Shown: piece after piece, positions 1 through 64,000 of the stretch
Position numbering within the stretch: the stretch's first letter is position 1
How the letters are laid out: each line of letters begins with the position of its first letter
Source: Candidatus Micrarchaeota archaeon
GTDB lineage: Archaea > Micrarchaeota > Micrarchaeia > Burarchaeales > Fermentimicrarchaeaceae
Length of the DNA stretch: 64,000 bases
Assembly: GCA_026396385.1 (NCBI GenBank)
Contig: JAPLWV010000051.1
Coordinates: 26,143 to 90,142, forward strand
Reading direction: 5' to 3'
Notes under the pieces: model-generated
What the model saw: only the letters and a program-made list of their open reading frames with translations
What the model was told of the DNA's origin: nothing
The model's database searches: none
Position numbers and translations under genes: made by a program

Positions 1-286
1 CCTCTCCGTGGACAAGCTCCCTCCCTTTTACCAGAAGGGGACCCATAAGCTTTCTATGAGAGGATATTCTGTAAGTCTTGTTTTCTACATCCCAATTCGC
101 GTTGATTGACGCTAACTCCCGTTCTAGACTGAAGGGAGGCTCTTTGGTATCCATCCTCTCTAAAACTTCAGCATCAATTACTTCATGCTCTTTTCTTCTT
201 TTTCTTATATTCTCTCTTATTTTTTTCATTATTTCACTAACGTCTATTTCCTTATCACGGATTTCAATATAATTTTCCTTACTCAT
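1..286 (-). CDS. hypothetical protein, N-terminal part only (gene runs off the window start)
   Basis: Uninterrupted minus-strand frame from ATG (plus-strand cat at 284-286) to position 1: MSKENYIEIRDKEIDVSEIMKKIRENIRKRREEHEVIDAEVLERMDTKEPPF... It lies 9 bp downstream of the wzt-like gene on the same strand, so it is probably the same operon. No motif recognised. Confidence 0.4.
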   Translation of the reverse strand, partial: MSKENYIEIRDKEIDVSEIMKKIRENIRKRRKEHEVIDAEVLERMDTKEPPFSLERELASINANWDVENKTYRISSHRKLMGPLLVKGRELVHGE

Positions 287-294
287 ATATTCAC

Positions 295-1485
295 CTATGG
301 TCCAAGTTCCCACTTGCAAGGTATTTCAAACATACCTGCGTCATTATTTTTTTTCGTAACATTAAATGAAAATTGCTTGTCAAGCCAGTCGTACGGAACA
401 TGCTCTTTGCTATGAACCGCCACTGTCAGTAGATATTTACCTTCATGCATGGTAAGCTTGTCGATATCGAGTTCTATATTGCCTGCTCCCTTAATTTTTT
501 TAATATCAATTCCTTTTAAATCGGTGTTGGTTCCGTAGCATTGTACATGATTATCGGTGTATAACGCCATACCAAAAACTGGATTTTCAACTTCTTTTGC
601 AGCAAAATATGAAATCCTGATCTTCATCGGGTCCCCTGAGACAAAATTGTAGCTCTCCTTTCCAAATTTATCATAGAACTTAACGTCTTTTATTACAACT
701 CTGCCATCCCCCCAGCGTGTTTTCTTCCCCTGCGTAGGCTGCGCAGTTTTGTCTATTCCATATACGTATCTGTCAATGACTTCCTCTGCCCCACCCAAAG
801 CCACTTGCTCGCCCTTATGCAGGAGCAGCACCCTGTTGCAGTATTTCCTAATTGCGCCCAAGTCGTGAGACACTATGAGAAGGGTGACTCCCCTCTTCTT
901 GAATTCTATGAATTTTTCGGTACATTTCTGCTGAAACTCAAGGTCTCCAACAGCAAGCACTTCATCAACAAGCAGTATATCGGGATTGGTCTGGATTGCG
1001 GTTGAAAAAGCCAGCCTAACCTGCATACCCGAGGACAGATTCTTTAATTTTGTGTCTATAAATTTCTTTAATCCAGCGAACTCAATGATATCATTGAATT
1101 TCTTGTCTATCTGTTTATCACTCAAACCCATGAACGCTCCGTAGAGGTATACATTTTCTCTTGCAGTTAAATCAGACTGGAATCCTACACCCAGTTCAAG
1201 AAATGAGGTGAGTTTTCCATTTACTTTCACTTCTCCTTTCGTCGGCCTGAGAACATTTGTTATAATGTTGAGTAGAGTGCTTTTTCCGCTCCCATTCTCC
1301 CCAATCACCCCAACAGATTCGCCTTTTGCAACCGAGAGGTTTATCCCCTTGAGCGCCCAGAACTCCTCGTAAGAAATTTTCTTGTTTATGCTGGCGATAG
1401 TCTCGAATACCGTGGTTTTCTTCTCATGCGGGACTATAAACTTCTTCGAGAGGTTTATTACCTCCACTGCATTTTCAATTTTCAA
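295..1485 (-). CDS. ABC transporter ATP-binding protein, Wzt/TagH-like polysaccharide exporter ATPase with C-terminal extra (glycan-binding-type) domain
   Basis: Walker A GENGSGKST, ABC signature LSSGMQVRL, Walker B LLVDEVLAVGD, H-loop SHD. About 150 aa extend beyond the NBD, as in Wzt/TagH. The ORF track starts at TTG 1515; I prefer TTG at 1485, which sits 2 nt after the wzm stop with GGAGGAAG 6 nt upstream. Confidence 0.8.
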   Translation of the reverse strand: MKIENAVEVINLSKKFIVPHEKKTTVFETIASINKKISYEEFWALKGINLSVAKGESVGVIGENGSGKSTLLNIITNVLRPTKGEVKVNGKLTSFLELGVGFQSDLTARENVYLYGAFMGLSDKQIDKKFNDIIEFAGLKKFIDTKLKNLSSGMQVRLAFSTAIQTNPDILLVDEVLAVGDLEFQQKCTEKFIEFKKRGVTLLIVSHDLGAIRKYCNRVLLLHKGEQVALGGAEEVIDRYVYGIDKTAQPTQGKKTRWGDGRVVIKDVKFYDKFGKESYNFVSGDPMKIRISYFAAKEVENPVFGMALYTDNHVQCYGTNTDLKGIDIKKIKGAGNIELDIDKLTMHEGKYLLTVAVHSKEHVPYDWLDKQFSFNVTKKNNDAGMFEIPCKWELGP

Positions 1486-1486
1486 G

Positions 1487-2251
1487 CTAAACTTCCTCCG
1501 CAAACCTGGGTTCAAGTTTCATGAATATGAAATAACCTGCTAGTAAGGCCACGAAGGCAGTAACGTAGATGATTAGAATATCAGTAATGTTTGGCATTAT
1601 GTTGTATATCACTGTCTTTCTTGATGCTTCTATGATTCGTGCCATCGGATTGAGCAAGAACCAGCCTACATACTGCGGGGGGTATATGATCACTGGATAG
1701 ATGACTGGAGTTAGGAAGAAGCCTGCCCGCAGAAGAACTGCCCAGATGTACTGAACATCTTTGTAGTATACGTTCAGAGCGGATAGCGCAAGTGACAGGC
1801 CGACAACGATGACGAACTCGCCGAGTAATATGAATGGGAATATGAGTGCCGTTATGGGGGGGATGACCCCGAATAGGAGCATGAACAATAGGAAGACTAC
1901 AAGCTCAAAAAATACCATCAGCAGCGCTGTGGAACACATGCCAACAACAAGAACTTCCCTCGGAAAATAGACTTTCTTAATGAGGGTTGGTTTACTCGTA
2001 ATGCTATAAAGGCCCATCATGGTTCCTTTTTCCAAAAGGTCCCAGCAGATGATTCCGAGGAACAGGAAGAGTTGGTAATGCTCAACATTGAGCTTCATGA
2101 GGTAAGAGAATACGAAGTAAAGCACAATGAAGATGAGGAGAGGTTCTAGCAGTGACCAGAGCAAGCCGAGCACTGAATTCTTGTACCGGAGCTTCAGCTC
2201 GCTCAATGCTATTTTCTTAACAAGGTGCCTGTAGTTCCATATCTCAATCAT
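1487..2251 (-). CDS. ABC-2 type polysaccharide export permease (Wzm/TagG-like)
   Basis: Six hydrophobic segments. The N-terminus MIEIWNYRHLVKKIALSELKLRYKNSVLGLLW matches the ABC-2 family signature. The start ATG at 2251 overlaps the upstream GT4 stop as ATGA. The longer ORF to 2320 is probably an artefact. Confidence 0.8.
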   Translation of the reverse strand: MIEIWNYRHLVKKIALSELKLRYKNSVLGLLWSLLEPLLIFIVLYFVFSYLMKLNVEHYQLFLFLGIICWDLLEKGTMMGLYSITSKPTLIKKVYFPREVLVVGMCSTALLMVFFELVVFLLFMLLFGVIPPITALIFPFILLGEFVIVVGLSLALSALNVYYKDVQYIWAVLLRAGFFLTPVIYPVIIYPPQYVGWFLLNPMARIIEASRKTVIYNIMPNITDILIIYVTAFVALLAGYFIFMKLEPRFAEEV

Positions 2252-3333
2252 GCGGATATCTCCTCTTTGATTTTCTTTATAAATATCTCCTCTCGGAAGA
2301 GCTTTGCCCTTTCCTCGCATGCTTTTCTGTACTTTAGAGGATTCTTAGATACTTTCACTATCCCTTTTATTATATCTTTGATATCAGGTTTGACTAATTC
2401 ACCCGTAACCCCTGGCTCTACAGTTTCCAGGTAACCCCCTTCCGCAACTGCCACAACCGGCTTTCCGGCGGCCATTGCCTCGATTGGCGTTAAGCCGAAA
2501 TCCTCATCCATTGCCGTAACTATGAGACCTTTGCACGTGGAGTAGAGCTCTGCCAGCTTCTTGTCATCAACAGGCCCAAGCATTTTGATGTTAGATGGGA
2601 GTGCGGTGAACCTGCTCTGGTACGCCTCCGCATGGTCCCCAGCACTATATCCCCCAATTATCAGAAGCTTCTCTTTGGGCAACCTCCTGAAGGCTTCCAC
2701 CTGCAGTTCAATTCTTTTCTCAGGGTAGAGTCTGTTCACTGAAAGCCAGAAATCGCCGCTTTTCCTGAATTTGTACCTGCCAATCTGGACGGAGGGATGA
2801 ACCACCTTAGCGCCACGCCCATAGAACTTTCTCACTCTTTTCATGGTGTTTTCACTGTTTGTTATTATTTTTTTTACGTTCCTCACTGAGAGCTTATCGA
2901 AATAGGAGTGGATGCCGACCCATAGTAGGAAGAGAAGTTTAAAAAGCAGGTTGGGCTGCCTGTCCGCCATGGTATCCTTCAAATCGTAGAACGCCCTTAC
3001 CGGAGTGTGGCAGTACCACGTATTAGGTTTGTGCCTCCGTGCAGCATAGTGCGCCCAGTTACCGCTGAAAATAAAGAAATCATATTTTTCTGAAAAATTA
3101 CAAAATGCGAATAGTAGTGAGGCGTGAATCTGCTTTAGGGGCGGTATTTTCAGTGTCCCGCCCAGGCTTATAACACGCACATCCCCAAACCCCATCTTCC
3201 TTATTGAATCCTCATTGGCATCAGTGGTTATGACATCTGCACGCAAAGCTCTGGCCAGAGTGAGGACTGTCTTTTCCCCTCCCCCAATTGCATCTATGTA
3301 GTCATGAAATATCGCTATTCTCATCTTAGGCAC
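2248..3333 (-). CDS. glycosyltransferase family 4 (GT-B, retaining)
   Basis: C-terminal E-x7-E type motif region DEDFGLTPIEAMAAGKPVVAV, typical of the GT4 / group 1 family. Confidence 0.8.
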   Translation of the reverse strand: MPKMRIAIFHDYIDAIGGGEKTVLTLARALRADVITTDANEDSIRKMGFGDVRVISLGGTLKIPPLKQIHASLLFAFCNFSEKYDFFIFSGNWAHYAARRHKPNTWYCHTPVRAFYDLKDTMADRQPNLLFKLLFLLWVGIHSYFDKLSVRNVKKIITNSENTMKRVRKFYGRGAKVVHPSVQIGRYKFRKSGDFWLSVNRLYPEKRIELQVEAFRRLPKEKLLIIGGYSAGDHAEAYQSRFTALPSNIKMLGPVDDKKLAELYSTCKGLIVTAMDEDFGLTPIEAMAAGKPVVAVAEGGYLETVEPGVTGELVKPDIKDIIKGIVKVSKNPLKYRKACEERAKLFREEIFIKKIKEEISA

Positions 3334-4432
3334 GGTAAACTTCCTCCAACCTCTTAGCTATACTGCTCCATTTGTATTCATCAGGTTTAATTTTCACCTT
3401 CATCCCAAACAGCTGTTCTATTCCGTCCGCTATAGCTTTATCAGCTAGTTTTACAACTTTTCCATTGACTCCGTCTTTCACAAAGTCTTTAACCGCATTG
3501 TCGTCACTATCAACTGTCAGAACGGGAACTCCGCAGGCATTTGCTTCCAAAGCAACCATGCCAAAGCCCTCTCTGCTGGATGGCAGGGCGAGCACTTTGC
3601 TGGATTTTATGTATGAAAAAACCTTCTCATGGGCCGGGAGGAAGTTATAGAAATTTATATTGTTTTTTATTTTTAGAGAAGATACAAGATTGACAAGGTT
3701 TGATTTCTCTGGGCCTTCTCCAATTACGCAGCACCTTATTTTCGGATGTTTTGTTCTCAAAAGCGCAACAGCTCTCAGGAGCACATCAACATTTTTTTCT
3801 TTTATCAGCCTCCCTATGAAGATTACATCGAAATTCTTTTCTAGGGGCTTTGCCTTCTTCAATGATTCATAATCCACTCCGTTTGGAAACACAGGTATCT
3901 TCTTGTCCACTTTTCTCATAATCTTTCTTCTCGTAAATTCAGATACGGATATTATGTTGCTTGAGAGCGTAAGAGCCAGCCTTTCTACAATTTTCCCGCA
4001 AAACCCAAGAGGCCATCCCAGGTATTCATACCAGTAATCGCCCCATAGCTCGTACCAAGTTACGAACAGTTTAGACCCTTTTATTTTTGATACGATTTTG
4101 CATGAGAAAACCGGGAAATAGGGGAAACTCTGGCAGTTTATAACATCGAATCTACCTTCCTTTAGCAAAGCTGGAATTAAGGCTAGGGAGAAATGGATTG
4201 GTTTTAGTATAGAACGCCTTCCGCTGGCGGTGTAGAGTGGAGCAGGGCTGCATACGCCGTGCAGGTAAACTCCTTCTCTCTCTATGATATCCGGACCCTT
4301 CCAGAATTTAATTCCAAAGCAGTGAACCTCATGACAGTGGGAACTAAGCTCCTTTGAGATTTCATATATTCCGATCTCCACCCCTCCCTTTGTATATGGA
4401 TAAACTGCATCGTACACAAACGCTATCCTCAT
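3326..4432 (-). CDS. glycosyltransferase family 4
   Basis: REGFGMVALEANACGVPVLTVD motif. 8-bp overlap with the downstream GT4, consistent with an operon. Confidence 0.8.
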   Translation of the reverse strand: MRIAFVYDAVYPYTKGGVEIGIYEISKELSSHCHEVHCFGIKFWKGPDIIEREGVYLHGVCSPAPLYTASGRRSILKPIHFSLALIPALLKEGRFDVINCQSFPYFPVFSCKIVSKIKGSKLFVTWYELWGDYWYEYLGWPLGFCGKIVERLALTLSSNIISVSEFTRRKIMRKVDKKIPVFPNGVDYESLKKAKPLEKNFDVIFIGRLIKEKNVDVLLRAVALLRTKHPKIRCCVIGEGPEKSNLVNLVSSLKIKNNINFYNFLPAHEKVFSYIKSSKVLALPSSREGFGMVALEANACGVPVLTVDSDDNAVKDFVKDGVNGKVVKLADKAIADGIEQLFGMKVKIKPDEYKWSSIAKRLEEVYRA

Positions 4433-4442
4433 TCCATCCCCC

Positions 4443-5594
4443 TCATTCCTTCTTCGGAAGGACCAATATGCTTAGGAAGAATGCAGAGAAGATTGCCTGC
4501 ACGCCGAGAATTATAAGAGTTGACGAGAAGAGCGCCCTCCGCACTTCAAAAAGCGGTCCGAAGTTGCTGAGCACCCATAAATAGATTATGTCAAAACTTA
4601 GTATTACTCCCAGAACTATCATCATAATTCCCAGGAAAGAAGCTTTCTCCAGAGAGAGGTGCTTGTAGATAAATTCGATTAGCTTATCCTCTTCTTCTAA
4701 GTGGGATACAACAGCGTAGGTTTTTGTGAAGAGCCCCATTATCAGAACCTGAAAGCCGACTATGGCAAGAAGGCTTGCTATAATCATGGGGTGTAAATCA
4801 AGTGTAGTGCCAGCTATGGTCACGGGGCCTGGCACAAGGGCTAAGAGAAGGACTAAAGCGACTATGAACATGAGAGTGCCGGGTATTATGAAAAGGTAAT
4901 CCGGCGAGTACAGGAGCATAAACCTCAGATGCCTCCATCCATCGCTGAAGGAGGAGAGCTTTGACTGGGCTTTTCTTGGGTGGTATGTTATTGGAACCTC
5001 AGCTATTCTCAGCTTCTTCTTCACTGCCTTGACAATCATCTCAGAGGCGAATTCCATTCCCGTTGCATGCAAATCCAGCTTTTCAAAAGCATCCCTTCTT
5101 ATTGCTCGGAAGCCCGTGTGGACATCGCTTATGCTGGCACCAAAGAATGTGTTCAGGATGAAGGAGAGCAATGGATTGCCGATGTACCTGTGAAGCCACG
5201 GCATGGAATTAGGAAGAATTCTGCCCTTCACGCGGGAGCCTAGCACCAAATCCGCCTTGTTCTCGCGAAGGAACTTTATGAATCTAGGTATTTCGTGGAA
5301 ATCATATGTATCATCCGCATCACCCATTAGGATGTATTCTCCTTTCGCTGCCTCAAAGCCAGCCATGTATGCACTACCGTACCCTTCAGTGGGGGATTTA
5401 ACTACCTTCACTCCCATTCTCCTAGCTATTTCCGGCGTTTTATCCGTAGAAGAATCCGCGACAATTATCTCTCCTTTTATGTTTTCCCTTCTGAAAACCT
5501 CCACAATCTTACTTATGCAGTCTGCTATTGTGGTCTCCTCATTCTTGGCCGGCAATATCACGGAGAACTCAATTGTGTTTCCCAATCTTATCAC
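4443..5594 (-). CDS. GT2 glycosyltransferase of Dol-P-sugar synthase type (DPM1/AglJ/AglD-like) with C-terminal transmembrane anchor
   Basis: N-terminal GT-A motifs VILPAKNEETTI, DSSTDKT and DADDTY (DxD), followed by about 4 TM helices. Confidence 0.75.
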   Translation of the reverse strand: MIRLGNTIEFSVILPAKNEETTIADCISKIVEVFRRENIKGEIIVADSSTDKTPEIARRMGVKVVKSPTEGYGSAYMAGFEAAKGEYILMGDADDTYDFHEIPRFIKFLRENKADLVLGSRVKGRILPNSMPWLHRYIGNPLLSFILNTFFGASISDVHTGFRAIRRDAFEKLDLHATGMEFASEMIVKAVKKKLRIAEVPITYHPRKAQSKLSSFSDGWRHLRFMLLYSPDYLFIIPGTLMFIVALVLLLALVPGPVTIAGTTLDLHPMIIASLLAIVGFQVLIMGLFTKTYAVVSHLEEEDKLIEFIYKHLSLEKASFLGIMMIVLGVILSFDIIYLWVLSNFGPLFEVRRALFSSTLIILGVQAIFSAFFLSILVLPKKE

Positions 5595-5628
5595 GTTTAT
5601 ATATTGTTACTTAAATTTATAATCTGGT

Positions 5629-7875
5629 CTATGTTCTAACGAAGGATATTTCTATTTTCTCTATGAGCACACCAAGAGTCCGGAGGTCTGCTGTAAAGTT
5701 AGAGTAGTCCGCGGGCACCCACGTGTTGCTGTAAAATGAAAGTGTGGTGAGTTGGTGGGATTTGTATTTTTTCACATCAAAATGCAACTCTTCAAACTGA
5801 GTCTTGTTCAGGGTTAGATTTTCGAGTTGTAAATCGTTTATCTGGATTGTGAAGTTCAACTGGACTTCCTTCGGGCTACGATCTGCGAGCGTGATGTTGA
5901 TGTCCTTTACCACCCATCTCCCCGGTAGGCTTATGGATGCGTTTCCGTTTGTCCATCTGGATTTTCTACCCCCGACATTTTCAAGGTCATGAAAGCCCGT
6001 TGCCGAGAACAAATCGAGAGAATCACTCATTTCTATTGTAATTGCAGAGCAGTTCTCCCCGCATAGTATCGACTCGTCATGGTATCCACTCACAACCACG
6101 AAAGTTTCATTATCCTTTTTTTCAGTTACGTTATACTCAAAGAATGGGTATATATTCTTCTTTATCCAATTCGCCCACTCGGGATGCCAATCCATACTGT
6201 GCAGGTAGATTGTTCTGTTGTTCTGGAGTCCGTAATCCATAACTGCAAATACGGAAGATTTACTATCTATATGTGCCGCAGCAATCCAAACATCCTTAGA
6301 TGCTTTCAAGGGCACCATTCTAAATGCGCTTGGTCCATATGAGATGATTACGCTTCTGCCATCAATGATTGAATCCGCCTTCGTTAATAAGTTGAGCGCA
6401 AGCGAACGGACAGAACTTTCATAGATAGAAAATTCAAATACGTAGTTTATTAGGAAAGAGACAGGTATGGATAGTAAGACGATTAATAGCAGTAGTATTG
6501 CGACGTATCTCCCCAACTCACGCCTCTTTGTTAACAAGAAAATTATGGAGAGGAGAGAAATCGATATGGCGAACAAAGTTAGCTCTTCTAGCACGTGCGC
6601 TTCCGAATCTCTGAAATCGTTGTACCAGTCTTGCATGTACGGAGGAAGCAGATTTAGGAAAAGGATTCCGCTTATGAGGATAACGGCAAATGTGGAGTTC
6701 TGCATTCTCGGAAAATTGAGGTTAATAAGTTTATTTGATACTCTAATTATTTCAGCCAAGGATATCACGGACAATACCACTAGTGGTGGAATCGCCTCAA
6801 GGAGATAGCGAGTGTTGTGGATTGGTCCTCCGTGGTGCGTGTGGGTGGTGTAATATAAAATCTGCATTATGGGTATCCCGCATAGGACGAGAAGGTAATC
6901 GAATTTCTTATCCTCCCACAGCTTATTAGCACCAATGAGGCATATTGAGAGGAAGGGGGATGACTGTAGAAGGGCTTTTGTTAGACCGTCAGCATACACT
7001 GTTGATTGCATAGCTATCCCATCCACATTTGTGAATGATTGCGTGTCGAATATGTATTTGTAGAGGATTTGTAGGTGCATCAGAATTCCACTGAAAAAAC
7101 CATGAGAGTATACCCCGATTGCGGTTTCACTATTTACGTAGGAGGGAGTGTAGCCTGTAGAGAATGGATTTCCGAAACGTATTATGTTCGATATTGCGAG
7201 CAGGAAAAGGGCAGGTAAGGTGGAGAGGAAGGAAATCAGGGATTTGTAATTCTTCGCTATAACTAGGATTATGAGGGGTAAGAAAAACATGGCATTTGTG
7301 TACCTTATTCCGATTGAGAGAGCCAGTATGAATGCAGAGATGGCCGTGTCCCAGTACGTGACTCTCTCTTTAAGCAATAAGTAGAACGGCGCTAAAACTA
7401 AGAGAGCGGACAGCATGTGCGGCCATATGGCAGTTGCATATTGCGGGGAGAATGTGCAGAAAGAGAATATTAGAATCGCAGCTATCCCCCACCGGTCTCG
7501 GTACTTCAGCCCGTGCATAACTGAATAAATAATCCAAAGAATCGCAGAGAACGAGAGGGTATTCAGGAGGAAAAGCCCGCGTAGACCGAATAATGCAAAG
7601 AATGGATAGGCCATGAATCCATAGTTGCCGGGGAATGAGGGGTAAAGATTATCGTTGTTTGTCCACCAAGGGAATATATATATGCTTCTGAATTTCAGTG
7701 CTGGATAGCCATTCTCGACGTTGAATCCCTGTGGCAATTGACTGGCCTGGAGAAAGTAGCTTGCCTCATCAATCATGTATAAGCCAGGAACGGTTTTTAT
7801 TACGAATAGCAATGTGATGGCGAGGATTAGGAATTTTATGCGAAAGTCTATTTTCTTAGTTTCTTGCAGACGCAT
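5629..7875 (-). CDS. polytopic GT-C superfamily glycosyltransferase, PMT_2 / GT39-GT83-like (748 aa)
   Basis: At least 12 predicted TM helices. The first extracytoplasmic loop carries YMIDEASY (the DE motif of PMT/ArnT-type GT-C enzymes). About 270 aa of C-terminal soluble domain. Confidence 0.6.
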   Translation of the reverse strand: MRLQETKKIDFRIKFLILAITLLFVIKTVPGLYMIDEASYFLQASQLPQGFNVENGYPALKFRSIYIFPWWTNNDNLYPSFPGNYGFMAYPFFALFGLRGLFLLNTLSFSAILWIIYSVMHGLKYRDRWGIAAILIFSFCTFSPQYATAIWPHMLSALLVLAPFYLLLKERVTYWDTAISAFILALSIGIRYTNAMFFLPLIILVIAKNYKSLISFLSTLPALFLLAISNIIRFGNPFSTGYTPSYVNSETAIGVYSHGFFSGILMHLQILYKYIFDTQSFTNVDGIAMQSTVYADGLTKALLQSSPFLSICLIGANKLWEDKKFDYLLVLCGIPIMQILYYTTHTHHGGPIHNTRYLLEAIPPLVVLSVISLAEIIRVSNKLINLNFPRMQNSTFAVILISGILFLNLLPPYMQDWYNDFRDSEAHVLEELTLFAISISLLSIIFLLTKRRELGRYVAILLLLIVLLSIPVSFLINYVFEFSIYESSVRSLALNLLTKADSIIDGRSVIISYGPSAFRMVPLKASKDVWIAAAHIDSKSSVFAVMDYGLQNNRTIYLHSMDWHPEWANWIKKNIYPFFEYNVTEKKDNETFVVVSGYHDESILCGENCSAITIEMSDSLDLFSATGFHDLENVGGRKSRWTNGNASISLPGRWVVKDINITLADRSPKEVQLNFTIQINDLQLENLTLNKTQFEELHFDVKKYKSHQLTTLSFYSNTWVPADYSNFTADLRTLGVLIEKIEISFVRT

Positions 7876-7885
7876 CGTATCTCCC

Positions 7886-10414
7886 TCATGGCGATTTTTT
7901 TATTGATATCTCTTCTATTATGGTTCCAAGCTCCCGCATGTCGCCATTCTTGATGAATTTTTCGGGTATCCAAGGTTCTGATTGTATCAGAAGTTCGGAG
8001 TATGGTCCGGTGGTACATTCCGCTGATATTTGTAGAATATTATCACCATCTGTCAAATTGCTTGAGAGAAGGCACTTGTTGAAGTAAACGGAGATATTCA
8101 TTGGTGCGTTTAGTGGTTTTTTGGAGTTGTCTATTCTAATGCGCAATGTATAGTCTGAATCCGCAGGTGTCGGGAAGGTAATGTGTGCATTCTTCATCGT
8201 CCACCTGAACTCCCTTCCGTCCGATGAAGTCTCGCAACTGAAGAACCCTGTGATGTAGGGGTAGTGGGAGGGACAGAAGTGGATAGTAATCTCGCCCTCC
8301 TGCAGGGCGACATCGGAACTTGTTACTTCGAATAAATCGTAAGATATCTTTCGCTGGGTTATGTTTTGCGGGAACCCGTACTGGGTTCCTTCCCCCATGA
8401 GAGGTACTTCTATTCCTTTACTTTCTTTGTAATTGAGGAACAAGCCAAAGTTTATCAACTTGTCAGCCAGGTTGTCAGAGGGATTTAGAACATATATCTT
8501 ATGGTCCTCGCTCTGCCACTTTTTGAACTGATTCCCGATAGCGGAGTAGTTGTGGTTGTATACAATGAGTGACTTCCTATCGAATATGTAGTTTAGAGGT
8601 GCGGATAATTTCAGGGATTGCCAGTTATACTTGTCAAATACCAATATAGAATTATTTTCCGTGGAGTTTGAGATTCCCTGGATGTAGTTAATCATCCCCT
8701 CATACTCGACATGGTTGAGGAGAGGGTAATTTGGTTGGATAGATAACAGTGTTAGAATCCCTAAGAGGATCCAGAAAATTATTTTTCCAAGAGGTTTCTC
8801 TTTGAAGGAGAGTTTGGATACGGATTCCGCGAGGTATGCAATGCATACCAGAATGAACGGTATTACGACAGGCACGAACCTCCTTATCCACCACGGTTGA
8901 TCGGCATACATTTTGGCGTTTGCTATGAAATAAACCGAATAGATAAGCATAACTCCGAGGAATAAGTACGTTTCGTTGTATGGTTTTTTGTAGAGAAGGA
9001 GGATTGAGCCGCACACGGCCAGTATTATTCCGATGGGGCCTGCTACGTACCAAGAGATTTTAACCATGTTGTACGTATCCACTATCCCTTCCGTGGGTCT
9101 TATGAAGAACGAGTAGAGTATCGCTGTGATGATGAGAAAAGCTACAAGGTACTGTAGGTATGGTAAAAGCTTCCTGAATCCTTTCAATTTTTTTGATATT
9201 TGGCTTCGGAAAAAATCAAACACAAAAAGAATTAAGAAGGTAAGTAGAATGAGAATCGCGAATAGATGAGGTTGTTCGATTAGGGCTGACTCATAGCTGA
9301 AGGTTACCCGGAATATGTCATATGTGTAGGGGGTGGATACCGCCAAAGCAGTGAGGAACGCAGAGATGAACAGAACTGAAAAAGGAATAATGAAGTAGAG
9401 ATATTCCATTTTCAATTTCTCCTTTATCCTGAGATATACGAAGAAGAGGAAAAGCGGAGCGGCGAGCAGAAATGCGTCAATTCTCGTCAAGAAGATTCCA
9501 CCCAAGCACATTGCTGAAATTATTCCGAAGTATTTGTTATGAGTTCTGTTGAATAAGATAAACAGAGCCAACCCACTGAATGTTAGCAGTTGGGTGAAAA
9601 CCTCGGTACTTGGCTCGCGGGCGTACCATATTTCGGCGAAGTTCAGGATTAATAGGAACGTGGAAAGCAGAGCAACTTTATCGTTGAATAACAGTTTTAT
9701 TAAGAAGAAAACGCTCAGCACAGCCAGAATTGCGAAAATGGGTGTTATGTAAAGGCTTGATTCCAGACCGAATAGCGAGTAGAGTATTGCTATCCAAGTG
9801 GGGTACAAGTATAAGAACTGCGGAGTTATCTCCCCCCTGTCTTTATCTGTGATATAGAAGCCCAGGTACTGGAGGCCTTGGTGGTAGGATTTGTTCAGGA
9901 TTTCTACTCTTTTCTCCATTATATAGAAAACATCTCTTGAGGAATCATTCATATCACTCAAAATTGGATCGTTGATAACCACCGAGCCGGTTTTTGCAAT
10001 GTTCGCCCCCGTATTAACATAAACTCCTTGGTCCCGCCCCCCGACTATCCACTCGTACGGCTTGAGGAACAAAGACGACGCAAGAAGAAGGAGGATTATC
10101 AGCAGGATTGAGGTAGAAGTTAAGGCGGGTTTTTGGAATAAATTCGTATCGAACCGACCATACGATTTAATAGCGAGTGGTATGCTCACCAAGAGCAGCA
10201 GCACGGTAAGGTTCGGGATGGAGAAGAAGCCCAGTTCAGCTAGAATCAGCCCCAACCACCCCGAGAGAATTATGTTGCCTAGAAGGATTGAAAGAACTGT
10301 TTCAAGAAATCCGAGCTTTAATTTTTTATTATGGAATGCGCAGTATAGCAAGAAACCTGGAATTAAGAAAATCAATAGTGATACGGGCAGAAGAAAGGCA
10401 GTTGAAACATCCAT
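7886..10414 (-). CDS. large polytopic membrane protein, probable GT-C glycosyltransferase (842 aa)
   Basis: Many TM helices in the first ~560 aa. Acidic first loop GGRDQGVY. About 280 aa of C-terminal soluble region rich in N-x-S/T. Adjacent to other glycosylation genes. Confidence 0.5.
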   Translation of the reverse strand: MDVSTAFLLPVSLLIFLIPGFLLYCAFHNKKLKLGFLETVLSILLGNIILSGWLGLILAELGFFSIPNLTVLLLLVSIPLAIKSYGRFDTNLFQKPALTSTSILLIILLLLASSLFLKPYEWIVGGRDQGVYVNTGANIAKTGSVVINDPILSDMNDSSRDVFYIMEKRVEILNKSYHQGLQYLGFYITDKDRGEITPQFLYLYPTWIAILYSLFGLESSLYITPIFAILAVLSVFFLIKLLFNDKVALLSTFLLILNFAEIWYAREPSTEVFTQLLTFSGLALFILFNRTHNKYFGIISAMCLGGIFLTRIDAFLLAAPLFLFFVYLRIKEKLKMEYLYFIIPFSVLFISAFLTALAVSTPYTYDIFRVTFSYESALIEQPHLFAILILLTFLILFVFDFFRSQISKKLKGFRKLLPYLQYLVAFLIITAILYSFFIRPTEGIVDTYNMVKISWYVAGPIGIILAVCGSILLLYKKPYNETYLFLGVMLIYSVYFIANAKMYADQPWWIRRFVPVVIPFILVCIAYLAESVSKLSFKEKPLGKIIFWILLGILTLLSIQPNYPLLNHVEYEGMINYIQGISNSTENNSILVFDKYNWQSLKLSAPLNYIFDRKSLIVYNHNYSAIGNQFKKWQSEDHKIYVLNPSDNLADKLINFGLFLNYKESKGIEVPLMGEGTQYGFPQNITQRKISYDLFEVTSSDVALQEGEITIHFCPSHYPYITGFFSCETSSDGREFRWTMKNAHITFPTPADSDYTLRIRIDNSKKPLNAPMNISVYFNKCLLSSNLTDGDNILQISAECTTGPYSELLIQSEPWIPEKFIKNGDMRELGTIIEEISIKKSP

Positions 10415-10484
10415 CGGCTCACGACAAGTTTGTATTTATCATCTTATATCAAAGTTTAAATTCTTAACTATTGATATCCTTATT

Positions 10485-11420
10485 GTGAAGCTGGCTATTG
10501 TTATACCCGCACACAACGAGGAGAAAACCATAGGCAAAGTCATCCGCGAGATCCCGAGGAGGATACCGGAAATTAAGGAAGTGGAAGTGATAGTGGTTGA
10601 TGACGGCTCCACGGATAGAACGGTCTCTGAAGCACTCAAGGCTGGAGCGGATAGATTCGTACAGCATAAGGTAAACAAAGGTTTGGCAGTCTCTTTCAGG
10701 GATGGATTGGATGCCGCTTTGGAGAGCGGGGCAGACATCATAGTGAACACAGATGGAGATTTCCAGTACAACCAAGGGGAGATTCCAACGTTGATAAAAC
10801 CTATAATGGATGGAAAGGCGGACTTGGTGCTGACTGACAGAAATGTTTGGAACCTGCGGCATATGCCCGTGAGTAAAAAGATCGGAAATAAGATCGCAAC
10901 TTATATTGTTAGGTTCCTGGCAGGTTTCCCAGTAAAAGATGCGCAGAGCGGTTTTAGAGCTTACTCGAGAGAAACGGCCTTGCAACTGAATATTCTTTCC
11001 GATTATACCTATGTTCAAGAGATGATAATACAGGCAGTATTCAAGAAAATGAAGATAGCGCAGGTTCCTTGCGATTTCAGGGCGAGAGAGGGGGAAAGTA
11101 GGCTTATCAGTAACATCTGGTCATATGCGAAAAGAGCGGGGTTGACAATTGTTCTGACTTACGTTCATTACAAGCCATTGAAAATTTTCTTGAGCATTGG
11201 ATTGTTTTTGATGCTGTTGGGCTCGGTTCTCGGACTGAGAGTGCTGATCCATTACCTCTCAACTGGCTTAGTTAGTCCGTATATCCCGACGGCAATCCTG
11301 ACTGCCATCCTGTTGATAGTGGGATTTCAGGTTTTAATGATGGGTCTGGTAGCGGATTCTATTAACGCCAACCGAAGGATTATGGAGAAGATCTTGTATT
11401 TAATGAAAAGAAACAAGTGA
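10485..11420 (+). CDS. GT2 glycosyltransferase, dolichol-phosphate sugar synthase-like, C-terminal TM anchor
   Basis: IVIPAHNEEKTIGKVI, VVDDGSTDRT and NTDGDFQ (DxD) motifs, then 2 TM helices. The ORF track start at 10062 overlaps the convergent 842-aa gene. The first in-frame start after that gene ends is GTG at 10485. Confidence 0.75.
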   Translation: MKLAIVIPAHNEEKTIGKVIREIPRRIPEIKEVEVIVVDDGSTDRTVSEALKAGADRFVQHKVNKGLAVSFRDGLDAALESGADIIVNTDGDFQYNQGEIPTLIKPIMDGKADLVLTDRNVWNLRHMPVSKKIGNKIATYIVRFLAGFPVKDAQSGFRAYSRETALQLNILSDYTYVQEMIIQAVFKKMKIAQVPCDFRAREGESRLISNIWSYAKRAGLTIVLTYVHYKPLKIFLSIGLFLMLLGSVLGLRVLIHYLSTGLVSPYIPTAILTAILLIVGFQVLMMGLVADSINANRRIMEKILYLMKRNK

Positions 11421-11426
11421 TAACGC

Positions 11427-11978
11427 ATGGGTTTATTGTCACCTTTTTTAAGAAAATGGAGAATAAGGAAAGCGTCGAGATGGGTACAGGGCAAAAGAAT
11501 TCTCGATTGTGGATGTGGCGATGGTAGTCTATTGGGTATAATCGGCGAGAATGTGGATTACCTGGGAGTGGACATAAACGAAAAAGTGATAAATGAGGCG
11601 AAAGGGAGATACAGGGGGGCAAACTTCATTTTGCTTAATGTGGAGAAGGGAGATTTGGGGAGGTATGGTAAATTCGACTCGGTAGTTGCATGTGCATTAT
11701 TGGAGCATTTGAACAATCCTAAAAAATTTATATCCAAAATTGTCAAACTTCTCTCTAGAGATGGGAGAATTATAATCACAACTCCAGCACCCATTTCACA
11801 TAATATATTGGGGTATGGGTCTACTATTGGAATTTTCGAAAGGGAGGCTTTTGAAGAGCATAAACATTACTTGATTTACGATGATTTTAGGAGGATGGCA
11901 AAAGAGTTAAAACTTACTATAAAGCATTATGAGAGATTCCAATTTGGCCTAAACCAACTTGTTGTCCTATCAAAATGA
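11427..11978 (+). CDS. class I SAM-dependent methyltransferase
   Basis: Motif I ILDCGCGDGSLL; post-I acidic residue (LGVDIN). Confidence 0.75.
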   Translation: MGLLSPFLRKWRIRKASRWVQGKRILDCGCGDGSLLGIIGENVDYLGVDINEKVINEAKGRYRGANFILLNVEKGDLGRYGKFDSVVACALLEHLNNPKKFISKIVKLLSRDGRIIITTPAPISHNILGYGSTIGIFEREAFEEHKHYLIYDDFRRMAKELKLTIKHYERFQFGLNQLVVLSK

Positions 11979-12061
11979 GGATGCTGGGAGCTGCTGCTTC
12001 TGAATAACGAAAATTGGATTCCTAGCTAAGATTTAAATCCTTAGACATAGAATGAGATGCT

Positions 12062-12589
12062 ATGAATAGATACTCCAGAATTCTGTTGATAGCAGCGGAA
12101 GTAATCCTAGGCTCACCAATCTTCTGCTTGCCTGTCTTCAGCCATCTAAAAAACGGCTTCTTCAGATTAGTTCTGAACGCGGACATAAATTTGAGTGTCG
12201 GCGACAGCACATTCATAATCCCGATACATGCAAGTGAGAGAAGTTTCATAAAAATTGGCAGTAATGTTAGGGTTGAGAGAAATTCTTTGGTGGATTGGAG
12301 CGGTGAACTCGAGATGGGATCGAATGTCACAATATCACAAGGAGTTTTCATCTATACCCACAAGCATCAATTCGCTGCGGGAAAGGGAGTCGGAGAAGCA
12401 TCGGCGACTAGTATGAGAATTGGCAGTAACGTTTGGATTGGCGCAAGGTCGATAATACTGCCTTCCGTAGAATGCATCGGGGACAATGTGATGATAGGTG
12501 CAGGCTCCGTGGTTACTAAAAGTGTTGAAAGCGGCGCCGTAATTGTCGGAAATCCTGCGAAAAATATTAAGGAGATAACACTCAGTTAG
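12062..12589 (+). CDS. hexapeptide-repeat (left-handed beta-helix) sugar O-acetyltransferase
   Basis: Tandem hexapeptide repeats IGSNVWIGARSIILPSVECIGDNVMIGAGSVVTKSV, as in the WbbJ / maltose or galactoside acetyltransferase family. Confidence 0.75.
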   Translation: MNRYSRILLIAAEVILGSPIFCLPVFSHLKNGFFRLVLNADINLSVGDSTFIIPIHASERSFIKIGSNVRVERNSLVDWSGELEMGSNVTISQGVFIYTHKHQFAAGKGVGEASATSMRIGSNVWIGARSIILPSVECIGDNVMIGAGSVVTKSVESGAVIVGNPAKNIKEITLS

Positions 12590-12657
12590 TAAGAAGCATA
12601 ATAAGCACATCTCGAATTTGCAAGAGTAAGATTGGCTTCATAAAGGAAGGGGAAGAG

Positions 12658-14103
12658 ATGAAGACAAGCGTGAGCAAAGGCACTTTTTATTTGCTGGTAG
12701 CACAAGCTATCTTTCTAGGGGTAGGATATGCAGTCCACATAGCTTTAGGGAGATTGATGGGCCCTGAACTGTATGGTGTCTTTGGAGTTGTTCTTGGGTT
12801 GATGTCTATTGTGATGTTGATTCCCAGCTCGGGAGTTCCAATTGCAGTTTCAAAATTTATATCCTGCAATGAGAAGAGTGCTGGAAGCATACTGAAGGAG
12901 AGTCTGAAGATACAGCTTATTCTATGCACAGTAATCTTTCTGATTTATTTCTCATCTGCTGGCCTGATAGCAACCGCACTTTCAGATGAGAGGTTCATCC
13001 TTTACGTGAGGCTCACCTCTGTCTCGATATTCCTTGTTGGCATCAGCAGCGTTTATTCTGGCTATTTGAACGGAGTTAGGCACTTCGGGAAGCAGAGCCT
13101 TGTTTCGATAGCGCATTCCCTGACGAAATTGACCGCCATTCTCTTAGTAGTGATGGGGCTGGGGGTTCTGGGGGCTGTTTTTGGGTACCTGCTCTCCTAT
13201 CTTGCAGCCCTCCTACTGGCGCTCTGGTTTAGCAGATTGGTAACGGGGGATGGAAAATTTGAATGGAGAAAGATTCTGTATTTCTCAATGCCTGTGATAG
13301 CGTACTCAGTTTTCAGCAATCTCTTGCCGAATATTGACATACTCATGATTAAATCTTTACTTAGGAATGACAGTTTAGTCGGCTACTACAACTCAGCCTC
13401 AACAATCGGGAGGCTGTTCTACTTCTTGGTGGGAACTCTGTTTGCAACCCTCATACCGGCCATTTCGGTTTCGATAGCAGCCGGGAACCAGAAAAAGGCC
13501 AACAGATACGTCACGAGTTCCATAAGGTACAGCCTTATGCTGCTCATTCCAATAAGCCTAGTGGTGAGCGCAACTGCGAGCGATTTGGCCTCTTTTGTCT
13601 ATTCAAGCGCATTTGCGCAGGCGGGAGAGCCCCTCTCCATCTTCATTTTCGGCATAAGCTTTTTCACTTTATTGAGTGGATTAGCTAGTATGCTGATCGC
13701 AGCGGGGAAACCGAAGCACTGTATGCTTATACTCGGATTGGTCTGTCTGCTCTCTCTTGCGTTGAACTTTCTCTTAATACCAGTGATGGGAATAAAGGGA
13801 GCAGCTCTGGCATCAACAATTAGCAGTTTTGTGGGCTTGGTTGTTGCCTACTATTATGTCACGGGAGAATTCGGATGTCTTATCAGCATGAAGTCTCTTG
13901 CTAGAATATCACTAGCTTCCCTCTTGATCTACCTGCCGAGCCTATACATTGTACTCCCAAACAAATGGCTCCTTCCACTAGAATATGCTTTTCTTTTCGG
14001 GTTTTATTTTGTAGTTCTAATTGTAATTAAAGAATGGAGGAAGGAGGATTTTGAGATAATTAAGAAACTTGTTCCGAAAAGATTCAGTACAGGTATCCTT
14101 TAA
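12658..14103 (+). CDS. MOP-superfamily oligosaccharide flippase (Wzx/AglR-like polysaccharide biosynthesis protein)
   Basis: 481 aa, about 12-14 TM helices, and the overall topology and length of the Wzx/RfbX family, within a glycosylation cluster. Confidence 0.7.
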   Translation: MKTSVSKGTFYLLVAQAIFLGVGYAVHIALGRLMGPELYGVFGVVLGLMSIVMLIPSSGVPIAVSKFISCNEKSAGSILKESLKIQLILCTVIFLIYFSSAGLIATALSDERFILYVRLTSVSIFLVGISSVYSGYLNGVRHFGKQSLVSIAHSLTKLTAILLVVMGLGVLGAVFGYLLSYLAALLLALWFSRLVTGDGKFEWRKILYFSMPVIAYSVFSNLLPNIDILMIKSLLRNDSLVGYYNSASTIGRLFYFLVGTLFATLIPAISVSIAAGNQKKANRYVTSSIRYSLMLLIPISLVVSATASDLASFVYSSAFAQAGEPLSIFIFGISFFTLLSGLASMLIAAGKPKHCMLILGLVCLLSLALNFLLIPVMGIKGAALASTISSFVGLVVAYYYVTGEFGCLISMKSLARISLASLLIYLPSLYIVLPNKWLLPLEYAFLFGFYFVVLIVIKEWRKEDFEIIKKLVPKRFSTGIL

Positions 14104-14115
14104 TTGCGGGGCAAT

Positions 14116-15441
14116 TCATGTGGAGTTTATTTCTTTAGCTTTGTTCATAGCGCTTCTTATGCAAGCAGCCATGTTCATGTACTTAAACTCCGCGAATCTG
14201 CCGCAGGATTCGATTCTTCTCTTCTTAAGGAATTTGAACACTTTTGAACTATTCTTATTGTAATCCAAATCGTATATTACGTAAGCGTACTCCGACCTTC
14301 TGACATTCCTGTAGGATATCTTCGAATTCCTTGCGAAACCCAGCCTCTCCAAATCCTTTACGACTTGCTTCAAAATTTTATCATCGCTCTGTTTCAACAA
14401 CGGGTCGTTGGGGAGGCAGGTTATCTCCACCAGTACGGATGACTTGCCTTCTGGAGCGACATACCTGGAGAAATTGAACGGGAAGCTCAACCTGTTGAAG
14501 TCGCCATCTTCCTCAGCAGGTATGTACATCCAAGAGATGTTGTTTATCCTCGGCTCGTCAATCCCAACCATCACCGTGATGAGGGAGTTGTATTTCAGGT
14601 TGTTTTTCGCTTCTTTCACATCCTTCGGCACTCCATCCATGGAATCTATCAAGTCAGGAATGGGCATGCAGGAAACAAGCTTGTCATATTTTCTCTCCTC
14701 CTTTCCATCTGAAACAGTGAATTTACCTCCTTCCCTTGCAACTGACTTCACTTCAAAATTGTATGTAATCTTATCTCTGAGCTTCTCCTCCATCGGCTTA
14801 ACAAGCGCATTTATTCCTCCCTGAATTGGATAGTAGAAAATGAGGTTCTGGTGGTATCCTTCAGTTTTGATTCCAAGAGACGATTTTATTATGTCTTCAG
14901 CAGGCGGCATGGGTATCCCGCTTGCCAGCAACTCCAGAGACAGTTTTCCAGGAGGGTAATTCCAGATTTTTCTGTTGTAGGGGATGAGGTATTTCTCAGT
15001 TATCCCTTTCCCGAATGTATAATACATCCACTCCTGGAAATTTGTTGGTTTCTTCACCTTTCCCTTGCTCACTTCTATGAGGTTTTTAATAAATGATGAA
15101 ATGCATTCGTAATTGTCCTGCTTGGGCAGCTGGTAAAGACCATTCTCAAACGGGTATTTGATGTACCTTCCCTTGAAAAGAATCTTGGAGTTTCTCTTCC
15201 TTTTCACCCAGTTTCCGTGAAGCAATTTTCGGTATAAATTGAAAACATCCTTGTCCTTTGTGAATATCACATGAGAGCCGCCATAGTCAAAGGTGAACCC
15301 TTCCTCGGTCAGGCTTCTGCAGAGTCCTCCGCACTCAGAATTTTTCTCCAATATCTCAAAATCCTTCTTGAGATGGAAACCCAAAGTCAAACCGCTTAAG
15401 CCGCCACCAAGAATGCCGATTTTCATGGAAAAACCTTTCAT
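14116..15441 (-). CDS. glf: FAD-dependent UDP-galactopyranose mutase-like flavoprotein
   Basis: N-terminal Rossmann IGILGGGLSGLT. Glf-like blocks ECGGLCRS...YGGSHVIFTKDKDVFNLY and C-terminal GRFAEFKYMNMA (compare E. coli Glf GRLATYKYYNMD). The true start is possibly MKIGIL at 15426. Confidence 0.55.
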   Translation of the reverse strand: MKGFSMKIGILGGGLSGLTLGFHLKKDFEILEKNSECGGLCRSLTEEGFTFDYGGSHVIFTKDKDVFNLYRKLLHGNWVKRKRNSKILFKGRYIKYPFENGLYQLPKQDNYECISSFIKNLIEVSKGKVKKPTNFQEWMYYTFGKGITEKYLIPYNRKIWNYPPGKLSLELLASGIPMPPAEDIIKSSLGIKTEGYHQNLIFYYPIQGGINALVKPMEEKLRDKITYNFEVKSVAREGGKFTVSDGKEERKYDKLVSCMPIPDLIDSMDGVPKDVKEAKNNLKYNSLITVMVGIDEPRINNISWMYIPAEEDGDFNRLSFPFNFSRYVAPEGKSSVLVEITCLPNDPLLKQSDDKILKQVVKDLERLGFARNSKISYRNVRRSEYAYVIYDLDYNKNSSKVFKFLKKRRIESCGRFAEFKYMNMAACIRSAMNKAKEINST

Positions 15442-17390
15442 TTTACAACCTTATAAATTTTAACCTCTCCAGCATCCTTGACCAGTTCTAGATAGGGTAT
15501 CGTTGAGTTCGTGTACATGAGATTGAAGAAGACCCTGTTCTCTGTCTGCATGGGCATCCTTATGAAGAGATCCGCGAACATGAAGAGATAATCATCATTG
15601 AATTCAACTCCGCCGAGTGCACTCGTGAAGTACAGGTTTTTGTCAGTAAACGCACCAAAATCCTTGTAGTAGACCTTCCTGCCACCCGTATATTCATCCC
15701 AGGCAACATTTTTGATGGGGTCGTAGTATGTTCTAAACCCTGTGCCGAGTTTTGCGGAGTATAGGCCACCTGCTCGTGAAGGTGGAGCCATGCTGAATTC
15801 TATTTTTTCATTCAGGAATTTCTCCGAACTACCTATCCTCGTGAGGTAACCCCTGCTCACCACAACATAACTCACATTATATCTCTCCAGTATATCGTTG
15901 GCTTTATCACCATTATTCGTTCCAAAGAATATCATCTGGTCATCAAATCTGCCTTGGGGCTGGTTGTTTACCACTGTCTTTCTTTCTGCGATTCCATTTA
16001 CCCACTGCGAGTAATCCCACCAGCTCATCACCACAGCATCCTGATTGGAGTTGTTCTTCAGCCACTGCATTGAAGTATACCAGTCGTCCGAAACAGAGTG
16101 GTGCACTATTTGCGGGGGGTAGAAAAGCACTGCGGAGAGTATCATTACTGGTATGAAAACGTCTTTTTTGACTGATGAGCTTGCAATATCAGAAAACCTG
16201 TTTAGCAGGTATGCCGAGAATATTGAGACGAAGATGCCGGCATATTGGAGGAATCTTATTGCAGTGGAAGCCAGCAATGCGAGGAGGGCGAAGGATACAA
16301 GGAAGAGCAGGGTTGCCCTATTGAATTTCTTTAAGGAGGTTAAGAATAGAATCAGCCCGACCAGGAAGGGCAGAAGCTGCAATCCATAATGCTGGGATAT
16401 GTTTGTTAGGGTGGGTGTTTGCAGTTCGGCTACACTTTCGAGGTATATACCTTTCTCCCTCAGACCCATGTAGGCCAGTCCCGCATCCACAATTGAGCTC
16501 TTGGAGAGAATCAGGAAGGGAAGCGAGCATAGCAGCACTATTGCGAGCAATATCACGAACGCGTTTCTGTTATTTTCAAGCCTAAGGGCCACATAGGAGA
16601 AAAGGGCTGAGAACAGCATCATCCCCAGGAAGGGCATTATGCCAAAACCATACCAGAGAGAAGCAATGACGGCAAAAACAATTGACAGGACAAGAAAACC
16701 GATGGTAACATCCTTCTCCAGAAGCTTTAGGTATGGGTTGAAGAGGGAGATGGCTAGCATGAATGCAGAAAGGATGACCACAACCAAGGGAAAGCCTGTC
16801 CAAGTGAGAGCGAACAGTCCAGTGGAAACCCCTGCCAGTGCATAATAGACTAGCTTTTCTTTATTTTCCATGAATCTCTGGTCTGATGGGGGGGATGAGG
16901 AGGAAGCAGTGGGCTTCTTTATAGCTTTTACGAAATAGAAGAATGCCGAGGATACGAAGAGATAATCCAATGGGTCATGGTCGGAGTAGCCGAAGTAGGT
17001 TGTTCCTTTAAAAATTGGGAGAACTGCCAGCAGCATTACTGCCAGCATTGCAGTCCTCTCATCAAACACTTCCCTTGTGAACAGAAAGACGAATATGAGA
17101 GCAAGCGCAGCAGCCAGCAGTGGGTATATCTGCGAGACCAGCATCACATTCAAGCCTGGAAGATGCGCTGGGATGGCAAGCAGGTAATGCAGAAGGGGTG
17201 GGTATAGTATATTCTCACCCATGTTTGACAGCGGGTCGAAAGACGGCCTTGTGCCCTGCTCAAATGTGTATTCCGCTAGCCGGTAGTGGTACCAGGGGTC
17301 GAAGTCTCGCAGGTATGGAACAGTTGTAGTTGTAAGGGCACCTACCACAATAACAAGAAAGATGGCTGCTAGGAGTTCAATTTTCATCAA
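15438..17390 (-). CDS. aglB: AglB/STT3-family oligosaccharyltransferase, short paralogue (650 aa) with WWDYS variant of the WWDYG motif
   Basis: 13 TM N-terminal domain. The EL1 segment is RDFDPWYHYR. C-terminal globular part has VMSWWDYSQW. Confidence 0.7.
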   Translation of the reverse strand: MMKIELLAAIFLVIVVGALTTTTVPYLRDFDPWYHYRLAEYTFEQGTRPSFDPLSNMGENILYPPLLHYLLAIPAHLPGLNVMLVSQIYPLLAAALALIFVFLFTREVFDERTAMLAVMLLAVLPIFKGTTYFGYSDHDPLDYLFVSSAFFYFVKAIKKPTASSSSPPSDQRFMENKEKLVYYALAGVSTGLFALTWTGFPLVVVILSAFMLAISLFNPYLKLLEKDVTIGFLVLSIVFAVIASLWYGFGIMPFLGMMLFSALFSYVALRLENNRNAFVILLAIVLLCSLPFLILSKSSIVDAGLAYMGLREKGIYLESVAELQTPTLTNISQHYGLQLLPFLVGLILFLTSLKKFNRATLLFLVSFALLALLASTAIRFLQYAGIFVSIFSAYLLNRFSDIASSSVKKDVFIPVMILSAVLFYPPQIVHHSVSDDWYTSMQWLKNNSNQDAVVMSWWDYSQWVNGIAERKTVVNNQPQGRFDDQMIFFGTNNGDKANDILERYNVSYVVVSRGYLTRIGSSEKFLNEKIEFSMAPPSRAGGLYSAKLGTGFRTYYDPIKNVAWDEYTGGRKVYYKDFGAFTDKNLYFTSALGGVEFNDDYLFMFADLFIRMPMQTENRVFFNLMYTNSTIPYLELVKDAGEVKIYKVVK

Positions 17391-17404
17391 TACCCCGTTA
17401 CAAA

Positions 17405-18448
17405 CTATTTCATGCTGAACCTGAGGATTCCTGCTATGCCCGACATGCCCGTCAGTTGCTTTCCAGCTTCACTTTCCGAGCTGAAGATGAATATCTCTGC
17501 TTTCATCTTCTCAGAATCTTCCAGCAGCTTCTCAACCTCCCTCTCCTTCCTCAGGAGCTCGTCAACCACCAGAAGCTTCGCAAGGGCTCTGCATTCAACT
17601 GCATTTCTGACTTCCCCAACTCCATAAACCGCAAGCCCGCTCTCCTTTGATAGCTCTCTGAGGAAACTCTCCAGAACAGAGAATTCCTCCTCCATTTTTT
17701 GCTCCTTGACAATTTTTGAGAGCGCACCCTTCTTAAGCAACTCGTATACTCCGCTCTCCTCGGCTGTGCTGCTGGACTCGAAATGAAGCTTCTTCAGAAG
17801 CTCCTCATCCCTCTCAGCTATGAACTTCTTGAGATTGTCCTTTGCAAAACCCGGTCCAGCAACAACAATTTTACTAACCTTCATGCTAGTGAGGTGTTTA
17901 GCTATATCGCCGAAGAACTGCTTCCCCTTCTCCTCGAATTTCTCATCGCCTTTTGATGCATGACTGCTGAGCTGGGGGCCGAACTCGACCCCATACTCCC
18001 TGACAAGCGCAAAGAGGGCTTTCCCTTCGTCTAAAACAAGAATCCCAAGCTGGGGTTTCTTTGAGCTGTTCTTAGCCTTCTCAATTCTCTGCAGCTGGTA
18101 GCTCTTCCACTCCTTCCTTATCTCAACCGGTCTTTGAAGCTCAACCTCTATGGTGTGGTGCTTTCCAATCTGTATGTAATCCTCAGGCTCCCCCCCAGTT
18201 ATTTTTCCAGTAACCCTCAGAGCATTGGAGAACTTGCTGAATTCTACCTTCTCTGCCTCCAACTGTATCCTTACCTTCTTCCTCTCACCTTCCTCGCCTT
18301 CCTCCTCGGATACCTTGAAAACCCGTGTGGAAGAGGATGAAACAACATCTCCGGGCTCCAGCACCCTCTCCAAATGCCATAGGTCCTCCAGAACCTCCGG
18401 TACGAGTTTCATCCTTCCTTCCTTTCTGTCGAAGCTCAGAACTTTCAT
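17405..18448 (-). CDS. pelA: Pelota (archaeal Dom34 homologue), no-go / non-stop ribosome rescue factor
   Basis: N-terminal MK..VPEVLEDLWHLERVLEPGD block characteristic of Pelota. Three-domain length (347 aa) with an eRF1-like central and C-terminal region. Confidence 0.8.
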   Translation of the reverse strand: MKVLSFDRKEGRMKLVPEVLEDLWHLERVLEPGDVVSSSSTRVFKVSEEEGEEGERKKVRIQLEAEKVEFSKFSNALRVTGKITGGEPEDYIQIGKHHTIEVELQRPVEIRKEWKSYQLQRIEKAKNSSKKPQLGILVLDEGKALFALVREYGVEFGPQLSSHASKGDEKFEEKGKQFFGDIAKHLTSMKVSKIVVAGPGFAKDNLKKFIAERDEELLKKLHFESSSTAEESGVYELLKKGALSKIVKEQKMEEEFSVLESFLRELSKESGLAVYGVGEVRNAVECRALAKLLVVDELLRKEREVEKLLEDSEKMKAEIFIFSSESEAGKQLTGMSGIAGILRFSMK

Positions 18449-18534
18449 GAGAGAATTAGGGTAGATGATTATTAAATTTAGTACATGCTTAGCTGATAAT
18501 CCTGAGCTGATTGTTTTTCAACTCCGTGTATAAA

Positions 18535-18789
18535 TTATTGGTAAACCTTCTTTCTGTGCCCCAGGTCAATCACATACAGCTTCTTTCCTGCATCATCCAA
18601 ATCTATGAAAACCCGGTAGTCGCCAACCCTCAGCTTCCATATCTTTACAGAAACTAGCCTGTCGAGGAAGAGGTGAGGCGAATCCCTTATCTCCTCAACT
18701 TTCTTTATAATTCTTGAAACTGCAACCTTGTCAAGGGAGGAGAGGGATTTCTCTGCCCTCTTTGTCCAGACAACCTCGTAGGGCATCAC
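18535..18789 (-). CDS. type II toxin, RelE/ParE family
   Basis: 84-aa basic protein ending KLRVGDYRVFIDLDDAGKKLYVIDLGHRKKVYQ (RelE fold signature). Overlaps the upstream antitoxin ORF by 4 bp (ATGA). Confidence 0.75.
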   Translation of the reverse strand: MMPYEVVWTKRAEKSLSSLDKVAVSRIIKKVEEIRDSPHLFLDRLVSVKIWKLRVGDYRVFIDLDDAGKKLYVIDLGHRKKVYQ

Positions 18790-19028
18790 TCAACACCCAG
18801 TTTCCTCAGCAACTCCTTTGTGGAGAGCACCCTGCCCTCTCTAATGTCTTTCCTGCCCTCCTCTATTCCTTTTACTGCCTCCTCGCTCAGCTGCTCCTTC
18901 TCAGCCATTTCGAACACCTTCATAAGCTTGTTCAGTATCTCATCATATGTTTCGCGCGTGTACTCCTTGAGGGAGAGAAGCTTCTCCCGCGTTTCCTTCT
19001 GAATCTGGATTGTCGTAAGCTCAGCCAT
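18786..19028 (-). CDS. antitoxin of RelE/ParE pair
   Basis: 80-aa acidic helical protein immediately upstream of, and translationally coupled to, the RelE-like toxin. Confidence 0.6.
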   Translation of the reverse strand: MAELTTIQIQKETREKLLSLKEYTRETYDEILNKLMKVFEMAEKEQLSEEAVKGIEEGRKDIREGRVLSTKELLRKLGVE

Positions 19029-19182
19029 AAAACCACCAGCAGTTATATACTACCATATAAGTTATTATACCGCAGCTATATAAACCTTCCTCCTGCTACC
19101 GAGCTATAAAATTCGGCATGCAAACGTTTTTATACTATAAGTATCATGAATACCGTTATAAAAAGCATAAAAAGGTGAACGT
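19029..19182. promoter_or_regulatory. divergent promoter region of the two toxin-antitoxin operons
   Basis: 154-bp AT-rich spacer. TATA-like tttatatag (minus-strand sense, about 19075-19084) and cgtttttatac (about 19124-19134) sit about 45-55 bp from the respective start codons. GGTGA Shine-Dalgarno 5 nt before ATG 19183. Confidence 0.4.
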
Positions 19183-19443
19183 ATGAATGTGAATGTGCAG
19201 TTCAAAGGGCTTATGGAGGAGATTCTGGAGGAAGCAGAGCGGAGAGGGATAGCAAAGACAAAAACAGAGGCTCTGAGGCTTGGAGTGCTGGAATTGAACA
19301 ACAGATACCACCTACTGGAGCACAGAGCAGAGGAGATTGAAGACCTGCAGGATACAAAAGAGCTCGAAGAGATGAGAAGTGCTGTCAAAAAAGGAAAAGC
19401 AAAGCTTATCAGCGAAAAAAAGATGCTGGCAATGCTGAAGTGA
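19183..19443 (+). CDS. antitoxin of second RelE/ParE pair
   Basis: 86-aa charged helical protein. Stop lies 4 nt before the toxin start. Confidence 0.6.
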   Translation: MNVNVQFKGLMEEILEEAERRGIAKTKTEALRLGVLELNNRYHLLEHRAEEIEDLQDTKELEEMRSAVKKGKAKLISEKKMLAMLK

Positions 19444-19447
19444 TCCG

Positions 19448-19699
19448 ATGCCCTATGAGCTTTTTTTCGATGCAGACTTCAGCAAAGATGTTGACAGACT
19501 GGACAAGAGCGTAAGAGAGCAGCTCAGAAAAATAATACTTAAAATAAAGCAAAACCTCTATGTTGGCAAAAGGCTTAAGGGCTACTCCAACTTCTTCAGG
19601 GTGAGATTTGGAATTTTTAGAATTATCTATTTTGTCGAAGGCGATAAAATTTACTTCAAAAGAGTTAGAAAAAGAGATGAGGTTTACAGGAATGTGTGA
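19448..19699 (+). CDS. type II toxin, RelE/ParE family (paralogue of 18535-18789)
   Basis: 83 aa. Starts MPYE like the other toxin, with a shared ...FRVRFGIFRIIYFVEGDKIYFKRVRKRDEVY C-terminal pattern. Confidence 0.7.
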   Translation: MPYELFFDADFSKDVDRLDKSVREQLRKIILKIKQNLYVGKRLKGYSNFFRVRFGIFRIIYFVEGDKIYFKRVRKRDEVYRNV

Positions 19700-19790
19700 G
19701 AGGGGAAAGCAGGCTTGATATATCCCACGAAACCGTAAAAATTGGTAAAAGTAAAGGGTAACGTATAAAATTTAGTAGTCAAAATTCTAG

Positions 19791-21563
19791 TTGGTTCATA
19801 TGGGGGTTAGAATTGCAATAGTGGACAGGGATAAGTGCACAAAGAAGAAGTGCGGCTACCTGTGCCAGAAAGCATGCCCAGGGGTAAGGATGGGCGACGA
19901 AACGGTTACGGTAGACGCTGAAGGATTTCCGGTAATTTCTGAAACACTATGCTCCGGCTGCGGCATATGCGTGAGGAAATGCCCCGTGAATGCCATAAAG
20001 ATAATAAACCTGCCCCACGAGGCGGGAAAACTCATCTTCCAGTATGGGGTGAATGCCTTCAGGCTTTACAACCTTCCCCTGCCCAAAAAGGGCGCTACAG
20101 TCGGTCTGATTGGGGCAAACGGGATAGGGAAGAGCACTGCGCTTGAGATATTGAGCGGAAGGCTGAAGCCCAACCTAGGCAACTACGGAAAGAAGGCAGA
20201 GTGGGATGAGATAATTGAAAAGTTCAAGGGCCAGGAGCTGCAGAACTACTTCGAGTCGCTTAAGAAAAAGGGTGTGAGGATAAGCTACAAGCCCCAGATG
20301 ATAGACAGACTTCCAGAAGTATTCAAGGAAACTGTTCGCAAGTTCATAAAGAGGAATGACAAACGGGGAAAATTCGAGGAAGCAATTGACGCATTTGAGC
20401 TTAGGGAGTGCCTTGACAGGAAGATTGAGAATCTTAGCGGGGGGGAGCTGCAGAGAATGGCCATATGCGCGGCCTATCTCAAAGATGCGGATGTGTATTA
20501 CATTGATGAGCCCAGTAGCTATCTTGATATAAAACAGAGGCTGAAGGTTTCAAGCAATCTGAGGGAGCTTGCGAAGGAAAAGGCAGTTATAGTTGTCGAG
20601 CATGACCTTGCAGTTCTGGATTATATGAGCGATTACATACACGTATTCTATGGAACCAGCGGAGCATACGGAGTTGTCTCCAAGCCCAAAGGGGTTAGGA
20701 ATGGGATAAATGAGTACCTTGCAGGCTATCTGAAGGAGGAGAATGTCAGATTCAGGAGTACTGAGATAAAATTCACTGCGGGCAGCATTGAGCAGAAGGG
20801 CGGTGAGTTACTTTTCCCGTATGACGAGATGAGCAAACGGTATTCTGGCTTCTCGCTGAAATGTACTTCTGGAGAAGTGAAGAAGGATGAAGTGATAGGC
20901 GTGATAGGCCCGAATGCAATTGGCAAGTCGACTTTTGTGAAACTGCTTGCAGGAGTGGAGAAGCCCGACAAAGGAGAGGTTGAGCAGAAGTTAAGAATTG
21001 CGTACAAGCCGCAGTATATAAAATCGGATTTCAAAGGGACTGTTGATGAGATGATAGCTGCCACAGACAACCTGAACAGGGATGTTTTTGAGAGGGAGGT
21101 CAAAGAGAAGCTCAGCATATCTGAGTTGATGGAGAAGAAGGTGAGGAACCTCAGCGGAGGGGAATTGCAGAGGGTTGCAATTTCATTGTGCATATGCCAG
21201 GAGGCTGACCTCTACCTGCTTGACGAACCATCCGCATTCCTGGATGTGGAGCAGAGGCTTATTTTTGCGGATGTACTTGGCAGGGTGATGGAGGGAAGCG
21301 GGAAGAGCGCATTTGTCGTTGACCATGATATAGTACTTATTGATTCAATTTCTGACAGGCTGATTGTCTTCCGGGGAAGGAGCGGGGTGGAGGGATTTGC
21401 GAATGCACCAGAGGGTAAGAGGGAGGGCATGAACAGGTTCCTGAAGGATGTTGATGTGACTCTGAGAAGGGATAAGGACTCCCTGAGACCGAGGGTGAAT
21501 AAGCCTGGTTCTGTGCTGGACAGGGAGCAGAAGCAGGCTGGTGAGTATTACTACCACAAGTAA
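19791..21563 (+). CDS. abcE1: ABCE1 (RNase L inhibitor / Rli1 homologue), ribosome recycling ATPase
   Basis: N-terminal twin 4Fe-4S Cys clusters (CGYLCQKACPG; CSGCGICVRKCP). Two NBDs with Walker A GANGIGKST / GPNAIGKST and signature LSGGELQR twice. The probable true start is the second ATG at 19800 (MGVRIAIVD). Confidence 0.9.
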   Translation: MVHMGVRIAIVDRDKCTKKKCGYLCQKACPGVRMGDETVTVDAEGFPVISETLCSGCGICVRKCPVNAIKIINLPHEAGKLIFQYGVNAFRLYNLPLPKKGATVGLIGANGIGKSTALEILSGRLKPNLGNYGKKAEWDEIIEKFKGQELQNYFESLKKKGVRISYKPQMIDRLPEVFKETVRKFIKRNDKRGKFEEAIDAFELRECLDRKIENLSGGELQRMAICAAYLKDADVYYIDEPSSYLDIKQRLKVSSNLRELAKEKAVIVVEHDLAVLDYMSDYIHVFYGTSGAYGVVSKPKGVRNGINEYLAGYLKEENVRFRSTEIKFTAGSIEQKGGELLFPYDEMSKRYSGFSLKCTSGEVKKDEVIGVIGPNAIGKSTFVKLLAGVEKPDKGEVEQKLRIAYKPQYIKSDFKGTVDEMIAATDNLNRDVFEREVKEKLSISELMEKKVRNLSGGELQRVAISLCICQEADLYLLDEPSAFLDVEQRLIFADVLGRVMEGSGKSAFVVDHDIVLIDSISDRLIVFRGRSGVEGFANAPEGKREGMNRFLKDVDVTLRRDKDSLRPRVNKPGSVLDREQKQAGEYYYHK

Positions 21564-21574
21564 TTCTTGGGCTA

Positions 21575-22111
21575 TTGTTAGTTTGTTTGTTTATTCTTGG
21601 ATGTTTTGGGGCATCCAATACTCCTCAAGGTAATACCCCCCCCCAAGATGCTAAATCAAAACAATATGAACAATTGAATAAAGATTTGCAAACGTATAAT
21701 ACGATCCTTCAGGGTGATAGCGACAAACTCGGAACTTTAAATATGGAAGGAAATGCAATAATTTCAAGGTATAATAATGCAACGACTAAACAAGATCGTT
21801 ATACTGCTTTTAGTGATTATCTGACGTGGGCGCAAAAGTATGCGAATCACGTTGAACTGATGGATAAACATCTCGCCGATTATGAAGACTATCTATCCGA
21901 TAATAAAGCACTATTAGATGAAGGAAAAGTGAATACTATACAACTGGAAAGTTCTATTGGCGATAGTAGGATTGCACTTAAACAAAGTGCTCAACAAGTA
22001 AAAACCAATATTGAAAGTATGAAGGCAACGATAGAAATGGAGCAAAAAATAGAACAGCAAAAACAAGACTTAATTATGAACATTCTAAGGATATTGATCG
22101 GCTTAAGTTAA
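21575..22111 (+). CDS. hypothetical secreted/lipobox protein
   Basis: Hydrophobic N-terminus LVCLFILGC followed by a polar coiled region. AT-rich codon usage unlike its neighbours. Start is TTG (no ATG available). Confidence 0.45.
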   Translation: MLVCLFILGCFGASNTPQGNTPPQDAKSKQYEQLNKDLQTYNTILQGDSDKLGTLNMEGNAIISRYNNATTKQDRYTAFSDYLTWAQKYANHVELMDKHLADYEDYLSDNKALLDEGKVNTIQLESSIGDSRIALKQSAQQVKTNIESMKATIEMEQKIEQQKQDLIMNILRILIGLS

Positions 22112-22140
22112 GAAGCCAAAGCAATCTTAAAAAATATTCC

Positions 22141-22159
22141 AATTTTACGTCGTAAAATT
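22141..22159. repeat. 19-bp perfect palindrome aattttacg-t-cgtaaaatt between two convergent genes
   Basis: Read directly; located in the 100-bp gap between the stops of 21575-22111 (+) and 22212-26240 (-). Confidence 0.6.
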
Positions 22160-22211
22160 ACAACTGTCTCGGACGCTGTAGACTCCAAGCAGTTGGTGAG
22201 GTCGCACACTA

Positions 22212-25200
22212 TTAGTATATTTTTATGGTTTTGGAGTTTACTGCTTCGCTGTTGCCTACGTTGTCGGTGCTATTGTATGTTATATAGCTCGTCCCTTTGG
22301 TTGAAACATAGATTTTGATGAGTCCTTTGTATGAGTCGTTTATTTCGGTTGCTGATAACGCCCTGTTGAATATCTTCACTTCGTCTATTGTGCCGTTAAA
22401 CCAACCACTATTCCCCCTTGCACAACCGATATATGGGGTATAGATAAGACTTGCGACACCTCCGAGGGCTAATGAATTTGAAGTTACATAAGCCCCGTTT
22501 TCCCATAAGGAGAAGTTATTGCCATCCCTCACCCCGCATACATGAAGCCATACATTATTTGTGACTGAATTACCACGCAAATCAATCGCATAACCATACA
22601 TATCCCTTACATGAAACCTAGTCACATAATTCCCGCTAGTATTCATTAATTGTATCGAATAGGATTCCCCGATTGATGTCGAATTTGTTTTGGCGAATAT
22701 TACAAAGGTCGTACTACTGTCTTGCGGAAGATTGGTTGGATATACCCAAGCACAAATGCTAAAGTTACCAGAACCGAAATTAAAGAGAGAGGAATTCGTG
22801 ATATTCACAAGGTCATTCTTCCCGTCAAAACTCAACGCAGGTCCGTATTTGCCTCCTGTCCAGGTTGCACCACTGATGGTTCCGGTATTCCCATTCCCGC
22901 TTGAGTCGTTTGCTGTGGTTCCTGTCCCTTCGTTGAGATTCCAGTAAGCCCGTAGATTGGATATGTCAGCAATCTGCTGAGATGTTAGGGCGGTGCCGTA
23001 TATCTTCACATCGTCTATCGTGCCGTAGATCACACTCCCTCCTTGCTGTCTTCCTATGTAGAATTTGGCAATGCTTGGCCGGATTGCTGAAATTGCCTGC
23101 GGGCTACCGCTCTGAACACCATCAATATAGATTATCGCATGCGTCCCATTCCATACTGCAGCAATGTGGTGCCAGTTGGTGTCTATTGTTGCTGTGGAAG
23201 TGGCTGATATTGTTGCGCTATCATCGGATTTTCTCAGTGTGAATGATATGGTGTTACCAGTGTTTTGGTTGATTGCATAACTGCGTTGTCCAGCAGCGGC
23301 ATTCCATCTGCTGAGTATTGTCCTTGCACTTGTCAAACTTGTGTTTGATGTCTTGAACCAGAGAGAGATGGTCATAGCTGTGAAATCCCTTAAAATAGTT
23401 GAATTGCCACAATAGACATTGTTAGTGGATAAACCATTAAAGCGCAATGCATTTCCGTATTTGCCTCCTGTCCAGGTTGCACCACTGATGGTTCCGGTAT
23501 TCCCATTCCCGCTTGAGTCGTTTGCTGTGGTTCCTGTCCCTTCGTTGAGATTCCAATAACCAAGTAACGAATAGTTGTACATATTAGCAATTTCGGTTGC
23601 TGATAACGCCCTGTTGAATATCTTCACATCATCTATCGTGCCATTGAACAAAGTGCCGCTTGCTGTGTTTCTACCTATATAAGTAGTAGTTATCGACGAT
23701 TGCAGATTGCTGAATGCTACTATATTATTTGTTTGGAGGATGCCATTAAGATATGTGTATATGTGCGTTCCATTCCAAACCCCAACGATATGATACCAAC
23801 TATTTGTTGCAGTTATGGCAGAATCTATACAGGAAGTAGCCCATACTGCATCGCTTATATTTCTTGTCATAAAGCAGAATTTGTTTGCTGTGTCCTGAAC
23901 TATCTGATATGAACGTTGTCCAGCAACAGAATTAGCTCGTGCAACTATCGCCTTTGCTGAAGCATAATTCAATTGTGCAGGATTTATCCATACACTAATC
24001 GTCATAGCAGTAAAATTCCGCAAAATAGTTGCATTCCCAACATTCACGTAACTACTTCCATTAAAACTCAATGCATTTCCAATCCTCCCTGATGTCCAAC
24101 TTGCGCCTATGATGGTTCCGGTATTTCCATTCCCGCTTGAGTCGTTTGCTGTGGTTCCTGTCCCTTCGTTGAGATTCCACAGGCCTACTAGACCGCTTTC
24201 TGTGGAAATTGTTGGCGTGCATAAGTTGCTTGTATCTATGCAATAGTGGGTTATTGCACAGCCGCTTGTTGCATCTGTGCAGAGTAAGGTCACGTTGACA
24301 TAGGAAGAGTTAGTCCATGTGTTTTCTGTGTAATTTGAGCCGTCGCTCTCTACTAAGGATGCAGAAGTTGAAGGTGGTGTTTTATCAAAAATTACTGAAC
24401 TCGAGTCAGTTGTGCTGGTCACCCGTACTCCGGAGATATATGAATGACTTATGAAATCAATTGTGAAATTCACTGTCCCTTCGCTATCACCGGGAGCCAT
24501 TGTATAAGTTGCCGTATAAGAATTCCCTCCAGTGCTGGATACCGAAGCTGTATGACCTGCGATTTTAACAACAGGGTTATTGGACAATGCTTTGTCTGCG
24601 GTAGATGAAAGATTTATGCTGTTACCTACTTTCGCCTTGCTTGAGTCAGAGTTGTTTGATTTTATTTTGACAGAGGTTAGCACAGGTGGAACCACGTCAT
24701 CTCCGAAAAAATGAACTCTCATGCTTAGGCCTTTGGCACTGTTTACAAAAACTGAAACCTGTGTATTATTCCCCCAGTTGTCAATTGAGCTCGGAGTTGT
24801 CGTATCGTTGAAATATTGTTTTGCGGCATTACTCGAGTAAGCAGCATCTGTAACATCCAATACGTATTCAGGCACAATTCCCTTTTGTACGCAAGCGTTT
24901 ATTGTATTGTTTGTCCTGCTGCATGGAACATGCCCGTATATGTACCAGTTGTCTATATGCCATATGACAGTTCCCTCACCTGGGATATACGCATCAAATC
25001 CAACTTTTTCTCTATTCTCTACTATATAATACTCTTTATCAACATTCAGAATTGAATTGTTGATGATAAACGCTTGGCTTTTATTCTCAAGATTTTTCAC
25101 GTAATATGAGATGGGGTTACCGGTCAGCTGGGTTGCCTTTAACCATCCCAGGTCTATCTTGCACCAGGCGCTCATATGAGTTGGAACAGTGCCGTCATAG

Positions 25201-26240
25201 CTTGGACCTCCCCATGAACCACCATCCATAAGGTCCCAAGTATCGACTACCCAATCTCCAGAATATGTATTATACAAATCAGGCAGACCTAAATCATGCC
25301 CAAACTCATGCGCAAAAACTCCGGTTTTACCGTACTCGGGGTCCATTGTGTATAGGTATACTCTTTTGCCGTCAACCAGCTGACCTCCGGGAATAACCCA
25401 GCTGTGGGACCATATGCTTGTATCTGGGGGGTAGCCTTCCTCCTGCCCATGACCGCTATGGATTATTATGACGTGATCCGCATAGCCATCACTATCCGTA
25501 TCATAATCTGCAAAATTAACATTTGGATTTGCCAGCAGGATCGCCTCTCTTGTAAGCTCATAAATATAGACTGGCCAATTCGGCCCCGGTTGACCAGTAT
25601 CTATATATCCATACCCATCAGTTGCGTAGTACTCCACTGGGTGACTGCTTGTATACCAGCCAAGCACAGTGCCTGTCAGGTTTAGCTTGCCATAGGATAC
25701 TTCATTGTAATAACTCGTTAGGCTAAGTGGGTTGGATGCATTGAACAGCAAATTCTGAAAATACGCTGTATCATGGGACGGATCATGAGCCTGGTTAGTA
25801 AACTGTATGAGGATAACTACCACTTTATGGGTGCCTGTTGGCGGAGGAGCATATTGAGGCTGATCTTCCATAGACGCCCTTCTAGTTGTTGGAACAGGAA
25901 TGTCACTTTCTATTGAAAGTTTGGAAGAGTCAATGGCTTTGAAAATGCTTTTATGTATACCTATTGATTGAGGTGACACATGACCGACTCTCAAATCAAC
26001 GGACTGGTTCAAGAGTTCATTTTGTGTGACGTATGTCCACCATTCACCAGTTTTTTGGATAGCATAGCCAGTTTCAGTTTCATACCAGTATCCATTCTCA
26101 TCGCCTCTTAGATAGCCCTTGAATGTTGTATTGTCTGGTTGTTGGAATTCATGTAGGATGGGTCTGGCTGGTACTGCGTAGCAGATACCTGATAACAAAA
26201 ATATTGAAATGAGTATAGTCAGCTCAGTTAGTTTTCTCAT
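22212..26240 (-). CDS. secreted M6-family (immune inhibitor A-like) zinc metalloprotease with three C-terminal LamG / concanavalin-A-like lectin repeats
   Basis: Signal peptide MRKLTELTILISIFLLSGICYA. Zinc site VFAHEFGHDLGLPDLY (HExxHxxGxxD of M6/InhA). Three repeats, each about 205 aa, beginning WNLNEGTGTTANDSSGNGNTGTI.GA.WT and ending GTIDDVKI(F/Y). Start taken at the second ATG (26240). Confidence 0.75.
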   Translation of the reverse strand: MRKLTELTILISIFLLSGICYAVPARPILHEFQQPDNTTFKGYLRGDENGYWYETETGYAIQKTGEWWTYVTQNELLNQSVDLRVGHVSPQSIGIHKSIFKAIDSSKLSIESDIPVPTTRRASMEDQPQYAPPPTGTHKVVVILIQFTNQAHDPSHDTAYFQNLLFNASNPLSLTSYYNEVSYGKLNLTGTVLGWYTSSHPVEYYATDGYGYIDTGQPGPNWPVYIYELTREAILLANPNVNFADYDTDSDGYADHVIIIHSGHGQEEGYPPDTSIWSHSWVIPGGQLVDGKRVYLYTMDPEYGKTGVFAHEFGHDLGLPDLYNTYSGDWVVDTWDLMDGGSWGGPSYDGTVPTHMSAWCKIDLGWLKATQLTGNPISYYVKNLENKSQAFIINNSILNVDKEYYIVENREKVGFDAYIPGEGTVIWHIDNWYIYGHVPCSRTNNTINACVQKGIVPEYVLDVTDAAYSSNAAKQYFNDTTTPSSIDNWGNNTQVSVFVNSAKGLSMRVHFFGDDVVPPVLTSVKIKSNNSDSSKAKVGNSINLSSTADKALSNNPVVKIAGHTASVSSTGGNSYTATYTMAPGDSEGTVNFTIDFISHSYISGVRVTSTTDSSSVIFDKTPPSTSASLVESDGSNYTENTWTNSSYVNVTLLCTDATSGCAITHYCIDTSNLCTPTISTESGLVGLWNLNEGTGTTANDSSGNGNTGTIIGASWTSGRIGNALSFNGSSYVNVGNATILRNFTAMTISVWINPAQLNYASAKAIVARANSVAGQRSYQIVQDTANKFCFMTRNISDAVWATSCIDSAITATNSWYHIVGVWNGTHIYTYLNGILQTNNIVAFSNLQSSITTTYIGRNTASGTLFNGTIDDVKIFNRALSATEIANMYNYSLLGYWNLNEGTGTTANDSSGNGNTGTISGATWTGGKYGNALRFNGLSTNNVYCGNSTILRDFTAMTISLWFKTSNTSLTSARTILSRWNAAAGQRSYAINQNTGNTISFTLRKSDDSATISATSTATIDTNWHHIAAVWNGTHAIIYIDGVQSGSPQAISAIRPSIAKFYIGRQQGGSVIYGTIDDVKIYGTALTSQQIADISNLRAYWNLNEGTGTTANDSSGNGNTGTISGATWTGGKYGPALSFDGKNDLVNITNSSLFNFGSGNFSICAWVYPTNLPQDSSTTFVIFAKTNSTSIGESYSIQLMNTSGNYVTRFHVRDMYGYAIDLRGNSVTNNVWLHVCGVRDGNNFSLWENGAYVTSNSLALGGVASLIYTPYIGCARGNSGWFNGTIDEVKIFNRALSATEINDSYKGLIKIYVSTKGTSYITYNSTDNVGNSEAVNSKTIKIY
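22843..22943. repeat. about 101-bp coding-sequence repeat, copy 3 (LamG repeat head)
   Basis: Identical to 23454-23554 over about 101 nt (ccgtatttgcctcctgtccaggttgcaccactgatggttccggtattcccattcccgcttgagtcgtttgctgtggttcctgtcccttcgttgagattcca). Confidence 0.8.
23454..23554. repeat. about 101-bp coding-sequence repeat, copy 2
   Basis: See copy 3; offset 611 bp. Confidence 0.8.
24111..24179. repeat. about 69-bp coding-sequence repeat, copy 1 (1 mismatch)
   Basis: gatggttccggtatttccattcccgcttgagtcgtttgctgtggttcctgtcccttcgttgagattcca; offset 625 bp from copy 2. Confidence 0.75.
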
Positions 26241-26667
26241 ATTGATACACCATCCTTTCTCCTTTACTAATCGAGACATTTGCTTGAATTATATCACCGA
26301 CGGCAATTCCAGATAGATTTACATCTGTATTACTTGGACCCAGTGGCGGCATATCTACGGTAGTAGCTGATGTTCCCCATTGAAATACGAAATTGTTGAT
26401 ATCGCTTTTTTCCAATTTTATCGTGCCATCGCGTTTATCTGAATCATAAGAGATAAGGTCCAGAATCTCAAGCCTTGCGCTTTGCGTTTGAACATTCAAA
26501 ACTCTCGCCCTAATAACTGCCGAATCAGTAAGTGGTTTTGGAGGTATGACTTCTGTTGAATCGTTAGATCCCGTAGTACTATTTGGGTTAATTGTATTTG
26601 GCGAAAGTGACTCTTTAGTAATACAGCCTGAAAAAAATAGGATTGCACAGACTAGTGAAACCAGCAA
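26224..26667 (-). CDS. hypothetical lipobox/secreted protein
   Basis: N-terminal MLVSLVCAILFFSGC hydrophobic segment ending in a lipobox-like SGC. Ser/Thr/Asn-rich linker. Confidence 0.5.
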   Translation of the reverse strand: MLVSLVCAILFFSGCITKESLSPNTINPNSTTGSNDSTEVIPPKPLTDSAVIRARVLNVQTQSARLEILDLISYDSDKRDGTIKLEKSDINNFVFQWGTSATTVDMPPLGPSNTDVNLSGIAVGDIIQANVSISKGERMVYQYEKTN

Positions 26668-27318
26668 AACATTACAGGAAAATTTTTTCGTTTTAGACCA
26701 CTTCCAACTTATCTTTCGTATATTTAGTAGCCTTGTTAGCTATGAGTATTATAATTTGTCTTTCTTCTTAAACTTATTGTTCCATGAGAGCCAAAAAATA
26801 TTTTAATTATGGAAATTATTTTGCCTCGGACGCTGTTCAGCAGAAGCAGTCAGCGAACTCATTCAATTAATTACTTTCTTAGTAATTAATTTTACGGATT
26901 CCAAATAATATTTGAGGTTCTAGTATAAAAAAGTATTGTTAAGAAGGGCTTTGCTAAGAAAGTCTCGTTTGCTCATAAACTCCCTCATCTGCTCAAAAAG
27001 TCGGGGTTTAAGGCGAGTTCTTTAGCAAAGCCGTTAAGAAGAATAGTATTTTAAATGATTAATTCATTTTTATTAATGTGGTAAAACTAGAAGATTATTT
27101 TTATGGAGTAATTGTATATCTGATGAAAAAATGGTTATGCGTCCTCGCAAATCAGCGAGACGCACCGAGAGCCGATTTTCAGTCGTATGAGAATTACGGG
27201 TGGCGAACCGTTGGCCTCAACACCAGATACTCTAAGAAACTTTGAGGGGAATTTATTTGACAGAACAGTGGAGTTCTGGAAAGATTTTTTCAAAGAACTT
27301 AATTCCGGGATTAGTAAA

Positions 27319-27915
27319 CTACTCTATGAACTTATCAATAACTTTCCCGCCACTTTGGTTGAGAATCAGTTTTATCAAGTAGTCTGCATTGAGTGAGCTC
27401 CATCTTACTACCCAAACCGAGGGGTATGTGGAGTTTGTTTTTGGCTCAAAGTAGTTATCGTAGAATGCAGCATCAACTCTGACATTTGAATAACCAAAGT
27501 TGTTCACAAACGAGTCAACTTCCGAAACATTGTTGAGTTTGTGCGAAGCAATAATCGCTTCCTCGGGCATGGTTATTTTGCAGACTGGTATATCCTTGCA
27601 CCCAAGCAACTGGCAGTCTTGGGTTATGTTGTTCTGGTCCCTTGGGACAAAGCCGAATTTGGGGTATTCGTATACAACAATTGATAAATCCGGGCAGGGA
27701 GTGTTTGCTCCATAGATTACCTTTGAAGTCATCTTCCAGCTCCCATCCTGCGAAGCCACATTGAAAACATCTGTGGTAGACCCAGGGTACTGCACCTGCA
27801 TGTGCTCCTTGACAAGCGCCACAGCTTTGTCCTGTGTCATCTGCTCGTTCGGCTGGGTACATCCAGAGAGTAGTAAGAATAGGGCAACTACTATGAAAGG
27901 ATATTCTGGTCGCAT
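27319..27915 (-). CDS. hypothetical lipobox/secreted protein
   Basis: MRPEYPFIVVALFLLLSGCTQ signal/lipobox; 198 aa; several Cys. Confidence 0.5.
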   Translation of the reverse strand: MRPEYPFIVVALFLLLSGCTQPNEQMTQDKAVALVKEHMQVQYPGSTTDVFNVASQDGSWKMTSKVIYGANTPCPDLSIVVYEYPKFGFVPRDQNNITQDCQLLGCKDIPVCKITMPEEAIIASHKLNNVSEVDSFVNNFGYSNVRVDAAFYDNYFEPKTNSTYPSVWVVRWSSLNADYLIKLILNQSGGKVIDKFIE

Positions 27916-27960
27916 ACGCCTTCGGAGTAATAATCGGAGCCCTAGTATAAAAAGATAACG

Positions 27961-29661
27961 TCAGCTGGCAGTTGGGTTCGTAACTCTTCCTATGAATAGG
28001 ATGTTACCGGTATCCCTCTGCTGTATGATGAAGATGAATGGGTGGTCTGCTCTGAATACCGGCTTTGGAGTTGCGGGTATGGCCGTCATAGCCATGATTA
28101 CGGCAGTTGCTGCAGCTGCTTCTGTTCCAGTCTCATTCACCTCAATAAATGCCTGGTGTATGACATTGCTGATATACAGGTTTCTCGTTCCATCCATGCC
28201 GGAAAAGTCCGCTTCGTTTGGATCAAACGCCTTTTCGATTCCCATATTCTTTAGGGTGTCAACCATGAGGTACTTAGTCTCAAACTTAAATCTAGGCATA
28301 TAAACACCGGCAAGCTCTGTTTCGCTTAGCATAGCCTTCAATTCATTTAAGTTGTCTGTAGTGAGTGACTGTTCAAGATCCTGCAGATTGTCTTCTTTTG
28401 GAAGAATTATGAGCATGGATACATCATCACCTTGGTAAGGCAGCTCAAGAATTTGAGTTTCGTTTGTTTCTGCGTAATTGAATCTCAGGGGAACTGACTC
28501 GCCATCAGATGTCTTCACATAGTCGCCGTCCAGAGACATCATCTTAACTTTTACGGTCTTTGTTGGGGTTACTCTAAAGTCTTGGTCAGTAGTATCGTTT
28601 AAAAACGGTATAAGCCAGTGCGCTTTGAAATAGACCGCGTTTGTAAGAACCAAACGAGTCAACTCGTCGATGGCTCCCGGCGGTATTATATCTTTAATTT
28701 TGTTGTTTGTCTGTCCCTCCACCCATTGGTTTATAGTCACGCGGGAGTTTTCGGTATCACCCTTAAAGTCGAGATTTGTCACATTTCCGCCGTAATATTC
28801 GTCTACTAAACTGAAATAATCGTCTAAGAACTTGTAATCCTTCTGCGCCCATAATGCATTTGCAGTGCTGAGGTTGTATTCTTTGTCTTTCTTGTTTATC
28901 TCATTGTAAACTCCTGCGAAACCTAGTCTTCGTGTATTATTATCCGGGGGGAAATGAAAAACAGCTTGCATTTCTTCTGCTGTTTGGCCTCTTGCACCCT
29001 CATAGGTCATTGCCAACGCAGTTGAGATGCTGTAGGGAGAGAATAACAGATTGTCATTCTGGAACTTGTACTGCGAGTAGAGGTCAAATGCAAACTGATT
29101 GTTAGCGTTTACTACATTGTTTACGGCTTCTGTGATTGTTGCGTTATTGGGAGATGAAGATGTATTTACGCATTTGAGTTTATCGCTATCCCAGCATCTT
29201 CCCTCTCCGCAATCGCAAGCTTTCACTTCATGGCTGTTGCTTGGGGAGCAACCGCAGGCTCCTATGAGGCAGGTATTCGGGAAATCACCAACCGAATTGC
29301 AGCATAGGTGAGTTGTAACATTTCCACCCCCCATCCTACATTGATTTTCGGTATACCAGCTTCTGTTAAACCCAATGCTCTCGCAGAACCCTTCGGACTG
29401 GCAGCTGATTGAACTGCAAGCCGCGCATGGCGGGCATACCACGCACTGGCTGGGGCATTTATCAACAGAATAATTCTGGCAGTTGGTTACATTTGGGCAG
29501 GGAGCAAATTCGCAATTTGGACCGACTCTCCCAACAGATGAGCCGTCAGGGCAAACCTTGGCTTCTTCCGTGCATGCTCTAGGTGGGTTTATCTGCGTGC
29601 ATCCAGCCCACAAGAATAAAGTTGCAACAAACAATAGAACTATGAGAGTTTTTGTTTTCAT
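27961..29661 (-). CDS. serpin (serine protease inhibitor) with about 150-aa Cys-rich N-terminal domain and lipobox signal
   Basis: Serpin blocks FSPYSISTALAMTYEGARGQTAEEM, NAVYFKAHW, hinge/RCL ETGTEAAAATAVIMAMTAIP, FRADHPFIFIIQQ and FIGRVTNP. Signal MKTKTLIVLLFVATLFLWAGC. Residues about 20-165 contain about 30 Cys. Start moved to ATG at 29661; the 44 upstream codons lack signal-peptide features. Confidence 0.85.
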   Translation of the reverse strand: MKTKTLIVLLFVATLFLWAGCTQINPPRACTEEAKVCPDGSSVGRVGPNCEFAPCPNVTNCQNYSVDKCPSQCVVCPPCAACSSISCQSEGFCESIGFNRSWYTENQCRMGGGNVTTHLCCNSVGDFPNTCLIGACGCSPSNSHEVKACDCGEGRCWDSDKLKCVNTSSSPNNATITEAVNNVVNANNQFAFDLYSQYKFQNDNLLFSPYSISTALAMTYEGARGQTAEEMQAVFHFPPDNNTRRLGFAGVYNEINKKDKEYNLSTANALWAQKDYKFLDDYFSLVDEYYGGNVTNLDFKGDTENSRVTINQWVEGQTNNKIKDIIPPGAIDELTRLVLTNAVYFKAHWLIPFLNDTTDQDFRVTPTKTVKVKMMSLDGDYVKTSDGESVPLRFNYAETNETQILELPYQGDDVSMLIILPKEDNLQDLEQSLTTDNLNELKAMLSETELAGVYMPRFKFETKYLMVDTLKNMGIEKAFDPNEADFSGMDGTRNLYISNVIHQAFIEVNETGTEAAAATAVIMAMTAIPATPKPVFRADHPFIFIIQQRDTGNILFIGRVTNPTAS

Positions 29662-29719
29662 GTTTATGGTATTATAAAAAGAACTTAAAAATGTTCCCAA
29701 TTTGTTCGGTGAAAACCGA

Positions 29720-30610
29720 TCAAAAATTATTTTTGAGCCTTTCAACTGCCTCTTTCCATGTTGGGACGTTCGTCTGCGCTCCATGCTTTTCAACTATGAA
29801 TGAGGACACAGATGACGCAACTTTCGCGCACATTTTCAAATCCTCGCCTCTCAGAAATGCTGAAAGGAAGGCTGCCCTGAAAGAATCCCCTGCGCCTGTC
29901 GGGTCGACAAACCTAGCCTTCACTGCAGGCACATCAAAACTCCCATCTCTTGTGGTGACAGAACTGCCTTTTGCTCCTTTTGTCGTTATGATGTATTCAA
30001 CAGGGAACGCGAAAAGCTCCTCCTTGCTTCTCATTCTAAGAAGCGTGAGAATTCTCCGCATCTCAAACTCATTGCATGTGAGGAACTTTGTGTTTTTTAG
30101 GACTCCTTCAAGCTCTTTCTTTCCATAGGCAATTATGTCATAGCCCGGGTCGAAAGAAACCCCGGGATATTTTTTGGCTATCCTCATGCTGAAATCAGGG
30201 TCGCCATTCGCCAGGTGCACAATATCGTTTTTCCCCATTTTCAATTTTGGGACTGGTGCCCTGTGGAAAAGCTCGGCAACTCCCCAGTAGAAGAATGACA
30301 TCTGCCTATGCCTGGAGTCATTGAACATGAATGCCCTTGGGGTTTGGCCACCTTTCACGATTTTCAGGTGAATTAGATCAACCTTGTTGAGCCTGAGATG
30401 TCTTTCATAGCCAGAACCTCTGAAATCCCCGCCAACGAACGAGATTAGAGATGTCTTCTGACCAAGCTTCGAGCATACAGCTGAAAAATTTCCTGCAGCC
30501 CCTCCAAAAAGCTCGAAGTATCTTTTTATGTATGTGGTGGAGTTCGGCTTTGGAAATTCCTTCACTTCGCCTATGTTATCATAGACAACCTGTCCGACAG
30601 AGTATATCAT
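29720..30610 (-). CDS. PfkB-family (ribokinase-like) carbohydrate/nucleoside kinase
   Basis: C-terminal DPTGAGDSFRAAF (DTxGAGD anion-hole motif); N-terminal GG sugar-binding motif region. Confidence 0.75.
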   Translation of the reverse strand: MIYSVGQVVYDNIGEVKEFPKPNSTTYIKRYFELFGGAAGNFSAVCSKLGQKTSLISFVGGDFRGSGYERHLRLNKVDLIHLKIVKGGQTPRAFMFNDSRHRQMSFFYWGVAELFHRAPVPKLKMGKNDIVHLANGDPDFSMRIAKKYPGVSFDPGYDIIAYGKKELEGVLKNTKFLTCNEFEMRRILTLLRMRSKEELFAFPVEYIITTKGAKGSSVTTRDGSFDVPAVKARFVDPTGAGDSFRAAFLSAFLRGEDLKMCAKVASSVSSFIVEKHGAQTNVPTWKEAVERLKNNF

Positions 30611-30975
30611 TCCACCACCTCATACTCCAGCTTCTCGCCATTGTTGCTGTAGACCCCTATATTGTTTTCGGTAAATGGGTATGCAACTATTATGTGCACG
30701 CCACCGGTTTTTGAGAATGAGAGAAGGTCACCCGCTGACGGTCTTGCATTTGGAGTGGGATGGGAATGGACGCTCCCCACATATTTTACAGTGTAGGGCA
30801 CCATGTAGTGGTCAATGGATGAAAAACCTCTACCGTAAGTGGACCTTGGGAGCAGAAGCACCTCTGATATTTCCTTTTTCTCGTTTTCCCTTAGAAGCCC
30901 TATGAACTCCCGAGGGTACATATTCCTGGCTAGGTTAAGCATGAATTCCAGAGCGACTCTCTTTATCCTAAGCAT
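30607..30975 (-). CDS. JAMM/MPN+ metalloprotease (small archaeal JAB1/Mov34-type, possible SAMP/ubiquitin-like deconjugase)
   Basis: JAMM motif E(REFIGLL)...GSVHSHPTPNARPSAGDL (HxHx7Sx2D); 122 aa. Confidence 0.75.
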   Translation of the reverse strand: MLRIKRVALEFMLNLARNMYPREFIGLLRENEKKEISEVLLLPRSTYGRGFSSIDHYMVPYTVKYVGSVHSHPTPNARPSAGDLLSFSKTGGVHIIVAYPFTENNIGVYSNNGEKLEYEVVE

Positions 30976-31027
30976 AGTACCATTTAATATTAAAAAGTAG
31001 GTTATTTAAAATCTCATAAGTGATGGG

Positions 31028-32317
31028 ATGGGCATTCTGATCAAGAATGTCAGCATACTGACACAAAACAGCAGGAGGGAAATCCTCAGGGACGTTGATA
31101 TACTTACAGAGGGTAATAGAATAGAAAAAATAGGCAAAAATGTAAGGGAGAGGGCAGAATTCAAGATAGACGGAAGGGGGAAACTTGCCGTTCCTGGTTT
31201 GGTAAACACCCACAGCCATGTAGCAATGACACTCTTCAGGGGATATGCTGATGACATGAGATTCTGGGAGGCATGGCCGGAGAGGATATGGCCGAAAGAG
31301 AAGAAGTTGAAAGCAGAGCATGTATACTGGGGCGCTATGCTCGGATGCATGGAGATGATCAGGAGCGGCACAACATGCTTTATGGATAACTATTTTTTCA
31401 TGGAGGAGGTTGCAAAGGCAGTAAAGGAGATAGGAATTCGAGCTAATCTTGCCTATGGCATGATAGATTTGGATGACGCAGGAAAAAGAAAAAAGGAGTT
31501 GGAGATTGGAGAGGGGTTTGTCAAAGACTTCAATGGCAAAGCAGATGGCAGGATAACGTGTTCATTCAGTCCCCACGCCCCCTACACCTGCTCCAGGGAA
31601 CTGCTGCTCAAGTCAAAGGAGCTTGCAGAGAAACATGATGTCTTGCTGCAGATTCATGTTTCAGAGACAAGGAAGGAGGTTTTCGATTCACTTAAAAAGT
31701 TTGGCAAGAGGCCTGTTGAATACCTGGATTCAATCGGATTTCTCGGCAGGAGGGTTATGGCTGCTCACTGCGTATGGATTACAAAAAGGGAAGTGAGGAT
31801 GCTGGGGGAGAAAGGAACTAGAGTATCGTATAACCCAGTGAGCAACATGATGCTCGCTTCCGGTGGAGTGGCACCAATACCGCAGATGCTTGAGAGCAAG
31901 ATCTGTATAACATTTGGGACTGATGGAGCAGTGTCTAATAACTCCCTGAATATGCTTGAAACGATGAAAGTGGGGGCATTGCTCCAGAAAGCGCATCATT
32001 GGGATGCAAGGGTGCTTAATGCACAGCAGGCAGTGGACTTTGCAACCTGCAATGGAGCTGCAGCACTTTGCATGAACAGCGGCAGCATAGTGGAGGGGAA
32101 GCTCTCGGATATGTCCCTCATGGAACTTAAATCCCCGAACCTGCTCCCGGAAAACAACCTTGTCTCAAATCTGGTTTACTCTTCTAACCCATCAAACATA
32201 TCTGACATGATAATAGATGGAAAGCTTGTTATGGAAAACAGAAAGATTCTGACAATTGATGAAGAGAAAGTTTTTGAAAATGTGGAGAAAGTTGCTGAGA
32301 AACTTACGCGCGATTAG
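31028..32317 (+). CDS. amidohydrolase, MTA/SAH / 5-deoxyadenosine deaminase-like (MtaD/DadD family)
   Basis: Metal-binding VNTHSHVAMTLFRG (HxH). Overall length 429 aa and the C-terminal GTDG...D pattern of the TIM-barrel amidohydrolases. Confidence 0.7.
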   Translation: MGILIKNVSILTQNSRREILRDVDILTEGNRIEKIGKNVRERAEFKIDGRGKLAVPGLVNTHSHVAMTLFRGYADDMRFWEAWPERIWPKEKKLKAEHVYWGAMLGCMEMIRSGTTCFMDNYFFMEEVAKAVKEIGIRANLAYGMIDLDDAGKRKKELEIGEGFVKDFNGKADGRITCSFSPHAPYTCSRELLLKSKELAEKHDVLLQIHVSETRKEVFDSLKKFGKRPVEYLDSIGFLGRRVMAAHCVWITKREVRMLGEKGTRVSYNPVSNMMLASGGVAPIPQMLESKICITFGTDGAVSNNSLNMLETMKVGALLQKAHHWDARVLNAQQAVDFATCNGAAALCMNSGSIVEGKLSDMSLMELKSPNLLPENNLVSNLVYSSNPSNISDMIIDGKLVMENRKILTIDEEKVFENVEKVAEKLTRD

Positions 32318-32987
32318 AACTTCCTGTAAGTTTAGCGTCCGTTATCTTGAATATCCCCCTAACTCCATCCCATCTCTTCTCGCTTTTTAATATTTTCAAT
32401 CTCTTTTTGAACATTGGGGAATGAAGGACAAATGTTTCCATCTCTCCTCCTTCTCCAGCAATTGATATGCCGTATCTGTCCCTGAGTTTCAGCAGTTCTT
32501 TTATGCATTCATCGTCTATCCTTCTCCCAAGCCAGCTCTCGTCAAACCCTTCTGCAGAAACAGAAGTTATGATTACCTCAAAACCTGCATCTAGCATGTC
32601 CTTCAAAAGCATCTCTCCATCCTTATGCCAGAGGGGGGAGAAGCTCCTTAAACCCAGCTCCTCGCATATCATATCCACCTTCTCTTTCTGGTACTCACTG
32701 CCTAACGCTCCAGTCACCACCCCATCAACCTTAACGCTCTGAATAAGGGATTTTAAGTCATCAAGTTCCGAGTCCTTCTCACCTGAGCTTTTCTGCATGA
32801 TAAGCGGAAGACCCATTGCCTCTGCCTGCAGCGGAGTCCACTCGACATTGGGGCGGTGAAACATGTAGGAGGAATCGGAAGCCGGAAGCATCGTTAGCAG
32901 AACTTTGGCTTCCCATCCAAACGAGTTTGCAGTCCACAGAGCATATACACTATCCTTACCACCACTGAAAAGCAGAGCGACTTCCAT
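32304..32987 (-). CDS. dph6: diphthine-ammonia ligase (Dph6; MJ0570-type PP-loop ATPase)
   Basis: PP-loop LFSGGKDS at N-terminus; 227 aa; family-typical EGGEMETFV block. Confidence 0.7.
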   Translation of the reverse strand: MEVALLFSGGKDSVYALWTANSFGWEAKVLLTMLPASDSSYMFHRPNVEWTPLQAEAMGLPLIMQKSSGEKDSELDDLKSLIQSVKVDGVVTGALGSEYQKEKVDMICEELGLRSFSPLWHKDGEMLLKDMLDAGFEVIITSVSAEGFDESWLGRRIDDECIKELLKLRDRYGISIAGEGGEMETFVLHSPMFKKRLKILKSEKRWDGVRGIFKITDAKLTGSSNRA

Positions 32988-32995
32988 CAGAACGC

Positions 32996-33424
32996 CTATA
33001 GTCTGACAATATCCATCATTTTTTTGATCAGGACTGAGGATTTGTTCAGCTTGGGGTTGAAGCTCTTTCTTATTCTGACCACTTTGGTCTTTACTCCCAT
33101 CTCCTTAAGTTTCTTCTTCAGAATATCCTCATCTTGCTTCTGGTCGTAACCAAGGGCAATAACATCTGGTTTTATCTTTTTGATAATCCGGTACTTGTCC
33201 CCTGTGCTTCCGAGTATGGCAGAGTCAACAAACTTCAGGGATTCGACAAGCTTCCTCCTTGACTCCTCATCAAGAACAGACTCGCGCTTTTTGAATTTCC
33301 TTATGGTTGAGTCTCTTGCAACTATAACTATCAGCTTATCGCCAAGCTTCTTTGCGTTTTTCAGGTACGTGTAGTGACCCATGTGGAGTATGTCGAAACA
33401 TCCGAAAGCCATCACTTTTCTCAT
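32996..33424 (-). CDS. ribL: cytidylyltransferase-like nucleotidyltransferase, archaeal FAD synthase RibL-like
   Basis: MAFGCFDILHMGHYTYL (GxFDxxHxGH); 142 aa. Confidence 0.65.
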   Translation of the reverse strand: MRKVMAFGCFDILHMGHYTYLKNAKKLGDKLIVIVARDSTIRKFKKRESVLDEESRRKLVESLKFVDSAILGSTGDKYRIIKKIKPDVIALGYDQKQDEDILKKKLKEMGVKTKVVRIRKSFNPKLNKSSVLIKKMMDIVRL

Positions 33425-33433
33425 CTGATCACC

Positions 33434-34741
33434 TTAGGGGTAAACCCTGTTGATTGTCCTCGGGAACGGCACTGCATCTCTGATATGATCCAGGTTGAGA
33501 ACCCACTTGAGCAGCCTTTCTATGCCCAGCCCGAAACCAGAATGCGGAACGGAGCCATATTTCCTCAAATCAATGTACCACTGGTAGCTTTTCACATCAA
33601 GCTTCTCCTCCTTTATCCTTTTCATGAGTTCATCGTACTCCCAAATTCTCTCAGAGCCCCCGGCAAGCTCTCCATGCCCGTTTGGAGCCTGCATATCTGC
33701 ATTCAAAACAGTTTTGGGGTTCTCCGGGTTGACTTTCATGTAGAATGCCCTGCCTCCCTTGGGATAGTTGTATATGAACATCGGTTTTTCTATGCCTGAC
33801 GTGAGAATTTCCTCATCCTCTGTGCCAAAGTCATCTCCCCATGTCTTCTTGATTCCTTTCTTCACAAGGAAATCAATTGCATCATCATAGCTAATTCTTT
33901 TGAATGGAGGAGAAACCTTTGCAAGAGTCTCTGGCTTCACCTTGAAGAATTCCAGTAAATCCGCATGGTTCTTAGCGAGCTTCTGGCATGCATAGGAGAC
34001 GAGCTCCTCCTGCAGCTTCATGTTATCCTCATTGTGGTAGAATGCCTCCTCTGCCTCCAGATGCCAGTATTCGGCAAGGTGCTTCACAGTTCTGCTCTTT
34101 TCTGCTCGGAAGGAGGGGGCTAGAACGAATATCTTTTCAAGCGCAGTTATGAACACCTCGTTGTACAGCTGAGCACTTTGTGAAAGGTACGCAGTGTCAT
34201 CGAAATACTTGAACTCAAAAAGAGTTGAGCCACCCTCGCAGCCTGCCTGTGTTATTATTGGCGGTGCAACCTCCCAGAAACCCTGAGAAAAGAAGTATTC
34301 CCTGAGGTAGTTGACAAGGTATTGCCTCACTTTCATTATGTTTGTGAGCTTCTGTGAGCGCAGCCAGAGGTGCCTCAAATCAAGCAGCAGCTCAGTGCTC
34401 TGATGCTCTGTTATTGGGAAAGGTTCTGAAAAGCTTATTACGGAGAACTCGGTAACCTGCAGTTCGTATCCTCCGGGGGCTCTCCCGTCCTCTTTCACAA
34501 CTCCTTTTGCTGTAACTGCCGATTCTATGAGGGCTTTATCAGCGTCATGGTATGCCTTTTCAGGAACATTCTCCTTCTTAATCGCAACCTGCATTGTTCC
34601 GGTTGAATCTCTCAGAACAAGGAACTGCACTCCGCCGCTTGACCTCTTCCTGTAAATCCATCCCCTAACAGAGACGTCCCTGCCGACGTATTTCCCTGAG
34701 AGTATTTTTCCTATCTGGGTGAACTCAGTCATGCAAATCAC
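33434..34741 (-). CDS. asnS: asparaginyl-tRNA synthetase (class IIb)
   Basis: N-terminal OB anticodon-binding domain. Class II motifs: FRAEKSRTVKHLAEYWHLEAEEAF (motif 2, AsnRS-like) and PHSGFGLGIERL (motif 3). AspRS cannot be fully excluded. Confidence 0.75.
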   Translation of the reverse strand: MICMTEFTQIGKILSGKYVGRDVSVRGWIYRKRSSGGVQFLVLRDSTGTMQVAIKKENVPEKAYHDADKALIESAVTAKGVVKEDGRAPGGYELQVTEFSVISFSEPFPITEHQSTELLLDLRHLWLRSQKLTNIMKVRQYLVNYLREYFFSQGFWEVAPPIITQAGCEGGSTLFEFKYFDDTAYLSQSAQLYNEVFITALEKIFVLAPSFRAEKSRTVKHLAEYWHLEAEEAFYHNEDNMKLQEELVSYACQKLAKNHADLLEFFKVKPETLAKVSPPFKRISYDDAIDFLVKKGIKKTWGDDFGTEDEEILTSGIEKPMFIYNYPKGGRAFYMKVNPENPKTVLNADMQAPNGHGELAGGSERIWEYDELMKRIKEEKLDVKSYQWYIDLRKYGSVPHSGFGLGIERLLKWVLNLDHIRDAVPFPRTINRVYP

Positions 34742-35927
34742 CTATCTCATTAATTACCAATCCGACTGCCTCCTCAAGCTTCTCAGCCTTTCCTGCACCG
34801 CTCATGAAATACTCCTTTCCTCCACCTTTTCCTTCCATAACTCTGAATGCCTTTTCCGCTATTGAATTCAAATCAACGTTCATTTTCTGATTCTTTGCTA
34901 TGAGGAGGAAGCCCTTCTCCCCCTTGTTTCCAAGTATAACTAACACATTCTCTTCTTTTATTAATTCCCCCGCTTTGTCCATAAGCTTTTTGGCATCCAT
35001 ACCCGAGAAGATTTTTGAGTATATCTTAATTCCGCCTTTTTGAGTGGGTTCCAGCTTGCTGAGAAGCGCCTCGTTCAACTCCTTGAGCTGCTCCGAAAGC
35101 GTGAGGTTCTCCTGCTTGAGCTTATCGGCAGTCCTCTCAAGCAGCTCGGGGTAGGTTTGGAGAATGGAAGATGCACTCATGCCTATCTTCTTCATATCCA
35201 AAAGAAAATCTCTTGCCTTATCACCGAACTCAAACTCCAGAGTATGCTCATTTCCCTCTTTGGTAATGCGTGTAACAGCGAGAAGACCTATTTCATTTGT
35301 GCTTAGAACGTGAACTCCGGAGCATGCGGACTTGTCAAATCCCTCAATTTCAACAACACGCACCTCGTTTCCCTTTATCCTATCAAGCTTGATTCGGAAA
35401 TCTCCCTTCGCAGCTTCCTCCTTCTTCATCCAGCGCACTATTACCCGTCTTCCCTCTTTGATAACCTGGTTTGCGAGCTTCTCCGCTTCTGCAAGCCTTG
35501 CAAAGTCTATTTGCTCAGGGCTCCGTATGAAAAGCGCATGCCTTCCGACATCTATGTTGTCTTTCACAACGTACAAGTCTTTGAAGAACCTTGAAAGGCA
35601 CTGGAAGAACATGTGCTGCGCAGTGTGAGCCCTCATAAGCTCGTATCGTCTATCCCAGTCAATCCTGCACTGCACTCCCTCCCCCTGTTCTATTACTCCA
35701 TTGAGGGAGCATAGGTGCACCACGATATTTTTTTCCATCCTTGTCTCAACAACCTTGGCAGAACCTTTCTTTCCCACAATAATTCCAGTATCGTGGCTCT
35801 GCCCACCACCGCCAGGGAAGAATGCTGTCTTCTCAAGCACGATGAGCGCATGGGAATTGGAATAGGAAACCGAGTTAACCTTGGAAGTGAAGGACTTGAG
35901 GTATGGGTCCTCGTAGTAAAGTTCCAT
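34725..35927 (-). CDS. alaX: AlaX-L alanyl-tRNA editing protein (AlaRS editing-domain homologue with C-terminal DHHA1 domain)
   Basis: Zinc motifs HTAQHM (HxxxH) and CSGVHV (CxxxH); C-terminal GGGKEYFMSGAG. Confidence 0.8.
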   Translation of the reverse strand: MELYYEDPYLKSFTSKVNSVSYSNSHALIVLEKTAFFPGGGGQSHDTGIIVGKKGSAKVVETRMEKNIVVHLCSLNGVIEQGEGVQCRIDWDRRYELMRAHTAQHMFFQCLSRFFKDLYVVKDNIDVGRHALFIRSPEQIDFARLAEAEKLANQVIKEGRRVIVRWMKKEEAAKGDFRIKLDRIKGNEVRVVEIEGFDKSACSGVHVLSTNEIGLLAVTRITKEGNEHTLEFEFGDKARDFLLDMKKIGMSASSILQTYPELLERTADKLKQENLTLSEQLKELNEALLSKLEPTQKGGIKIYSKIFSGMDAKKLMDKAGELIKEENVLVILGNKGEKGFLLIAKNQKMNVDLNSIAEKAFRVMEGKGGGKEYFMSGAGKAEKLEEAVGLVINEIGDLHD

Positions 35928-35938
35928 ATCTGTCCCTT

Positions 35939-37306
35939 TCAGATTAGATCATTGATGAAGAATTCCCTTTTTGTTAGATAAGAATCAACAAACTCATTGA
36001 AGCTCTCTTTCAGAATATCCTCATCAACAAGCACGTATCCCTTCTTTATAGTTTTTGATATATGGGATGGGATGGCATAGCTGCCAGGGTTTTTAATTAT
36101 TTTTTTGATGAGCACAATTGCATCGGTTATATCCCTGCGCTCCACTGCAACCACCTTATCCCCCTCAATCCTGGGTCCTTCTACGGCATTCCTGTGCTTC
36201 CTTATGAAGCTCCCCACATCCTTCTCATAGGTCACCGCAGGGCCTATGGCTTTTCTGATAGCGGGAAGCTGGTAGGTGGACAGCTCGAGGAGTACCACAC
36301 ACCTCTTGTTCTCGTCGCTCCAGAAGTCATAGCCGAAAAGCTTGAATTCGGAGAGCTCAAGATGCTTTGCAATGCTGCCTGCTGCTTTCCTGAGCTGGGG
36401 CCAGAGTATGTCAGGCACAACTTTCGGAGCGGGAAATACCAGCGCAACGAACTTTGTCCCCCTGCTCATCATCTTCTCTGAAAGCTCCTTCTTCGAGAAC
36501 TCCTTATCCTCTGAAAAGAAGAATCCCTTGCTTGGTTTTCTCAGGAATGCTCTTGATGCAAGTATGAATTTTGAGAGGGATACCGGGGAAACTGCTGCTG
36601 CAACATTTCTGTTCTTATCAACCGGGTCTATGACAATGAGGGGAGCATTGAACTTCTCCCTTATCTCTTTCTCACTGTGGTATCCTTCAATATCAATGAC
36701 AGGCCTGCTCCAGTTTGAAGAATGCTTGAGGAGCTCGATAAGGGAGCCATAATGCACGATGAATAATTCACCGAGGTAACCTGAGAAGCCTTCAACCCTC
36801 AGCTCTGCACCGTAAACTCCAAGCCTTTTCAGGAATTGTTTGAGCAATCTCACCTCATCGCATTTCTTTTCGTCAAGTTTTGAGAGTATGTATTTCTTGT
36901 GCAGAGGTGACCTGTCAACTGCAGATGCTCTCTCGTTTATGTTGGTTATCCTGAAGGAAGGAACTAGCTCAATGGTGCATCCCTCCACTTCTGCTTTTAG
37001 ATACGGATGCTCAGCGTAGCCAATCTGCCAGGGATGGGGGGAAACTGCTTTCTTTGCATATGCCAATCCTTTCGTTACCAACTCACTCTTTGCAGTTCCT
37101 TTTGGGAAAAGCATGAACATGTCGACATCTCTGTCATTCCTCAAATCGGTGTTCTTGGCTATAGAGCCGACTATCTCGATCTCAACATTCTTTGGCATAA
37201 CTCTTCTCAGTCTTGATTTCACCCACTCCGCGATGCTCATCTCCCACTCCTTCTCCTCAGGGGTGGGCTTTATCCTCTCAAGAACCTCGCTCAGAAGTTT
37301 TTCCAT
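35939..37306 (-). CDS. cca: CCA-adding tRNA nucleotidyltransferase, archaeal class I
   Basis: GSIAKNTDLRNDRDVDMFMLF (GS...D.D catalytic motif of class I pol-beta-type Cca); 455 aa. Confidence 0.85.
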   Translation of the reverse strand: MEKLLSEVLERIKPTPEEKEWEMSIAEWVKSRLRRVMPKNVEIEIVGSIAKNTDLRNDRDVDMFMLFPKGTAKSELVTKGLAYAKKAVSPHPWQIGYAEHPYLKAEVEGCTIELVPSFRITNINERASAVDRSPLHKKYILSKLDEKKCDEVRLLKQFLKRLGVYGAELRVEGFSGYLGELFIVHYGSLIELLKHSSNWSRPVIDIEGYHSEKEIREKFNAPLIVIDPVDKNRNVAAAVSPVSLSKFILASRAFLRKPSKGFFFSEDKEFSKKELSEKMMSRGTKFVALVFPAPKVVPDILWPQLRKAAGSIAKHLELSEFKLFGYDFWSDENKRCVVLLELSTYQLPAIRKAIGPAVTYEKDVGSFIRKHRNAVEGPRIEGDKVVAVERRDITDAIVLIKKIIKNPGSYAIPSHISKTIKKGYVLVDEDILKESFNEFVDSYLTKREFFINDLI

Positions 37307-37406
37307 GATACCATTTCGAAGGTTGTTTTAAAATATACTGCATATCATGAAGTGATGAGGCAGTCTTAAGTAATCTCATTTTAATGTCTTTCTACAAAAT
37401 AAACTC

Positions 37407-38942
37407 ATGGGTGGTGAAAGAAAGCTTGCCTCTGGCAAACTCCCGGAAATGGCTTTCTATTCAATTGTTATTCTATTCTTCCTGCTGCTAGTATTCGCAC
37501 CAACTCTTTACATCGCATTGAGAGGCTGTCCTGACTCCAATGCAGTCTGCTTCCCACCGATATACCTCAGTAAAGAGATGGGTGATGCCCTCTTCAACTC
37601 CTTCTCCATAGCATTCATCGCAGTAGTGCTTGACATAATATTCGGAATTCCGATTGCGTGGGTTATAGCTAGGTACAAAACAAACCTTAAAGTCTACCTG
37701 AACTTTCTTGTGGATATGCCTCTAATAATGCCGACAGCTGCGCTTGGTTTCTCAGTCGCCCTATTCTGGGGTGGGGAGGGAATTGGATTGCTCAGCAAGG
37801 GCTTCTGGATGATACTTGCCGTGCACGTGGCTTTCACCTACCCGTATATTGTGAGGACGCTTTCTGCTGCGATCGAGGAAGTAGATATAACCTACGAGAT
37901 GGCATCGAGGACTCTTGGAGCAAGTCCGCTGACTGCTTTCAGGACAGTCACGCTTCCGCTTTTCAAGTCTGGCTTGCTCATTGCAGCTCTGCTGGCGTTC
38001 ACAAGAAGCCTCAGCGAGACAGGAGCGACTATGATGGCGGTTGGCACTGGGCAGTTCTTCGCAGCAACAGCACCTACCCAGACGCTTCTTTACAAAAACA
38101 ACGGCGATATTGCATCCGCCGTATCTCTCAGTATAATACTCATCGCGATATCAACCATACTCTTAGCAGTAGTCAGGTATCTCTCGAACAAATTCGGCAT
38201 TCCCATGCTGAAAGTTTATCCATCGCTTGAGAAATCGATAAACAGCCTCAAGCTGGAGAAGAATATATTCGCTTCTGCATTCTTCATAGCCATTATACTC
38301 TTTCCATCATTCTACCTGCTCAAATTCGTTTCGTATTCACCTGGCGAATTTGGAGACATTATGAACGCCATCGGAATATCCTTCTCCATAGCCTTTGTAG
38401 CCACGGTAGTCAATCTCGTCTTTGGAGTAGGAATGGCTCTGCTGATAGGCAGGAACAGATTCGGGCTTGGACCGCTTTTTGAATTCCTTACCGACATGGT
38501 TATGGTGATGCCAACTGTTGCTCTGGGGCTCTCGCTGGGAATGTTCTGGAATCTGTTTAAGATGAATGAGCTCCTTGTCTTGGCAATGGTTCACATGAGC
38601 TTCTCCTACCCGTATATAGTGAAGCCTGTGGCGGCGTCAATAAGGGATTTGGATAAGAACCTGGAAGATGCAGCAAGAGTTCTGGGGGCGACTCCGTTCA
38701 AGGTTTTCAGAACTATAACGCTCCCTCTCATAATGCCAAGCATATTGGCGGGTGCAGTAATGGCATTTATGAGGAGTTTGAGTGAGACCGGCGCAACACT
38801 GGCAGTCTCAAAAACATTTAAAACAATCCCCGTGCTAATAGTAGGATTTGTAAACGCGAGCAAATACGGCGATGCGGCATTTGCGTCTGCTCTGCTGCTC
38901 GGTGTTTCGTTCATCGCAGCATTTCTCCTGAGGAGGAAGTGA
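37407..38942 (+). CDS. ABC importer permease, fused two-domain MetI-type (FbpB/ThiP/ModB-like)
   Basis: 511 aa with two repeated 6-TM halves, each with an EAA-like loop (RSLSETGATM / RSLSETGATL). Confidence 0.75.
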   Translation: MGGERKLASGKLPEMAFYSIVILFFLLLVFAPTLYIALRGCPDSNAVCFPPIYLSKEMGDALFNSFSIAFIAVVLDIIFGIPIAWVIARYKTNLKVYLNFLVDMPLIMPTAALGFSVALFWGGEGIGLLSKGFWMILAVHVAFTYPYIVRTLSAAIEEVDITYEMASRTLGASPLTAFRTVTLPLFKSGLLIAALLAFTRSLSETGATMMAVGTGQFFAATAPTQTLLYKNNGDIASAVSLSIILIAISTILLAVVRYLSNKFGIPMLKVYPSLEKSINSLKLEKNIFASAFFIAIILFPSFYLLKFVSYSPGEFGDIMNAIGISFSIAFVATVVNLVFGVGMALLIGRNRFGLGPLFEFLTDMVMVMPTVALGLSLGMFWNLFKMNELLVLAMVHMSFSYPYIVKPVAASIRDLDKNLEDAARVLGATPFKVFRTITLPLIMPSILAGAVMAFMRSLSETGATLAVSKTFKTIPVLIVGFVNASKYGDAAFASALLLGVSFIAAFLLRRK

Positions 38943-38946
38943 GTCA

Positions 38947-40008
38947 ATGCCTAATGTGAAAGTAGTGGGTGTTTCAAAGTTCTTTGGAAACATAAGGGCA
39001 CTTGAGAACATAAACGTTGAGATAAATGATGGGGAGTATGTGGTGCTGCTTGGGCCGAGCGGATGCGGCAAGACTACTCTGTTGAAGATTATTGCAGGTA
39101 TGTGGGAGCCGACAGCTGGAAAGGTCTACATCAATGGAAATGACGTCACAGATCTTCCGCCAGAGGATAGGAACATTGGCTTTGTCTTCCAGAACTATGC
39201 CTTATTTCCCCATCTCAATGTTTTTGACAACACGATATACGGACCAGTGGTAAGGGGAAAGGACTCTGAGGAGAGCAGGAAGAATGCAAAAGAGATGCTA
39301 AACCTTGTAAGGCTGGCCGCGAGGCATGACGCCTTTCCTGCCGAGCTCTCGGGAGGGATGCAACAGAGGCTCGCAGTTGCAAGAGCGCTCACAACAGGCT
39401 CAAGCTTGCTGTTTCTGGATGAGCCGCTCTCTGCCCTTGATGCCAAGATAGGTGCAGAGCTTAGGAGCGAGATGAGGAAGATGATAAAGGATCTGAAGCT
39501 CACTGCAATCCATGTCACGCACAACCAGGAGGAGGCTATGGAAGTTGCAGATAAAATAGTCGTGATGAGGAGGGGAGGGGTGGAGCAGGTGGGCTCTCCC
39601 AAGGAGATTTACAGAAATCCTGCAAACCTATTCGTGGCGCACTTCCTTGGCGATGCGAACTTTATAAAGGTGGCAGCTTCTGATTATGGAACATGTTGCA
39701 AATTAAAAATGCTAAATTGGGAGATGTAAGTCCCGAAGGTCAAGTCCGGAGCGTATGTTGCTGTCGTTAGACCTGAGAAAGTGGAGGTAGGAGATGGCGG
39801 AGCCGAGGGGTTTGTAAAGAATTTCAGGTTTCTTGGGGGGTTATCCTATGTTGAGGTGGGAATCAGGGATGAGTCTGTCATCTCAAGGTTCCCCAGCGGA
39901 AGAGAATATGAATTGGGCGAGAAGGTCTGCGTGTGCTTCAAGCCCGAGGATGTTAAACTGTTTAAGTATCCCGACGAGGGACTGAAGGAGGCGTTGAGAA
40001 TTGACTAG
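38947..40008 (+). pseudogene. ABC importer ATPase (PotA/ModC/FbpC-like) interrupted by one in-frame TAA between NBD and TOBE domain
   Basis: NBD 38947-39729 (Walker A GPSGCGKTT, signature LSGGMQQRL, Walker B LLFLDEPLS) ends at TAA 39727-39729. The same frame continues VPKVKSGAYVAVVRPEKVEVGDG...VCVCFKPEDVKL (TOBE motif) to 40008. May equally be two ORFs, or a sequencing error. Confidence 0.55.
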
Positions 40009-40633
40009 CATATCTGAATGGTTTGGTGAGAGAAGGGAGGAGAAGGTCCTCGAGATGTTCAAGAGAGAGTTCGAGCTTGGCAGAAAATCCATAGAAGAGC
40101 TTGTGAATATGGTTGAGAAGGGGGGACGGAAGTTTGACAGAATAAAGATGTTTGAGAAGGAGGCTGATGGGGTACGAAGGGATATAATGGAACAGCTTGC
40201 GAAGGGTGAGCTTGCAAGGCAGGATAAGGAGGATCTCATGCACCTTGCAAAAGAGGCGGATTCAATAAACGACTGGGTATACACCTCGAGCAAGAACCTT
40301 GCCGTCATAGGGAAACTGAGGGAATCTGAGAAGAGGCTTATAGCCGAAATGTGCAAGAACGACAAGGAGGCAATCGAGAAGCTCAATGAATGCATTGACA
40401 GGATAATCTCTGGGGAAAAGGAAATGGCTATGGAGCTTGCCCATAAGGTAGAGAGGTTAGAGGAGGCAGTGGACGACCAGTACTACTCTTCTCAGAAAGT
40501 GCTGCTGAAGGAGAACAGACCCGGTGCAGAGGCAATTCTGGTGTATGCACTCTTCCAGTCCGTTGAGAACATAGCAGATGCTTGCGAGGACACAGCAGAC
40601 CAGATAAGACTGATACTTGTGAAGTTCTGGTGA
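40001..40633 (+). CDS. DUF47 / PhoU-like (Pit-accessory, TIGR00153-type) protein
   Basis: 210-aa all-helical protein with a repeated E..AD..E pattern typical of the DUF47/PhoU family. Overlaps the end of the ATPase by 8 bp. Confidence 0.55.
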   Translation: MTSISEWFGERREEKVLEMFKREFELGRKSIEELVNMVEKGGRKFDRIKMFEKEADGVRRDIMEQLAKGELARQDKEDLMHLAKEADSINDWVYTSSKNLAVIGKLRESEKRLIAEMCKNDKEAIEKLNECIDRIISGEKEMAMELAHKVERLEEAVDDQYYSSQKVLLKENRPGAEAILVYALFQSVENIADACEDTADQIRLILVKFW

Positions 40634-40667
40634 ACGGATAGTGGTGTGTAGGATATTCGAACCAGCG

Positions 40668-41060
40668 TTAGAACCCGCTAGTGATCTTTAGGAGCTTGAC
40701 TAATCCAAATCTTTTTTTGGGAGACCATTGATTCCCAAGGCGCTGCCTAAACATCCCACCATATATTCTAGCATTTGGTCCCAATCTTAATCTTTTGGCT
40801 AATTCTTCAAGGTGTTCAAAGAATTCTTTTTCTGCTTTTTTATTTATTCCAAAGTCTTTCCCGACGTAGAAGTAAATGTCCCCCTTTTTGTCGACAAACC
40901 CCCTTATTATTTCGTTCATTGAATTGGCGTTTTTAATCCAAGCTCTTTTTCTAAACCAATCAATATGTGAATAAGGCGAGTTTGGGCGTGCAATAAAAAG
41001 CTTGCCGTTTCTTATGCAGAACATTCTTCGACCTTTATGGTAGTCTCCCACCCTTCCCAT
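40668..41060 (-). CDS. hypothetical protein (AT-rich, next to tRNA gene)
   Basis: 130-aa ORF with no recognisable motif. Lys/Phe/Asn-rich composition differs from neighbours. Confidence 0.4.
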   Translation of the reverse strand: MGRVGDYHKGRRMFCIRNGKLFIARPNSPYSHIDWFRKRAWIKNANSMNEIIRGFVDKKGDIYFYVGKDFGINKKAEKEFFEHLEELAKRLRLGPNARIYGGMFRQRLGNQWSPKKRFGLVKLLKITSGF

Positions 41061-41099
41061 TTTACTCGCCTTGTTTTATCGACCTGTTTAATAGGTTAA

Positions 41100-41204
41100 T
41101 GCGGGGGGAGGGATTTGAACCCACGTAGCACCTAAGTGCACAGGATCTTAAGTTTGACAGGCTTATAGCCACCTGCCCTTTAGACCTGGCTCAGGCACCC
41201 CCGC
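41100..41204 (-). tRNA. type II tRNA, probably tRNA-Leu(UAA), 105 nt with an apparent 18-20 nt intron-like insertion
   Basis: Minus-strand sequence GCGGGGGTGCCTGAGCCAGG...CTTAAGATCCTG...GCACTTAGGTGC...GTGGGTTCAAATCCCTCCCCCCGCA. The acceptor stem GCGGGGG/CCCCCGC pairs perfectly. T-loop GTTCAAATC. Long variable arm GCAC-TTAG-GTGC. The 7-nt loop CTTAAGA is flanked 3' by TCCTG whose partner CAGG lies about 19 nt upstream. Confidence 0.6.
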
Positions 41205-41238
41205 GCGTAGAATGTTTTGAAAAAGGGAGAATTTAAAA

Positions 41239-41970
41239 TCAACCGTACATCGGCCCTATCTCCTCTACCTTCTTGTAGTTGCTGTGCGCATCCCTTGCCT
41301 TGTACATGATCTCCTTCATCCTTCCCTCTATGTTCACCGATTCGCAGACGAGCTCCTCTGTGCTTACTTTTACGTTTATTAACTTCTTCAGTGCTTCTAT
41401 GACTAGAGCTGCTGCTTTCGGGTCCAGAAATTCGGGTTTGGAGTCTGCAAGTAATGAGACTGCCGGGAATTTCCTTGAGTAGCAGTCAGCAAGAAGCACA
41501 CCGCTTACGCCCGTAGTTGCGCCTTCCTTTATTGTTTTTATTCCATTTGCCTCAAGCTGCTCAACAAGTTTTGGGGTGCTGGCTATCCCGAATACTACGT
41601 CCCCTTGGTCTTTTAGGACTATGCCGCCTAGGGAGATTATCTCCTTAACCTCTCTCTCTATGCACCAGTCAAGTATTTTCTCCGAAAGGTCGTGAATGCT
41701 TTGAAGGGGTATGATGAATTCAGAGAAAAGCACAAGCAGATTGTTCTTCTGAGATTTGTATATTCTTGCTGGATGAAGTGGAATTTTATTGTGAACCGCG
41801 GCTATGGGAGGAAACTTCTCGGAAGTTATGTGGCCCAGCAGATCCATTTTGAGCTTCTCAACTAGATAGCTGGATGCTATTGTTCCGACAAGCCCTATGC
41901 CTGGGAAACCCTCAACAAGTATGGGCTTCTTCAAATCGAACTCCGAAGTTTCAATGATTTTGACTGGCAT
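41239..41970 (-). CDS. PAC2-family protein (archaeal proteasome assembly chaperone PbaA/PbaB-like, COG1938)
   Basis: N-terminal PILVEGFPGIGLVGTIA block typical of PAC2/DUF75; 243 aa. Confidence 0.65.
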   Translation of the reverse strand: MPVKIIETSEFDLKKPILVEGFPGIGLVGTIASSYLVEKLKMDLLGHITSEKFPPIAAVHNKIPLHPARIYKSQKNNLLVLFSEFIIPLQSIHDLSEKILDWCIEREVKEIISLGGIVLKDQGDVVFGIASTPKLVEQLEANGIKTIKEGATTGVSGVLLADCYSRKFPAVSLLADSKPEFLDPKAAALVIEALKKLINVKVSTEELVCESVNIEGRMKEIMYKARDAHSNYKKVEEIGPMYG

Positions 41971-41990
41971 AAGGAGTTTATGTTACTGAT

Positions 41991-42353
41991 CTAAATATAT
42001 ACCTTCTTGAGCAGCCTGTCACCAACGCGTATTTTTCTCCTTTTAGCCCCACCTGCCCCCATCTCAAGTATGTATCTAGCAGGCTTAGCAGGTGTTATTT
42101 TTAATGCGAATGGCTTTATGCGCTCCCTGATGTCCACAACAACTCCTTTTGAGTTTAGGAAAACTGCATCAAAGGGAAAGAATACAAAAAGGGAGTGGAT
42201 TGAGCTGAGTTCTGCTGATTCCGAGGGCATAATGAAGAGCAGTGGTTTTGAAATACTGCTTCTGAACATCAGCCCCCTCGCCCTCTTGAAAAATGTGTCA
42301 GCAAGCTCGAGCTCATCTTCCAAATCGCCTTTTCCTCGTCTCATAGTACTCAA
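41991..42353 (-). CDS. DUF192 (COG1430) family protein
   Basis: ADTFFKRARGLMFR motif; 120 aa. Confidence 0.55.
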   Translation of the reverse strand: MSTMRRGKGDLEDELELADTFFKRARGLMFRSSISKPLLFIMPSESAELSSIHSLFVFFPFDAVFLNSKGVVVDIRERIKPFALKITPAKPARYILEMGAGGAKRRKIRVGDRLLKKVYI

Positions 42354-43008
42354 CCGCCTCTTTCAAATCCTGCTCTGAAAAATCAGGCCAGAGTTTTGGG
42401 CAGAAGTATAACTCGCTGTATGATGTCTGCCAAGGCATTAAGCCTGAGATTCTCTGCTCACCAGAGGTGCGTATAACCAAATCCGGGTCGGGCAGGTCCT
42501 TGGTGTACAGGTAGTTTGCAAATGTCTCCTCAGTCACAGATTCAATCCTGCCCTTCTTGAAGTCTTCCAGTATTGAATTGCAGGCGTCCACTATCTCCTG
42601 CTTGCCGCCATAGGCGAGCAGAATATTGACGAAATAACGGTCATATTTCTCTGTTTCCTTCTCAAACTGCTCAATTTTTTCCCTAACTTTCTTGGGAAGC
42701 AGCTCCTTCCTGCCAAGAACTCTTACTCGTATCTTGTTCTGGTGGACTTCTTCTCTGTTGATCTCGTCTATCTTAGTCTCAAAGAGTTTCATAAGAAGTT
42801 CAATCTCACTCTTGTCCCTGTCAAAGTTCTCTATGGAGAAGCCCCAGAAGGTCACCATGCGTATATCCAGGTCTCTGCACCATTCTATTACCTTCCTGAG
42901 CTTGTCTATGCCTCTTCTATGGCCTTCTATTAGAGGAAGCCCATGCTGCTTCGCCCATCTCCTGTTCCCATCAGGTATTATTGCTAAATGCTTAGGAACG
43001 TTTTCCAT
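42313..43008 (-). CDS. uppS: cis-prenyltransferase (undecaprenyl/dehydrodolichyl diphosphate synthase, UppS family)
   Basis: HLAIIPDGNRRWAKQHGLP...GHRRG catalytic N-terminus; C-terminal RFG; 231 aa. Confidence 0.85.
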   Translation of the reverse strand: MENVPKHLAIIPDGNRRWAKQHGLPLIEGHRRGIDKLRKVIEWCRDLDIRMVTFWGFSIENFDRDKSEIELLMKLFETKIDEINREEVHQNKIRVRVLGRKELLPKKVREKIEQFEKETEKYDRYFVNILLAYGGKQEIVDACNSILEDFKKGRIESVTEETFANYLYTKDLPDPDLVIRTSGEQRISGLMPWQTSYSELYFCPKLWPDFSEQDLKEAVEYYETRKRRFGR

Positions 43009-43057
43009 CAGGTAGGTATGAGACTTCAGGATTTATATACGTGATTTATACGTAATA

Positions 43058-44482
43058 TTGCTGTATACTATGGAAAAAAGCACTTTTGCAGTATTTCTGT
43101 TTCTTTTACTGCTGAATGTCATCATCGCGCTCTCACAACCCTTGGCAATTTTTGTTGATGAGGGGCAGTATCTCTTAATATCAAAGAAAATGATAGAAGG
43201 CTGGGTGCCCTACAGAGACATAGTTGAAAACAAACCAATCGGAATGTACATCTCCCTAATCCCGGCAGTTCTCTTGTGCGGGAATGATTTTGTAAAGCTG
43301 AGGTTATACGGTGCTCTGATTGTGGGAGTTACATCTTTCCTTGTGTTCTTAATCGGCAGTAAGACAACGGGCAGAGCTGCCGGCCTTCTTGCGGCTTTGA
43401 TTTTTATATGCATAGCAGCATTTCCAAGTTTGTATGGTTACAACCTGATAACTGAGCCAGTTGTGAACCTCTTCGTAGTCGCGCTTTTCTATGTTCTTCT
43501 TAAAGAGAAACTTAACTCCGAGAGGGCTCTGCTAATTGGAATCCTTACGGCAGCGGCATGCTCGGTAAGGCAGACATCAGTATTTGTTTTCCTGCCCCTA
43601 GCATTTGCTTTCCTCTATTACAACGGGAAAACCGATAAAAAAAGAATTCTACTGTCCTTCTTGGCTGGGGGGGCTGTGATCACCATACCGATTCTGCTTT
43701 ACCTGACCCTGAACTCTGCGCTTGGTGATGCGTTTTACTGGACTTTCTTACACCTGATTAGATTGGGGGGCTCCGACACTGAGAGCAAGCTCCAAACAGT
43801 TGGCGCGTATTCCCTCCTCTTCCTTCCGTTCGTCCTAGCTTCCTTTCTAAGTCTACTTGAGCTTTCTAAAGAGAAGAAGGTAGTCTGGCTGTGGCTCTTG
43901 GGCTCTCTCATTCTTGTGCAGGTGGGGTATGCATGGTCCCACAACTATATTCTCCTTGCGCCTCCCTTTTCGATACTTGCCGCAGATGGCATAGCGGGAG
44001 CAGTTAGGAAAGGAAGGAATGAGTTTGTAAAAACCTTCCTGAGAGGAGTCCGCATAGCTCTCTTTTTAACTATGCTACTTGTATTTTTAGAATTCAATAT
44101 TATAAGAGAAAGTAAGTACTATCCCTCATGGCAGGAGCAGAAACAGATAAGTGATTTCATAGCAAACCACACCAATAGAAGTGAGGGGATTTTCGTATTC
44201 AGGAATAATGCGGAAATCTACTACCTTTCCGATAGAGAGCCAGTGGGCAGGATGAGTTTCTTCTTCGGGGGCTATTTTGAGATGATGGATGAGAAGGAAC
44301 TGAAGGAATTTGTATTCGGACCTCTTGAGGAGAAAAAGCCCAGATATTTCGTGTTCAACGCAGCAGACTTCGCTGCTTATAGGGATTTCAAGAATTCAAA
44401 CGCAGTGAGGGATTACATGCTAGAGAACTATGTTTATGTGACAGGTGCAGGGCCTCTTGAGGTTTATGAGAGGAAGTACTAG
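43058..44482 (+). CDS. GT-C superfamily glycosyltransferase, PMT_2 / GT39-83-like (474 aa)
   Basis: 11-12 TM helices. First loop IFVDEGQYLLISKKM (DE motif). Confidence 0.6.
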   Translation: MLYTMEKSTFAVFLFLLLLNVIIALSQPLAIFVDEGQYLLISKKMIEGWVPYRDIVENKPIGMYISLIPAVLLCGNDFVKLRLYGALIVGVTSFLVFLIGSKTTGRAAGLLAALIFICIAAFPSLYGYNLITEPVVNLFVVALFYVLLKEKLNSERALLIGILTAAACSVRQTSVFVFLPLAFAFLYYNGKTDKKRILLSFLAGGAVITIPILLYLTLNSALGDAFYWTFLHLIRLGGSDTESKLQTVGAYSLLFLPFVLASFLSLLELSKEKKVVWLWLLGSLILVQVGYAWSHNYILLAPPFSILAADGIAGAVRKGRNEFVKTFLRGVRIALFLTMLLVFLEFNIIRESKYYPSWQEQKQISDFIANHTNRSEGIFVFRNNAEIYYLSDREPVGRMSFFFGGYFEMMDEKELKEFVFGPLEEKKPRYFVFNAADFAAYRDFKNSNAVRDYMLENYVYVTGAGPLEVYERKY

Positions 44483-45081
44483 ATTTTCTCGCATGCAAAT
44501 ATCATCACGCAGCCAAATATGGCTCGGCCTCTGCTTCTTATGCGGAATCCATTCCTCTCAAGCATTTCCTCAATCTTAGCCTCGTTGTATTCCCTCAAAT
44601 GTTTCTCCCTCCACCTCCTCCCAACAGTGGCTGTCCAGAGCCCCCAACCCAATCTCCATGTCAGCATGCTCGAGTCCGGGATGCTGAGTACAAGAATTCC
44701 TTGAGGCTTCAGCAGCCTGCTGGCTTCAGAGAGCAGGGCATCCTCATCCTCCACATGGTCAAGAAGCTCAAGGGCGGAGATGACTTCAAAAGATGACGAG
44801 GGTATGTCAATCCTGCTGGCATCCCCGCATATGAGTTTTGCGCGGCTTAGGATTTTTCGGGCATAGCGAATGTTCTCGTCAGAAAGATCCACCCCAACTA
44901 GCCTAATGCTATGGTGAGTTCTCTCAACTGCAGCCAGAAAATGCCCTTCGCCGCATCCCATGTCCAGCAGAGATTTTGCCTTACCCGGTATCATGAGGAG
45001 GGGCAGTTTCAGCCTGTCCCCTAGAGCCCCTCTAGAAATTGGGTTTGAGAGCGCTCCCTGTGGGACAGCTGCCTGGCTCAC
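44479..45081 (-). CDS. class I SAM-dependent methyltransferase
   Basis: LLDMGCGEGHFL motif I; 200 aa. Confidence 0.7.
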   Translation of the reverse strand: MSQAAVPQGALSNPISRGALGDRLKLPLLMIPGKAKSLLDMGCGEGHFLAAVERTHHSIRLVGVDLSDENIRYARKILSRAKLICGDASRIDIPSSSFEVISALELLDHVEDEDALLSEASRLLKPQGILVLSIPDSSMLTWRLGWGLWTATVGRRWREKHLREYNEAKIEEMLERNGFRIRSRGRAIFGCVMIFACEKI

Positions 45082-45800
45082 TAGTACCGCCTCAGTCTCA
45101 AGCGGATTACTGTGAGGGCGTATTTTAGCTGCTCTGAAAAACCAAGCTTGGAGCTGCCACCCTCCCTATCGTGGAATGTGATGGGAACCTCTTTTATACT
45201 GAGCCCGGCTCTCTCCGCCCTGAAGACAACTTCCATCAGAATCGAGTATCCGCTTGATGTCAGCTCATCGAATTTTATAATGCGCAGAGCATCCCTTGTA
45301 TATGCTCTGTATCCTGTCGTGAGGTCATTGGTTTTCAGGCCAAGCACTAGCTTCGCAAATAGGCCCGCTGTCCTGCTCATGATTCTTCTGTAGATGCTCC
45401 ATTTATCTATCGCCCCTCCCTTGACATAGCGGGAGCCTATCACAATGTCATTTCCTTTTCCAATCTCCTCCACCATGAGTGGTATTATGCTGGGGTCATG
45501 GGAGAAGTCGGCATCCATTGTAACGACAATCCGCCCCCTTGTGCTTTCAACCCCCTCCTTGTATGCTGAACCGATTCCAAGCTTAGCCCTCCTTGCTATC
45601 AGCCTGGTGTGAGTCTTGCTGGCAATTTTCTTAACAACTTCTCCTGTTCCATCTGGGGAGTTGTCATCCACAACCACTATCTCGTATCCCACACCGGCTT
45701 TTTCCATAGCTGCGCTTATCCGATTGAGCAGTTTTCGTATGTTATCCCGCTCGTTGTAGGTAGGTATTACCACACTAACGGTTGTTTTCATATTCATCAT
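45081..45800 (-). CDS. dolichyl/polyprenyl-phosphate mannosyltransferase (DPM1-type GT2, soluble form)
   Basis: VSVVIPTYNERDNI, EIVVVDDNSPDGT and MDADFSHDP are near-canonical DPM1 family blocks. The probable real start is MKTTVSVV (45791). Confidence 0.8.
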   Translation of the reverse strand: MMNMKTTVSVVIPTYNERDNIRKLLNRISAAMEKAGVGYEIVVVDDNSPDGTGEVVKKIASKTHTRLIARRAKLGIGSAYKEGVESTRGRIVVTMDADFSHDPSIIPLMVEEIGKGNDIVIGSRYVKGGAIDKWSIYRRIMSRTAGLFAKLVLGLKTNDLTTGYRAYTRDALRIIKFDELTSSGYSILMEVVFRAERAGLSIKEVPITFHDREGGSSKLGFSEQLKYALTVIRLRLRRY

Positions 45801-46957
45801 CCAAGTGGTATTATGCTAGCGAATGTCCTTATCCGAAATGCTTGAAGGGGAAACTTAGATTTTGCCGAATCAAGGATTGCCATGGGGCTGTCCATGTCCC
45901 CATGCTCTGCAAGGAATTTTTCCATGCCGAATTTCTTCGCTATAGTGAAGTAGCTGTCAATCTGCCGGTCAGTAAGGGAATTGTAGAGCTCCCTGAGCTT
46001 CTTGTGCAGCATGAGGTCATCTCCAAATCTTTTCTTCCAGCTCCGCTCGTACTCGCTCGAATCCTCCTTCTCGATTATTCTTGGTGCAAGACTTCCTGCA
46101 AGCTTTGCACAGTTACCACCGAATACAATTCCTCCCCCTGTCGTTGCCTTGACCTGACCCGCCGCATCACCCACTAGGAGCACATTTCCACTTGCAGTTT
46201 TATCTCTAGTTGAAAGGGGAATGATTGCACTCAGCCTGTTTTTACTCTTTGATTTTTTAAGAATTTTTGAAACGACTGGGTGTTTCTTGGTGAAAATGTC
46301 AAAGTAATGCTTAACACTCCTGTCGTATCCATGGCGCACATCCCTGAAAACCCCAAGCCCAACTCTTGCTTCTGATTCATTGAGAGGAATCGCCCATCCG
46401 AAAAAGCCCGGGAATAGCATGTTTGAAAGAAAAATGCTGACCAAATTCTTGTCTTCTATGGCTGCATTCTGGAAATCTGCCTGGTAGCAGAATGCGAATT
46501 CATTTATTTTGGGAAAACCAAACCACGCTGCAACCTGCGAGAGCGCACCATCAGCGCCTATAATGAGATTTGATTTCAAATCTGTTCTTCGTGCCCTTTT
46601 CTTCAGAAATATTTTCGCACCCTGCTCTTCTGCATCGTCAGCGCATGTTTTATCAAATCGCACTCTATCAATTGCAAATGCCTTGATGTCCTTTGCAATA
46701 ACGTTCATTTCATTCAGGGAGGGCGAGTAGATCCTAGTCCCGCGGAATTCATTCAGAATCGATTTTTTGTAGTCTACCCCGAGCATATCAAGGCCTTTTT
46801 TTGAGATGAGCCCGGAGCATTTTAGGCGTGAGCCAATACTCCCATGCTCTTCGAATATAGTAACATTCAAGTTCCTCTTGGCAGCTTCCATGGCCGCCAA
46901 GCAGCCTGTTGGTCCACCGCCAATCACTCTGACATCGTCCATAACAGCATCTCGCAA
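45797..46957 (-). CDS. geranylgeranyl reductase-family FAD-dependent oxidoreductase (possible polyprenol/dolichol reductase)
   Basis: VIGGGPTGCLAAMEAAKRNLNVTIFEE dinucleotide-binding motif; GDAAG motif (VLLVGDAAGQV); 386 aa. Confidence 0.75.
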   Translation of the reverse strand: MRDAVMDDVRVIGGGPTGCLAAMEAAKRNLNVTIFEEHGSIGSRLKCSGLISKKGLDMLGVDYKKSILNEFRGTRIYSPSLNEMNVIAKDIKAFAIDRVRFDKTCADDAEEQGAKIFLKKRARRTDLKSNLIIGADGALSQVAAWFGFPKINEFAFCYQADFQNAAIEDKNLVSIFLSNMLFPGFFGWAIPLNESEARVGLGVFRDVRHGYDRSVKHYFDIFTKKHPVVSKILKKSKSKNRLSAIIPLSTRDKTASGNVLLVGDAAGQVKATTGGGIVFGGNCAKLAGSLAPRIIEKEDSSEYERSWKKRFGDDLMLHKKLRELYNSLTDRQIDSYFTIAKKFGMEKFLAEHGDMDSPMAILDSAKSKFPLQAFRIRTFASIIPLG

Positions 46958-47015
46958 TATTTCCGTTATTTAAATCTTTACTTATATACTATTAAAAAGC
47001 TATAAAAGTGATCAC

Positions 47016-49685
47016 TTGAGCGGAGAGATTGCATTCCTTAGGACGGCAGTGCCAGTATTCTTGTCAATCTTTGTACCCGGATTTCTGTTAGCCTTGGCGT
47101 TGTTGAGAAAAACCAAGATATCCCTTGCGGAGATTGCAGCTTTCGGCTTCGTGATAGGTCTGATAGTCCCACCGATTCTACTTTTTGTATATTCCCTCTT
47201 TGGAGTACTTTACTCTCCCCAGCTTGCAGTGGGAAACATCATCTTTGTGACAATCGTGGGCTTTCTCCTCTGCGCAAAGGAGAAGGTGCTTGATTTTGAA
47301 CTTTCTTTCGATTACAAAAGAGATGCTGCCTGGATATTACTTCTGCTGATAATGCTGCTCGCATTCTGGGTTAGGATACAGAGCATAGGCCCAATATTCT
47401 ATGAGTTCGACCCTTATTACTACGACCAAGGTGCGCAGTTCATTCTAACTCAGGGTGAGATTCCCAAAACTGACGATCTTGCTTGGTACCCACATCCGGA
47501 CTCGCACAGAGACCCTCCGATTGTTCGCTACTTGGAGGTTGAGTGGTACTCAATCCACGGTTACATAACAGGAAACCAGCAGTTCGACAACTATCTGCTT
47601 TCGACAATTGCAGGAGTTTACCCGCCAGTTGTGGGGGCACTGATATGCTTCCTAGTCTTTATTCTGATTTCAGAAGAATACGGAAAGAGGTATGGTTTGA
47701 TTGGCGCAGCCTTAATGGCAATAATGCCAAGAGTAATAGAGAAGTTTGCTGCAGGAGAGAGCGAGCTGCAGCCATGGGGTATATTCGCCGCTTTCTTCTT
47801 CTACTCAACGTATGCGCTTGCAGTTTCAAGAAAAGATAGAAGATTCGCAGTTCTGGCAGGAATCGCTGTCATGGCTGCAACGCTTGGGTCAAGTGGAGAT
47901 GTTCTGGTATATCTTGTGCTGGCGGGTTATGTGGGATTACAATCGCTGATTAACTACTTCCAAAATAAATCGAATAGAGAGTTAATTGAACTGAATGCTA
48001 TAATACTCTGCTTCTCGGTTTTCACGTATATTGTATACTCTGTATATATCGGCTGGGTGATGCCAAGTGATATACTGAGTTTTGCCTCAGCTCTTGCATT
48101 TGCTGTTGGCTTATATTTCATCAGCCAAAGAGCGAAGAGGCAGGAGGATAGGATGAACTACCTTGCAGGATATCTGATACTTGGAGGAATCTTTCTTCTT
48201 ATAACATTTGCTTCTGGCTTCCCACTACCAGTTGGACCAAGGATTTGGAACTACGTGGTGAATGCCGCTTCTATAGCGCGCCCATCAAGCGCCCTTATGA
48301 TGACAGTTGCTGAGGAGACCCCGACATCGGGAGATTTCGCGAATTCGATGGGGTTCCTGGGGAGCAGCATATGGTTTGTTGACATCCTCTTTTTGTCTTC
48401 CTTTTTAGCGATTTGCTATTCGATATACCGTGGCTCGAGCTTGGGAGTTTTGTTCGGGATGATGATTTTCCCAGTGAGCTATGTGGGCCTGAGTAAGAGC
48501 AAATACATGCTTCATGTATCTTTCATGGCTTGCGTTGCAGTGACAATGCTATTTGGAGAGTTGGATAAAAAATTGCGCAAGTTTATAAAAAAAGAGTTTG
48601 GAGATGATGCAGCAAAATGGACTGTTGTGGGGGTTGCTCTGCTCGTGCTCGCTGCCGAGTCCCTAGTGTATGTGAGGCCGTGCGCCAACTGTTTTATTGA
48701 GCCTGATTTTTCTAACCCTGGCCCATTAGTTGATGTTGTTACTGGTGCACTTGACTCGAAATATGAACTAAAAGATCTCACCTATGCGAGTGAGATGGGA
48801 CGCGACTGCTCTGCTCTAGCAGGTGATGGAAAGTCAATCTCTTACTACCTATTCTGCTCCAGGATACCTGCATATTGGAGAGACTCTATGGACTGGATAA
48901 AGGATAATGTTGGTGAGAATGATAGGGTTATCTCATGGTGGGATTACGGGCACTGGATAAACTACTGGGGGCAGAAGAAATGCATCACAAGAAACGACCA
49001 CAAGTATCAGGATATGGATCTGGAGGTTGCGGACAAGTTCGTCTCCAACACACCTCAAGCATTGAAGGAGTACATGCTGGAGCATAATGCGAAATATGTG
49101 CTCTTTGACCAGGACCTTGTTGGCAAGTGGGGAGCACTTAACTTCCTGTCCTGCGTGTATAACAATGAGAGTAGCATGGATTTCGCTTTCAAGGAAGGAA
49201 TAAAGTATGGCGGGATGTATCAGCTGGGCACTTCTAGATGCGAAGCCGAGCACAACTTTGAGAGGATTGCGGTGCCTGTTAATCCGACTATAATGGATTT
49301 CTGCGAGAGCCCTGGCTCTTCGGTGCCACTGGTTAGAGCGCGCAGCACTCTCTCGAACTATACCTATTGCATAAGATATGCAAATGGCAGTGCGACTACT
49401 ATAGCCGGAATATTCTATGAGTACAACCTGAGCAGAGTCAACAGGGGAATACCGTACTATGGCGGTGTTCAGGGTTCTCAGGGCAAAAACGTATATGTGT
49501 ACACCATGCTCTACACCAACGACGTTTGGCCAGATGGAAATACTGGTTGGGAAGATAGGGTAGGGAAAATGTATGATTCTACGTTCTACCAGGGATTCAT
49601 ACTTGGGAGTATACCTGGATTCGAGCAGGTCTATCCGGCTAACGATCAGTCCGGCTTGGTGAGGATATTCAAAATTATTGAGTAG
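47016..49685 (+). CDS. aglB: AglB/STT3 oligosaccharyltransferase, long paralogue (889 aa, canonical WWDYG)
   Basis: 13-TM N-terminal domain. Periplasmic domain with RVISWWDYGHWINYWG, then DHKYQDMDLEVADKF (DK-type motif region). Start TTG at 47016 (uncertain). Confidence 0.85.
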   Translation: MSGEIAFLRTAVPVFLSIFVPGFLLALALLRKTKISLAEIAAFGFVIGLIVPPILLFVYSLFGVLYSPQLAVGNIIFVTIVGFLLCAKEKVLDFELSFDYKRDAAWILLLLIMLLAFWVRIQSIGPIFYEFDPYYYDQGAQFILTQGEIPKTDDLAWYPHPDSHRDPPIVRYLEVEWYSIHGYITGNQQFDNYLLSTIAGVYPPVVGALICFLVFILISEEYGKRYGLIGAALMAIMPRVIEKFAAGESELQPWGIFAAFFFYSTYALAVSRKDRRFAVLAGIAVMAATLGSSGDVLVYLVLAGYVGLQSLINYFQNKSNRELIELNAIILCFSVFTYIVYSVYIGWVMPSDILSFASALAFAVGLYFISQRAKRQEDRMNYLAGYLILGGIFLLITFASGFPLPVGPRIWNYVVNAASIARPSSALMMTVAEETPTSGDFANSMGFLGSSIWFVDILFLSSFLAICYSIYRGSSLGVLFGMMIFPVSYVGLSKSKYMLHVSFMACVAVTMLFGELDKKLRKFIKKEFGDDAAKWTVVGVALLVLAAESLVYVRPCANCFIEPDFSNPGPLVDVVTGALDSKYELKDLTYASEMGRDCSALAGDGKSISYYLFCSRIPAYWRDSMDWIKDNVGENDRVISWWDYGHWINYWGQKKCITRNDHKYQDMDLEVADKFVSNTPQALKEYMLEHNAKYVLFDQDLVGKWGALNFLSCVYNNESSMDFAFKEGIKYGGMYQLGTSRCEAEHNFERIAVPVNPTIMDFCESPGSSVPLVRARSTLSNYTYCIRYANGSATTIAGIFYEYNLSRVNRGIPYYGGVQGSQGKNVYVYTMLYTNDVWPDGNTGWEDRVGKMYDSTFYQGFILGSIPGFEQVYPANDQSGLVRIFKIIE

Positions 49686-50604
49686 CCTCCAGCCATTCGA
49701 CATACTTTCTTATCCCATCTTTCAGAGAGACCTTCTTCCTCCAGCCCAGCTTCTCAATCTTCTTGGTATCCAGAAGCATTTTCACTACATCGCCTTTCCA
49801 GCCTCTCGTGCCCCCAGTATACTCGAATTTAGGTTTCACTTTCAGGAACGAACACATCGTATTTGCTATATAATTGACGTTCTCCATCTGCCCGCTTCCG
49901 ACGTTGAAGAAGTCAAATATGTTTTTTTGCTTCCTTGATGCTAGGAAAAGCGCATCTACACAGTCTGAAATGTAGAGATACGATTTGCATTGCTTGCCGT
50001 TTCCAAGAATCTCAAGTTTCTTTGGATTTGTCTTTAGCTTTTTGTAGAAGTCGAACATAACACCGTGGGTTGAGGGGGAACCAAATATGTTTGCTAACCT
50101 AAGCACAACCCCCTTTATGCCATAGGTTGATGCATAGGAGGATATGTAAGCCTCGTCCGCAACTTTTGATGCTGCGTAGTTGCTTATTGGGATAAGTGGA
50201 TAATTTTCAGGGGTTGGGAGCACCTCAGCTTCACCATATACCGTAGAAGTCGAAGTGAAAACTACCTTCTTCACGTCGTTTTTCCTTGCCGCCTCGAGCA
50301 CGCTGAAAGTCCCGCTGACATTTATACTAAAACTAACCCCGGGGTTCGTTGCGCTATCCTTCACGCTGGGGTCTGCTGCAAGATGGTATACCTCTTCAAC
50401 ACCCTTCATTGCTGAGTCAACTGTTTCGCTGTCACGAATGTCCCCTTTTATGAATTTGAAATTCTTTCTTCCAATACTCGCATTAAGATTTTCCATGCGT
50501 CCTGATGAGAGGTTATCAAAAACGGTAACATCGCTGCCTTTTGAGATGAAAAAATTCGTTAAGTTGCTTCCTATGAAGCCGGCTCCGCCCGTTATTAGGA
50601 TCAT
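49675..50604 (-). CDS. NAD-dependent nucleotide-sugar epimerase/dehydratase (extended SDR, GalE/WbpP-like)
   Basis: ILITGGAGFIGSNL Rossmann; catalytic YAASK; 309 aa. Confidence 0.75.
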   Translation of the reverse strand: MILITGGAGFIGSNLTNFFISKGSDVTVFDNLSSGRMENLNASIGRKNFKFIKGDIRDSETVDSAMKGVEEVYHLAADPSVKDSATNPGVSFSINVSGTFSVLEAARKNDVKKVVFTSTSTVYGEAEVLPTPENYPLIPISNYAASKVADEAYISSYASTYGIKGVVLRLANIFGSPSTHGVMFDFYKKLKTNPKKLEILGNGKQCKSYLYISDCVDALFLASRKQKNIFDFFNVGSGQMENVNYIANTMCSFLKVKPKFEYTGGTRGWKGDVVKMLLDTKKIEKLGWRKKVSLKDGIRKYVEWLEATQ

Positions 50605-50657
50605 GATTCTCTTTTGGTGTATGGTATTTATTTGTTTTCCCTGAATAATAGATTTCG

Positions 50658-51983
50658 ATGAAAATCTCGATAATTGGTGCGGGTTATGTGGGACTTATTG
50701 CGGCAGCCTGCTTTGCTGATCGCGGTTTCAGGGTACTGATATCCACGAATGACCCCAAAAAAATAAAGATGATAAATAGGGGGAAAGCTCCTTTCTTTGA
50801 GCCTGAGCTGGAGGGGTTGCTTAGGAAGGCAGTGAAGTCTGGCGCGCTGAAAGCTACAAACACAAGAAACGAGGCGATTCTGAATTCTGATGTGACTTTC
50901 ATATGCGTGGGCACACCCAGTGCTGCTGACGGGTCTATAGATTTGAGCTTTATCTACGCAGCTGCTGAGGAGGTGGGGAGGAGCTTGAGAAAGAAGAGAG
51001 GGTATCATACTGTAGTTCTGAGGAGCACCGTTGTTCCAGGGACAACTGATAAGGTCAAGGAGATTATTGAGAGAGTCTCTGGAAAGAGCGCGGATAAGGA
51101 GTTTGGCATATGCATGTGCCCGGAGTTCCTCAGGCAGGGAAATGCAGTCTACGACACATTCAACCCGGATAGAGTAGTAATTGGAGAGCATGACGGAAGA
51201 GCTGGCGAGTTTGTTGAGAAACTTTTCAAGAAGTTTTACAAAGGGAAGAAGGTTCCAATGCTGAGAATGAATACTGTTTCAGCAGAGATGGTGAAGTATG
51301 TGAGCAACTCTATACTGGCAACCAAGGTTTCATTCATAAACGAAATTGCAAATATGTGCGAGAAGCTGAAAAATGTCGATGTATACGAAGTTGCAAAGGG
51401 GGTTGGGCTGGACAGGAGAGTTGGACCGCTTTTCCTTGAGGCTGGGCCAGGGTTTGGAGGTAGTTGTTTTCCCAAAGATGTCAATGCAATACTAAGTTTT
51501 TCAAGGGAGCTAGGATATGAGCTGAAAATACTTGATAGCGTTATGGTAGTTAATGAGGAGCAGGCCCTCCATGTTGTGGATCTGGTGAGGAGGAGCCTCG
51601 GGAGTCTGGCTGGAAGGAGAATTGCAGTTTTAGGATTATCATTCAAGCCTGATACAGATGATATGAGGGAAGCTCCCTCAGTTAGAATCATAAGGAAGCT
51701 CCTTGGGGAGGGCGCATCAGTGGTGGCGTACGACCCTGTTGCGGTTGGGAATGCCAAAAAAATACTCAAGGATGCAATACAGTACGCAGACTCCAGTTCG
51801 GAATGCTTAAAGGACGCGGACTGCTGTGTAGTTGTTACGGAGTGGGACGAGTTCAAGAAAATAAAACCTGAGATGCTGAAGAAAATGAAGGGGAGAAGTA
51901 TTATTGACTCTAGGAGAATCTGGAATGCTGAAACGCTCAGGAAGGCAGGCTTCAAATATTATGGGATAGGACTGGGAGAATGA
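50658..51983 (+). CDS. ugd: UDP-glucose / UDP-sugar 6-dehydrogenase
   Basis: KISIIGAGYVGL N-terminus; catalytic Cys block GFGGSCFPKD; 441 aa. Confidence 0.85.
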   Translation: MKISIIGAGYVGLIAAACFADRGFRVLISTNDPKKIKMINRGKAPFFEPELEGLLRKAVKSGALKATNTRNEAILNSDVTFICVGTPSAADGSIDLSFIYAAAEEVGRSLRKKRGYHTVVLRSTVVPGTTDKVKEIIERVSGKSADKEFGICMCPEFLRQGNAVYDTFNPDRVVIGEHDGRAGEFVEKLFKKFYKGKKVPMLRMNTVSAEMVKYVSNSILATKVSFINEIANMCEKLKNVDVYEVAKGVGLDRRVGPLFLEAGPGFGGSCFPKDVNAILSFSRELGYELKILDSVMVVNEEQALHVVDLVRRSLGSLAGRRIAVLGLSFKPDTDDMREAPSVRIIRKLLGEGASVVAYDPVAVGNAKKILKDAIQYADSSSECLKDADCCVVVTEWDEFKKIKPEMLKKMKGRSIIDSRRIWNAETLRKAGFKYYGIGLGE

Positions 51984-52960
51984 TATCTGGAGAAAATATA
52001 CTTGTGACTGGCGGTGCTGGCTACATCGGCTCCCATCTAGTTGATGCACTTGTGGAGAAGAATAGAGTTACGGTTCTGGATAACCTGAGCACGGGCAAGA
52101 TTAGCAATATACAGCACAATCTGAAGAGGAAGGGATTCCATTTCATAAAGGGTAATGTGGAGGATGCGGAAACTCTAAGGAAGGCTGCTATGGGCTGCAG
52201 CATAATAGTTCATGAAGCAGCCGTTGTTGGAGTGAAGCATTATGTAAAAGACCCTTTGAAAGTTCTTTTGGTGAATTCGCTTGGGATGGAGAACGTCCTT
52301 GAAGTAGCCAGAAAGACGGATGCGAAGGTGGTTTTCGCTTCCACAAGCGAAGTTTACGGCAAAAGCGAGACTCTGCCGCTCAGAGAGAATGGAGATAGAC
52401 TGCTGGGCTCGACTTCAATAGACCGGTGGTGCTACAGCACAAGCAAGGCATTTGACGAGCACCTATGTTTTGGCTATTATAAGAAATATTCTTTGCCAGT
52501 TGTTATACTGCGGTATTTCAACTCATATGGCCCAAGAGCTGATGGAAGCGAGTATGGCGGTGTGATACCCATATTCATAAACCGAGTTCTTAGGAATAAA
52601 GCACCTCAAGTGCATGGTGATGGTAAGCAGACCAGGTGCTTCACTTATATAAGTGACACTGTTGCAGGAACAATGCTCTCCCTTGAGAAGAAGGGAGCTG
52701 TTGGGGAAATCATCAATATAGGAACGAATGTGGAGACGCCAATCGTTGAACTCGCGGGAAGAATAATTGATTTAAGCGGGGAAAAGATGAAACCTGAGTT
52801 CATTACTCACGAGAAGTTCTATGGGAAAAGCTACGAGGATATAAGGAGGAGAGTGCCGGATATAAGCAAGGCAAAGAAGTTGTTGGGCTGGGAGCCAAGG
52901 GTTGATTTCGAGGATGGTTTGAGAAGGACTATTGCGTGGTATAAGAAGGTGATACGTTGA
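51980..52960 (+). CDS. extended SDR, UDP-glucuronate decarboxylase-like (ArnA C-domain / UXS family)
   Basis: ILVTGGAGYIGSHL. Catalytic region RWCYSTSKAFDEHLCFGY resembles ArnA RWIYSVSKQLLDRV. Overlaps the ugd stop by 4 bp. Confidence 0.55.
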   Translation: MISGENILVTGGAGYIGSHLVDALVEKNRVTVLDNLSTGKISNIQHNLKRKGFHFIKGNVEDAETLRKAAMGCSIIVHEAAVVGVKHYVKDPLKVLLVNSLGMENVLEVARKTDAKVVFASTSEVYGKSETLPLRENGDRLLGSTSIDRWCYSTSKAFDEHLCFGYYKKYSLPVVILRYFNSYGPRADGSEYGGVIPIFINRVLRNKAPQVHGDGKQTRCFTYISDTVAGTMLSLEKKGAVGEIINIGTNVETPIVELAGRIIDLSGEKMKPEFITHEKFYGKSYEDIRRRVPDISKAKKLLGWEPRVDFEDGLRRTIAWYKKVIR

Positions 52961-53685
52961 AGGCAATAATACTTGCTGCTGGGAAGGGTGTGCGGCTCAG
53001 ACCACTTACATATGGGATACCAAAGCCTCTGCTTCCTGTTGGAGGTAAACCTGTTATTGATTTTGTTATAGATAACCTTCTCACCTGCAAAGAGATAGAT
53101 ACAATATATGTCGGCGTATCGCATATGCAGAACATGATAAGCAGCTACCTTGCTCATACTCCTAGGGATAATGTGAAGGTGGAAACAGTGAGCACCCTCT
53201 GCTGGGAAACTGCCGGCGATATTAGGGTGATAGCTGTTGAGAAGGAGATAGACGAGCCTGTTGTTATTGCATATGGGGATAATGTGACAAAGATGGATAT
53301 TGGCAAACTTGTGAAATTCCACAAGAAAATGGGGAGAAGCGCAACTGTCGCTCTATTTAAAGTTCCATGGGATGAGGTGCATAGATTTGGAGTTGCAACA
53401 TTGAAGGATAACCTGATAACTGAGTTTATCGAGAAACCTGAAGGAGGAAAAGCGCATTCAAACCTCGCGAATGTCGGTTATTATGTGATAGAACCTGAAG
53501 TGATAAGCCGCATACCTTACAGCAAGGTTAAGATGGAAAGCACCCTATTCCCAAAGCTGGCACAGGAAGGCGAGCTGGCTGGGCTTGCTTACAACTTGAA
53601 GTACTGGCTGGATATAGGAACAATCGAGGCGTACAGAAAAGCGAACAGGATGATTGAGGGCATATTAGCGCCACCAAATAGATAA
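52957..53685 (+). CDS. sugar-1-phosphate nucleotidyltransferase (short RmlA/GlmU-NTD-like)
   Basis: MKAIILAAGKGVRLRPLTYGIPKPLLPVGGKPVI; 242 aa. Confidence 0.75.
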   Translation: MKAIILAAGKGVRLRPLTYGIPKPLLPVGGKPVIDFVIDNLLTCKEIDTIYVGVSHMQNMISSYLAHTPRDNVKVETVSTLCWETAGDIRVIAVEKEIDEPVVIAYGDNVTKMDIGKLVKFHKKMGRSATVALFKVPWDEVHRFGVATLKDNLITEFIEKPEGGKAHSNLANVGYYVIEPEVISRIPYSKVKMESTLFPKLAQEGELAGLAYNLKYWLDIGTIEAYRKANRMIEGILAPPNR

Positions 53686-53883
53686 AGTAGGTTTTGGGAT
53701 AAGAGTGCTTGTGAGTGGAATGGCGGGATTCGTTGGAAGAGGGGATACGGATAATGGCTGACTGGGCTAAGAAGTGGGCCCGAGAAAATCCAAAGTATGG
53801 GAAAGATTGGAAGTGGAAAAGAGCCTGCCTGAATTCTGGAAGAATGTTGGCAGTATATAGCGAAGCAATAGAAGTCTTTTCAG

Positions 53884-54567
53884 TTAGCGGCTATTCACTT
53901 TTCTTGCCTTTATTATAAGATGGTTTGCAAGGGAAGGGTAGTAATCTGCTAAGCGTACAAACATGGGGGTTAGAACAGGAAATTTGCGGTAGCTGAATGC
54001 AATGCTATTACCCCGCACTTTTTCAACTTTGAATCCGTTCCTCTCCAGCATTTCAATAAGTTCACTTTTTGTAAAAAGTCGTAGGTGGTGCGGGTGCAGT
54101 TTGGGGTGCATGTAGAACAGATGCTTCCCGCATAGAAGGTTGAATCTATGCTGCAGGGAAGTCAGGTTTGGCGTGGTCAGGATAAGAGCGCCCCCTTCCT
54201 TGAGGACACGGTATGACTCGCTTATCAGATATTCGTAATTGAACAGATGCTCAATTATCTCGCCCGCATATATACAATCAAAGGATTTGCCAGGGAAAGG
54301 CAGTCTTTTACCATCTATGTTCATGGAAATGAAACGCACATTTTTTGAGCTGCATATTTTTTTATAGGCAGGGTTGAGGTCAATTCCGTATTTCTCTGCT
54401 TTAAAGTCCTTGATGAACTCACAGTTGCCGCATCCTATGTCCAGTACCACATCACCTTCTAAAAGTTTACGGGATTTGTTTATCCTCTCATCATTGGGAA
54501 GGTATTTCATATTCTCTGAAAACGACTTGAGCTGAATCTCCCTCCAATTTCTTTTAGGATGCACCAT
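53884..54567 (-). CDS. class I SAM-dependent methyltransferase
   Basis: VLDIGCGNCEF motif I. Start moved to MVHPKR (54567) because the longer ORF would overlap the divergent GT2. Confidence 0.65.
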   Translation of the reverse strand: MVHPKRNWREIQLKSFSENMKYLPNDERINKSRKLLEGDVVLDIGCGNCEFIKDFKAEKYGIDLNPAYKKICSSKNVRFISMNIDGKRLPFPGKSFDCIYAGEIIEHLFNYEYLISESYRVLKEGGALILTTPNLTSLQHRFNLLCGKHLFYMHPKLHPHHLRLFTKSELIEMLERNGFKVEKVRGNSIAFSYRKFPVLTPMFVRLADYYPSLANHLIIKARKVNSR

Positions 54568-54623
54568 GATAGGTTTATTACTGGAATGATTATAAGTATT
54601 TGCAGAGGAACTGCATAGCCATA

Positions 54624-55742
54624 ATGGGGTTGAAGATGAAAAAAGTTTCCGTGATAATAGCGGCATACAACTCGGAGAAATCAATTGGGAAAGTTTTGGA
54701 TGCGCTGGATAAGCAGGATTATGGGAATTTTGAAGTTATCGTTGTGGATGACTGTTCAAAGGACGGAACTTCCGAAGTTGTTAAGAAATTCAAGAAATTT
54801 AAGCTCATTAGAAATAAGAGGAACCGGGGGCTTTCTGGATCTGTCAACAGTGGTATAAGAGAATCAAAGGGCAGTATAATAATGACACTGCACGATGACA
54901 GCGTGCCGATGTCCGATACATGGATGTCAGACATGGTGGCGACATTTGAGATGAGCTCAGACATAGGAATAGTCAGTTCAGATTATGTCATAAACTTCAA
55001 AGGTCTGAGCCTTGCGGACAAGTGCTTCTCATTCGCATACCATCTAGGTGAGGACATGGACCTAGCAAAAAAAGAGGGAGTGGAGGACATAGAAACGATT
55101 TCGGATAAGTGCGATGCATACCGAAGGGATGTGCTGGAGCAAGTTGGATTGTTTGATGAGACGTTCAGGAACGCCGGGGAAGATATGGATATCTCTAAAA
55201 AAGTTAAGGCACTTGGCTACAGGATTGTTAGGAACAATAGATGCAAGGTTGAGCACAGATTTACGGAGTCAAAAAGGGAGAGAACGATTTGGGATCATTT
55301 CAGAAAGGCATTCCAGATAACAGAGTGTAGCATATATGTGCTTCTGAGGTATGGAATGATGTACAAAGTCGATACGCTGCTTTTCGTTCTCTCATCAATA
55401 ATCTGCTGGGCGGCCCCAGTACTCACTCTCCCGTTCTATATAATTTGTATCCTTCTGAACAGAGCATTCTCGATGTTTGGCATACTCGCCTTTGCAGCAT
55501 TCTATTACCTGAGTCCTGAGCTAATAAGACAGCCATCCCTTGCCCTTATCATCGGGCTTTCATATCTGCTTGTAAAGAATTTCCTGAAAGCGCTTCGGTA
55601 CCTTAGGAAGTATAGAAAGTTCGACCTGATACTCCCAATCTGGTCATTTTGTTTAGCTTGGGATATAGCCTCGGGACTAGGGTGGACTGTTGGAATACTC
55701 AATTTCCTAAAGGTGGAGAGTACCTCCAGGTTTATGCGGTAG
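54624..55742 (+). CDS. GT2 glycosyltransferase with C-terminal membrane domain
   Basis: VSVIIAAYNSEKSI, VVDDCSKDGT and HDD motifs. 4 TM helices in the last 120 aa. Start MGLKMKK (54624) or MKK (54636). Confidence 0.7.
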   Translation: MGLKMKKVSVIIAAYNSEKSIGKVLDALDKQDYGNFEVIVVDDCSKDGTSEVVKKFKKFKLIRNKRNRGLSGSVNSGIRESKGSIIMTLHDDSVPMSDTWMSDMVATFEMSSDIGIVSSDYVINFKGLSLADKCFSFAYHLGEDMDLAKKEGVEDIETISDKCDAYRRDVLEQVGLFDETFRNAGEDMDISKKVKALGYRIVRNNRCKVEHRFTESKRERTIWDHFRKAFQITECSIYVLLRYGMMYKVDTLLFVLSSIICWAAPVLTLPFYIICILLNRAFSMFGILAFAAFYYLSPELIRQPSLALIIGLSYLLVKNFLKALRYLRKYRKFDLILPIWSFCLAWDIASGLGWTVGILNFLKVESTSRFMR

Positions 55743-55747
55743 CCGCT

Positions 55748-56224
55748 TTACTTATGCGGCAGCTTGTTCCAGTCAAATGGCTTTCCAGTTTTTGAGTCAA
55801 TTATGCTAAGGTCATTCCAAGCCTTCCTTTCCTCATCCGGGTTCTTATAGTCATACAGCTTTGTTACGAAATATATCATCAGAGCAGGTTCTGAGCTAAT
55901 GACTTTAGAGCCGTGCCAGTAATGACCAGGAATCCGTGCTAGCTGCAGCCTCTCGCTGCTGAGGATTATCTCATCGAGCTGCTTCTTTTTTTCATCATAG
56001 GCGCATAGCTTAACCGCTCCTTTCAAGACAAGGAAGTAATCCACCTGCCCTCTCGTATGCCTGTGCCATGCCTTTATTATGCCAGGGTAAACCATAGAGA
56101 GATTGGCCTGCACTATCTTATCTTCTCCTACAAACTCCTCCCAATCCTCCCGGAATACTTCGGCAAAGAAGCCCCTCTCATCTGGCAGTTTCTTTATGTC
56201 GGTTACTTTTACTCCCTCAAGCAT
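55748..56224 (-). CDS. rmlC: dTDP-4-dehydrorhamnose 3,5-epimerase-like cupin (RmlC family)
   Basis: RGFFAEVFRED...HRHTRGQVDYFLVLKG RmlC-type blocks; 158 aa. Confidence 0.7.
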   Translation of the reverse strand: MLEGVKVTDIKKLPDERGFFAEVFREDWEEFVGEDKIVQANLSMVYPGIIKAWHRHTRGQVDYFLVLKGAVKLCAYDEKKKQLDEIILSSERLQLARIPGHYWHGSKVISSEPALMIYFVTKLYDYKNPDEERKAWNDLSIIDSKTGKPFDWNKLPHK

Positions 56225-56308
56225 ATGCTCACCCCATTCGAATATGTTTATAATATATGATGTTAATATTTATAAATGTTATTATCATATTAGTATGGAG
56301 GGGGAATA

Positions 56309-57196
56309 ATGACCAGGATACTCGTCATAGGCGCAACTGGGCTACTGGGCAGCAGGCTTATGGAGCTGGGGAAGGAAAGCTACGAGATGCACGGAACCTA
56401 CAGTAGAGACAAGCCAAAGGGAAGCAATATGCACAGGATGGATGTTACAAAGAGGGATGAAGTTTTTTCAATACTGGAGAAAGTAAAGCCGGACTGCGTG
56501 GCAGATACGGCAGCCATCACGGATGTGGATTACTGCGAGACGCATCCTGAAGAGGCATGGCTTGTGAATGTTGATGGAACTAAGAATGTTGCGGAAGCAT
56601 GCAAAAGGATTGGGGCAAAAATGGTATTCCTGTCCACGGATTATGTATTCGATGGGAAAAAACTTGATTACAGCGAAAAGGACAAGCCAAGGCCCATGAA
56701 TTATTATGCAAAAACAAAGCTGGTTTCAGAGCACGTGCTCGAGGCGCTGGGTGTTAACTATATAACTGCAAGGACTGCCGTGCTGTACGGGCTTGGAGGG
56801 CTTGGGAAGAAGAATTTCGTGACCTGGATTATTGAGAAGCTCGATAATAAGGAGAAGATTAGGATAGTGACTGACCAGCACAATAACCCCACCTATTCCG
56901 ACAACCTAGCTGAAATACTCCTTGCGCTATACAGGAAGGATGCGAAGGGGTTATTCCATGTCACTGGAAGTGACTGTCTGAGCAGGTATGAGTTCGCTTT
57001 GAGAATATCTGATGCGTTCGGATTGGATGGTAAGCTCATAAGCCCCACGACTACACCTGAACTAAACCAGATAGCAGTTAGGCCAGAAAAGGTTTCAATG
57101 GTGACAAACAAGGTTGAGAGGGTGACGGGAATTAAGCCCATGGGGGTTGATGAGGGGTTGAGGAGGCTTAAGGAGCAGCTGGAGGTAAAAGAATGA
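56309..57196 (+). CDS. rmlD: dTDP-4-dehydrorhamnose reductase
   Basis: RILVIGATGLLGSRL; YAKTK catalytic; 295 aa; RmlD-length SDR without the extended C-domain. Confidence 0.75.
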   Translation: MTRILVIGATGLLGSRLMELGKESYEMHGTYSRDKPKGSNMHRMDVTKRDEVFSILEKVKPDCVADTAAITDVDYCETHPEEAWLVNVDGTKNVAEACKRIGAKMVFLSTDYVFDGKKLDYSEKDKPRPMNYYAKTKLVSEHVLEALGVNYITARTAVLYGLGGLGKKNFVTWIIEKLDNKEKIRIVTDQHNNPTYSDNLAEILLALYRKDAKGLFHVTGSDCLSRYEFALRISDAFGLDGKLISPTTTPELNQIAVRPEKVSMVTNKVERVTGIKPMGVDEGLRRLKEQLEVKE

Positions 57197-57924
57197 AATC
57201 CGAAAAGCAAAGAAAGCATCTAGTGAAATTGGCAATCCTAAGAAGAGGGACGCACCACTCAGAAGAATCTAAGAAAAAGATGAGCGAAATCAAAAAAAGA
57301 TTATTTGCAGAAGGCAGATTAATTCAGTGGAGCAAAGGCAAACATTTTTCAGCAGAAGAATACCCGAACAAGGGTATGCGGGGCAAGCATCACTCATTAA
57401 AAAGCATACAAAAAATGAGCGAAATGCATAAAGGACTCCCATCATATTGGAAAAGAAAACATCGTTCTGAAGAAACTAAAGAAAAAATAAGTTTAAAGCT
57501 AATTGGTAATCCCGCATGGAACAAGAACATAAGAGATATTCATTTATCACCACAAACAGAATTTAAAAAAGGACGTCATCCATCAACTTCTACAGAATTT
57601 AAGAAGGGGCAGATTCCGTGGAATAGAGATAAACCCTACTTACAGATACGAGGTTCAAAACATCATAATTGGAAAGGAGGGATAACGCCATTCCGAATTG
57701 CATTACATAACTCATTGGAGTACCAAAGATGGAGAAAGACAACATTTGAAAGAGATAACTATACTTGTCAAAAATGTGGGCAACGTGGAATTAAATTAGG
57801 AGTACATCACATAAAACCATTTGCGCAATTTCCTGAATTAAGATTAGATATTAATAACGGCATTACTTTATGCAAAGACTGTCATAATCAAACAAAAAGA
57901 GGAGTAGGATTATGCGTTGTTTAG
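57193..57924 (+). CDS. free-standing HNH homing endonuclease with N-terminal NUMOD3 DNA-binding repeats
   Basis: Three NUMOD3-like repeats (GTHHSEESKKKMSE; GKHHSLKSIQKMSE; KHRSEETKEKISL). C-terminal HNH motif CQKCG...GVHHIKP...NNGITLCKDCHNQ. Lys-rich and AT-rich. Overlaps the rmlD stop (ATGA) and the rmlB start. Confidence 0.8.
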   Translation: MKSEKQRKHLVKLAILRRGTHHSEESKKKMSEIKKRLFAEGRLIQWSKGKHFSAEEYPNKGMRGKHHSLKSIQKMSEMHKGLPSYWKRKHRSEETKEKISLKLIGNPAWNKNIRDIHLSPQTEFKKGRHPSTSTEFKKGQIPWNRDKPYLQIRGSKHHNWKGGITPFRIALHNSLEYQRWRKTTFERDNYTCQKCGQRGIKLGVHHIKPFAQFPELRLDINNGITLCKDCHNQTKRGVGLCVV

Positions 57925-58874
57925 TCACAGGGGGATGCGGCTTCATATTCTCCAATTTTATAAGGTACATGCTGCAGAAATACCCAGATTACGAGATAAT
58001 CAACTTGGACAAGTTGACATACTGTGGGCGCATTGAGAACACTCTGGATTTCAAGAACAACAAGAGGTACAGGTTTGTAAAAGGTGACGTATGCAACAGA
58101 AAGCTTATTGAGAAGATTACGAAGGATGTTGATGTTATAATAAATGCAGCTGCAGAGACCCATGTGGACAGGTCGATAATAGACGCGGGAACATTTGTAG
58201 AGACAGACGTATTCGGCACATACAGCCTGCTTGAAGCTGCAAGGAAGAATGATGTTGAGAAATACGTGCAGATCTCAACTGATGAGGTTTACGGAAGCAT
58301 GGAAAAGGGAAGCTTCAGAGAGGATGACCTTCCCAACCCAAGCTCCCCTTACTCGGCAAGCAAGGCAGGGGCGGATATGCTTGTTATGGCTTACCGCAAA
58401 ACCCATGGCCTGCCAGTGATGATAACAAGGAGCTCGAACAACTACGGCCCTTATCAGTTTCCGGAGAAGCTCATACCGCTTTTCATAACAAACCTCATTG
58501 AGAACAAGAAGGTTCCGCTGTACGGGAATGGATTGAACATCAGAGACTGGCTCTTCATGACTGACAACTGCATAGCGGTGGATACGGTTCTGCAGAAAGG
58601 AAAAATCGGCGAGATTTACAATATTGCGTCATGCGAGGAGAAGACAAATTTGGAGATAACAAATATCTTGCTTAAGCTGTTTGGCAAATCCAAGGATATG
58701 ATTCAATTCGTTGATGACAGAAAGGGGCATGATTTCAGATATTCATTAAATTGCGATAAGACTCGGGAGTTGGGATGGGAGCCGAAAGTCAAGCTTGATG
58801 AAGGTTTGAGGGAGACAGTTGTGTGGTACAAGAAAAACGAGTGGTGGTGGAAGCCTCTGAAGAAGGGTGTTTAG
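57912..58874 (+). CDS. rmlB: dTDP-glucose 4,6-dehydratase
   Basis: MRCLVTGGCGFIFSNF; YSASK catalytic; 320 aa. Confidence 0.85.
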   Translation: MRCLVTGGCGFIFSNFIRYMLQKYPDYEIINLDKLTYCGRIENTLDFKNNKRYRFVKGDVCNRKLIEKITKDVDVIINAAAETHVDRSIIDAGTFVETDVFGTYSLLEAARKNDVEKYVQISTDEVYGSMEKGSFREDDLPNPSSPYSASKAGADMLVMAYRKTHGLPVMITRSSNNYGPYQFPEKLIPLFITNLIENKKVPLYGNGLNIRDWLFMTDNCIAVDTVLQKGKIGEIYNIASCEEKTNLEITNILLKLFGKSKDMIQFVDDRKGHDFRYSLNCDKTRELGWEPKVKLDEGLRETVVWYKKNEWWWKPLKKGV

Positions 58875-59571
58875 AGATGGTGACTGCATGAGCATAATTC
58901 ACTCGGCTGCCAAGTCAGTCTATTGGAAGTTCTACGTAAAAATATTCCCGCACATGGTTATCCTTGTTAGAAGAGAGCTTGAAGGGTGCAAGAGCTTTCT
59001 TGATCTTGGATGCGGGAGGGACTCTCCGGTAAAACATTTCTCAAAAGAGTTCTACTGTGTTGGCGTGGATGTTTTCAAGCCCTTTATTGAGGAGAGCAGA
59101 AAGAAAGGGATACATGATGAATACACTCTTATGAATGTGACTAATCTCAAGTTCAAGCCCCGCTCATATGATGCCGTTCTGGCTTTAGATTTGATAGAAC
59201 ATCTCCCAAAAGACGAGGGTAAGAAGCTCCTTAGAACTATGGAAAAAATTGCAAAAAAGAGGGTGATAGTCTTCACTCCAAACGAGTTCCTTAAGCAGGA
59301 TGAGCTTGAGGGAAATAAGTATCAGGTACATAAATCCGGCTGGACAGTTTCTGAGATGAGGGAGAGGGGTTACAGGGTGATGGGTGTTGGCGGGGCTAAA
59401 TTTCTTCGGGGGAGAGGCAGGCTCGCTCATTTGAGAGGGAAGGGAGTTGTGGATCATTACATGTATTACTTCTGGTGGGCTGTTTCCGATATAACACAGC
59501 TTTTTACTTACCATTTTCCAGAGTATGCATTTCAGTTGTTATGCGTAAAGGATGTTGACAAGGAGGTGTAG
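58867..59571 (+). CDS. class I SAM-dependent methyltransferase
   Basis: FLDLGCGRDSP motif I; 234 aa. Confidence 0.65.
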   Translation: MFRDGDCMSIIHSAAKSVYWKFYVKIFPHMVILVRRELEGCKSFLDLGCGRDSPVKHFSKEFYCVGVDVFKPFIEESRKKGIHDEYTLMNVTNLKFKPRSYDAVLALDLIEHLPKDEGKKLLRTMEKIAKKRVIVFTPNEFLKQDELEGNKYQVHKSGWTVSEMRERGYRVMGVGGAKFLRGRGRLAHLRGKGVVDHYMYYFWWAVSDITQLFTYHFPEYAFQLLCVKDVDKEV

Positions 59572-59573
59572 TC

Positions 59574-60335
59574 ATGAGCGGAGTGGTTGGAGTTGTGCTT
59601 GCTGGAGGCGAGGCGAGTAGACTTGGCGAGCTTACAAGAATAACAAACAAACATCTGTTGCCTGTTGGGAAGGTTCCGATGATATATCACTCTTTGAAAA
59701 GATTGGAAGAGGCAGGCATAGGAGAAGTATGCCTTGTGACCGGACAGAATCATGCTGGCGATTTCATAGATATACTTGGAGATGGGAGGGTAGTGGGAAG
59801 GGAAGGTAGAGTGTTGATTGACCTTAATCTCACCTACAAGGTTCAGAAGAGAGCTGGCGGCATAGCTGAGGCACTAAGCCTTACTAAACATTTTGTTGGT
59901 GATAACAAGGTAGTCGTTATACTCGGTGACAATATAATAGGCGGTTCAATAGATGCATACGTGGATGCATTCAGAAAACAAAAAAGCGGCGCAAGGCTGC
60001 TTTTGAAGAAAGTTAAGGATCCATGGAGATTTGGAGTTGTTGAGATAGAGAAAGGGAGTATATCCCAGATAGTTGAGAAGCCAAAGAAACCAAAATCCAA
60101 TCTCGTACAGATTGGGGTGTACATGTATGACAATGGGGTATTTGGTATAATATCAAAATTGAAGCCATCAAAAAGAAGAGAGCTGGAGATAACTGATGTA
60201 AACATGCATTATGTGAAGGAGGGCACTATAGAATTTGATATATTGACCCACTGGTGGACTGACGCAGGCACCTTAGACTCACTCGGAGAGGCGAATAGGC
60301 TGGCATTTAGGGATTGGAAGCTTTTGGGCTTCTGA
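59574..60335 (+). CDS. rmlA: glucose-1-phosphate thymidylyltransferase-like nucleotidyltransferase (short form)
   Basis: VVGVVLAGGEASRLGELTRITNKHLLPVG; 253 aa; part of the rml gene string. Confidence 0.7.
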   Translation: MSGVVGVVLAGGEASRLGELTRITNKHLLPVGKVPMIYHSLKRLEEAGIGEVCLVTGQNHAGDFIDILGDGRVVGREGRVLIDLNLTYKVQKRAGGIAEALSLTKHFVGDNKVVVILGDNIIGGSIDAYVDAFRKQKSGARLLLKKVKDPWRFGVVEIEKGSISQIVEKPKKPKSNLVQIGVYMYDNGVFGIISKLKPSKRRELEITDVNMHYVKEGTIEFDILTHWWTDAGTLDSLGEANRLAFRDWKLLGF

Positions 60336-60342
60336 TACACTT

Positions 60343-61446
60343 CTAGGAAACCAGAATGCGTTCAAGGCTTTTTGCACGCAACTTCCAATCGTTCTTCTTT
60401 ATTGAAACTTCTCTAGCATAGCTGGCTTTTTTAGCAGCTTCTGCTTTGTTTTTGTAGATTGAGATAAGAGCGCAAGACAGCTCAGCAGCGTCATCAGGAT
60501 GTACAATATAGCCTGCCTTTCCATTCTCAAGGTATTTGCGAAGCTCACCCACATCACTTGCTATTATGGGCTTGCCTAGGGACATGAATTCGAAAACCTT
60601 CACATTTGATTGGTAGTGCATTCCCTCTAACGGCGAGTAGGGAACGACTATTGCATCAGCAGATGAGAGTAGCCCGGGTAGCTTTTCGTAGGGTACTACT
60701 CCTAAAAAAATGAAATATTCCTCCAGGTTTCTCTTTTTTATTATCTGCTGCAACTCGCCCTTTTTTGGTCCGTCTCCGATTATATGGCATACTAGATGGG
60801 GTATGTCTGCTCTCACCCTGTCCACCATCTCTACAACTGATAGTATGTGCTTTATTTTGTACAAATAACTGACAAGGAATATATGGAATCCTTTCTGCTT
60901 TTTCACCTTCAACGGTTTGAATCTCTTTGTGTCAACACCGTTGGGCAGGTAGAAACATTTCCCCCAGTACTTTGCAGGTATCTTTTCGCTCTTTATGTAT
61001 TCATTTGCGTAGATTATTTTATCTGCGAACCAGATGCAGAACTTTGACAGTATTTCCATGAAGAACAGCTTATAGAAAGGTTCATCGTTGTCCTTCAGTG
61101 TTGCAGATTCCCACTCATCACAGTCCAGCAGAGTCGTGCACTTCGGGTTGATAATTTTATAGAGAATTGCTGGTAGGAATGTAAATGGGTGACACTTGTA
61201 GAAATAAACCACATCGGGTTTTTGGGAGAGTAAGTGGAGGAGCGATTTTGCAATGTAGATGGGAAGAGTTAGGAAGGATTTGTTTTCAAGTGGAAAGTAG
61301 AAACGTGAATCATCAAATGAAACTCCGTATTTATCCCTTTTCGGAAGTATGAATCGGACTTCGTTCTGCATATTTATTGCTATCTGATAGAGCCTGTTCA
61401 TCCCTGCGCTTCTTGCCGAGAATGGGGAGAGCATCATAATTTTCAT
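60343..61446 (-). CDS. glycosyltransferase family 4
   Basis: EGMHYQSNVKVFEFMSLGKPIIASDVGELRKYL C-terminal GT4 block. Confidence 0.75.
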   Translation of the reverse strand: MKIMMLSPFSARSAGMNRLYQIAINMQNEVRFILPKRDKYGVSFDDSRFYFPLENKSFLTLPIYIAKSLLHLLSQKPDVVYFYKCHPFTFLPAILYKIINPKCTTLLDCDEWESATLKDNDEPFYKLFFMEILSKFCIWFADKIIYANEYIKSEKIPAKYWGKCFYLPNGVDTKRFKPLKVKKQKGFHIFLVSYLYKIKHILSVVEMVDRVRADIPHLVCHIIGDGPKKGELQQIIKKRNLEEYFIFLGVVPYEKLPGLLSSADAIVVPYSPLEGMHYQSNVKVFEFMSLGKPIIASDVGELRKYLENGKAGYIVHPDDAAELSCALISIYKNKAEAAKKASYAREVSIKKNDWKLRAKSLERILVS

Positions 61447-61767
61447 AAAACCATTAGGTTACTTAATGCCGAGAACAGAGCTTATTTTATCACCCCTGCT
61501 TTTATTACCATACGGTTAGATGAGTTATGCTATACTCAAAATGCTCTTCGAAAGGCAGTTAAGAATTCAATTGAAAGAAAAATGCAAACAAGAATTTTGA
61601 GGTTGGTAGCGGTGCCATTTGGAATTTTTTCGTATGGTTTGAACACATAAAAGTAATAAAGATGATACGTCAATAATGTAGAAACGGCGTGATGCCTGAG
61701 TGAATCGCTCTTGGGATGAGGAGGACAGTATTAGATTGGAACTTCTGTAAAAAGGAGGGTTGAAATC

Positions 61768-62856
61768 GTGAGAGTTTGCTTGCTAAACCCATATCCGCTT
61801 TCATTCAGGTTCAAAGGAGGGGTAGAGTCCGTACTCTATTCCTTGAATCTGGAATTAATGAAGAGGGGGGTTGAAACAGAGGTAATATCGCTCTCAGAAG
61901 AGGAGATGAGGATAATCCCCCTGTTCGCTCGTTTGACGATATCCCTAGTTCTGCTGAGGAAGCTGCTGAAATCCCAAGCTCGTTTTGACATTGTACATTC
62001 GCATGCTTGGGCTGCGGGTACTCTTAGATTTATAAAAAATAAGCCAACCATAGCCACAGCTCATGGAACTACCAAGGGTTTCCTAAACAGGACTTGGAAT
62101 ACCCGACCCCTCTTTTCTAAGGTATACAACTCCATTGTCACATCGAACTTGGAGAATATTGGCTTCAGGAGTGCAAAGCAAGTTACCGCGGTCTCCCGCT
62201 CAAGCAAAAGAGAGATTGTTGATAATTACGGGATACCCGAAGAGAGAATAGCCGTTGTATACAACGGGATAGACCCGGATAAGGTACACAGGGTTAAAAC
62301 CAATCTGAGAGATGAAATCGAATGCGAGCATCTCCTCTTTTTCATGGGAAGGCTGATTAAAGAAAAGGGAATCGAAGTTCTCATAAACGCCATGGCAATG
62401 CTTGGGAATTATGACGTCAAGCTTGTGGTGGCTGGAGAAGGAAGGGGAGAAGCGGAGGTGCGGAGGCTGACCTCCGAACTCAATTTAAGGGAGAAGGTCA
62501 TCTTCGCTGGAACGCTGGATGAGAAAAAGAAGCTTCAATACATGTCTGCAAGCGATGCGTTTGTCTTCCCATCCTTTTCCGAGTCTTTTGGCATGACACT
62601 GCTCGATGCAATGGCGTGCAAAACCCCAATTGTCGCATCAAGAGTCGCCAGCATACCCGAAGTCGTTGGGAATTGCGGAGTCCTCGTTGAGCCAAGAGAC
62701 CCAGCAAAACTCGCAGAAGGAATAGAGAAGCTGTTGAATGATAAAAAAGCTTCTAAGAAACTTGCCAGTAAAGCTTATGAGAGATTAACTTCTAATTTTA
62801 CAGTTGAAAAAATGGCGGATGGATACCTAAGGACATACGAAAATGTGTTGAGATGA
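61768..62856 (+). CDS. glycosyltransferase family 4
   Basis: SESFGMTLLDAMACKTPIVASRV. GTG start preceded by AAAGGAGGG at -9. Confidence 0.8.
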   Translation: MRVCLLNPYPLSFRFKGGVESVLYSLNLELMKRGVETEVISLSEEEMRIIPLFARLTISLVLLRKLLKSQARFDIVHSHAWAAGTLRFIKNKPTIATAHGTTKGFLNRTWNTRPLFSKVYNSIVTSNLENIGFRSAKQVTAVSRSSKREIVDNYGIPEERIAVVYNGIDPDKVHRVKTNLRDEIECEHLLFFMGRLIKEKGIEVLINAMAMLGNYDVKLVVAGEGRGEAEVRRLTSELNLREKVIFAGTLDEKKKLQYMSASDAFVFPSFSESFGMTLLDAMACKTPIVASRVASIPEVVGNCGVLVEPRDPAKLAEGIEKLLNDKKASKKLASKAYERLTSNFTVEKMADGYLRTYENVLR

Positions 62857-63734
62857 AAACATACTATATAAGCATTCTAATCTTCACGTATAACAGAGAA
62901 AAGAAGCTTGCGGATACTATGCGGGCTCTATTTAAACAAAAATATCCTTTGGACCATTATGAGATAATAGTGAGTGATGACGGTTCTAGTGATGGAACTT
63001 CTGAAGTGGTAAAAGCATTGCAGGCTGAATCTCCTTGTAAACTGGTATATGTACAAAATCTACATAGGGGGGTTGCAGCAACGATAAACTCTGGGGCAAA
63101 AAAGTCTAGCGGAGATGTTTTGATTCTGCTGGGCGATGACGTGATTACCAGTCCAACTTTCCTCGAAGAGTATAACAGGGCGTATAATAAATACCCTGAT
63201 ATCGCAGGCGTAGCCGGGTATACCTGTCCACTTTCAACTACTATCTTCGCAAGACACGAATGGTTCATGACGCAGTATTACTTGAAATTCAATTTTGAAG
63301 AGAGAGTTATGAAAAAAGGCGAGGCAGTGAGTAACCCCATCAGCGTAAAAAGAAACATTTTTTTTGAAATAGGCGGCATTAGCGAGAAAATCAAATATGC
63401 GCGTGGAGACGATTCAGAAGTGATAGAAAAACTCTATGAAAAAGGATATGCTATGGTTAGTATCCCAACAAAAACAATCCACATGCAAGATTACAACCTG
63501 AGAGGTTTCATCAAAAGTGCAGAGAATAGAGGGACAGAAGGCCGCCGTTACCTATTAGGTAATAACTACAAATTCCCAAGGCTGCGTTTTGCAGTGAAGT
63601 TTACGCTCATGCCTCTACTGTTCTTCAAATACTGGTACGACTTTGCAAAATTCGGCAGAATACTGTCAATTGATATGGTTGCTATGAGAACAGTATTCAA
63701 TGCAGTTTCATCATTATATGCCGTGTTTGGATGA
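62853..63734 (+). CDS. GT2 glycosyltransferase
   Basis: ISILIFTYNREKKL, IVSDDGSSDGT and GDD motifs. Confidence 0.75.
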   Translation: MKTYYISILIFTYNREKKLADTMRALFKQKYPLDHYEIIVSDDGSSDGTSEVVKALQAESPCKLVYVQNLHRGVAATINSGAKKSSGDVLILLGDDVITSPTFLEEYNRAYNKYPDIAGVAGYTCPLSTTIFARHEWFMTQYYLKFNFEERVMKKGEAVSNPISVKRNIFFEIGGISEKIKYARGDDSEVIEKLYEKGYAMVSIPTKTIHMQDYNLRGFIKSAENRGTEGRRYLLGNNYKFPRLRFAVKFTLMPLLFFKYWYDFAKFGRILSIDMVAMRTVFNAVSSLYAVFG

Positions 63735-63757
63735 GAAATAATCTGAAGGTAGATTAA

Positions 63758-64000
63758 ATGAAAACATTAGATTTAGGTTGTGGTAATGATAAGCTATCAG
63801 GAGCAGTAGGAGTGGACATAGACCCAAATAGTAAAGCGGATATACTTCATGATTTGAATGTAATGCCTTATCCATTTGAAAATAACGAATTTGATTATGT
63901 AAGAATGAAACACTCATTGGAACACCTAAGAGATATAAAAGAAGTTCTTAATGAAGTAATAAGGATAACCAAACCGAAAGGTAAAATACTTCTGCAATAC
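63758..64000 (+). CDS. class I SAM-dependent methyltransferase, 5' part (runs off window end)
   Basis: MKTLDLGCGNDKL motif I; open to the end of the window. Confidence 0.65.
   Translation, partial: MKTLDLGCGNDKLSGAVGVDIDPNSKADILHDLNVMPYPFENNEFDYVRMKHSLEHLRDIKEVLNEVIRITKPKGKILLQY

Follow-up and report, generated by a model that had tools for sequence, protein, structure and literature searches.

Three membrane proteins encoded in the 64,000-nt stretch of DNA analysed here (the window) are GT-C-type glycosyltransferases. Their most likely role is to transfer single sugars from lipid carriers, outside the cell, onto surface glycans. Two of them lie in tandem on the minus strand (748 aa, 5629-7875; 842 aa, 7886-10414) and the third on the plus strand (474 aa, 43058-44482), exactly where an earlier sequence-only reading had placed their open reading frames. 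It is very probable that these enzymes face outward and use lipid-phosphate-sugar donors; for the more specific proposal, that the tandem pair decorates a Wzm/Wzt-exported glycan after its export in the manner of a 'three-component' system, our confidence is about evenly balanced. No new mechanism is implied, as the same logic is already established for Haloferax AglD/R/S, bacterial Gtr and GT136. What the window does provide is a concrete set of genes with which lipid-sugar-dependent decoration of glycans at the outer face can be tested in DPANN archaea, which probably attach to host cells through their surface glycans.

Family assignment and fold

The 474-aa protein is PMT_2/ArnT-like, scoring 28.9 bits with Pfam PMT_2, whose gathering threshold is 26.1; its ORF begins with TTG, and the NCBI annotation starts at M5, giving 470 aa and the name 'GT39 family protein'. 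The 842-aa protein had been thought to match no family, which is no longer tenable given a weak PMT_2 match (19.4 bits), the presence of PF13231 in 15 of 30 homologues and the NCBI name 'glycosyltransferase family 39 protein'. In a Pfam scan of all three proteins (E<=1), PF02366 and MIR were absent and only PMT_2 (PF13231) was found; what the NCBI name 'GT39 family' records is thus no more than homology to PMT_2. STT3 and AglB_core likewise had no match in any of the three, unlike in the two AglB paralogues of the window (15438-17390 and 47016-49685).

The 748-aa protein, labelled 'hypothetical protein' by NCBI, can now be placed in the GT-C superfamily. The sole curated family it matches is NF047440 (LA3751_2_3_fam; 79.6 bits, E 2e-22, residues 15-388), an uncharacterised putative glycosyltransferase family of Leptospira (LA_3751/LA_3752) that lacks a CBM-like domain. 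This score is far below the family cut-off of 200, as is that of the 842-aa protein (21.9 bits), and both proteins are relatives of the LA_3751/LA_3752 family rather than members. They are also related to each other, the two family profiles aligning over 474 columns (hhalign, 97.8 %, E 8.7e-13).

Searches against PDB chains gave no meaningful sequence match for the three proteins or for the family profiles, so the link to solved GT-Cs is made by fold comparison only. With a low-confidence model of the 748-aa protein, the 14 top Foldseek matches were all GT-C proteins, with ArnT the best (E 2.5e-6). The proteins combine a large polytopic domain structurally like solved GT-Cs with a conserved acid that opens the first core external loop. 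Profile searches placed none of them in a non-glycosyltransferase membrane family, and the GT-C identity proposed earlier is upheld.

Conserved aspartates and membrane topology

By a hydropathy scan, the 474-aa protein has 11 hydrophobic segments, the 748-aa protein 12 and the 842-aa protein 17, in agreement with the earlier estimate of at least 11 TM helices each; AF2 secondary structure gives ~13 TM helices for the 748-aa protein and ~16 for the 842-aa protein. The latter starts with 3 extra, conserved TM helices; its canonical GT-C core (~13 TM helices) comes next, then an external alpha/beta domain at residues ~570-690 and, at the C-terminus, a beta-sandwich; the 748-aa protein likewise carries an external alpha/beta domain and a related C-terminal domain after its helices.

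Each protein has an acidic motif, and all three motifs noted earlier are present and conserved. In the 474-aa protein it is FVDEGQY (residues 32-38; 43151-43171, plus strand), with D34-E35 invariant across 14 homologues. In the 748-aa protein, MIDEASY (residues 34-40; 7756-7776, minus strand) follows immediately on TM1, and D36 is at least 90 % conserved across 15 homologues, the family consensus being IDExNY. In the 842-aa protein, GGRDQGVY (residues 125-132; 10019-10042, minus strand) opens an external loop after TM4 and not after TM1, so that its description as the first external loop holds for the core and not for the whole protein: TM4 aligns with TM1 of the 748-aa protein, and D128 with D36, in the profile alignment. 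D128 is invariant in 24/24 homologues, at a mean column identity of 25 %, as are G125 and Y132, and is a putative catalytic base.

Topology was predicted solely from our own hydropathy and positive-inside script together with sequon density. Lys and Arg residues in inside versus outside loops numbered 21 vs 11 for the 842-aa protein, 17 vs 7 for the 748-aa protein and 19 vs 10 for the 474-aa protein. The N-terminus of the 748-aa protein is rich in Lys and Arg and is therefore predicted to be inside, with the MIDEASY loop outside. The loop and C-terminal domains contain 1.6-3.7 N-X-S/T sequons per 100 aa, with 1.9 in the GGRDQGVY loop and 3.7 in the post-TM region of the 748-aa protein (residues 477-748); the corresponding values within the window are 0.31 for cytoplasmic proteins and 2.0-2.7 for secreted ones. 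By the positive-inside rule and sequon density, the acidic loops are thus predicted to be extracytoplasmic and not cytoplasmic, as the sequence-only reading had assumed. The active site would be formed around the conserved Asp of the first canonical external loop, facing the cell exterior.

A shared C-terminal domain with a CBM-like fold

The tandem proteins share an unnamed C-terminal domain (7889-8323, minus strand, residues ~698-842 of the 842-aa protein; 5632-6108, minus strand, in the 748-aa protein), recognisable by BLASTP (E 4e-8) and by the 842-family profile (E 2e-19). Fold comparison identifies it as a CBM35/22-like beta-sandwich, resembling characterised jelly-roll CBMs of the CBM35/22/6 type, and it matched no Pfam or CAZy family. 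Because the AF2 model of the 748-aa protein is poor (pLDDT 60, and < 40 in the C-terminal domain), the fold of its domain is taken from homology to the 842-aa protein. The domain has no counterpart in the other detected relatives of the 748-aa protein (14 family homologues of 459-631 aa) and is missing from the copy of the 842-type enzyme in L004, a related genome. It is also found on PMT_2, Wzy_C and GT87 membrane enzymes. This accessory domain, present in 175 representative clusters, accompanies membrane glycan enzymes that depend on polyprenol, archaeal and bacterial alike. Its fold and the precedents of Emb, AftD and GT136 suggest that it binds carbohydrate.

The operon and its neighbours

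The minus-strand operon has the order GT-C, GT-C, GT2-TM, GT4, GT4, Wzm, Wzt. The two tandem GT-C genes are followed by a GT2 of 383 aa with four C-terminal TM helices (4443-5594; Pfam Glycos_transf_2), two cytoplasmic GT4 (GT-B) glycosyltransferases (2248-4432; Glycos_transf_1 and Glyco_transf_4), and the ABC-2 permease Wzm with the ATPase Wzt (295-2320; ABC2_membrane, and ABC_tran with Wzt_C at 119.9 bits). To judge from its domains, including the carbohydrate-binding Wzt_C, the Wzm/Wzt pair is predicted to be an ABC exporter of a lipid-linked glycan. Divergently from the 842-aa gene, the plus strand encodes a GtrB-like GT2 of ~312 aa with a GTG start and two C-terminal TM helices (10485-11420), and then, by Pfam, a SAM methyltransferase (11427-11978), a hexapeptide acyltransferase (12062-12589) and an AglR-like flippase of the MOP/Wzx type (12658-14103). 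An AglB/STT3 oligosaccharyltransferase of 650 aa lies beyond on the minus strand (15438-17390; Pfam STT3 at 73 bits with AglB_core, NCBIfam archaeo_STT3). A long ORF at 10062-11420 was rejected as a spurious upstream extension of the GtrB-like gene, since its initial 141 codons run antisense to the 842-aa gene and the GT2 domain begins after the in-frame GTG at 10485.

All three DPM1-type GT2s noted earlier are present, at 4443-5594 (minus), 10485-11420 (plus) and 45081-45800 (minus), and a GT2 resembling polyprenyl-phosphate-sugar synthases adjoins each GT-C. Their best NCBIfam matches, none of which reaches the equivalog cut-off, are AglJ, dolichyl-phosphate hexose transferase, PpgS, ArnC or PgfS; for the AglJ/Dol-P-hexose-synthase-like protein at 4443-5594 they are AglJ (162.7 bits), then Dol-P hexose transferase, then PpgS. 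The adjacency and synteny of these AglJ/GtrB/DPM1-like genes suggest that the GT-Cs use polyprenyl-phosphate-linked sugar donors. Among window ORFs of at least 150 aa there is no phosphoglycosyltransferase, and one AglJ-like GT2 may for this reason start the chain on Dol-P; the GT2 at 4443-5594 may either make the donor for a GT-C or itself initiate the glycan on Dol-P, and not every GT2 need supply a GT-C. The cluster at 4443-14103 holds the parts of a three-component system of the Gtr, GT136 or CsbB-YfhO type, with the two GT2-TM proteins as synthases, the MOP-family protein as flippase and the two GT-Cs as transferases; a small GtrA-type flippase was not found in it. Horizontal acquisition of the region as an island was also considered; the window shows an even GC content throughout (0.41-0.48). 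Rfam and tRNA scans of the 64,000 nt were empty.

A separate core locus around the 474-aa enzyme

In the case of the 474-aa GT-C, the divergent neighbour is a cis-prenyltransferase of dolichol/polyprenol synthesis (42313-43008, minus strand; Pfam Prenyltransf, 274 bits). Downstream on the minus strand follow a methyltransferase (44479-45081), the soluble DPM1-like GT2 of 239 aa (45081-45800) and a protein of the geranylgeranyl-reductase family (GGR; 45797-46957). A second AglB/STT3 paralogue (889 aa; 47016-49685, plus strand; STT3 27.3 bits, AglB_core 25.7 bits) stands at the far end, a placement retained in the related loci L008 and L009. In relatives with 50-60 % identity the synteny comprises PAC2, DUF192, cis-prenyltransferase, GT-C, methyltransferase, DPM1-like GT2, GGR and AglB. 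The 474-aa enzyme is probably AglS-like, doing the same kind of work in a separate conserved core locus.

Proposed mechanism and known systems

In the mechanism that we favour, the GT4 enzymes would build a glycan chain on a lipid carrier in the cytoplasm, and the chain would probably receive a methylation cap recognised by the C-terminal domain of Wzt before export through Wzm/Wzt. The donors, dolichyl- or polyprenyl-phosphate-monosaccharides, would be made by the neighbouring GtrB/AglJ/DPM1-like GT2s on the cytoplasmic face and then flipped outward, with the MOP-type protein at 12658-14103 as the candidate flippase. Outside, the two GT-Cs would add side-chain or terminal sugars while their shared CBM-like domain grips the glycan acceptor. 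The adjacent AglB would probably then move the finished glycan to surface proteins, unless the glycan remains lipid-anchored. A glycan acceptor is indicated because the tandem pair has CBM-like domains and lies in an ABC-transporter polysaccharide operon.

In Haloferax volcanii, AglD makes Dol-P-Man, AglR helps to flip it and AglS transfers the sugar outside to an Asn-linked glycan (PMC3871713). The proposal that the window goes beyond the AglB-centred pathway of model archaea is therefore not supported, since the logic is the same: a Dol-P-sugar is synthesised inside, a Wzx/MOP-type protein helps it across, and a multi-spanning transferase uses it outside on a glycan handled by AglB. In the window, the synthase, flippase and transferase types are all adjacent to AglB. 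The window proteins differ from AglS, in a comparison of architecture alone, in being much larger and in carrying CBM-like domains, and their locus has an ABC exporter, of which the Haloferax agl cluster makes no use.

The closest bacterial counterpart is found in the ABC-transporter O-antigen of Citrobacter youngae O1. Its GT-C enzyme, GT136, carries the catalytic Asp behind TM1 and uses a C-terminal CBM to bind the polymer in unmodified form; its partners are a MATE flippase and a synthase of the polyprenyl-P-sugar (PMC11127046). The window shares with this enzyme (ORF12) and with Gtr systems, which glucosylate the O-antigen by GtrA/GtrB/Gtr* in Shigella and Salmonella, an Asp past the first core TM helix together with a C-terminal beta-sandwich, a polyprenyl-P-sugar synthase and a MOP/MATE-type flippase. 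The setting is also GT136-like, being a locus of Wzm and Wzt(CBM) with GT4s and a methyltransferase in which the GT-C is the variable gene. In contrast to the GT136 system, the window comes from an archaeal host, which makes dolichol the presumable carrier; a single operon holds a pair of GT-Cs and a pair of GT2-TM synthases; these synthases are GT2 (hexose-type) and not UbiA-type; and final attachment is probably by AglB and not by WaaL. By architecture, which is the sole basis of this comparison, the 842-aa enzyme further differs from GT136 in its 3 extra N-terminal TM helices and additional alpha/beta domain. Mycobacterial EmbA/B/C and AftD, which appear among the structural hits, are also GT-Cs whose C-terminal carbohydrate-binding modules hold a growing polysaccharide, although they are far larger and use decaprenyl-P-arabinose, and neither UbiA nor DprE genes lie near the window GT-Cs.

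Alternative readings

The GT-Cs might instead extend a flipped lipid- or Asn-linked N-glycan, as do ALG3/9/12-like or AglS-like enzymes, with Wzm/Wzt merely flipping a short Dol-P-oligosaccharide. This is possible, if rather doubtful: Wzt_C and the methyltransferase point to a polymer that is capped, and CBMs on GT-Cs have so far been documented for polysaccharide acceptors (Emb, AftD, GT136). Acceptor size is the sole difference between N-glycan extension and post-export decoration.

It is unlikely that the 842-type enzyme is an en-bloc ligase, similar to an oligosaccharyltransferase, that moves the Wzm/Wzt polymer from its lipid to a protein, lipid or cell-wall acceptor. Pfam gives no STT3 match for the protein, whose external domain lacks a WWDYG-type motif, its WWxRR lying between TM helices, and the window has a true AglB gene at a distance of 5 kb and a second at 47 kb. 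A GtrB-like Dol-P-sugar synthase is conserved divergently beside the 842-type gene, and polymers of this kind are, as far as known, ligated by Wzy_C-family enzymes and not by PMT_2 ones.

A little less probable still are PMT-like protein O-glycosyltransferases that would attach mannose or another hexose from a Dol-P-sugar directly to Ser/Thr residues on the S-layer or on other surface proteins, perhaps with the tandem pair as a Pmt1-Pmt2-like heterodimer. The sequence-only reading had raised protein O-mannosylation, which finds no specific support here given the missing PF02366 and MIR, the CBM-like domains and the polysaccharide operon. Within the PMT_2 superfamily, the window enzymes would differ from ArnT (GT83) and PMT (GT39) in that the acceptor is probably a glycan and not lipid A or Ser/Thr; that one of the three is the long-sought archaeal protein O-glycosyltransferase is a less likely alternative to the 'O-antigen-like' reading given below. 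Finally, it is very improbable that the proteins are non-enzymes, whether GT-C-fold proteins without catalysis like PIG-U/GAB1 or membrane proteins of other function, as invariant residues include the loop Asp and many others of the external loops, the genes are tightly set within glycosylation operons and catalytic GT-Cs outscore PIG-U by far.

Variation among relatives

The operon is syntenic in L004 and in Ca. Fermentimicrarchaeum limneticum (L015), where the flanking genes are 66-87 % identical and the 842-type GT-C only 53-56 %. The 383-aa GT2 is 81-83 % identical in both, the ~312-aa GT2 75-76 % with its divergent pairing to the 842-type gene kept, and the MOP-type flippase 87 % in Ca. 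F. limneticum. The 748-type gene is absent in Ca. F. limneticum and broken in L004, and both GT2-TM genes are intact in each of the two; GT2s and GT-Cs need not pair one to one. In gtr loci, gtrA/B are conserved and the adjoining gtr GT-C is variable and serotype-specific, and we liken to this the conserved neighbours beside the divergent 842-type GT-C. Like the serotype-converting gtr genes of bacteria, a GT-C gene is present in some close relatives and absent from others.

Taken together, the data would accommodate a DPANN episymbiont of the Micrarchaeota with an 'O-antigen-like' capped glycan that is exported by Wzm/Wzt, decorated by strain-variable GT-Cs docking via an unnamed CBM family, and attached to protein by AglB. 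We put this forward only tentatively, with clearly less than even confidence. Close relatives carry the 748-type gene intact, broken or not at all, and the 842-type gene would be the fastest-evolving of the operon. If true, it would mean serotype-like variation of surface glycans in an archaeon that lives by cell-cell contact.

Further afield, a genome scan that used an alignment of the 9 closer sequences as query located 842-family genes near Wzt and/or GT4 clusters in Methanoperedens, Chloroflexi, Chlamydiota and others. Wzt lies within 10 kb in 7/27 loci, several of which are short contigs only. For the 748-aa protein, the surroundings of an Altiarchaeota homologue (L010) were not informative as to glycosylation; the gene of another homologue (P0039) follows directly on UbiA, DprE1-like and DprE2-like genes, a donor pathway for polyprenyl-P-pentofuranose.

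Conserved acidic loops in three membrane proteins

The three ORFs reported in the sequence-only reading were recovered with their lengths and motifs: the 748-aa protein at 5629–7875 (−), with MIDEASY at residues 34–40; the 842-aa protein at 7886–10414 (−), with GGRDQGVY at residues 125–132; and the 474-aa protein at 43058–44482 (+), with a TTG start and FVDEGQY at residues 32–38 (the NCBI start lies four codons downstream, giving 470 aa). Across 24 homologues of the 842-aa protein D128 never varies, at a mean column identity of just 25%; D36 is conserved to at least 90% in the 748 family, and D34–E35 are invariant in the 474 family. The acidic residues are thus conserved family features rather than chance occurrences. 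Hydropathy indicated 11 (474-aa), 12 (748-aa) and 17 (842-aa) hydrophobic segments, in line with the earlier count of at least 11 transmembrane (TM) helices each, and the secondary structure of AF2 models gave ~16 TM helices for the 842-aa and ~13 for the 748-aa protein. The description of the acidic loop as the first external one holds for the 748-aa protein but not for the 842-aa protein, which has three additional conserved helices ahead of the canonical core and carries the loop after its fourth helix; the profile alignment pairs its TM4 and D128 with TM1 and D36 of the 748-aa protein.

The positive-inside rule predicts that the three Asp loops and the three C-terminal domains are all external. 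As a second, independent indicator of topology we used the density of N-X-S/T sequons: for every 100 aa, 16 cytoplasmic proteins of the window have 0.31 and two secreted proteins 2.0–2.7. The C-terminal regions contain 3.7 (748-aa), 2.1 (842-aa) and 1.6 (474-aa) sequons per 100 aa, and the 842-aa Asp loop contains 1.9, with 0–0.9 in the membrane parts of the proteins; neither indicator places the acidic loop in the cytoplasm.

Family and fold assignment

All three proteins have identical NCBI entries on a 106-kb contig of a Candidatus Micrarchaeota MAG; the 842- and 474-aa proteins are named there 'glycosyltransferase family 39 protein' and the 748-aa protein 'hypothetical protein'. Pfam PMT_2 matches the 474-aa protein with 28.9 bits, above the gathering threshold of 26.1, and the 842-aa protein with 19.4 bits, under the threshold; the Pfam scan returned no match for the 748-aa protein, which scored 79.6 bits (E = 2e-22) against the NCBIfam LA_3751/LA_3752 putative-glycosyltransferase model, under its cut-off of 200. 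Sequence searches against PDB chains, using the single proteins as well as family profiles, detected no match for any of the three. The AF2 model of the 842-aa protein is confident (pLDDT 88, pTM 0.87), the top 36 Foldseek matches are GT-C enzymes without exception, and this predicted structure settles the assignment of the protein as a GT-C. The 748 and 842 family profiles align over 474 columns (97.8% probability, E = 8.7e-13), and although the 748-aa model is weak (pLDDT 60), its first 14 Foldseek matches are GT-Cs, with ArnT the best (E = 2.5e-6); the 474 family is linked to the 842 family at 94.7%. Neither profile searches nor fold comparison displaced the proteins into non-glycosyltransferase membrane families.

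A shared C-terminal domain

The C-terminal domain of the 748-aa protein is homologous to the CBM-like beta-sandwich of its 842-aa neighbour (BLASTP E = 4e-8; 842-family profile E = 2e-19). Since the neighbour has the domain and the 14 further homologues (459–631 aa long) lack it, the 748-aa protein is, by sequence comparison, a chimera of an LA_3751-like core and a C-terminal module of its neighbour's type. No further ORF of the window contains the domain, and no Pfam family matches it. When 1.84 billion representative proteins were scanned in full with HMMER, the domain turned up in 175 clusters, mostly C-terminal on proteins of 700–1000 aa, sometimes in tandem or stand-alone; among 56 scanned proteins, the partners were PMT_2 (14/56), Wzy_C (2/56) and GT87 (1/56). 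The value added is modest: the 748-aa hypothetical protein is placed in the GT-C superfamily, an unnamed CBM-like domain is defined, and the gene is found to vary between strains, as described below.

The operon of the tandem pair and its relatives

On the minus strand, the 842-aa GT-C is followed first by the 748-aa GT-C and then by a GT2 whose C-terminal part has four TM helices, a pair of GT4s, Wzm and Wzt, all overlapping or 10–34 bp apart; Wzt carries the Wzt_C carbohydrate-binding domain. The divergent genes encode a GtrB-like GT2 that has two TM helices at its C-terminus, along with a methyltransferase, a hexapeptide acyltransferase and a MOP/Wzx-type flippase, beyond which lies AglB (15438–17390, 650 aa). 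Both GT2-TM proteins match best AglJ, dolichyl-phosphate hexose transferase, PpgS, ArnC and PgfS. The ORF at 10062–11420 (+; 452 aa) was rejected as drawn: its first 141 codons are an artefact overlapping the 842-aa gene on the opposite strand, and GTG 10485 is the most likely start of the GtrB-like GT2 gene. Given that start, 10415–10484 is a 70-bp AT-rich divergent promoter region with TATA-like boxes. Between flippase and AglB, 14116–15441 (−) encodes an FAD amine-oxidase/PRK07208-type oxidoreductase that weakly resembles UDP-galactopyranose mutase and for which either a sugar or the lipid carrier could be the substrate.

The operon is conserved in two relatives. In the closest complete genome, Ca. 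Fermentimicrarchaeum limneticum Sv326, the flippase, both GT2s, both GT4s, Wzm and Wzt are 66–87% identical to those of the window, the 842-type GT-C is only 56% identical, and the 748-type gene is absent, a 30-bp gap standing in its place. In the metagenomic contig L004, a remnant of the 748-type gene (4371–5550) persists as ORFs of 164 and 198 aa that span residues 18–179 and 507–748, with ~327 codons deleted, and the 842-type gene ends ahead of the CBM-like domain. A fast-evolving or dispensable GT-C amid conserved neighbours resembles serotype-converting gtr loci. Members of the 842 family that are more distant come from Methanoperedens, Methanoregulaceae, many Chloroflexi, Acidobacteria, Chlamydiota and WOR-3, repeatedly in GT4-rich clusters and often with Wzm/Wzt_C, GT2 and a second PMT_2 GT-C. 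Polyprenyl-P-pentofuranose donor pathways have as their signature a UbiA-family, a DprE1-like and a DprE2-like gene. On another contig (L011, 2500–7836), P0039, a 611-aa homologue of the 748-aa protein, lies directly downstream of genes for UbiA-family, FAD_binding_4 (DprE1-like) and short-chain dehydrogenase (DprE2-like) proteins, a neighbourhood that predicts polyprenyl-P-arabinofuranose or -ribofuranose as its donor.

The locus of the 474-aa protein

A cis-prenyltransferase gene flanks the 474-aa gene on one side; on the other are genes for a methyltransferase, a soluble DPM1-like GT2, a geranylgeranyl-reductase-family protein and a second AglB/STT3 paralogue (47016–49685, +; 889 aa; STT3 27 bits, AglB_core 25.7 bits). 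This order, second AglB included, is kept in relatives at 50–60% identity, and the region looks like a core dolichol-glycosylation locus. The presence of two oligosaccharyltransferases, of 650 and 889 aa, points to two routes of N-glycosylation in what is a reduced DPANN genome.

Proposed mechanism

Extracytoplasmic glycosylation of the 'three-component' type is the reading with the best support, and for it we infer donor, acceptor and order of steps alike: a GT2 would make the Dol-P-sugar inside the cell, a flippase would carry it across the membrane, and outside a GT-C would pass the sugar to a pre-formed glycan. In the case of the tandem pair, a GT4-built glycan exported by Wzm/Wzt and putatively held by the CBM-like domain is the most likely acceptor, with final attachment to protein probably by AglB. 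A close bacterial analogue is the ABC-transporter O-antigen locus of Citrobacter youngae O1, with a Wzt CBM and a methyl-phosphate terminator, which encodes a polyprenyl-P-ribose synthase, a MATE flippase and a GT-C of family GT136 that has an essential Asp after TM1 and a C-terminal CBM that binds the unmodified polymer yet is dispensable (PMC11127046). The sequence-only reading was sound in its observations and in part in its interpretation; its proposal of a route beyond the AglB-centred pathway of model archaea was overstated, because Haloferax AglD/AglR/AglS provides a precedent (PMC3871713).

A scan of the window ORFs of at least 150 aa detected no phosphoglycosyltransferase (WecA/AglH-type PF00953 or PF02397). 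One AglJ-like GT2 may therefore initiate the chain on Dol-P instead of supplying a GT-C, which fits the finding that relatives without a working 748-type gene keep both GT2s intact. O-mannosylation of proteins by these GT-Cs is a less likely alternative that lacks specific support, as the proteins contain no PMT or MIR domain and carry CBM-like domains instead.

Other genes of the window

Glycosylation genes are dense in the window and include dTDP-rhamnose pathway genes (55748–60335), a UDP-glucose dehydrogenase, several epimerases, and further GT4 and GT2 genes (54600–55742 and 60343–63734). A free-standing HNH + NUMOD3 homing-endonuclease-like ORF (57193–57924, +; 243 aa) sits between an RmlD-like gene (56309–57196) and a dTDP-glucose-dehydratase-like gene (57912–58874), overlapping each by a few bases. 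A 610-aa serpin (27961–29793, −; Pfam Serpin, E = 1e-120) has an N-terminal extension of ~230 aa and 12 N-glycosylation sequons and is unusual in a small DPANN genome, and a 1355-aa secreted protein (22212–26279, −) has three LamG/concanavalin-like domains besides an M6 (immune inhibitor A) peptidase domain and contains 37 sequons. The housekeeping genes (pelota, ABCE1, PAC2, diphthamide synthase and CCA-adding enzyme) are consistent with an archaeon.

Follow-up and report, generated by a model that had tools for sequence, protein, structure and literature searches.

The window analyzed here, a stretch of 64,000 nucleotides from a Candidatus Micrarchaeota archaeon, a small archaeon of the symbiotic type, encodes two STT3/AglB oligosaccharyltransferases (OSTs), a short one (aglB-S) and a long one (aglB-L). 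Open reading frames and Pfam matches confirm the original prediction of two such proteins, of 650 and 889 aa. The genes relevant to these two enzymes are the following.

295-5594, minus strand: GT2, GT4, GT4, ABC-2 permease (Wzm-like) and ABC ATPase with a Wzt_C domain
5629-10414, minus strand: a pair of large multi-pass membrane proteins, 748 and 842 aa long, assigned to the LA_3751/LA_3752 family of putative glycosyltransferases and matching PMT_2 weakly
10062-11420, plus strand: AglJ-like GT2 of the polyprenyl-phosphate hexose synthase type
11427-11978, plus strand: SAM-dependent methyltransferase
12062-12589, plus strand: hexapeptide-repeat acetyltransferase
12658-14103, plus strand: Wzx/MurJ-type polysaccharide flippase
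14116-15441, minus strand: homolog of the eukaryote-type UDP-galactopyranose mutase (UGM, 'Glf'), matching T. cruzi UGM 4dsg at 7.7e-41
15438-17390, minus strand: aglB-S, short STT3/AglB oligosaccharyltransferase, identified by Pfam, alignments, an AF2 model and Foldseek
17405-18448, minus strand: Pelota (aPelota/eRF1 family), immediately upstream of aglB-S
19791-21563, plus strand: ABCE1/RLI, a conserved synteny anchor together with Pelota
42313-46957: neighbors of aglB-L, namely a cis-prenyltransferase, a PMT_2-like membrane protein, a methyltransferase, a GT2 and a reductase
47016-49685, plus strand: aglB-L, 889 aa; its WWDYG spans residues 641-645 (nt 48936-48950)

The aglB-S reading frame comprises 650 aa if counted from a TTG codon; the ATG one codon downstream, at position 17387, appears to be the more likely start (649 aa) because it lies 8 nt past a GGGGT stretch and fits the MKIELL start of the orthologs. 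The start codon of the UGM gene and the stop codon of aglB-S overlap in ATGA, and the adjacency of these two genes is conserved in loci L001, L002, L011 and L012, with the order Pelota-aglB-S-UGM kept in four loci other than the one in the window. The Glf, Wzx, acetyltransferase and GT2 genes that had been predicted to lie beside the short AglB are all found there, along with a methyltransferase. The first ~120 codons of the AglJ-like GT2 overlap a gene on the opposite strand, so that its true start is probably internal. The glycosyltransferase cluster adjoining aglB-S is strain-variable. The 842-aa and 748-aa membrane proteins were considered as further OST copies and rejected because they contain no WWD motif and show no STT3 match; a six-frame scan of the window for other WWDY-containing reading frames detected none beyond the two AglBs. 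Scans of the window for tRNAs and Rfam families likewise gave no matches. For both AglBs, the closest NCBIfam model is TIGR04154 (archaeosortase-A-associated OST), which scores 177.5 bits with the short protein and 84.9 bits with the long one, in both cases under the curated cut-off of 450 bits; this is merely the nearest model and implies no membership.

The Pfam domains detected in aglB-S are STT3 (4e-20), AglB_core-like and PMT_2. The STT3 model scores 73 bits with the short AglB versus 27 bits with the long one, and AglB-L of A. fulgidus (AfAglB-L) in the PDB is matched by aglB-S at 3.7e-17, whereas the 889-aa protein gives no match. As far as these comparisons go, the short protein is more canonical in its membrane domain than its long paralog. 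The description of aglB-S as a 'second' copy is thus misleading.

The best match to aglB-S, by both sequence (profile E-value of 3.5e-46) and fold, is AfAglB-L (O29867; PDB 3WAJ, 3WAK, 5GMY, 7E9S), and the following functional sites can be located in aglB-S.

17298-17300, minus strand: D31 in DPWYHY, the first DXD/EL1 catalytic Asp, aligned with D47 of AfAglB-L
16974-16982, minus strand: D137-H138-D139, the second DXD metal-binding motif, aligned with D161-H162-H163 of AfAglB-L
16425-16436, minus strand: S319-V-A-E322, the EL5 TIXE/SVSE motif, located by alignment
16254-16256, minus strand: R379, a conserved Arg, aligned with R426 of AfAglB-L near the phosphate site
16008-16022, minus strand: the WWDYS codons W457-W458-D459-Y460-S461 (TGG TGG GAT TAC TCG), from the translation
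15813-15854, minus strand: helix 513-526 (RGYLTRIGSSEKFL), the putative kinked-helix or DK-motif region, located by AF2 secondary structure and relatives

Every catalytic or substrate-binding residue that was tested has an aligned counterpart in AfAglB-L, yeast Stt3 and human STT3. The context of D31, RDFDPWYHY, aligns with NDPWY of AfAglB-L and EFDPW of Stt3, and S-V-A-E322 aligns with T-I-A-E of AfAglB-L, in which R426 has been assigned a role near the phosphate site (PMC8342417). Among 39 diverse STT3/AglB homologs, there is no variation at E322, W457, W458, D459 and Y460, and conservation reaches at least 90% at D31, D137 and R379; E322 is invariant in a second alignment as well. The AlphaFold (AF2) model of aglB-S (pLDDT 88.4, pTM 0.87) consists of helices up to residue 422 followed by an alpha/beta domain. 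The top Foldseek hits of this model are the AfAglB-L structures 7e9s, 5gmy and 3wak (E ~1e-21, TMq 0.68-0.71), followed by yeast STT3, human STT3 and PglB, and all of the top 19 hits are OST catalytic subunits. The features shared with AfAglB-L include the 13-helix GT-C membrane domain, the two DXD motifs, the TIXE motif, the Arg, the WWD residues and apparently the type of DK helix, which starts directly after a YVVx strand; the differences are that AfAglB-L (868 aa) has extra peripheral units and WWDYG, whereas aglB-S has 650 aa and WWDYS. Apart from the Ser in this motif, the protein looks like a fully functional enzyme, judging from the alignments and the model.

The soluble C-terminal domain of aglB-S is short, at roughly 215 aa, but the truncation named in the original prediction applies only loosely, as the final strands can be aligned to the C-terminal end of the AfAglB-S2 core unit. 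The A. fulgidus proteins AglB-S1 and AglB-S2 (591 and 593 aa; PDB 3VGP and 3VU0) are compact OSTs with a soluble domain that consists essentially of the core (CC) unit; like aglB-S, they coexist with a long paralog in the same genome. The C-terminal domain of the aglB-S family scores 72 bits with AfAglB-S2 versus 55 bits with the C-terminal construct of AfAglB-L, and the core unit and terminal strands of aglB-S align with AfAglB-S2 at a TMt of 0.73. Compared to AfAglB-S1 and AfAglB-S2, both of which carry WWDYG, aglB-S contains an extra beta-rich stretch of ~80 aa inside the core unit (residues 533-612 of the model). The protein also falls among the many short AglBs (520-630 aa) that make up a large natural radiation; given this position and the C-terminal alignment, aglB-S is, on the evidence of sequence comparison, a compact natural architecture and not a broken protein. 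The dN/dS ratio of aglB-S is 0.19-0.20 in comparisons with orthologs that are 91% and 88% identical, with similar values in the membrane half and the C-terminal half.

As predicted, the short AglB carries WWDYS (residues 457-461) and the long one WWDYG. Of the family motif, WWDYG/WWDXG, aglB-S retains W, W, D and Y, with Ser as the fifth residue instead of the Gly that nearly every known OST has; because the other features of the STT3/AglB/PglB (GT66) family are present, aglB-S is kept in this family, and the motif as written is judged to be too strict. Among the 14 orthologs whose sequence spans the motif, WWDYS is found in 13 and WWDYA in one; the orthologs are 55-91% identical to aglB-S, and every named source is a member of Micrarchaeota. 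The WWDYG motif has been described as strictly conserved, and the G461D substitution in the same motif of C. jejuni PglB abolishes activity although the protein is well expressed (PMC3527161), so that the fifth position is not freely mutable. Natural variation in an active enzyme is exemplified by the WWDNG of Methanococcus (PMC5131992); such published WWDXG variation affects the fourth position with the Gly fixed, whereas it is the fifth position that varies in the aglB-S clade. The side chain at position 461, Ser or Ala, is one of the two smallest available, and the hydrogen bonds to the peptide are made by W, W and D, not by the fifth residue (PMC3703281; bioRxiv 10.64898/2026.09.03.749169). 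A search of the accessible literature for WWDYS, WWDYA or a G520 mutant found nothing relevant. A helix adjoining the kinked DK helix carries the motif in its first turn. The residue following the motif is P or Q in the Ser clade versus H, N or Y in the relatives, and the Ser clade has VNNQP where the relatives have NPxQxG. In aglB-S, the stretch after WWDYS is TVVNNQPQG, which is a full match to neither DGGK nor DNXTZNX(S/T), and N476 aligns with the acceptor-backbone-binding Asn of human DNNTWNN.

In a quick neighbor-joining tree of short-AglB homologs (the best 150 of 6,091), constructed without support values, all Ser-bearing proteins, including distant ones with WWDYS or WWDNS, form one clade within the short WWDYG AglBs. 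The named sources of this clade are only Micrarchaeota related to Ca. Fermentimicrarchaeum. The Gly-to-Ser change appears to have arisen once, in a single Micrarchaeota clade, with Ala in one member.

The same clade is distinct in the DK helix, which in the AF2 model of aglB-S directly follows the YVVV strand. The sequence that follows the YVxx strand is D-x-x-M-x-x-G-K-(W/Y)-Y-A in AfAglB-L and the nearest relatives, D-x-x-M-L-S-K-I in basal members of the Ser clade, and S-R-G-x-L-x-(K/R)-I in the group within this clade to which the window belongs. Thus, in the Ser clade, a one-residue deletion precedes the signature Lys (presumably Arg518 in the window), and the subgroup of the window lacks the acidic first signature residue, with R513-G514 in its place. 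Where AfAglB-L reads E613...G617-K618...M622, aglB-S has no Gly before the basic residue, Arg for Lys and no acidic first signature residue. The basic residue itself is retained in 14 of the 15 orthologs. R518 would be the equivalent of the signature Lys (K618 in AfAglB-L and K704 in the AglB-L paralog); this pocket identity and the putative contact of S461 with the DK helix are deduced purely from alignment offsets, and DK-helix variants of this kind are considered in the literature not to be safely assignable without a 3D structure. An ungapped extension of yeast Stt3, which placed D583-x-x-K586-x-x-x-M590 onto E523-x-x-L526-x-x-x-I530, implied an Ile-type (MI-like) pocket that would have broken Kohda's rule of the same pocket type in all paralogs. 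This register was rejected because the AF2 model places the helix at 513-526, right after the strand as in AfAglB-L, and because the clear D-x-x-M-x-x-G-K register of the relatives maps onto K/R518. By a crude count, the co-occurrence of the Gly-to-Ser change and the DK deletion is a single lineage event, so that no statistical covariation between the Ser and the loss of 'GK' is claimed. The two changes nevertheless represent a ready-made mutation pair to test in model OSTs (AfAglB-L and PglB).

The identity between aglB-S and aglB-L is about 25-27%, and both proteins keep the catalytic residues; the family-conserved residues of aglB-L are D132, E248/E250, TVAE433 and K704. The GT2 next to aglB-L resembles Dol-P-hexose synthases, and the reductase belongs to the geranylgeranyl-reductase family, with the reductase-aglB-L pairing conserved in loci L009 and L010. 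The two AglBs lie in separate gene clusters, each for glycans or lipid carriers. At least two further Micrarchaeota genomes carry the pair on one contig, and it persists in no fewer than three genomes in which the orthologs are just 59-70% identical. Several catalytic subunits, with a division of donors or acceptors proposed or shown, are known from Trypanosoma brucei (STT3A/B/C) and mammals (STT3A/B), but those paralogs are closely related and all carry WWDYG, whereas the AglBs of this pair are ~26% identical. The first of the two interpretations that had been put forward, two N-glycosylation pathways, appears plausible for a single cell in view of the divergence of the pair, the retained catalytic residues, the separate clusters and the conserved pairing, whereas the other, a neofunctionalized paralog, found no direct support, the co-occurring remodeling of the DK helix being its only hint. 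Micrarchaeota thereby provide a documented case of two highly divergent OSTs that are stably paired and have separate gene clusters. To our knowledge, N-glycosylation in these DPANN archaea has hardly been studied, and the glycans on their surface could play a part in symbiosis.

The interpretation that we favor, with moderate confidence, is that aglB-S is a competent, compact short AglB that underwent a single Gly-to-Ser/Ala event along with the DK deletion, in a cell that has AglB-L as a second OST. The protein would be a catalytically competent single-subunit N-oligosaccharyltransferase, in which D31, D137 and D139 would hold the metal, E322 of EL5 and R379 would bring the acceptor Asn and lipid phosphate into place, and W457, W458 and D459 would bind the +2 Ser/Thr. 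The neighboring cluster of glycosyltransferases, which varies between strains, would build the lipid-linked glycan; this probably contains galactofuranose, given the translational coupling between aglB-S and the gene for UDP-Galp mutase, and AglB-S would transfer this glycan to Asn in N-X-S/T sequons. AglB-L, with its own carrier-lipid and nucleotide-sugar cluster, would act as the second OST of the same cell, possibly with a division of labor between the two, and the Ser may have a structural role. The clade demonstrates that Ser or Ala is tolerated at the fifth position of WWDYG, apparently with a change in the neighboring DK helix. Such findings overturn no current understanding of how OSTs work and represent a modest variant, not a new system. 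A point against the activity of this enzyme is that pseudo-enzymes can also be under purifying selection.

Alternatively, AglB-S could be a spare or conditional paralog, a working enzyme that is redundant beside AglB-L, attaches an identical or overlapping glycan and is produced under certain conditions only. There are precedents for this arrangement, in that over 30 archaeal genomes have multiple copies of aglB, with constitutive expression not seen for all of them (PMC5131992), and A. fulgidus has short AglB paralogs beside the long one (PMC3703281). Redundancy is nonetheless doubtful considering the retention of the pair across genomes with strongly diverged orthologs, the conserved partner (UGM) and separate cluster of aglB-S, and its dN/dS of ~0.2; moreover, small DPANN genomes would not be expected to keep redundant 2-kb genes.

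It appears unlikely that aglB-S is a neofunctionalized OST in which WWDYS and the DK helix change acceptor recognition (for example, the +2/+3 preference), so that the two OSTs differ in sequon or target in addition to the glycan. The residues that hydrogen-bond the +2 hydroxyl, W457, W458 and D459, are unchanged, and nearly all orthologs keep the signature basic residue, although the Ser/Thr pocket of solved structures is built from WWDYG and the DK helix (PMC3703281), both of which are remodeled here, and the Ser clade differs just after the motif as well (P/Q; VNNQP). The specific possibility that both walls of the Ser/Thr pocket have been remodeled (WWDYS/WWDNS and the shortened DK helix without the acidic residue), with a resulting change of the acceptor rule, is quite improbable. 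If true, it would mean that a tiny DPANN cell runs two N-glycosylation systems that differ in the glycan and in the choice of sequon or target; one of the glycans would be strain-variable and contain galactofuranose, which could matter for host contact.

A pseudo-enzyme that kept the fold and lost glycan transfer through the missing Gly is very unlikely. The inactivity of PglB G461D and the strict conservation attributed to the motif would fit such a loss, but the metal-binding, catalytic and sequon-binding residues are all retained, including the acidic residues of EL1 and EL5 (D31 and E322), the absence of which the original prediction had named as the mark of a pseudo-enzyme. Furthermore, only Ser or Ala, the smallest replacements possible, occur at this position, purifying selection is equal in both domains, and the gene is translationally coupled to that of a sugar-nucleotide enzyme. 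Finally, the probability that the Ser codon stems from an error of sequencing, as had also been raised at the outset, or of assembly is negligible: the Ser is conserved across the clade, TCG is two base changes away from any GGN codon for Gly, and Ser or Ala is found at the fifth position in ten independent loci from different samples with varying synonymous codons (TCC, TCG or TCA for Ser, and GCT in the single Ala case), so that S461 is real, inherited and under selection.

The shorter of the two AglB oligosaccharyltransferases (OSTs) encoded in the window, aglB-S, is an ORF of 650 aa when counted from a TTG codon. A 649-aa product initiated at the ATG at 17387, the codon right after the TTG, is more likely because this ATG is preceded by GGGGT and the orthologues begin with MKIELL. 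Pfam matches are to STT3 (4e-20), AglB_core-like and PMT_2, and in a six-frame scan of the window a WWDY motif occurs in only one further ORF, the long paralogue aglB-L. The ORF, the Pfam matches and the scan thus bear out the original prediction of a short, WWDYS-bearing AglB besides a longer one.

15438-17390, minus strand: aglB-S
16022-16008, minus strand: WWDYS motif, residues 457-461 of aglB-S
47016-49685, plus strand: aglB-L, 889 aa, with WWDYG

A sequencing error at the Ser, considered in the original prediction, can be rejected: the codon, TCG, is two substitutions away from every GGN codon, and in nine further loci, all sampled independently, this position is Ser (TCC, TCG or TCA) or, in two loci with the same protein, Ala (GCT). 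The motif reads WWDYS in 13 of the 14 orthologues that cover it (55-91% identical) and WWDYA in the remaining one. Against the orthologues of 91% and 88% identity, dN/dS (Nei-Gojobori) is 0.19-0.20, with similar values in the membrane and C-terminal parts. All homologues with a named source come from Candidatus Micrarchaeota / Micrarchaeia, and a scan of species-representative genomes recovered the aglB-S family from five Micrarchaeota, one of them Ca. Fermentimicrarchaeum limneticum Sv326, whose genome is complete.

A pseudo-enzyme can be rejected as well, given that the acidic residues of the external loops EL1 and EL5, the absence of which had been envisaged, are retained. The aglB-S family profile aligns with the Archaeoglobus fulgidus long AglB (AfAglB-L) over the entire membrane domain and core (E = 3.5e-46), and D31 (DPWYHY), D137-H138-D139, S-V-A-E322, R379 and WWDYS correspond to the NDPWY Asp, D161-H162-H163, T-I-A-E, R426 and WWDYG, respectively. 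An alignment of 39 diverse homologues from archaea and eukaryotes shows E322, W457, W458, D459 and Y460 to be invariant and D31, D137 and R379 to be at least 90% conserved. The AlphaFold2 model (mean pLDDT 88.4, pTM 0.87) retrieves AfAglB-L from the PDB with Foldseek (7e9s, 5gmy, 3wak; E ~1e-21, TMq 0.68-0.71), followed by yeast and human STT3 and PglB. The protein thus looks like a working OST. Its soluble domain is indeed short but, contrary to the earlier proposal, is naturally compact and not truncated: the last strands can be aligned to the end of the core unit of the A. fulgidus short AglB (AfAglB-S2), at its C-terminus, and the model shows an inserted beta-rich stretch of ~80 residues (533-612). 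In sequence, aglB-S is nearer than aglB-L to canonical OSTs: the Pfam STT3 scores are 73 bits vs 27 bits, and aglB-S matches AfAglB-L in the PDB at 3.7e-17 whereas aglB-L has no match to full-length AfAglB-L chains there.

Reviews, PMC5131992 among them, give the motif as WWDXG, variable at the fourth position only; a literature search found no mention of WWDYS or WWDYA, and the G461D mutant of Campylobacter jejuni PglB is inactive (PMC3527161). When 1.84 billion representative proteins were searched with a profile, 6,091 homologues emerged, and in the best 150 of these, a fifth residue other than Gly is limited to two groups, namely the representatives of the aglB-S family (P0010, P0014 and P0100 with WWDYS; P0112 and P0113 with WWDNS) and one unrelated LWDYN protein. 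All 84 remaining homologues from two word-index searches have WWDYG. Elsewhere the motif varies in ~15 of the best 150 (e.g., GWDYG, NWSYG, WADYG), and across metagenomic diversity the supposedly invariant motif is more plastic than published work suggests. About one tenth of the best 150 lack the canonical WWD (also RWDVG, LWDYG, WWWYG and WTDYG; P0155, P0168, P0173, P0174, P0177, P0189, P0202, P0203, P0210, P0213, P0217, P0218, P0233 and P0242).

In a quick NJ tree, the Ser-bearing proteins form a single clade with a WWDYG sister, nested in a large radiation of short AglBs (520-630 aa), and the aglB-L family is a distant, separate clade. This topology, together with the origin of P0112 from a Micrarchaeota MAG, points to a single loss of the Gly, in one Micrarchaeota lineage. 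The closest WWDYG relative in the word-index search, P0016 (598 aa; gene 8001-9797), is encoded on a 15-kb Logan contig (SRR27899019; L013) that also carries genes for a UDG-fused family-A DNA polymerase and FolE/QueD/QueE-like genes. Such a gene set is typical of DNA-modifying viruses, and P0016 is possibly a virus-encoded OST.

The DK/MI motif, located in a kinked helix of the Ser/Thr pocket, appears altered in the Ser-bearing proteins. In the model, strand 508-512 (YVVVS) leads directly into helix 513-526, the same arrangement as in AfAglB-L.

Residues after the strand in the DK/MI region
AfAglB-L: D611-I-E-M-E-T-G617-K618-Y-Y-A
Nearest WWDYG relatives: D-x-x-M-(L/I)-(T/S)-G-K-(W/Y)-Y-A
Basal Ser-clade members: D-x-x-M-L-S-K-I
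Subgroup of the window protein: S-R-G-x-L-x-(K/R)-I (R518 in the window)
aglB-L family: D698, K704 and L708 invariant, K704 at the same offset from the strand

Sequence comparison indicates that the Ser-clade proteins, unlike their relatives, lack the Gly before the signature Lys (K618 in AfAglB-L), and the subgroup of the window protein additionally lacks the acidic residue of the motif. The DK-motif authors caution that variant motifs need a structure for safe assignment; K/R518 is the putative signature basic residue, which would give both paralogues a Lys-type pocket. WWDYG and the DK elements are the two walls of the Ser/Thr pocket (PMC3703281, PMC8342417). The Gly-to-Ser change and the deletion before the Lys are one event, not a statistical covariation, and because they share one lineage, compensated remodelling of the pocket would be the simplest reading. 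This putative remodelling is the sole basis for calling the paralogue neofunctionalised, as had been suggested. AglBs in several copies, short AglBs and variation of the motif are already known; the novelty lies in a DPANN clade that combines a natural, conserved Ser/Ala at a supposedly fixed Gly with shortening of the DK helix.

The aglB-S gene is flanked by Pelota and a eukaryote-type UDP-galactopyranose mutase (UGM) homologue (4dsg, 7.7e-41), and the order ABCE1/RLI-Pelota-aglB-S-UGM is kept in four other loci. The aglB-S stop overlaps the UGM start (ATGA, 15438-15441), pointing to translational coupling; in the relatives, at least 12 nt separate the two genes. The glycosyltransferase and sugar-modification genes past UGM vary even among ~90% identical relatives. 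In the window, these encode a Wzx-like flippase, an acetyltransferase, a methyltransferase, an AglJ-like GT2 and two large membrane proteins of the LA_3751/3752 family, followed by a GT2, two GT4 and a Wzm/Wzt-type ABC transporter. The genes from Wzx through the membrane proteins comprise an ~8.5-kb module (5629-14103) between UGM and GT2-GT4-GT4. In L012, a locus with a 91% identical AglB-S, GT2-GT4-GT4 directly follow UGM; the glycan cluster is therefore strain-variable. The GT2 ORF at 10062-11420 (plus strand) overlaps an opposite-strand 842-aa gene by ~350 nt (10062-10414); its true start is probably internal, as the GT2 domain does not start until residue 144.

The aglB-L gene forms a divergent pair with a geranylgeranyl-reductase-family gene, a pairing found again in other genomes, and lies near genes for a Dol-P-hexose-synthase-like GT2, a cis-prenyltransferase and a PMT_2-like protein, as well as an extended series of nucleotide-sugar genes. 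Within Micrarchaeota, the aglB-L family is more widespread than the aglB-S family, and the two paralogues occur together, separated by 20-35 kb, on a JGI contig of 74 kb and on CAVXDX010000007.1 (105 kb). The presence of two OSTs with 25-27% identity, each in its own gene cluster, fits two separately supplied enzymes; the two N-glycosylation pathways originally proposed would be a plausible hypothesis.

Two further loci in the window stand out. A free-standing HNH + NUMOD3 endonuclease gene (57193-57924, plus strand) within the rhamnose operon, between RmlD-like (56309-57196) and dTDP-glucose-dehydratase-like (57912-58874) genes, resembles an insertion of a homing endonuclease. Near the gene for a 610-aa serpin (27961-29793, minus strand) lies that for a 1355-aa M6-type metallopeptidase with three Laminin_G_3 domains (22212-26279, minus strand), and the related loci L002 and L011 also have a serpin at the corresponding place.

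Follow-up and report, generated by a model that had tools for sequence, protein, structure and literature searches.

Two separately acquired RelE-type toxin-antitoxin cassettes in a probable insertion hotspot between the divergent pelota and ABCE1 genes of a Micrarchaeota archaeon

Cleavage by RelE toxins leaves ribosomes on truncated mRNA, and in archaea such ribosomes are split by Pelota and ABCE1, a pair (Dom34-Rli1) that acts together on stalled ribosomes. To our knowledge the archaeal host has no tmRNA, so rescue would fall to Pelota/ABCE1. The closest described toxin-antitoxin (TA) systems to those reported here are the archaeal RelBE of P. horikoshii (aRelBE, 1WMI) and M. jannaschii (RelBE3, 3BPQ), small operons of an antitoxin gene followed by a toxin gene, the two overlapping or 4 nt apart. 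The pairs described below, TA1 and TA2, have the same layout: toxin 1, read from ATG 18786, overlaps the antitoxin 1 stop codon by 1 nt, and the TA2 genes are separated by 4 nt. They also share with archaeal RelBE an ~83-aa toxin of RelE fold and the equivalents of R61, R81, and Y87. In contrast, their antitoxins belong to DUF7557 (TA1) or to no family (TA2), with no detectable similarity to solved RelB. E. coli RelBE, solved on the ribosome (4V7J/4V7K), is of the same superfamily and has the same fold and key active-site positions, at ~22 to 31% identity to our toxins and with the equivalent of its K52 falling in an alignment gap for both.

The locus lies in a 64,000-nucleotide stretch of a Candidatus Micrarchaeota genome (the window; Table 1). 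Its gene order is pelota(-), toxin 1(-), antitoxin 1(-), a 154-bp gap, antitoxin 2(+), toxin 2(+), and ABCE1(+). ORF coordinates and profile searches bore out the gene identities, the mirror arrangement, and the 154-bp gap proposed in an earlier interpretation of the same DNA (the sequence-only reading), all six ORFs lying where, and in the orientation in which, it had placed them. Both flanking genes are clear orthologues of the rescue pair, scoring above the curated equivalog cutoffs in profile searches (pelota, TIGR00111, 299.7 bits versus 177.65, with eRF1_1/2/3 domains; ABCE1/RLI, NF009945, 858.5 bits versus 469). By comparison with homologues, toxin 1 probably starts at ATG 18786, giving 83 aa, and ABCE1 probably at the conserved ATG 19800 rather than at TTG 19791. 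Scanning the window for Rfam families and tRNAs gave no match, and no further TA genes were recognisable among its other small ORFs; a third RelE-like candidate at 31280-31510 (tblastn E 0.008) was discarded, lying as it does inside a 429-aa ORF.

Table 1. Positions (window numbering) of the genes, cassettes, and intergenic elements of the pelota-ABCE1 locus
Feature	Position	Strand	Description
pelota (aPelota/Dom34 homologue)	17405-18448	-	347 aa; conserved flanking gene
Pelota-proximal putative core promoter copy	18449-18483		TATA-like TATTAAATTTAGTA at 18470-18483
Spacer shared with strain L036	18484-18524		Aligns to L036 positions 385-430
TA1 cassette as indel unit	18525-19111	-	~587 bp: putative own promoter, antitoxin 1, toxin 1
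Toxin 1, RelE-like	18535-18786 (GTG 18789 in ORF list)	-	83 aa from ATG; PF05016
Antitoxin 1, DUF7557 family	18786-19028	-	80 aa; PF24434 9.8e-9
Divergent region between antitoxin start codons	19029-19182		154 bp
Antitoxin 2, without curated family	19183-19443	+	86 aa; constant pairing upstream of toxin 2 family
Toxin 2, RelE-like	19448-19699	+	83 aa; PF05016 4.7e-7
ABCE1-proximal putative core promoter copy	19764-19799		TATA-like TATAAAATTTAGTA at 19764-19777
ABCE1/RLI	19791-21563	+	NF009945 858.5 bits; Fer4_RLI and two ABC_tran domains

Both toxins matched PF05016 above its gathering cutoff of 23 bits (toxin 1, 4.7e-9, 37.2 bits; toxin 2, 4.7e-7, 30.7 bits). Among solved structures, the sequence of toxin 1 matched RelE of T. 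thermophilus (2KHE, 1.4e-7) and also those of E. coli and P. horikoshii, and that of toxin 2 matched M. jannaschii RelE3 (3BPQ, 5.6e-7) and ribosome-bound E. coli RelE (4V7K, 4.6e-4); an exact-sequence look-up of toxin 1 returned no match. In the AF2 model of toxin 1 (pLDDT 92.5), N-terminal helices pack against an antiparallel sheet, as in the RelE fold, and toxin 2 was assigned to this fold by the sequence matches to 3BPQ and 4V7K. The best Foldseek matches of the toxin 1 model were RelE proteins (TM 0.74 to 0.91), with 2KHE (TM 0.91), 9G12, 3G5O, 1WMI, 4FXE, and 3BPQ heading the list and TM values of 0.74 to 0.80 for the archaeal structures 1WMI and 3BPQ. In alignments toxin 1 retained the E. 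coli RelE positions K54, R56, R61, R81, and Y87, and toxin 2 retained all of these except K54, where it has R. As the sequence-only reading had proposed, both toxins are thus RelE-like by profile and active-site alignment, and for toxin 1 also by predicted fold. The two share no more than 23% identity (E about 0.05), which makes them distant relatives within the superfamily rather than recent paralogues. Each is predicted to be a ribosome-dependent mRNA endonuclease restrained by its antitoxin. The Pfam model matched is itself named ParE_toxin and spans the whole RelE/ParE superfamily, and ParE structures appear among the weaker fold matches, from rank 14 onwards, as might be expected if the toxins were gyrase poisons of the ParE type or otherwise not mRNA interferases, with no mechanistic link to ribosome rescue. 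We consider this very improbable, given that genuine RelE proteins account for all of the best matches in sequence and in fold, that the RelE active-site residues are conserved, and that homologues are publicly annotated as RelE/StbE.

The antitoxins were less readily classified. The same profile check of the small ORFs assigned antitoxin 1 to PF24434 (DUF7557), with only weak matches to VAPB_antitox and RelB/ParD, and gave for antitoxin 2 VapB/RelB-like antitoxin matches that were all below threshold. A sequence search of the PDB found nothing meaningful for the antitoxins and no match for antitoxin 2, the single-sequence model of which was all-helical but, at pLDDT 73, too uncertain for a fold search. 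The designation of antitoxin 2 reflects its position: in L033-L037 and L005 it invariably precedes a member of the toxin 2 family, with which it forms a pair. The type II layout, a small antitoxin gene directly upstream of and coupled to the toxin gene, recurs in other contexts (L033-L042 and L005), including the DUF7557-toxin pairing of TA1 in L038, L039, and L042.

The sequence-only reading favored a functionally coupled module of the two pairs and the rescue genes, and assumed that pelota and abcE1 do not usually adjoin each other. This assumption fails in Micrarchaeota, where the two genes (pelota orthologues 46 to 97% identical; ABCE1 orthologues 85 to 96% identical in L001-L004, L023, and L028) are divergent neighbours in 17 of the 17 related loci examined. 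The gap is 57 to 59 bp long and contains a single shared TATA-like element in six of them (L002, L003, L023, L028, L043, and L044), and is 118 to 135 bp long in two (L005 and L007). All eight compact loci have nothing between the rescue genes; the other nine carry cargo. TA genes were present in only 3 of the 17 loci, and in the nearest relative (L025, pelota 97% identical) a methyltransferase takes the place of the TA pairs. Across these loci, pelota, TA genes, and ABCE1 do not co-occur as a conserved module, and the coupling did not survive the synteny comparison. The pelota-ABCE1 pairing was not seen at the sampled ABCE1 loci of Halobacteriales, Thermoplasmatales, and Aenigmatarchaeota. A metagenome scan with the pelota alignment was swamped by unspecific patterns and yielded five loci only, with upstream sequence in L029 and L030 too short to judge adjacency. 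No earlier description of this neighbourhood, or of a TA link to it, was found in the literature searched.

Because pelota and ABCE1 are back-to-back neighbours in this archaeal group anyway, we favor, at a probability of about 0.8, an insertion hotspot that holds two ordinary, separately acquired RelE-type cassettes over a dedicated poison-and-rescue module. The sequence-only reading had also raised, as its alternative, the entry of an addiction element between rescue genes under common regulation, and this is the reading that the evidence supports, given the stepwise gain of the cassettes and their homologues elsewhere. In strain L036 (~95% identical) only antitoxin 2 and toxin 2 are present, and 26 bp stand for the 587 bp of TA1; the short spacer next to pelota is common to the window and L036, i.e., present with or without TA1. 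These data show that TA1 and TA2 were acquired separately, one at a time. The DNA common to the TA1 copies of L038, L039, and L042 begins ~62 to 85 nt before the antitoxin ATG and extends as far as the toxin stop codon. In the complete genome of Ca. Fermentimicrarchaeum limneticum Sv326, the TA1 homologue is 92% identical, versus 77% for pelota, and lies ~600 kb from that genome's pelota-ABCE1; other copies adjoin ArgRS or acetyltransferase genes. Homologues of TA2, 78 to 86% identical, are likewise found between unrelated genes. With close homologues in unrelated contexts, both cassettes appear to be mobile.

The gap has received other cargo as well. L004 carries TnpB/IS605 and a pair made up of DUF2683 and a RelE/YafQ-like gene, unrelated to the window pairs, which sits beside TnpB flanked by 45-nt hairpin-bearing inverted repeats and the toxin of which departs from the RelE active site (V at R61, H at R81). 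AAA_14/DUF4143 ATPases in both orientations occupy the gaps of L045-L048, and unknown genes those of L006, L032, and L049. Between the window and L025, DNA identity of 94 to 96% ends at 18476 and resumes at 19782, marking clean break points. In a neighbor-joining tree of pelota, cargo-bearing loci are scattered among compact ones; there were therefore at least three independent cargo gains.

A 14-nt direct repeat (18470-18483 and 19764-19777) brackets the cargo of the window. In L036, L004, and L045/46 the pelota-proximal TATA-like copy keeps its spacing from pelota. The ABCE1-proximal one recurs in L036 and L045/46, and L004 and L047/48 have a diverged version of it; we infer that both act as core promoters. 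The 154-bp region would comprise the own promoter of each cassette together with likely operators. Its TA1 side contains a conserved TTTATATA, repeated GTATA(A)TAAC motifs, and a Shine-Dalgarno-like GGTGG, and its TA2 side a conserved GCATGCAAAC-TTTTTATACTATAAGTAT and GGTGA, and such motifs upstream of the TA genes are kept among copies in different contexts. This conservation makes it very doubtful that the cassettes are left over from past insertions, decaying and without function, a view for which one could cite the lack of a recognisable DNA-binding family in antitoxin 2. Moreover, none of the four TA ORFs is disrupted or truncated by comparison with its homologues, the toxins keep their catalytic residues, and homologues of the cassettes, 78 to 94% identical, preserve the antitoxin-toxin pairing.

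More consideration is due to a selected module that couples the function of the RelE toxins to that of Pelota/ABCE1, for instance if stress derepressed the TA promoters and read-through into pelota and ABCE1 raised rescue capacity just when RelE stalls ribosomes. Besides the biochemical logic set out above, this is favored by the position of each toxin gene directly upstream of, and co-directional with, a rescue gene, across spacers of 86 and 100 nt that contain no run of four or more T. Cross-context conservation of TA1 stops at the toxin stop codon, and matches among TA2 copies stop at or just short of it, so neither cassette brings an obvious terminator, and co-transcription with the rescue genes by incidental read-through is possible. 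Finally, the gap has taken up RelE-type cassettes on no fewer than three independent occasions, as TA1, as TA2, and as the L004 pair. The missing oligo-T terminators are weak evidence for coupling, because T-runs are also rare after other genes of the window, and the orientation was rejected as evidence because any gene in a divergent gap points at one flanking gene. With both rescue genes retaining their own TATA-like element, TA genes missing from 14 loci out of 17, among them that of the nearest relative, and close homologues of both cassettes in unrelated contexts, we regard a selected module as unlikely.

Slightly less likely still is a variant in which the micrarchaeal pelota-ABCE1 bidirectional promoter preferentially captures RelE cassettes and, since these are directed at the rescue genes and bring no terminators, TA derepression upon antitoxin loss co-induces pelota and ABCE1. 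If true, this would be an exapted feed-forward circuit by which an organism that lacks tmRNA raises its capacity for ribosome rescue as mRNA interferases are activated. In ~220 kb of Micrarchaeota DNA not fetched by the toxin query, three of four RelE-like genes lay in the gap and the fourth 5 kb downstream of ABCE1 in L005, a clustering that counts against the hotspot reading, in that functional affinity would also give it, but that comes from an HMM seeded from the same families and has no genome-wide background rate beside it.

Under the hotspot reading, pelota and ABCE1 would be an ancestral divergent gene pair of Micrarchaeota, with start codons in the compact form 57 to 59 bp apart around one A/T-rich TATA-like element that is probably a shared bidirectional core promoter. 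This short gap would have served recurrently as a site of insertion or replacement of accessory genes, and in the expanded loci of the close clade the cargo would lie between two TATA-like copies, leaving each rescue gene one at its usual distance. The cargo of the present genome would consist of two RelBE-like type II cassettes, self-contained and unrelated to each other, TA2 arriving first and TA1 later, each with its own promoter and a translationally coupled antitoxin-then-toxin pair. Both would act as selfish addiction or mobile elements, and their position beside rescue genes would be a consequence of the hotspot and not of selected functional linkage.

The module as first proposed would have been the first genomic link of archaeal mRNA interferases to the Pelota/ABCE1 pathway. 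The evidence points instead to a variable site that holds mobile cassettes of the common RelBE type, so that the observation is in itself a routine one, with two side results of modest value. The conserved divergent pair, with its apparently shared core promoter, lends genomic-context support to co-regulation of the rescue genes, which was not mentioned in the literature searched. In addition, a streamlined DPANN genome appears to admit genes repeatedly into a tiny promoter region, where in the close clade the cargo has TATA-like copies at both ends, making the site a compact natural example of how accessory genes may enter reduced genomes without silencing essential neighbours.

Compared with known systems, the Dom34-Rli1 pair is in Micrarchaeota also physically paired, as divergent neighbours. 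The gap between its genes resembles integration hotspots and variable islets in its conserved flanks, strain-specific cargo, clean break points, and multiple independent gains, and shares with them cargo of mobile-element type, here TnpB, TA cassettes, and AAA_14/DUF4143. It differs from them in that its cargo is bordered at either end, in the close clade, by a TATA-like copy, that no integrase, tRNA, or att-type site was seen, and that it appears to coincide with a bidirectional core promoter shared by two essential translation genes, in a DPANN genome of ~1.2 Mb.

Pelota and ABCE1, whose protein products act together, are a conserved divergent gene pair across Micrarchaeota, and the two toxin-antitoxin (TA) pairs of the window occupy an insertion site that varies between strains and interrupts the pair's putative shared promoter. 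The six ORFs were confirmed where the sequence-only reading had placed them, with TA1 (antitoxin 1 and toxin 1) beside pelota, TA2 (antitoxin 2 and toxin 2) beside ABCE1, and 154 bp separating the start codons of the two divergent antitoxin genes. The conserved ATG at 19800 is the most likely start of ABCE1, and the ATG at 18786 that of toxin 1, which gives the toxin 83 aa, the length of its homologues. Both toxin ORFs (84 and 83 aa) exceeded the threshold of PF05016, the Pfam RelE/ParE superfamily (4.7e-9 and 4.7e-7, respectively); in the same kind of profile search antitoxin 1 matched DUF7557 and antitoxin 2 gave only sub-threshold antitoxin-like matches. Elsewhere in the window, a 1355-aa ORF with a hydrophobic N-terminal segment contains a motif of ~20 residues, NLNEGTGTTANDSSGNGNTGTI, three times, as internal repeats within longer similar stretches; its product is probably secreted or located at the cell surface.

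Sequence searches against solved structures placed toxin 2 closest to Methanocaldococcus jannaschii RelE3 (3BPQ, 5.6e-7) and ribosome-bound Escherichia coli RelE (4V7K, 4.6e-4), and toxin 1 closest to Thermus thermophilus RelE (2KHE, 1.4e-7), followed by E. coli and Pyrococcus horikoshii RelE; neither toxin matched a ParE structure. The AlphaFold model of toxin 1, with 54 sequences as input, was confident (pLDDT 92.5), and its top Foldseek matches were all RelE proteins (TM 0.74 to 0.91), ParE structures appearing from rank 14 on. When aligned to E. coli RelE, both toxins keep R56, R61, R81, and Y87, while at the K54 position toxin 1 has K and toxin 2 has R. The PF05016 hits, structure matches, and active-site positions bear out the predicted family: as far as sequence and fold go, both toxins are RelE-like, and we infer that they cleave mRNA, are toxic, and are neutralized by their antitoxins. 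The toxins are only 23% identical and the antitoxins unrelated, so the toxins are not recent duplicates.

Protein searches located the closest relatives of the window ABCE1 in Candidatus Micrarchaeota (DPANN) genomes, at 96 to 98% identity in a Lac Pavin sediment MAG (contigs L001/L025) and 86% in the Ca. Fermentimicrarchaeum limneticum Sv326 genome (L004), which is complete. We compared 17 distinct pelota-ABCE1 loci from genome contigs, metagenome contigs, and exact-protein look-ups of toxin/pelota homologues (pelota 46% to 97% identical to that of the window; L numbers denote relatives' loci or contigs). Pelota and ABCE1 were divergent neighbors in all 17, with a gap of 57 to 59 bp in L002, L003, L023, L028, L043, and L044, of 118 to 135 bp in L005 and L007, and with cargo genes in nine. 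The sequence-only reading had taken the two genes not to be adjacent as a rule; in this lineage adjacency is thus the norm and independent of TA genes. Within the available flanks, pelota was not found near ABCE1 in Halobacteriales, one Thermoplasmatales MAG, or one Aenigmatarchaeota MAG. The pelota of L003, a MAG, aligns as three frame-shifted pieces: either the gene is disrupted or an error arose in sequencing or assembly.

In the compact loci, the pelota start is followed by ~21 nt, GATATTAAAAT, ~26 nt, and the ABCE1 start. This single A/T-rich TATA-like element lies ~26 to 31 nt from either start codon, a spacing that fits an archaeal core promoter, apparently bidirectional and shared by the two genes. 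In the close clade, expanded loci have a TATA-like copy on either side of the cargo, and therefore both essential genes retain a putative core promoter of their own whatever the insert. The pelota-side motif of the window recurs in L036, L004, and L045/46; the ABCE1-side motif is the same in L036 and L045/46 and more diverged in L004 and L047/48. The DNA of the window and L025 is 94 to 96% identical up to 18476, 28 bp past the pelota start, and again from 19782, 9 bp ahead of the annotated ABCE1 start. Neither an integrase gene nor a gene for tRNA or another known RNA was found.

Coordinates of features in the window and in related loci
Locus	Feature	Position	Strand	Remark
Window	pelota	17405-18448	-	TIGR00111, 299.7 bits (cutoff 177.65)
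Window	ABCE1/RLI	19791-21563	+	NF009945, 858.5 bits
Window	Counterpart of compact gap	18449-19799
Window	TATA-like copy	18470-18483		TATTAAATTTAGTA
Window	TATA-like copy	19764-19777		TATAAAATTTAGTA
Window	1355-aa ORF	22212-26279	-
Window	Methyltransferase paralogue	58912-59568		Region 58867-59571
L002	Compact gap	7942-8001		Start codons 57-59 bp apart
L028	Compact gap	6943-7001		As L002
L043	Compact gap	3803-3862		As L002
L044	Compact gap	4941-5001		As L002
L003	pelota pieces	6900-7942
L025	Direct repeat of promoter core, 31 nt	2385-2415, 3206-3236		Flanks methyltransferase
L036	Filler	431-456		CGAAGCAGCTTGGGGCTTCTTTAGGC
L004	Hairpin-bearing repeat, three copies	5920-5952, 7194-7238, 7871-7923		Bracket TnpB/IS605 gene and DUF2683 + RelE/YafQ-like pair
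L004	Second TnpB	14576-15715
L005	Antitoxin 2-toxin 2 homologue	14755-15262	-
L045	AAA_14/DUF4143 ATPase	3066-4358	-	In pelota-ABCE1 gap
L047	AAA_14/DUF4143 ATPase	3638-4909	+	In pelota-ABCE1 gap
L044	AAA_14/DUF4143 ATPase	8359-9642		Between AglB and amine oxidase genes
L045	Nucleotidyltransferase (MNT-like) and HEPN genes	8201-10182		Between AglB and amine oxidase genes, downstream of AglB

Cargo of the nine expanded pelota-ABCE1 loci
Locus	Pelota identity to window (%)	Gap content
Window		TA1 and TA2
L036	~95	TA2 only
L025	97	238-aa class-I methyltransferase
L004	77	TnpB/IS605 element and DUF2683 + RelE/YafQ-like pair
L045/46	76	AAA_14/DUF4143 ATPase and small ORFs
L047/48	71	AAA_14/DUF4143 ATPase, orientation opposite to L045/46
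L006	49	Two ~330-aa genes of unknown kind
L032	52 (first 61 aa only)	124-aa ORF
L049	51	Three genes, one a P-type ATPase

Cargo-bearing loci are interspersed among compact ones in a rough neighbor-joining tree of pelota, which implies at least three independent gains and later replacements. In L036, a 26-bp hairpin-like filler (GAAGC/GCTTC) stands in place of window positions 18525-19111, i.e., TA1 and its putative promoter, with TA2 present; the two cassettes are therefore distinct indels, TA2 being the earlier. The filler may be what an excision left behind, or it may be the sequence that preceded the insertion. The AAA_14/DUF4143 ATPase gene, which two lineages have in the gap, in opposite orientations, and a third has at another site, behaves like a mobile gene. 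In the conserved ABCE1, pelota, AglB, and amine oxidase neighborhood, the AglB/amine oxidase spot of L045 is a second variable site. Paralogues of the L025 gap methyltransferase occur in the window (68% identical) and in L028 (65%). The Lac Pavin assembly is interrupted within ABCE1 at about residue 49-50 (L025 end, 3394/L001 start), adjoining the variable gap, a break that may stem from strain heterogeneity at the locus.

Both TA cassettes are mobile. In Sv326, the homologue of TA1 (Sv326_0621) is 92% identical, versus 77% for pelota, and lies at 0.56 Mb, the pelota-ABCE1 pair being at 1.16 Mb; further TA1 copies adjoin ArgRS or acetyltransferase genes. TA2 homologues (78 to 86% identical) are flanked by an 832-aa and a 567-aa gene. 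Across contexts, conservation of TA1 begins ~62 to 85 nt before the antitoxin ATG and extends to the stop codon of the toxin; that of TA2 begins ~65 to 80 nt before the ATG, with DNA matches ending at or slightly before the toxin 2 stop. Each cassette thus comprises a putative promoter and two genes, without a terminator of its own. The conserved upstream stretches contain repeated motifs and a TATA-like box, and in most copies also a Shine-Dalgarno-like GGTG. The L004 TA pair is flanked by inverted repeats of 45 nt that contain hairpin-type palindromes; the repeat occurs a third time past TnpB, which suggests that the pair is a passenger carried by an IS605-type element. A second TnpB, 70% identical, lies 7 kb downstream. 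L005, a distant Micrarchaeota genome with an empty pelota-ABCE1 gap, has an antitoxin 2-toxin 2 homologue (49% and 43% identity).

The sequence-only reading favored a poison-and-rescue module in which the TA pairs would be functionally coupled to Pelota/ABCE1. RelE-type pairs have indeed entered the gap on at least three independent occasions (TA1, TA2, and the pair of L004), but TA cassettes accumulate, like all mobile cargo, in an accessory-gene hotspot. In ~220 kb of DNA from Micrarchaeota that had not been retrieved by a toxin query, the profile found four RelE-like genes, of which three lie in the gap and one lies 5 kb downstream of the L005 ABCE1; the profile, however, was seeded from the very families counted. 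The 64-kb window has no further recognizable TA genes, and the HEPN/nucleotidyltransferase TA-type genes of L045 lie outside its gap. Both toxin-to-rescue-gene spacers lack an oligo-T run, and transcription could therefore read through into pelota and ABCE1, although T-runs are also rare behind other genes of the window, and the orientation of a gene says nothing when the gap is a divergent one. For these reasons, the clustering, orientation, and T-run points speak only weakly for coupling, and the module reading fails the synteny comparison set beforehand, which is the decisive one and in which adjacency does not need the TA genes. The fallback reading, an addiction element inserted between the rescue genes, is supported. 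The literature searched held no earlier description of the pelota-ABCE1 neighborhood or of a TA link; TA1 and TA2 themselves add two members to the RelBE type of TA system, which is a known one.
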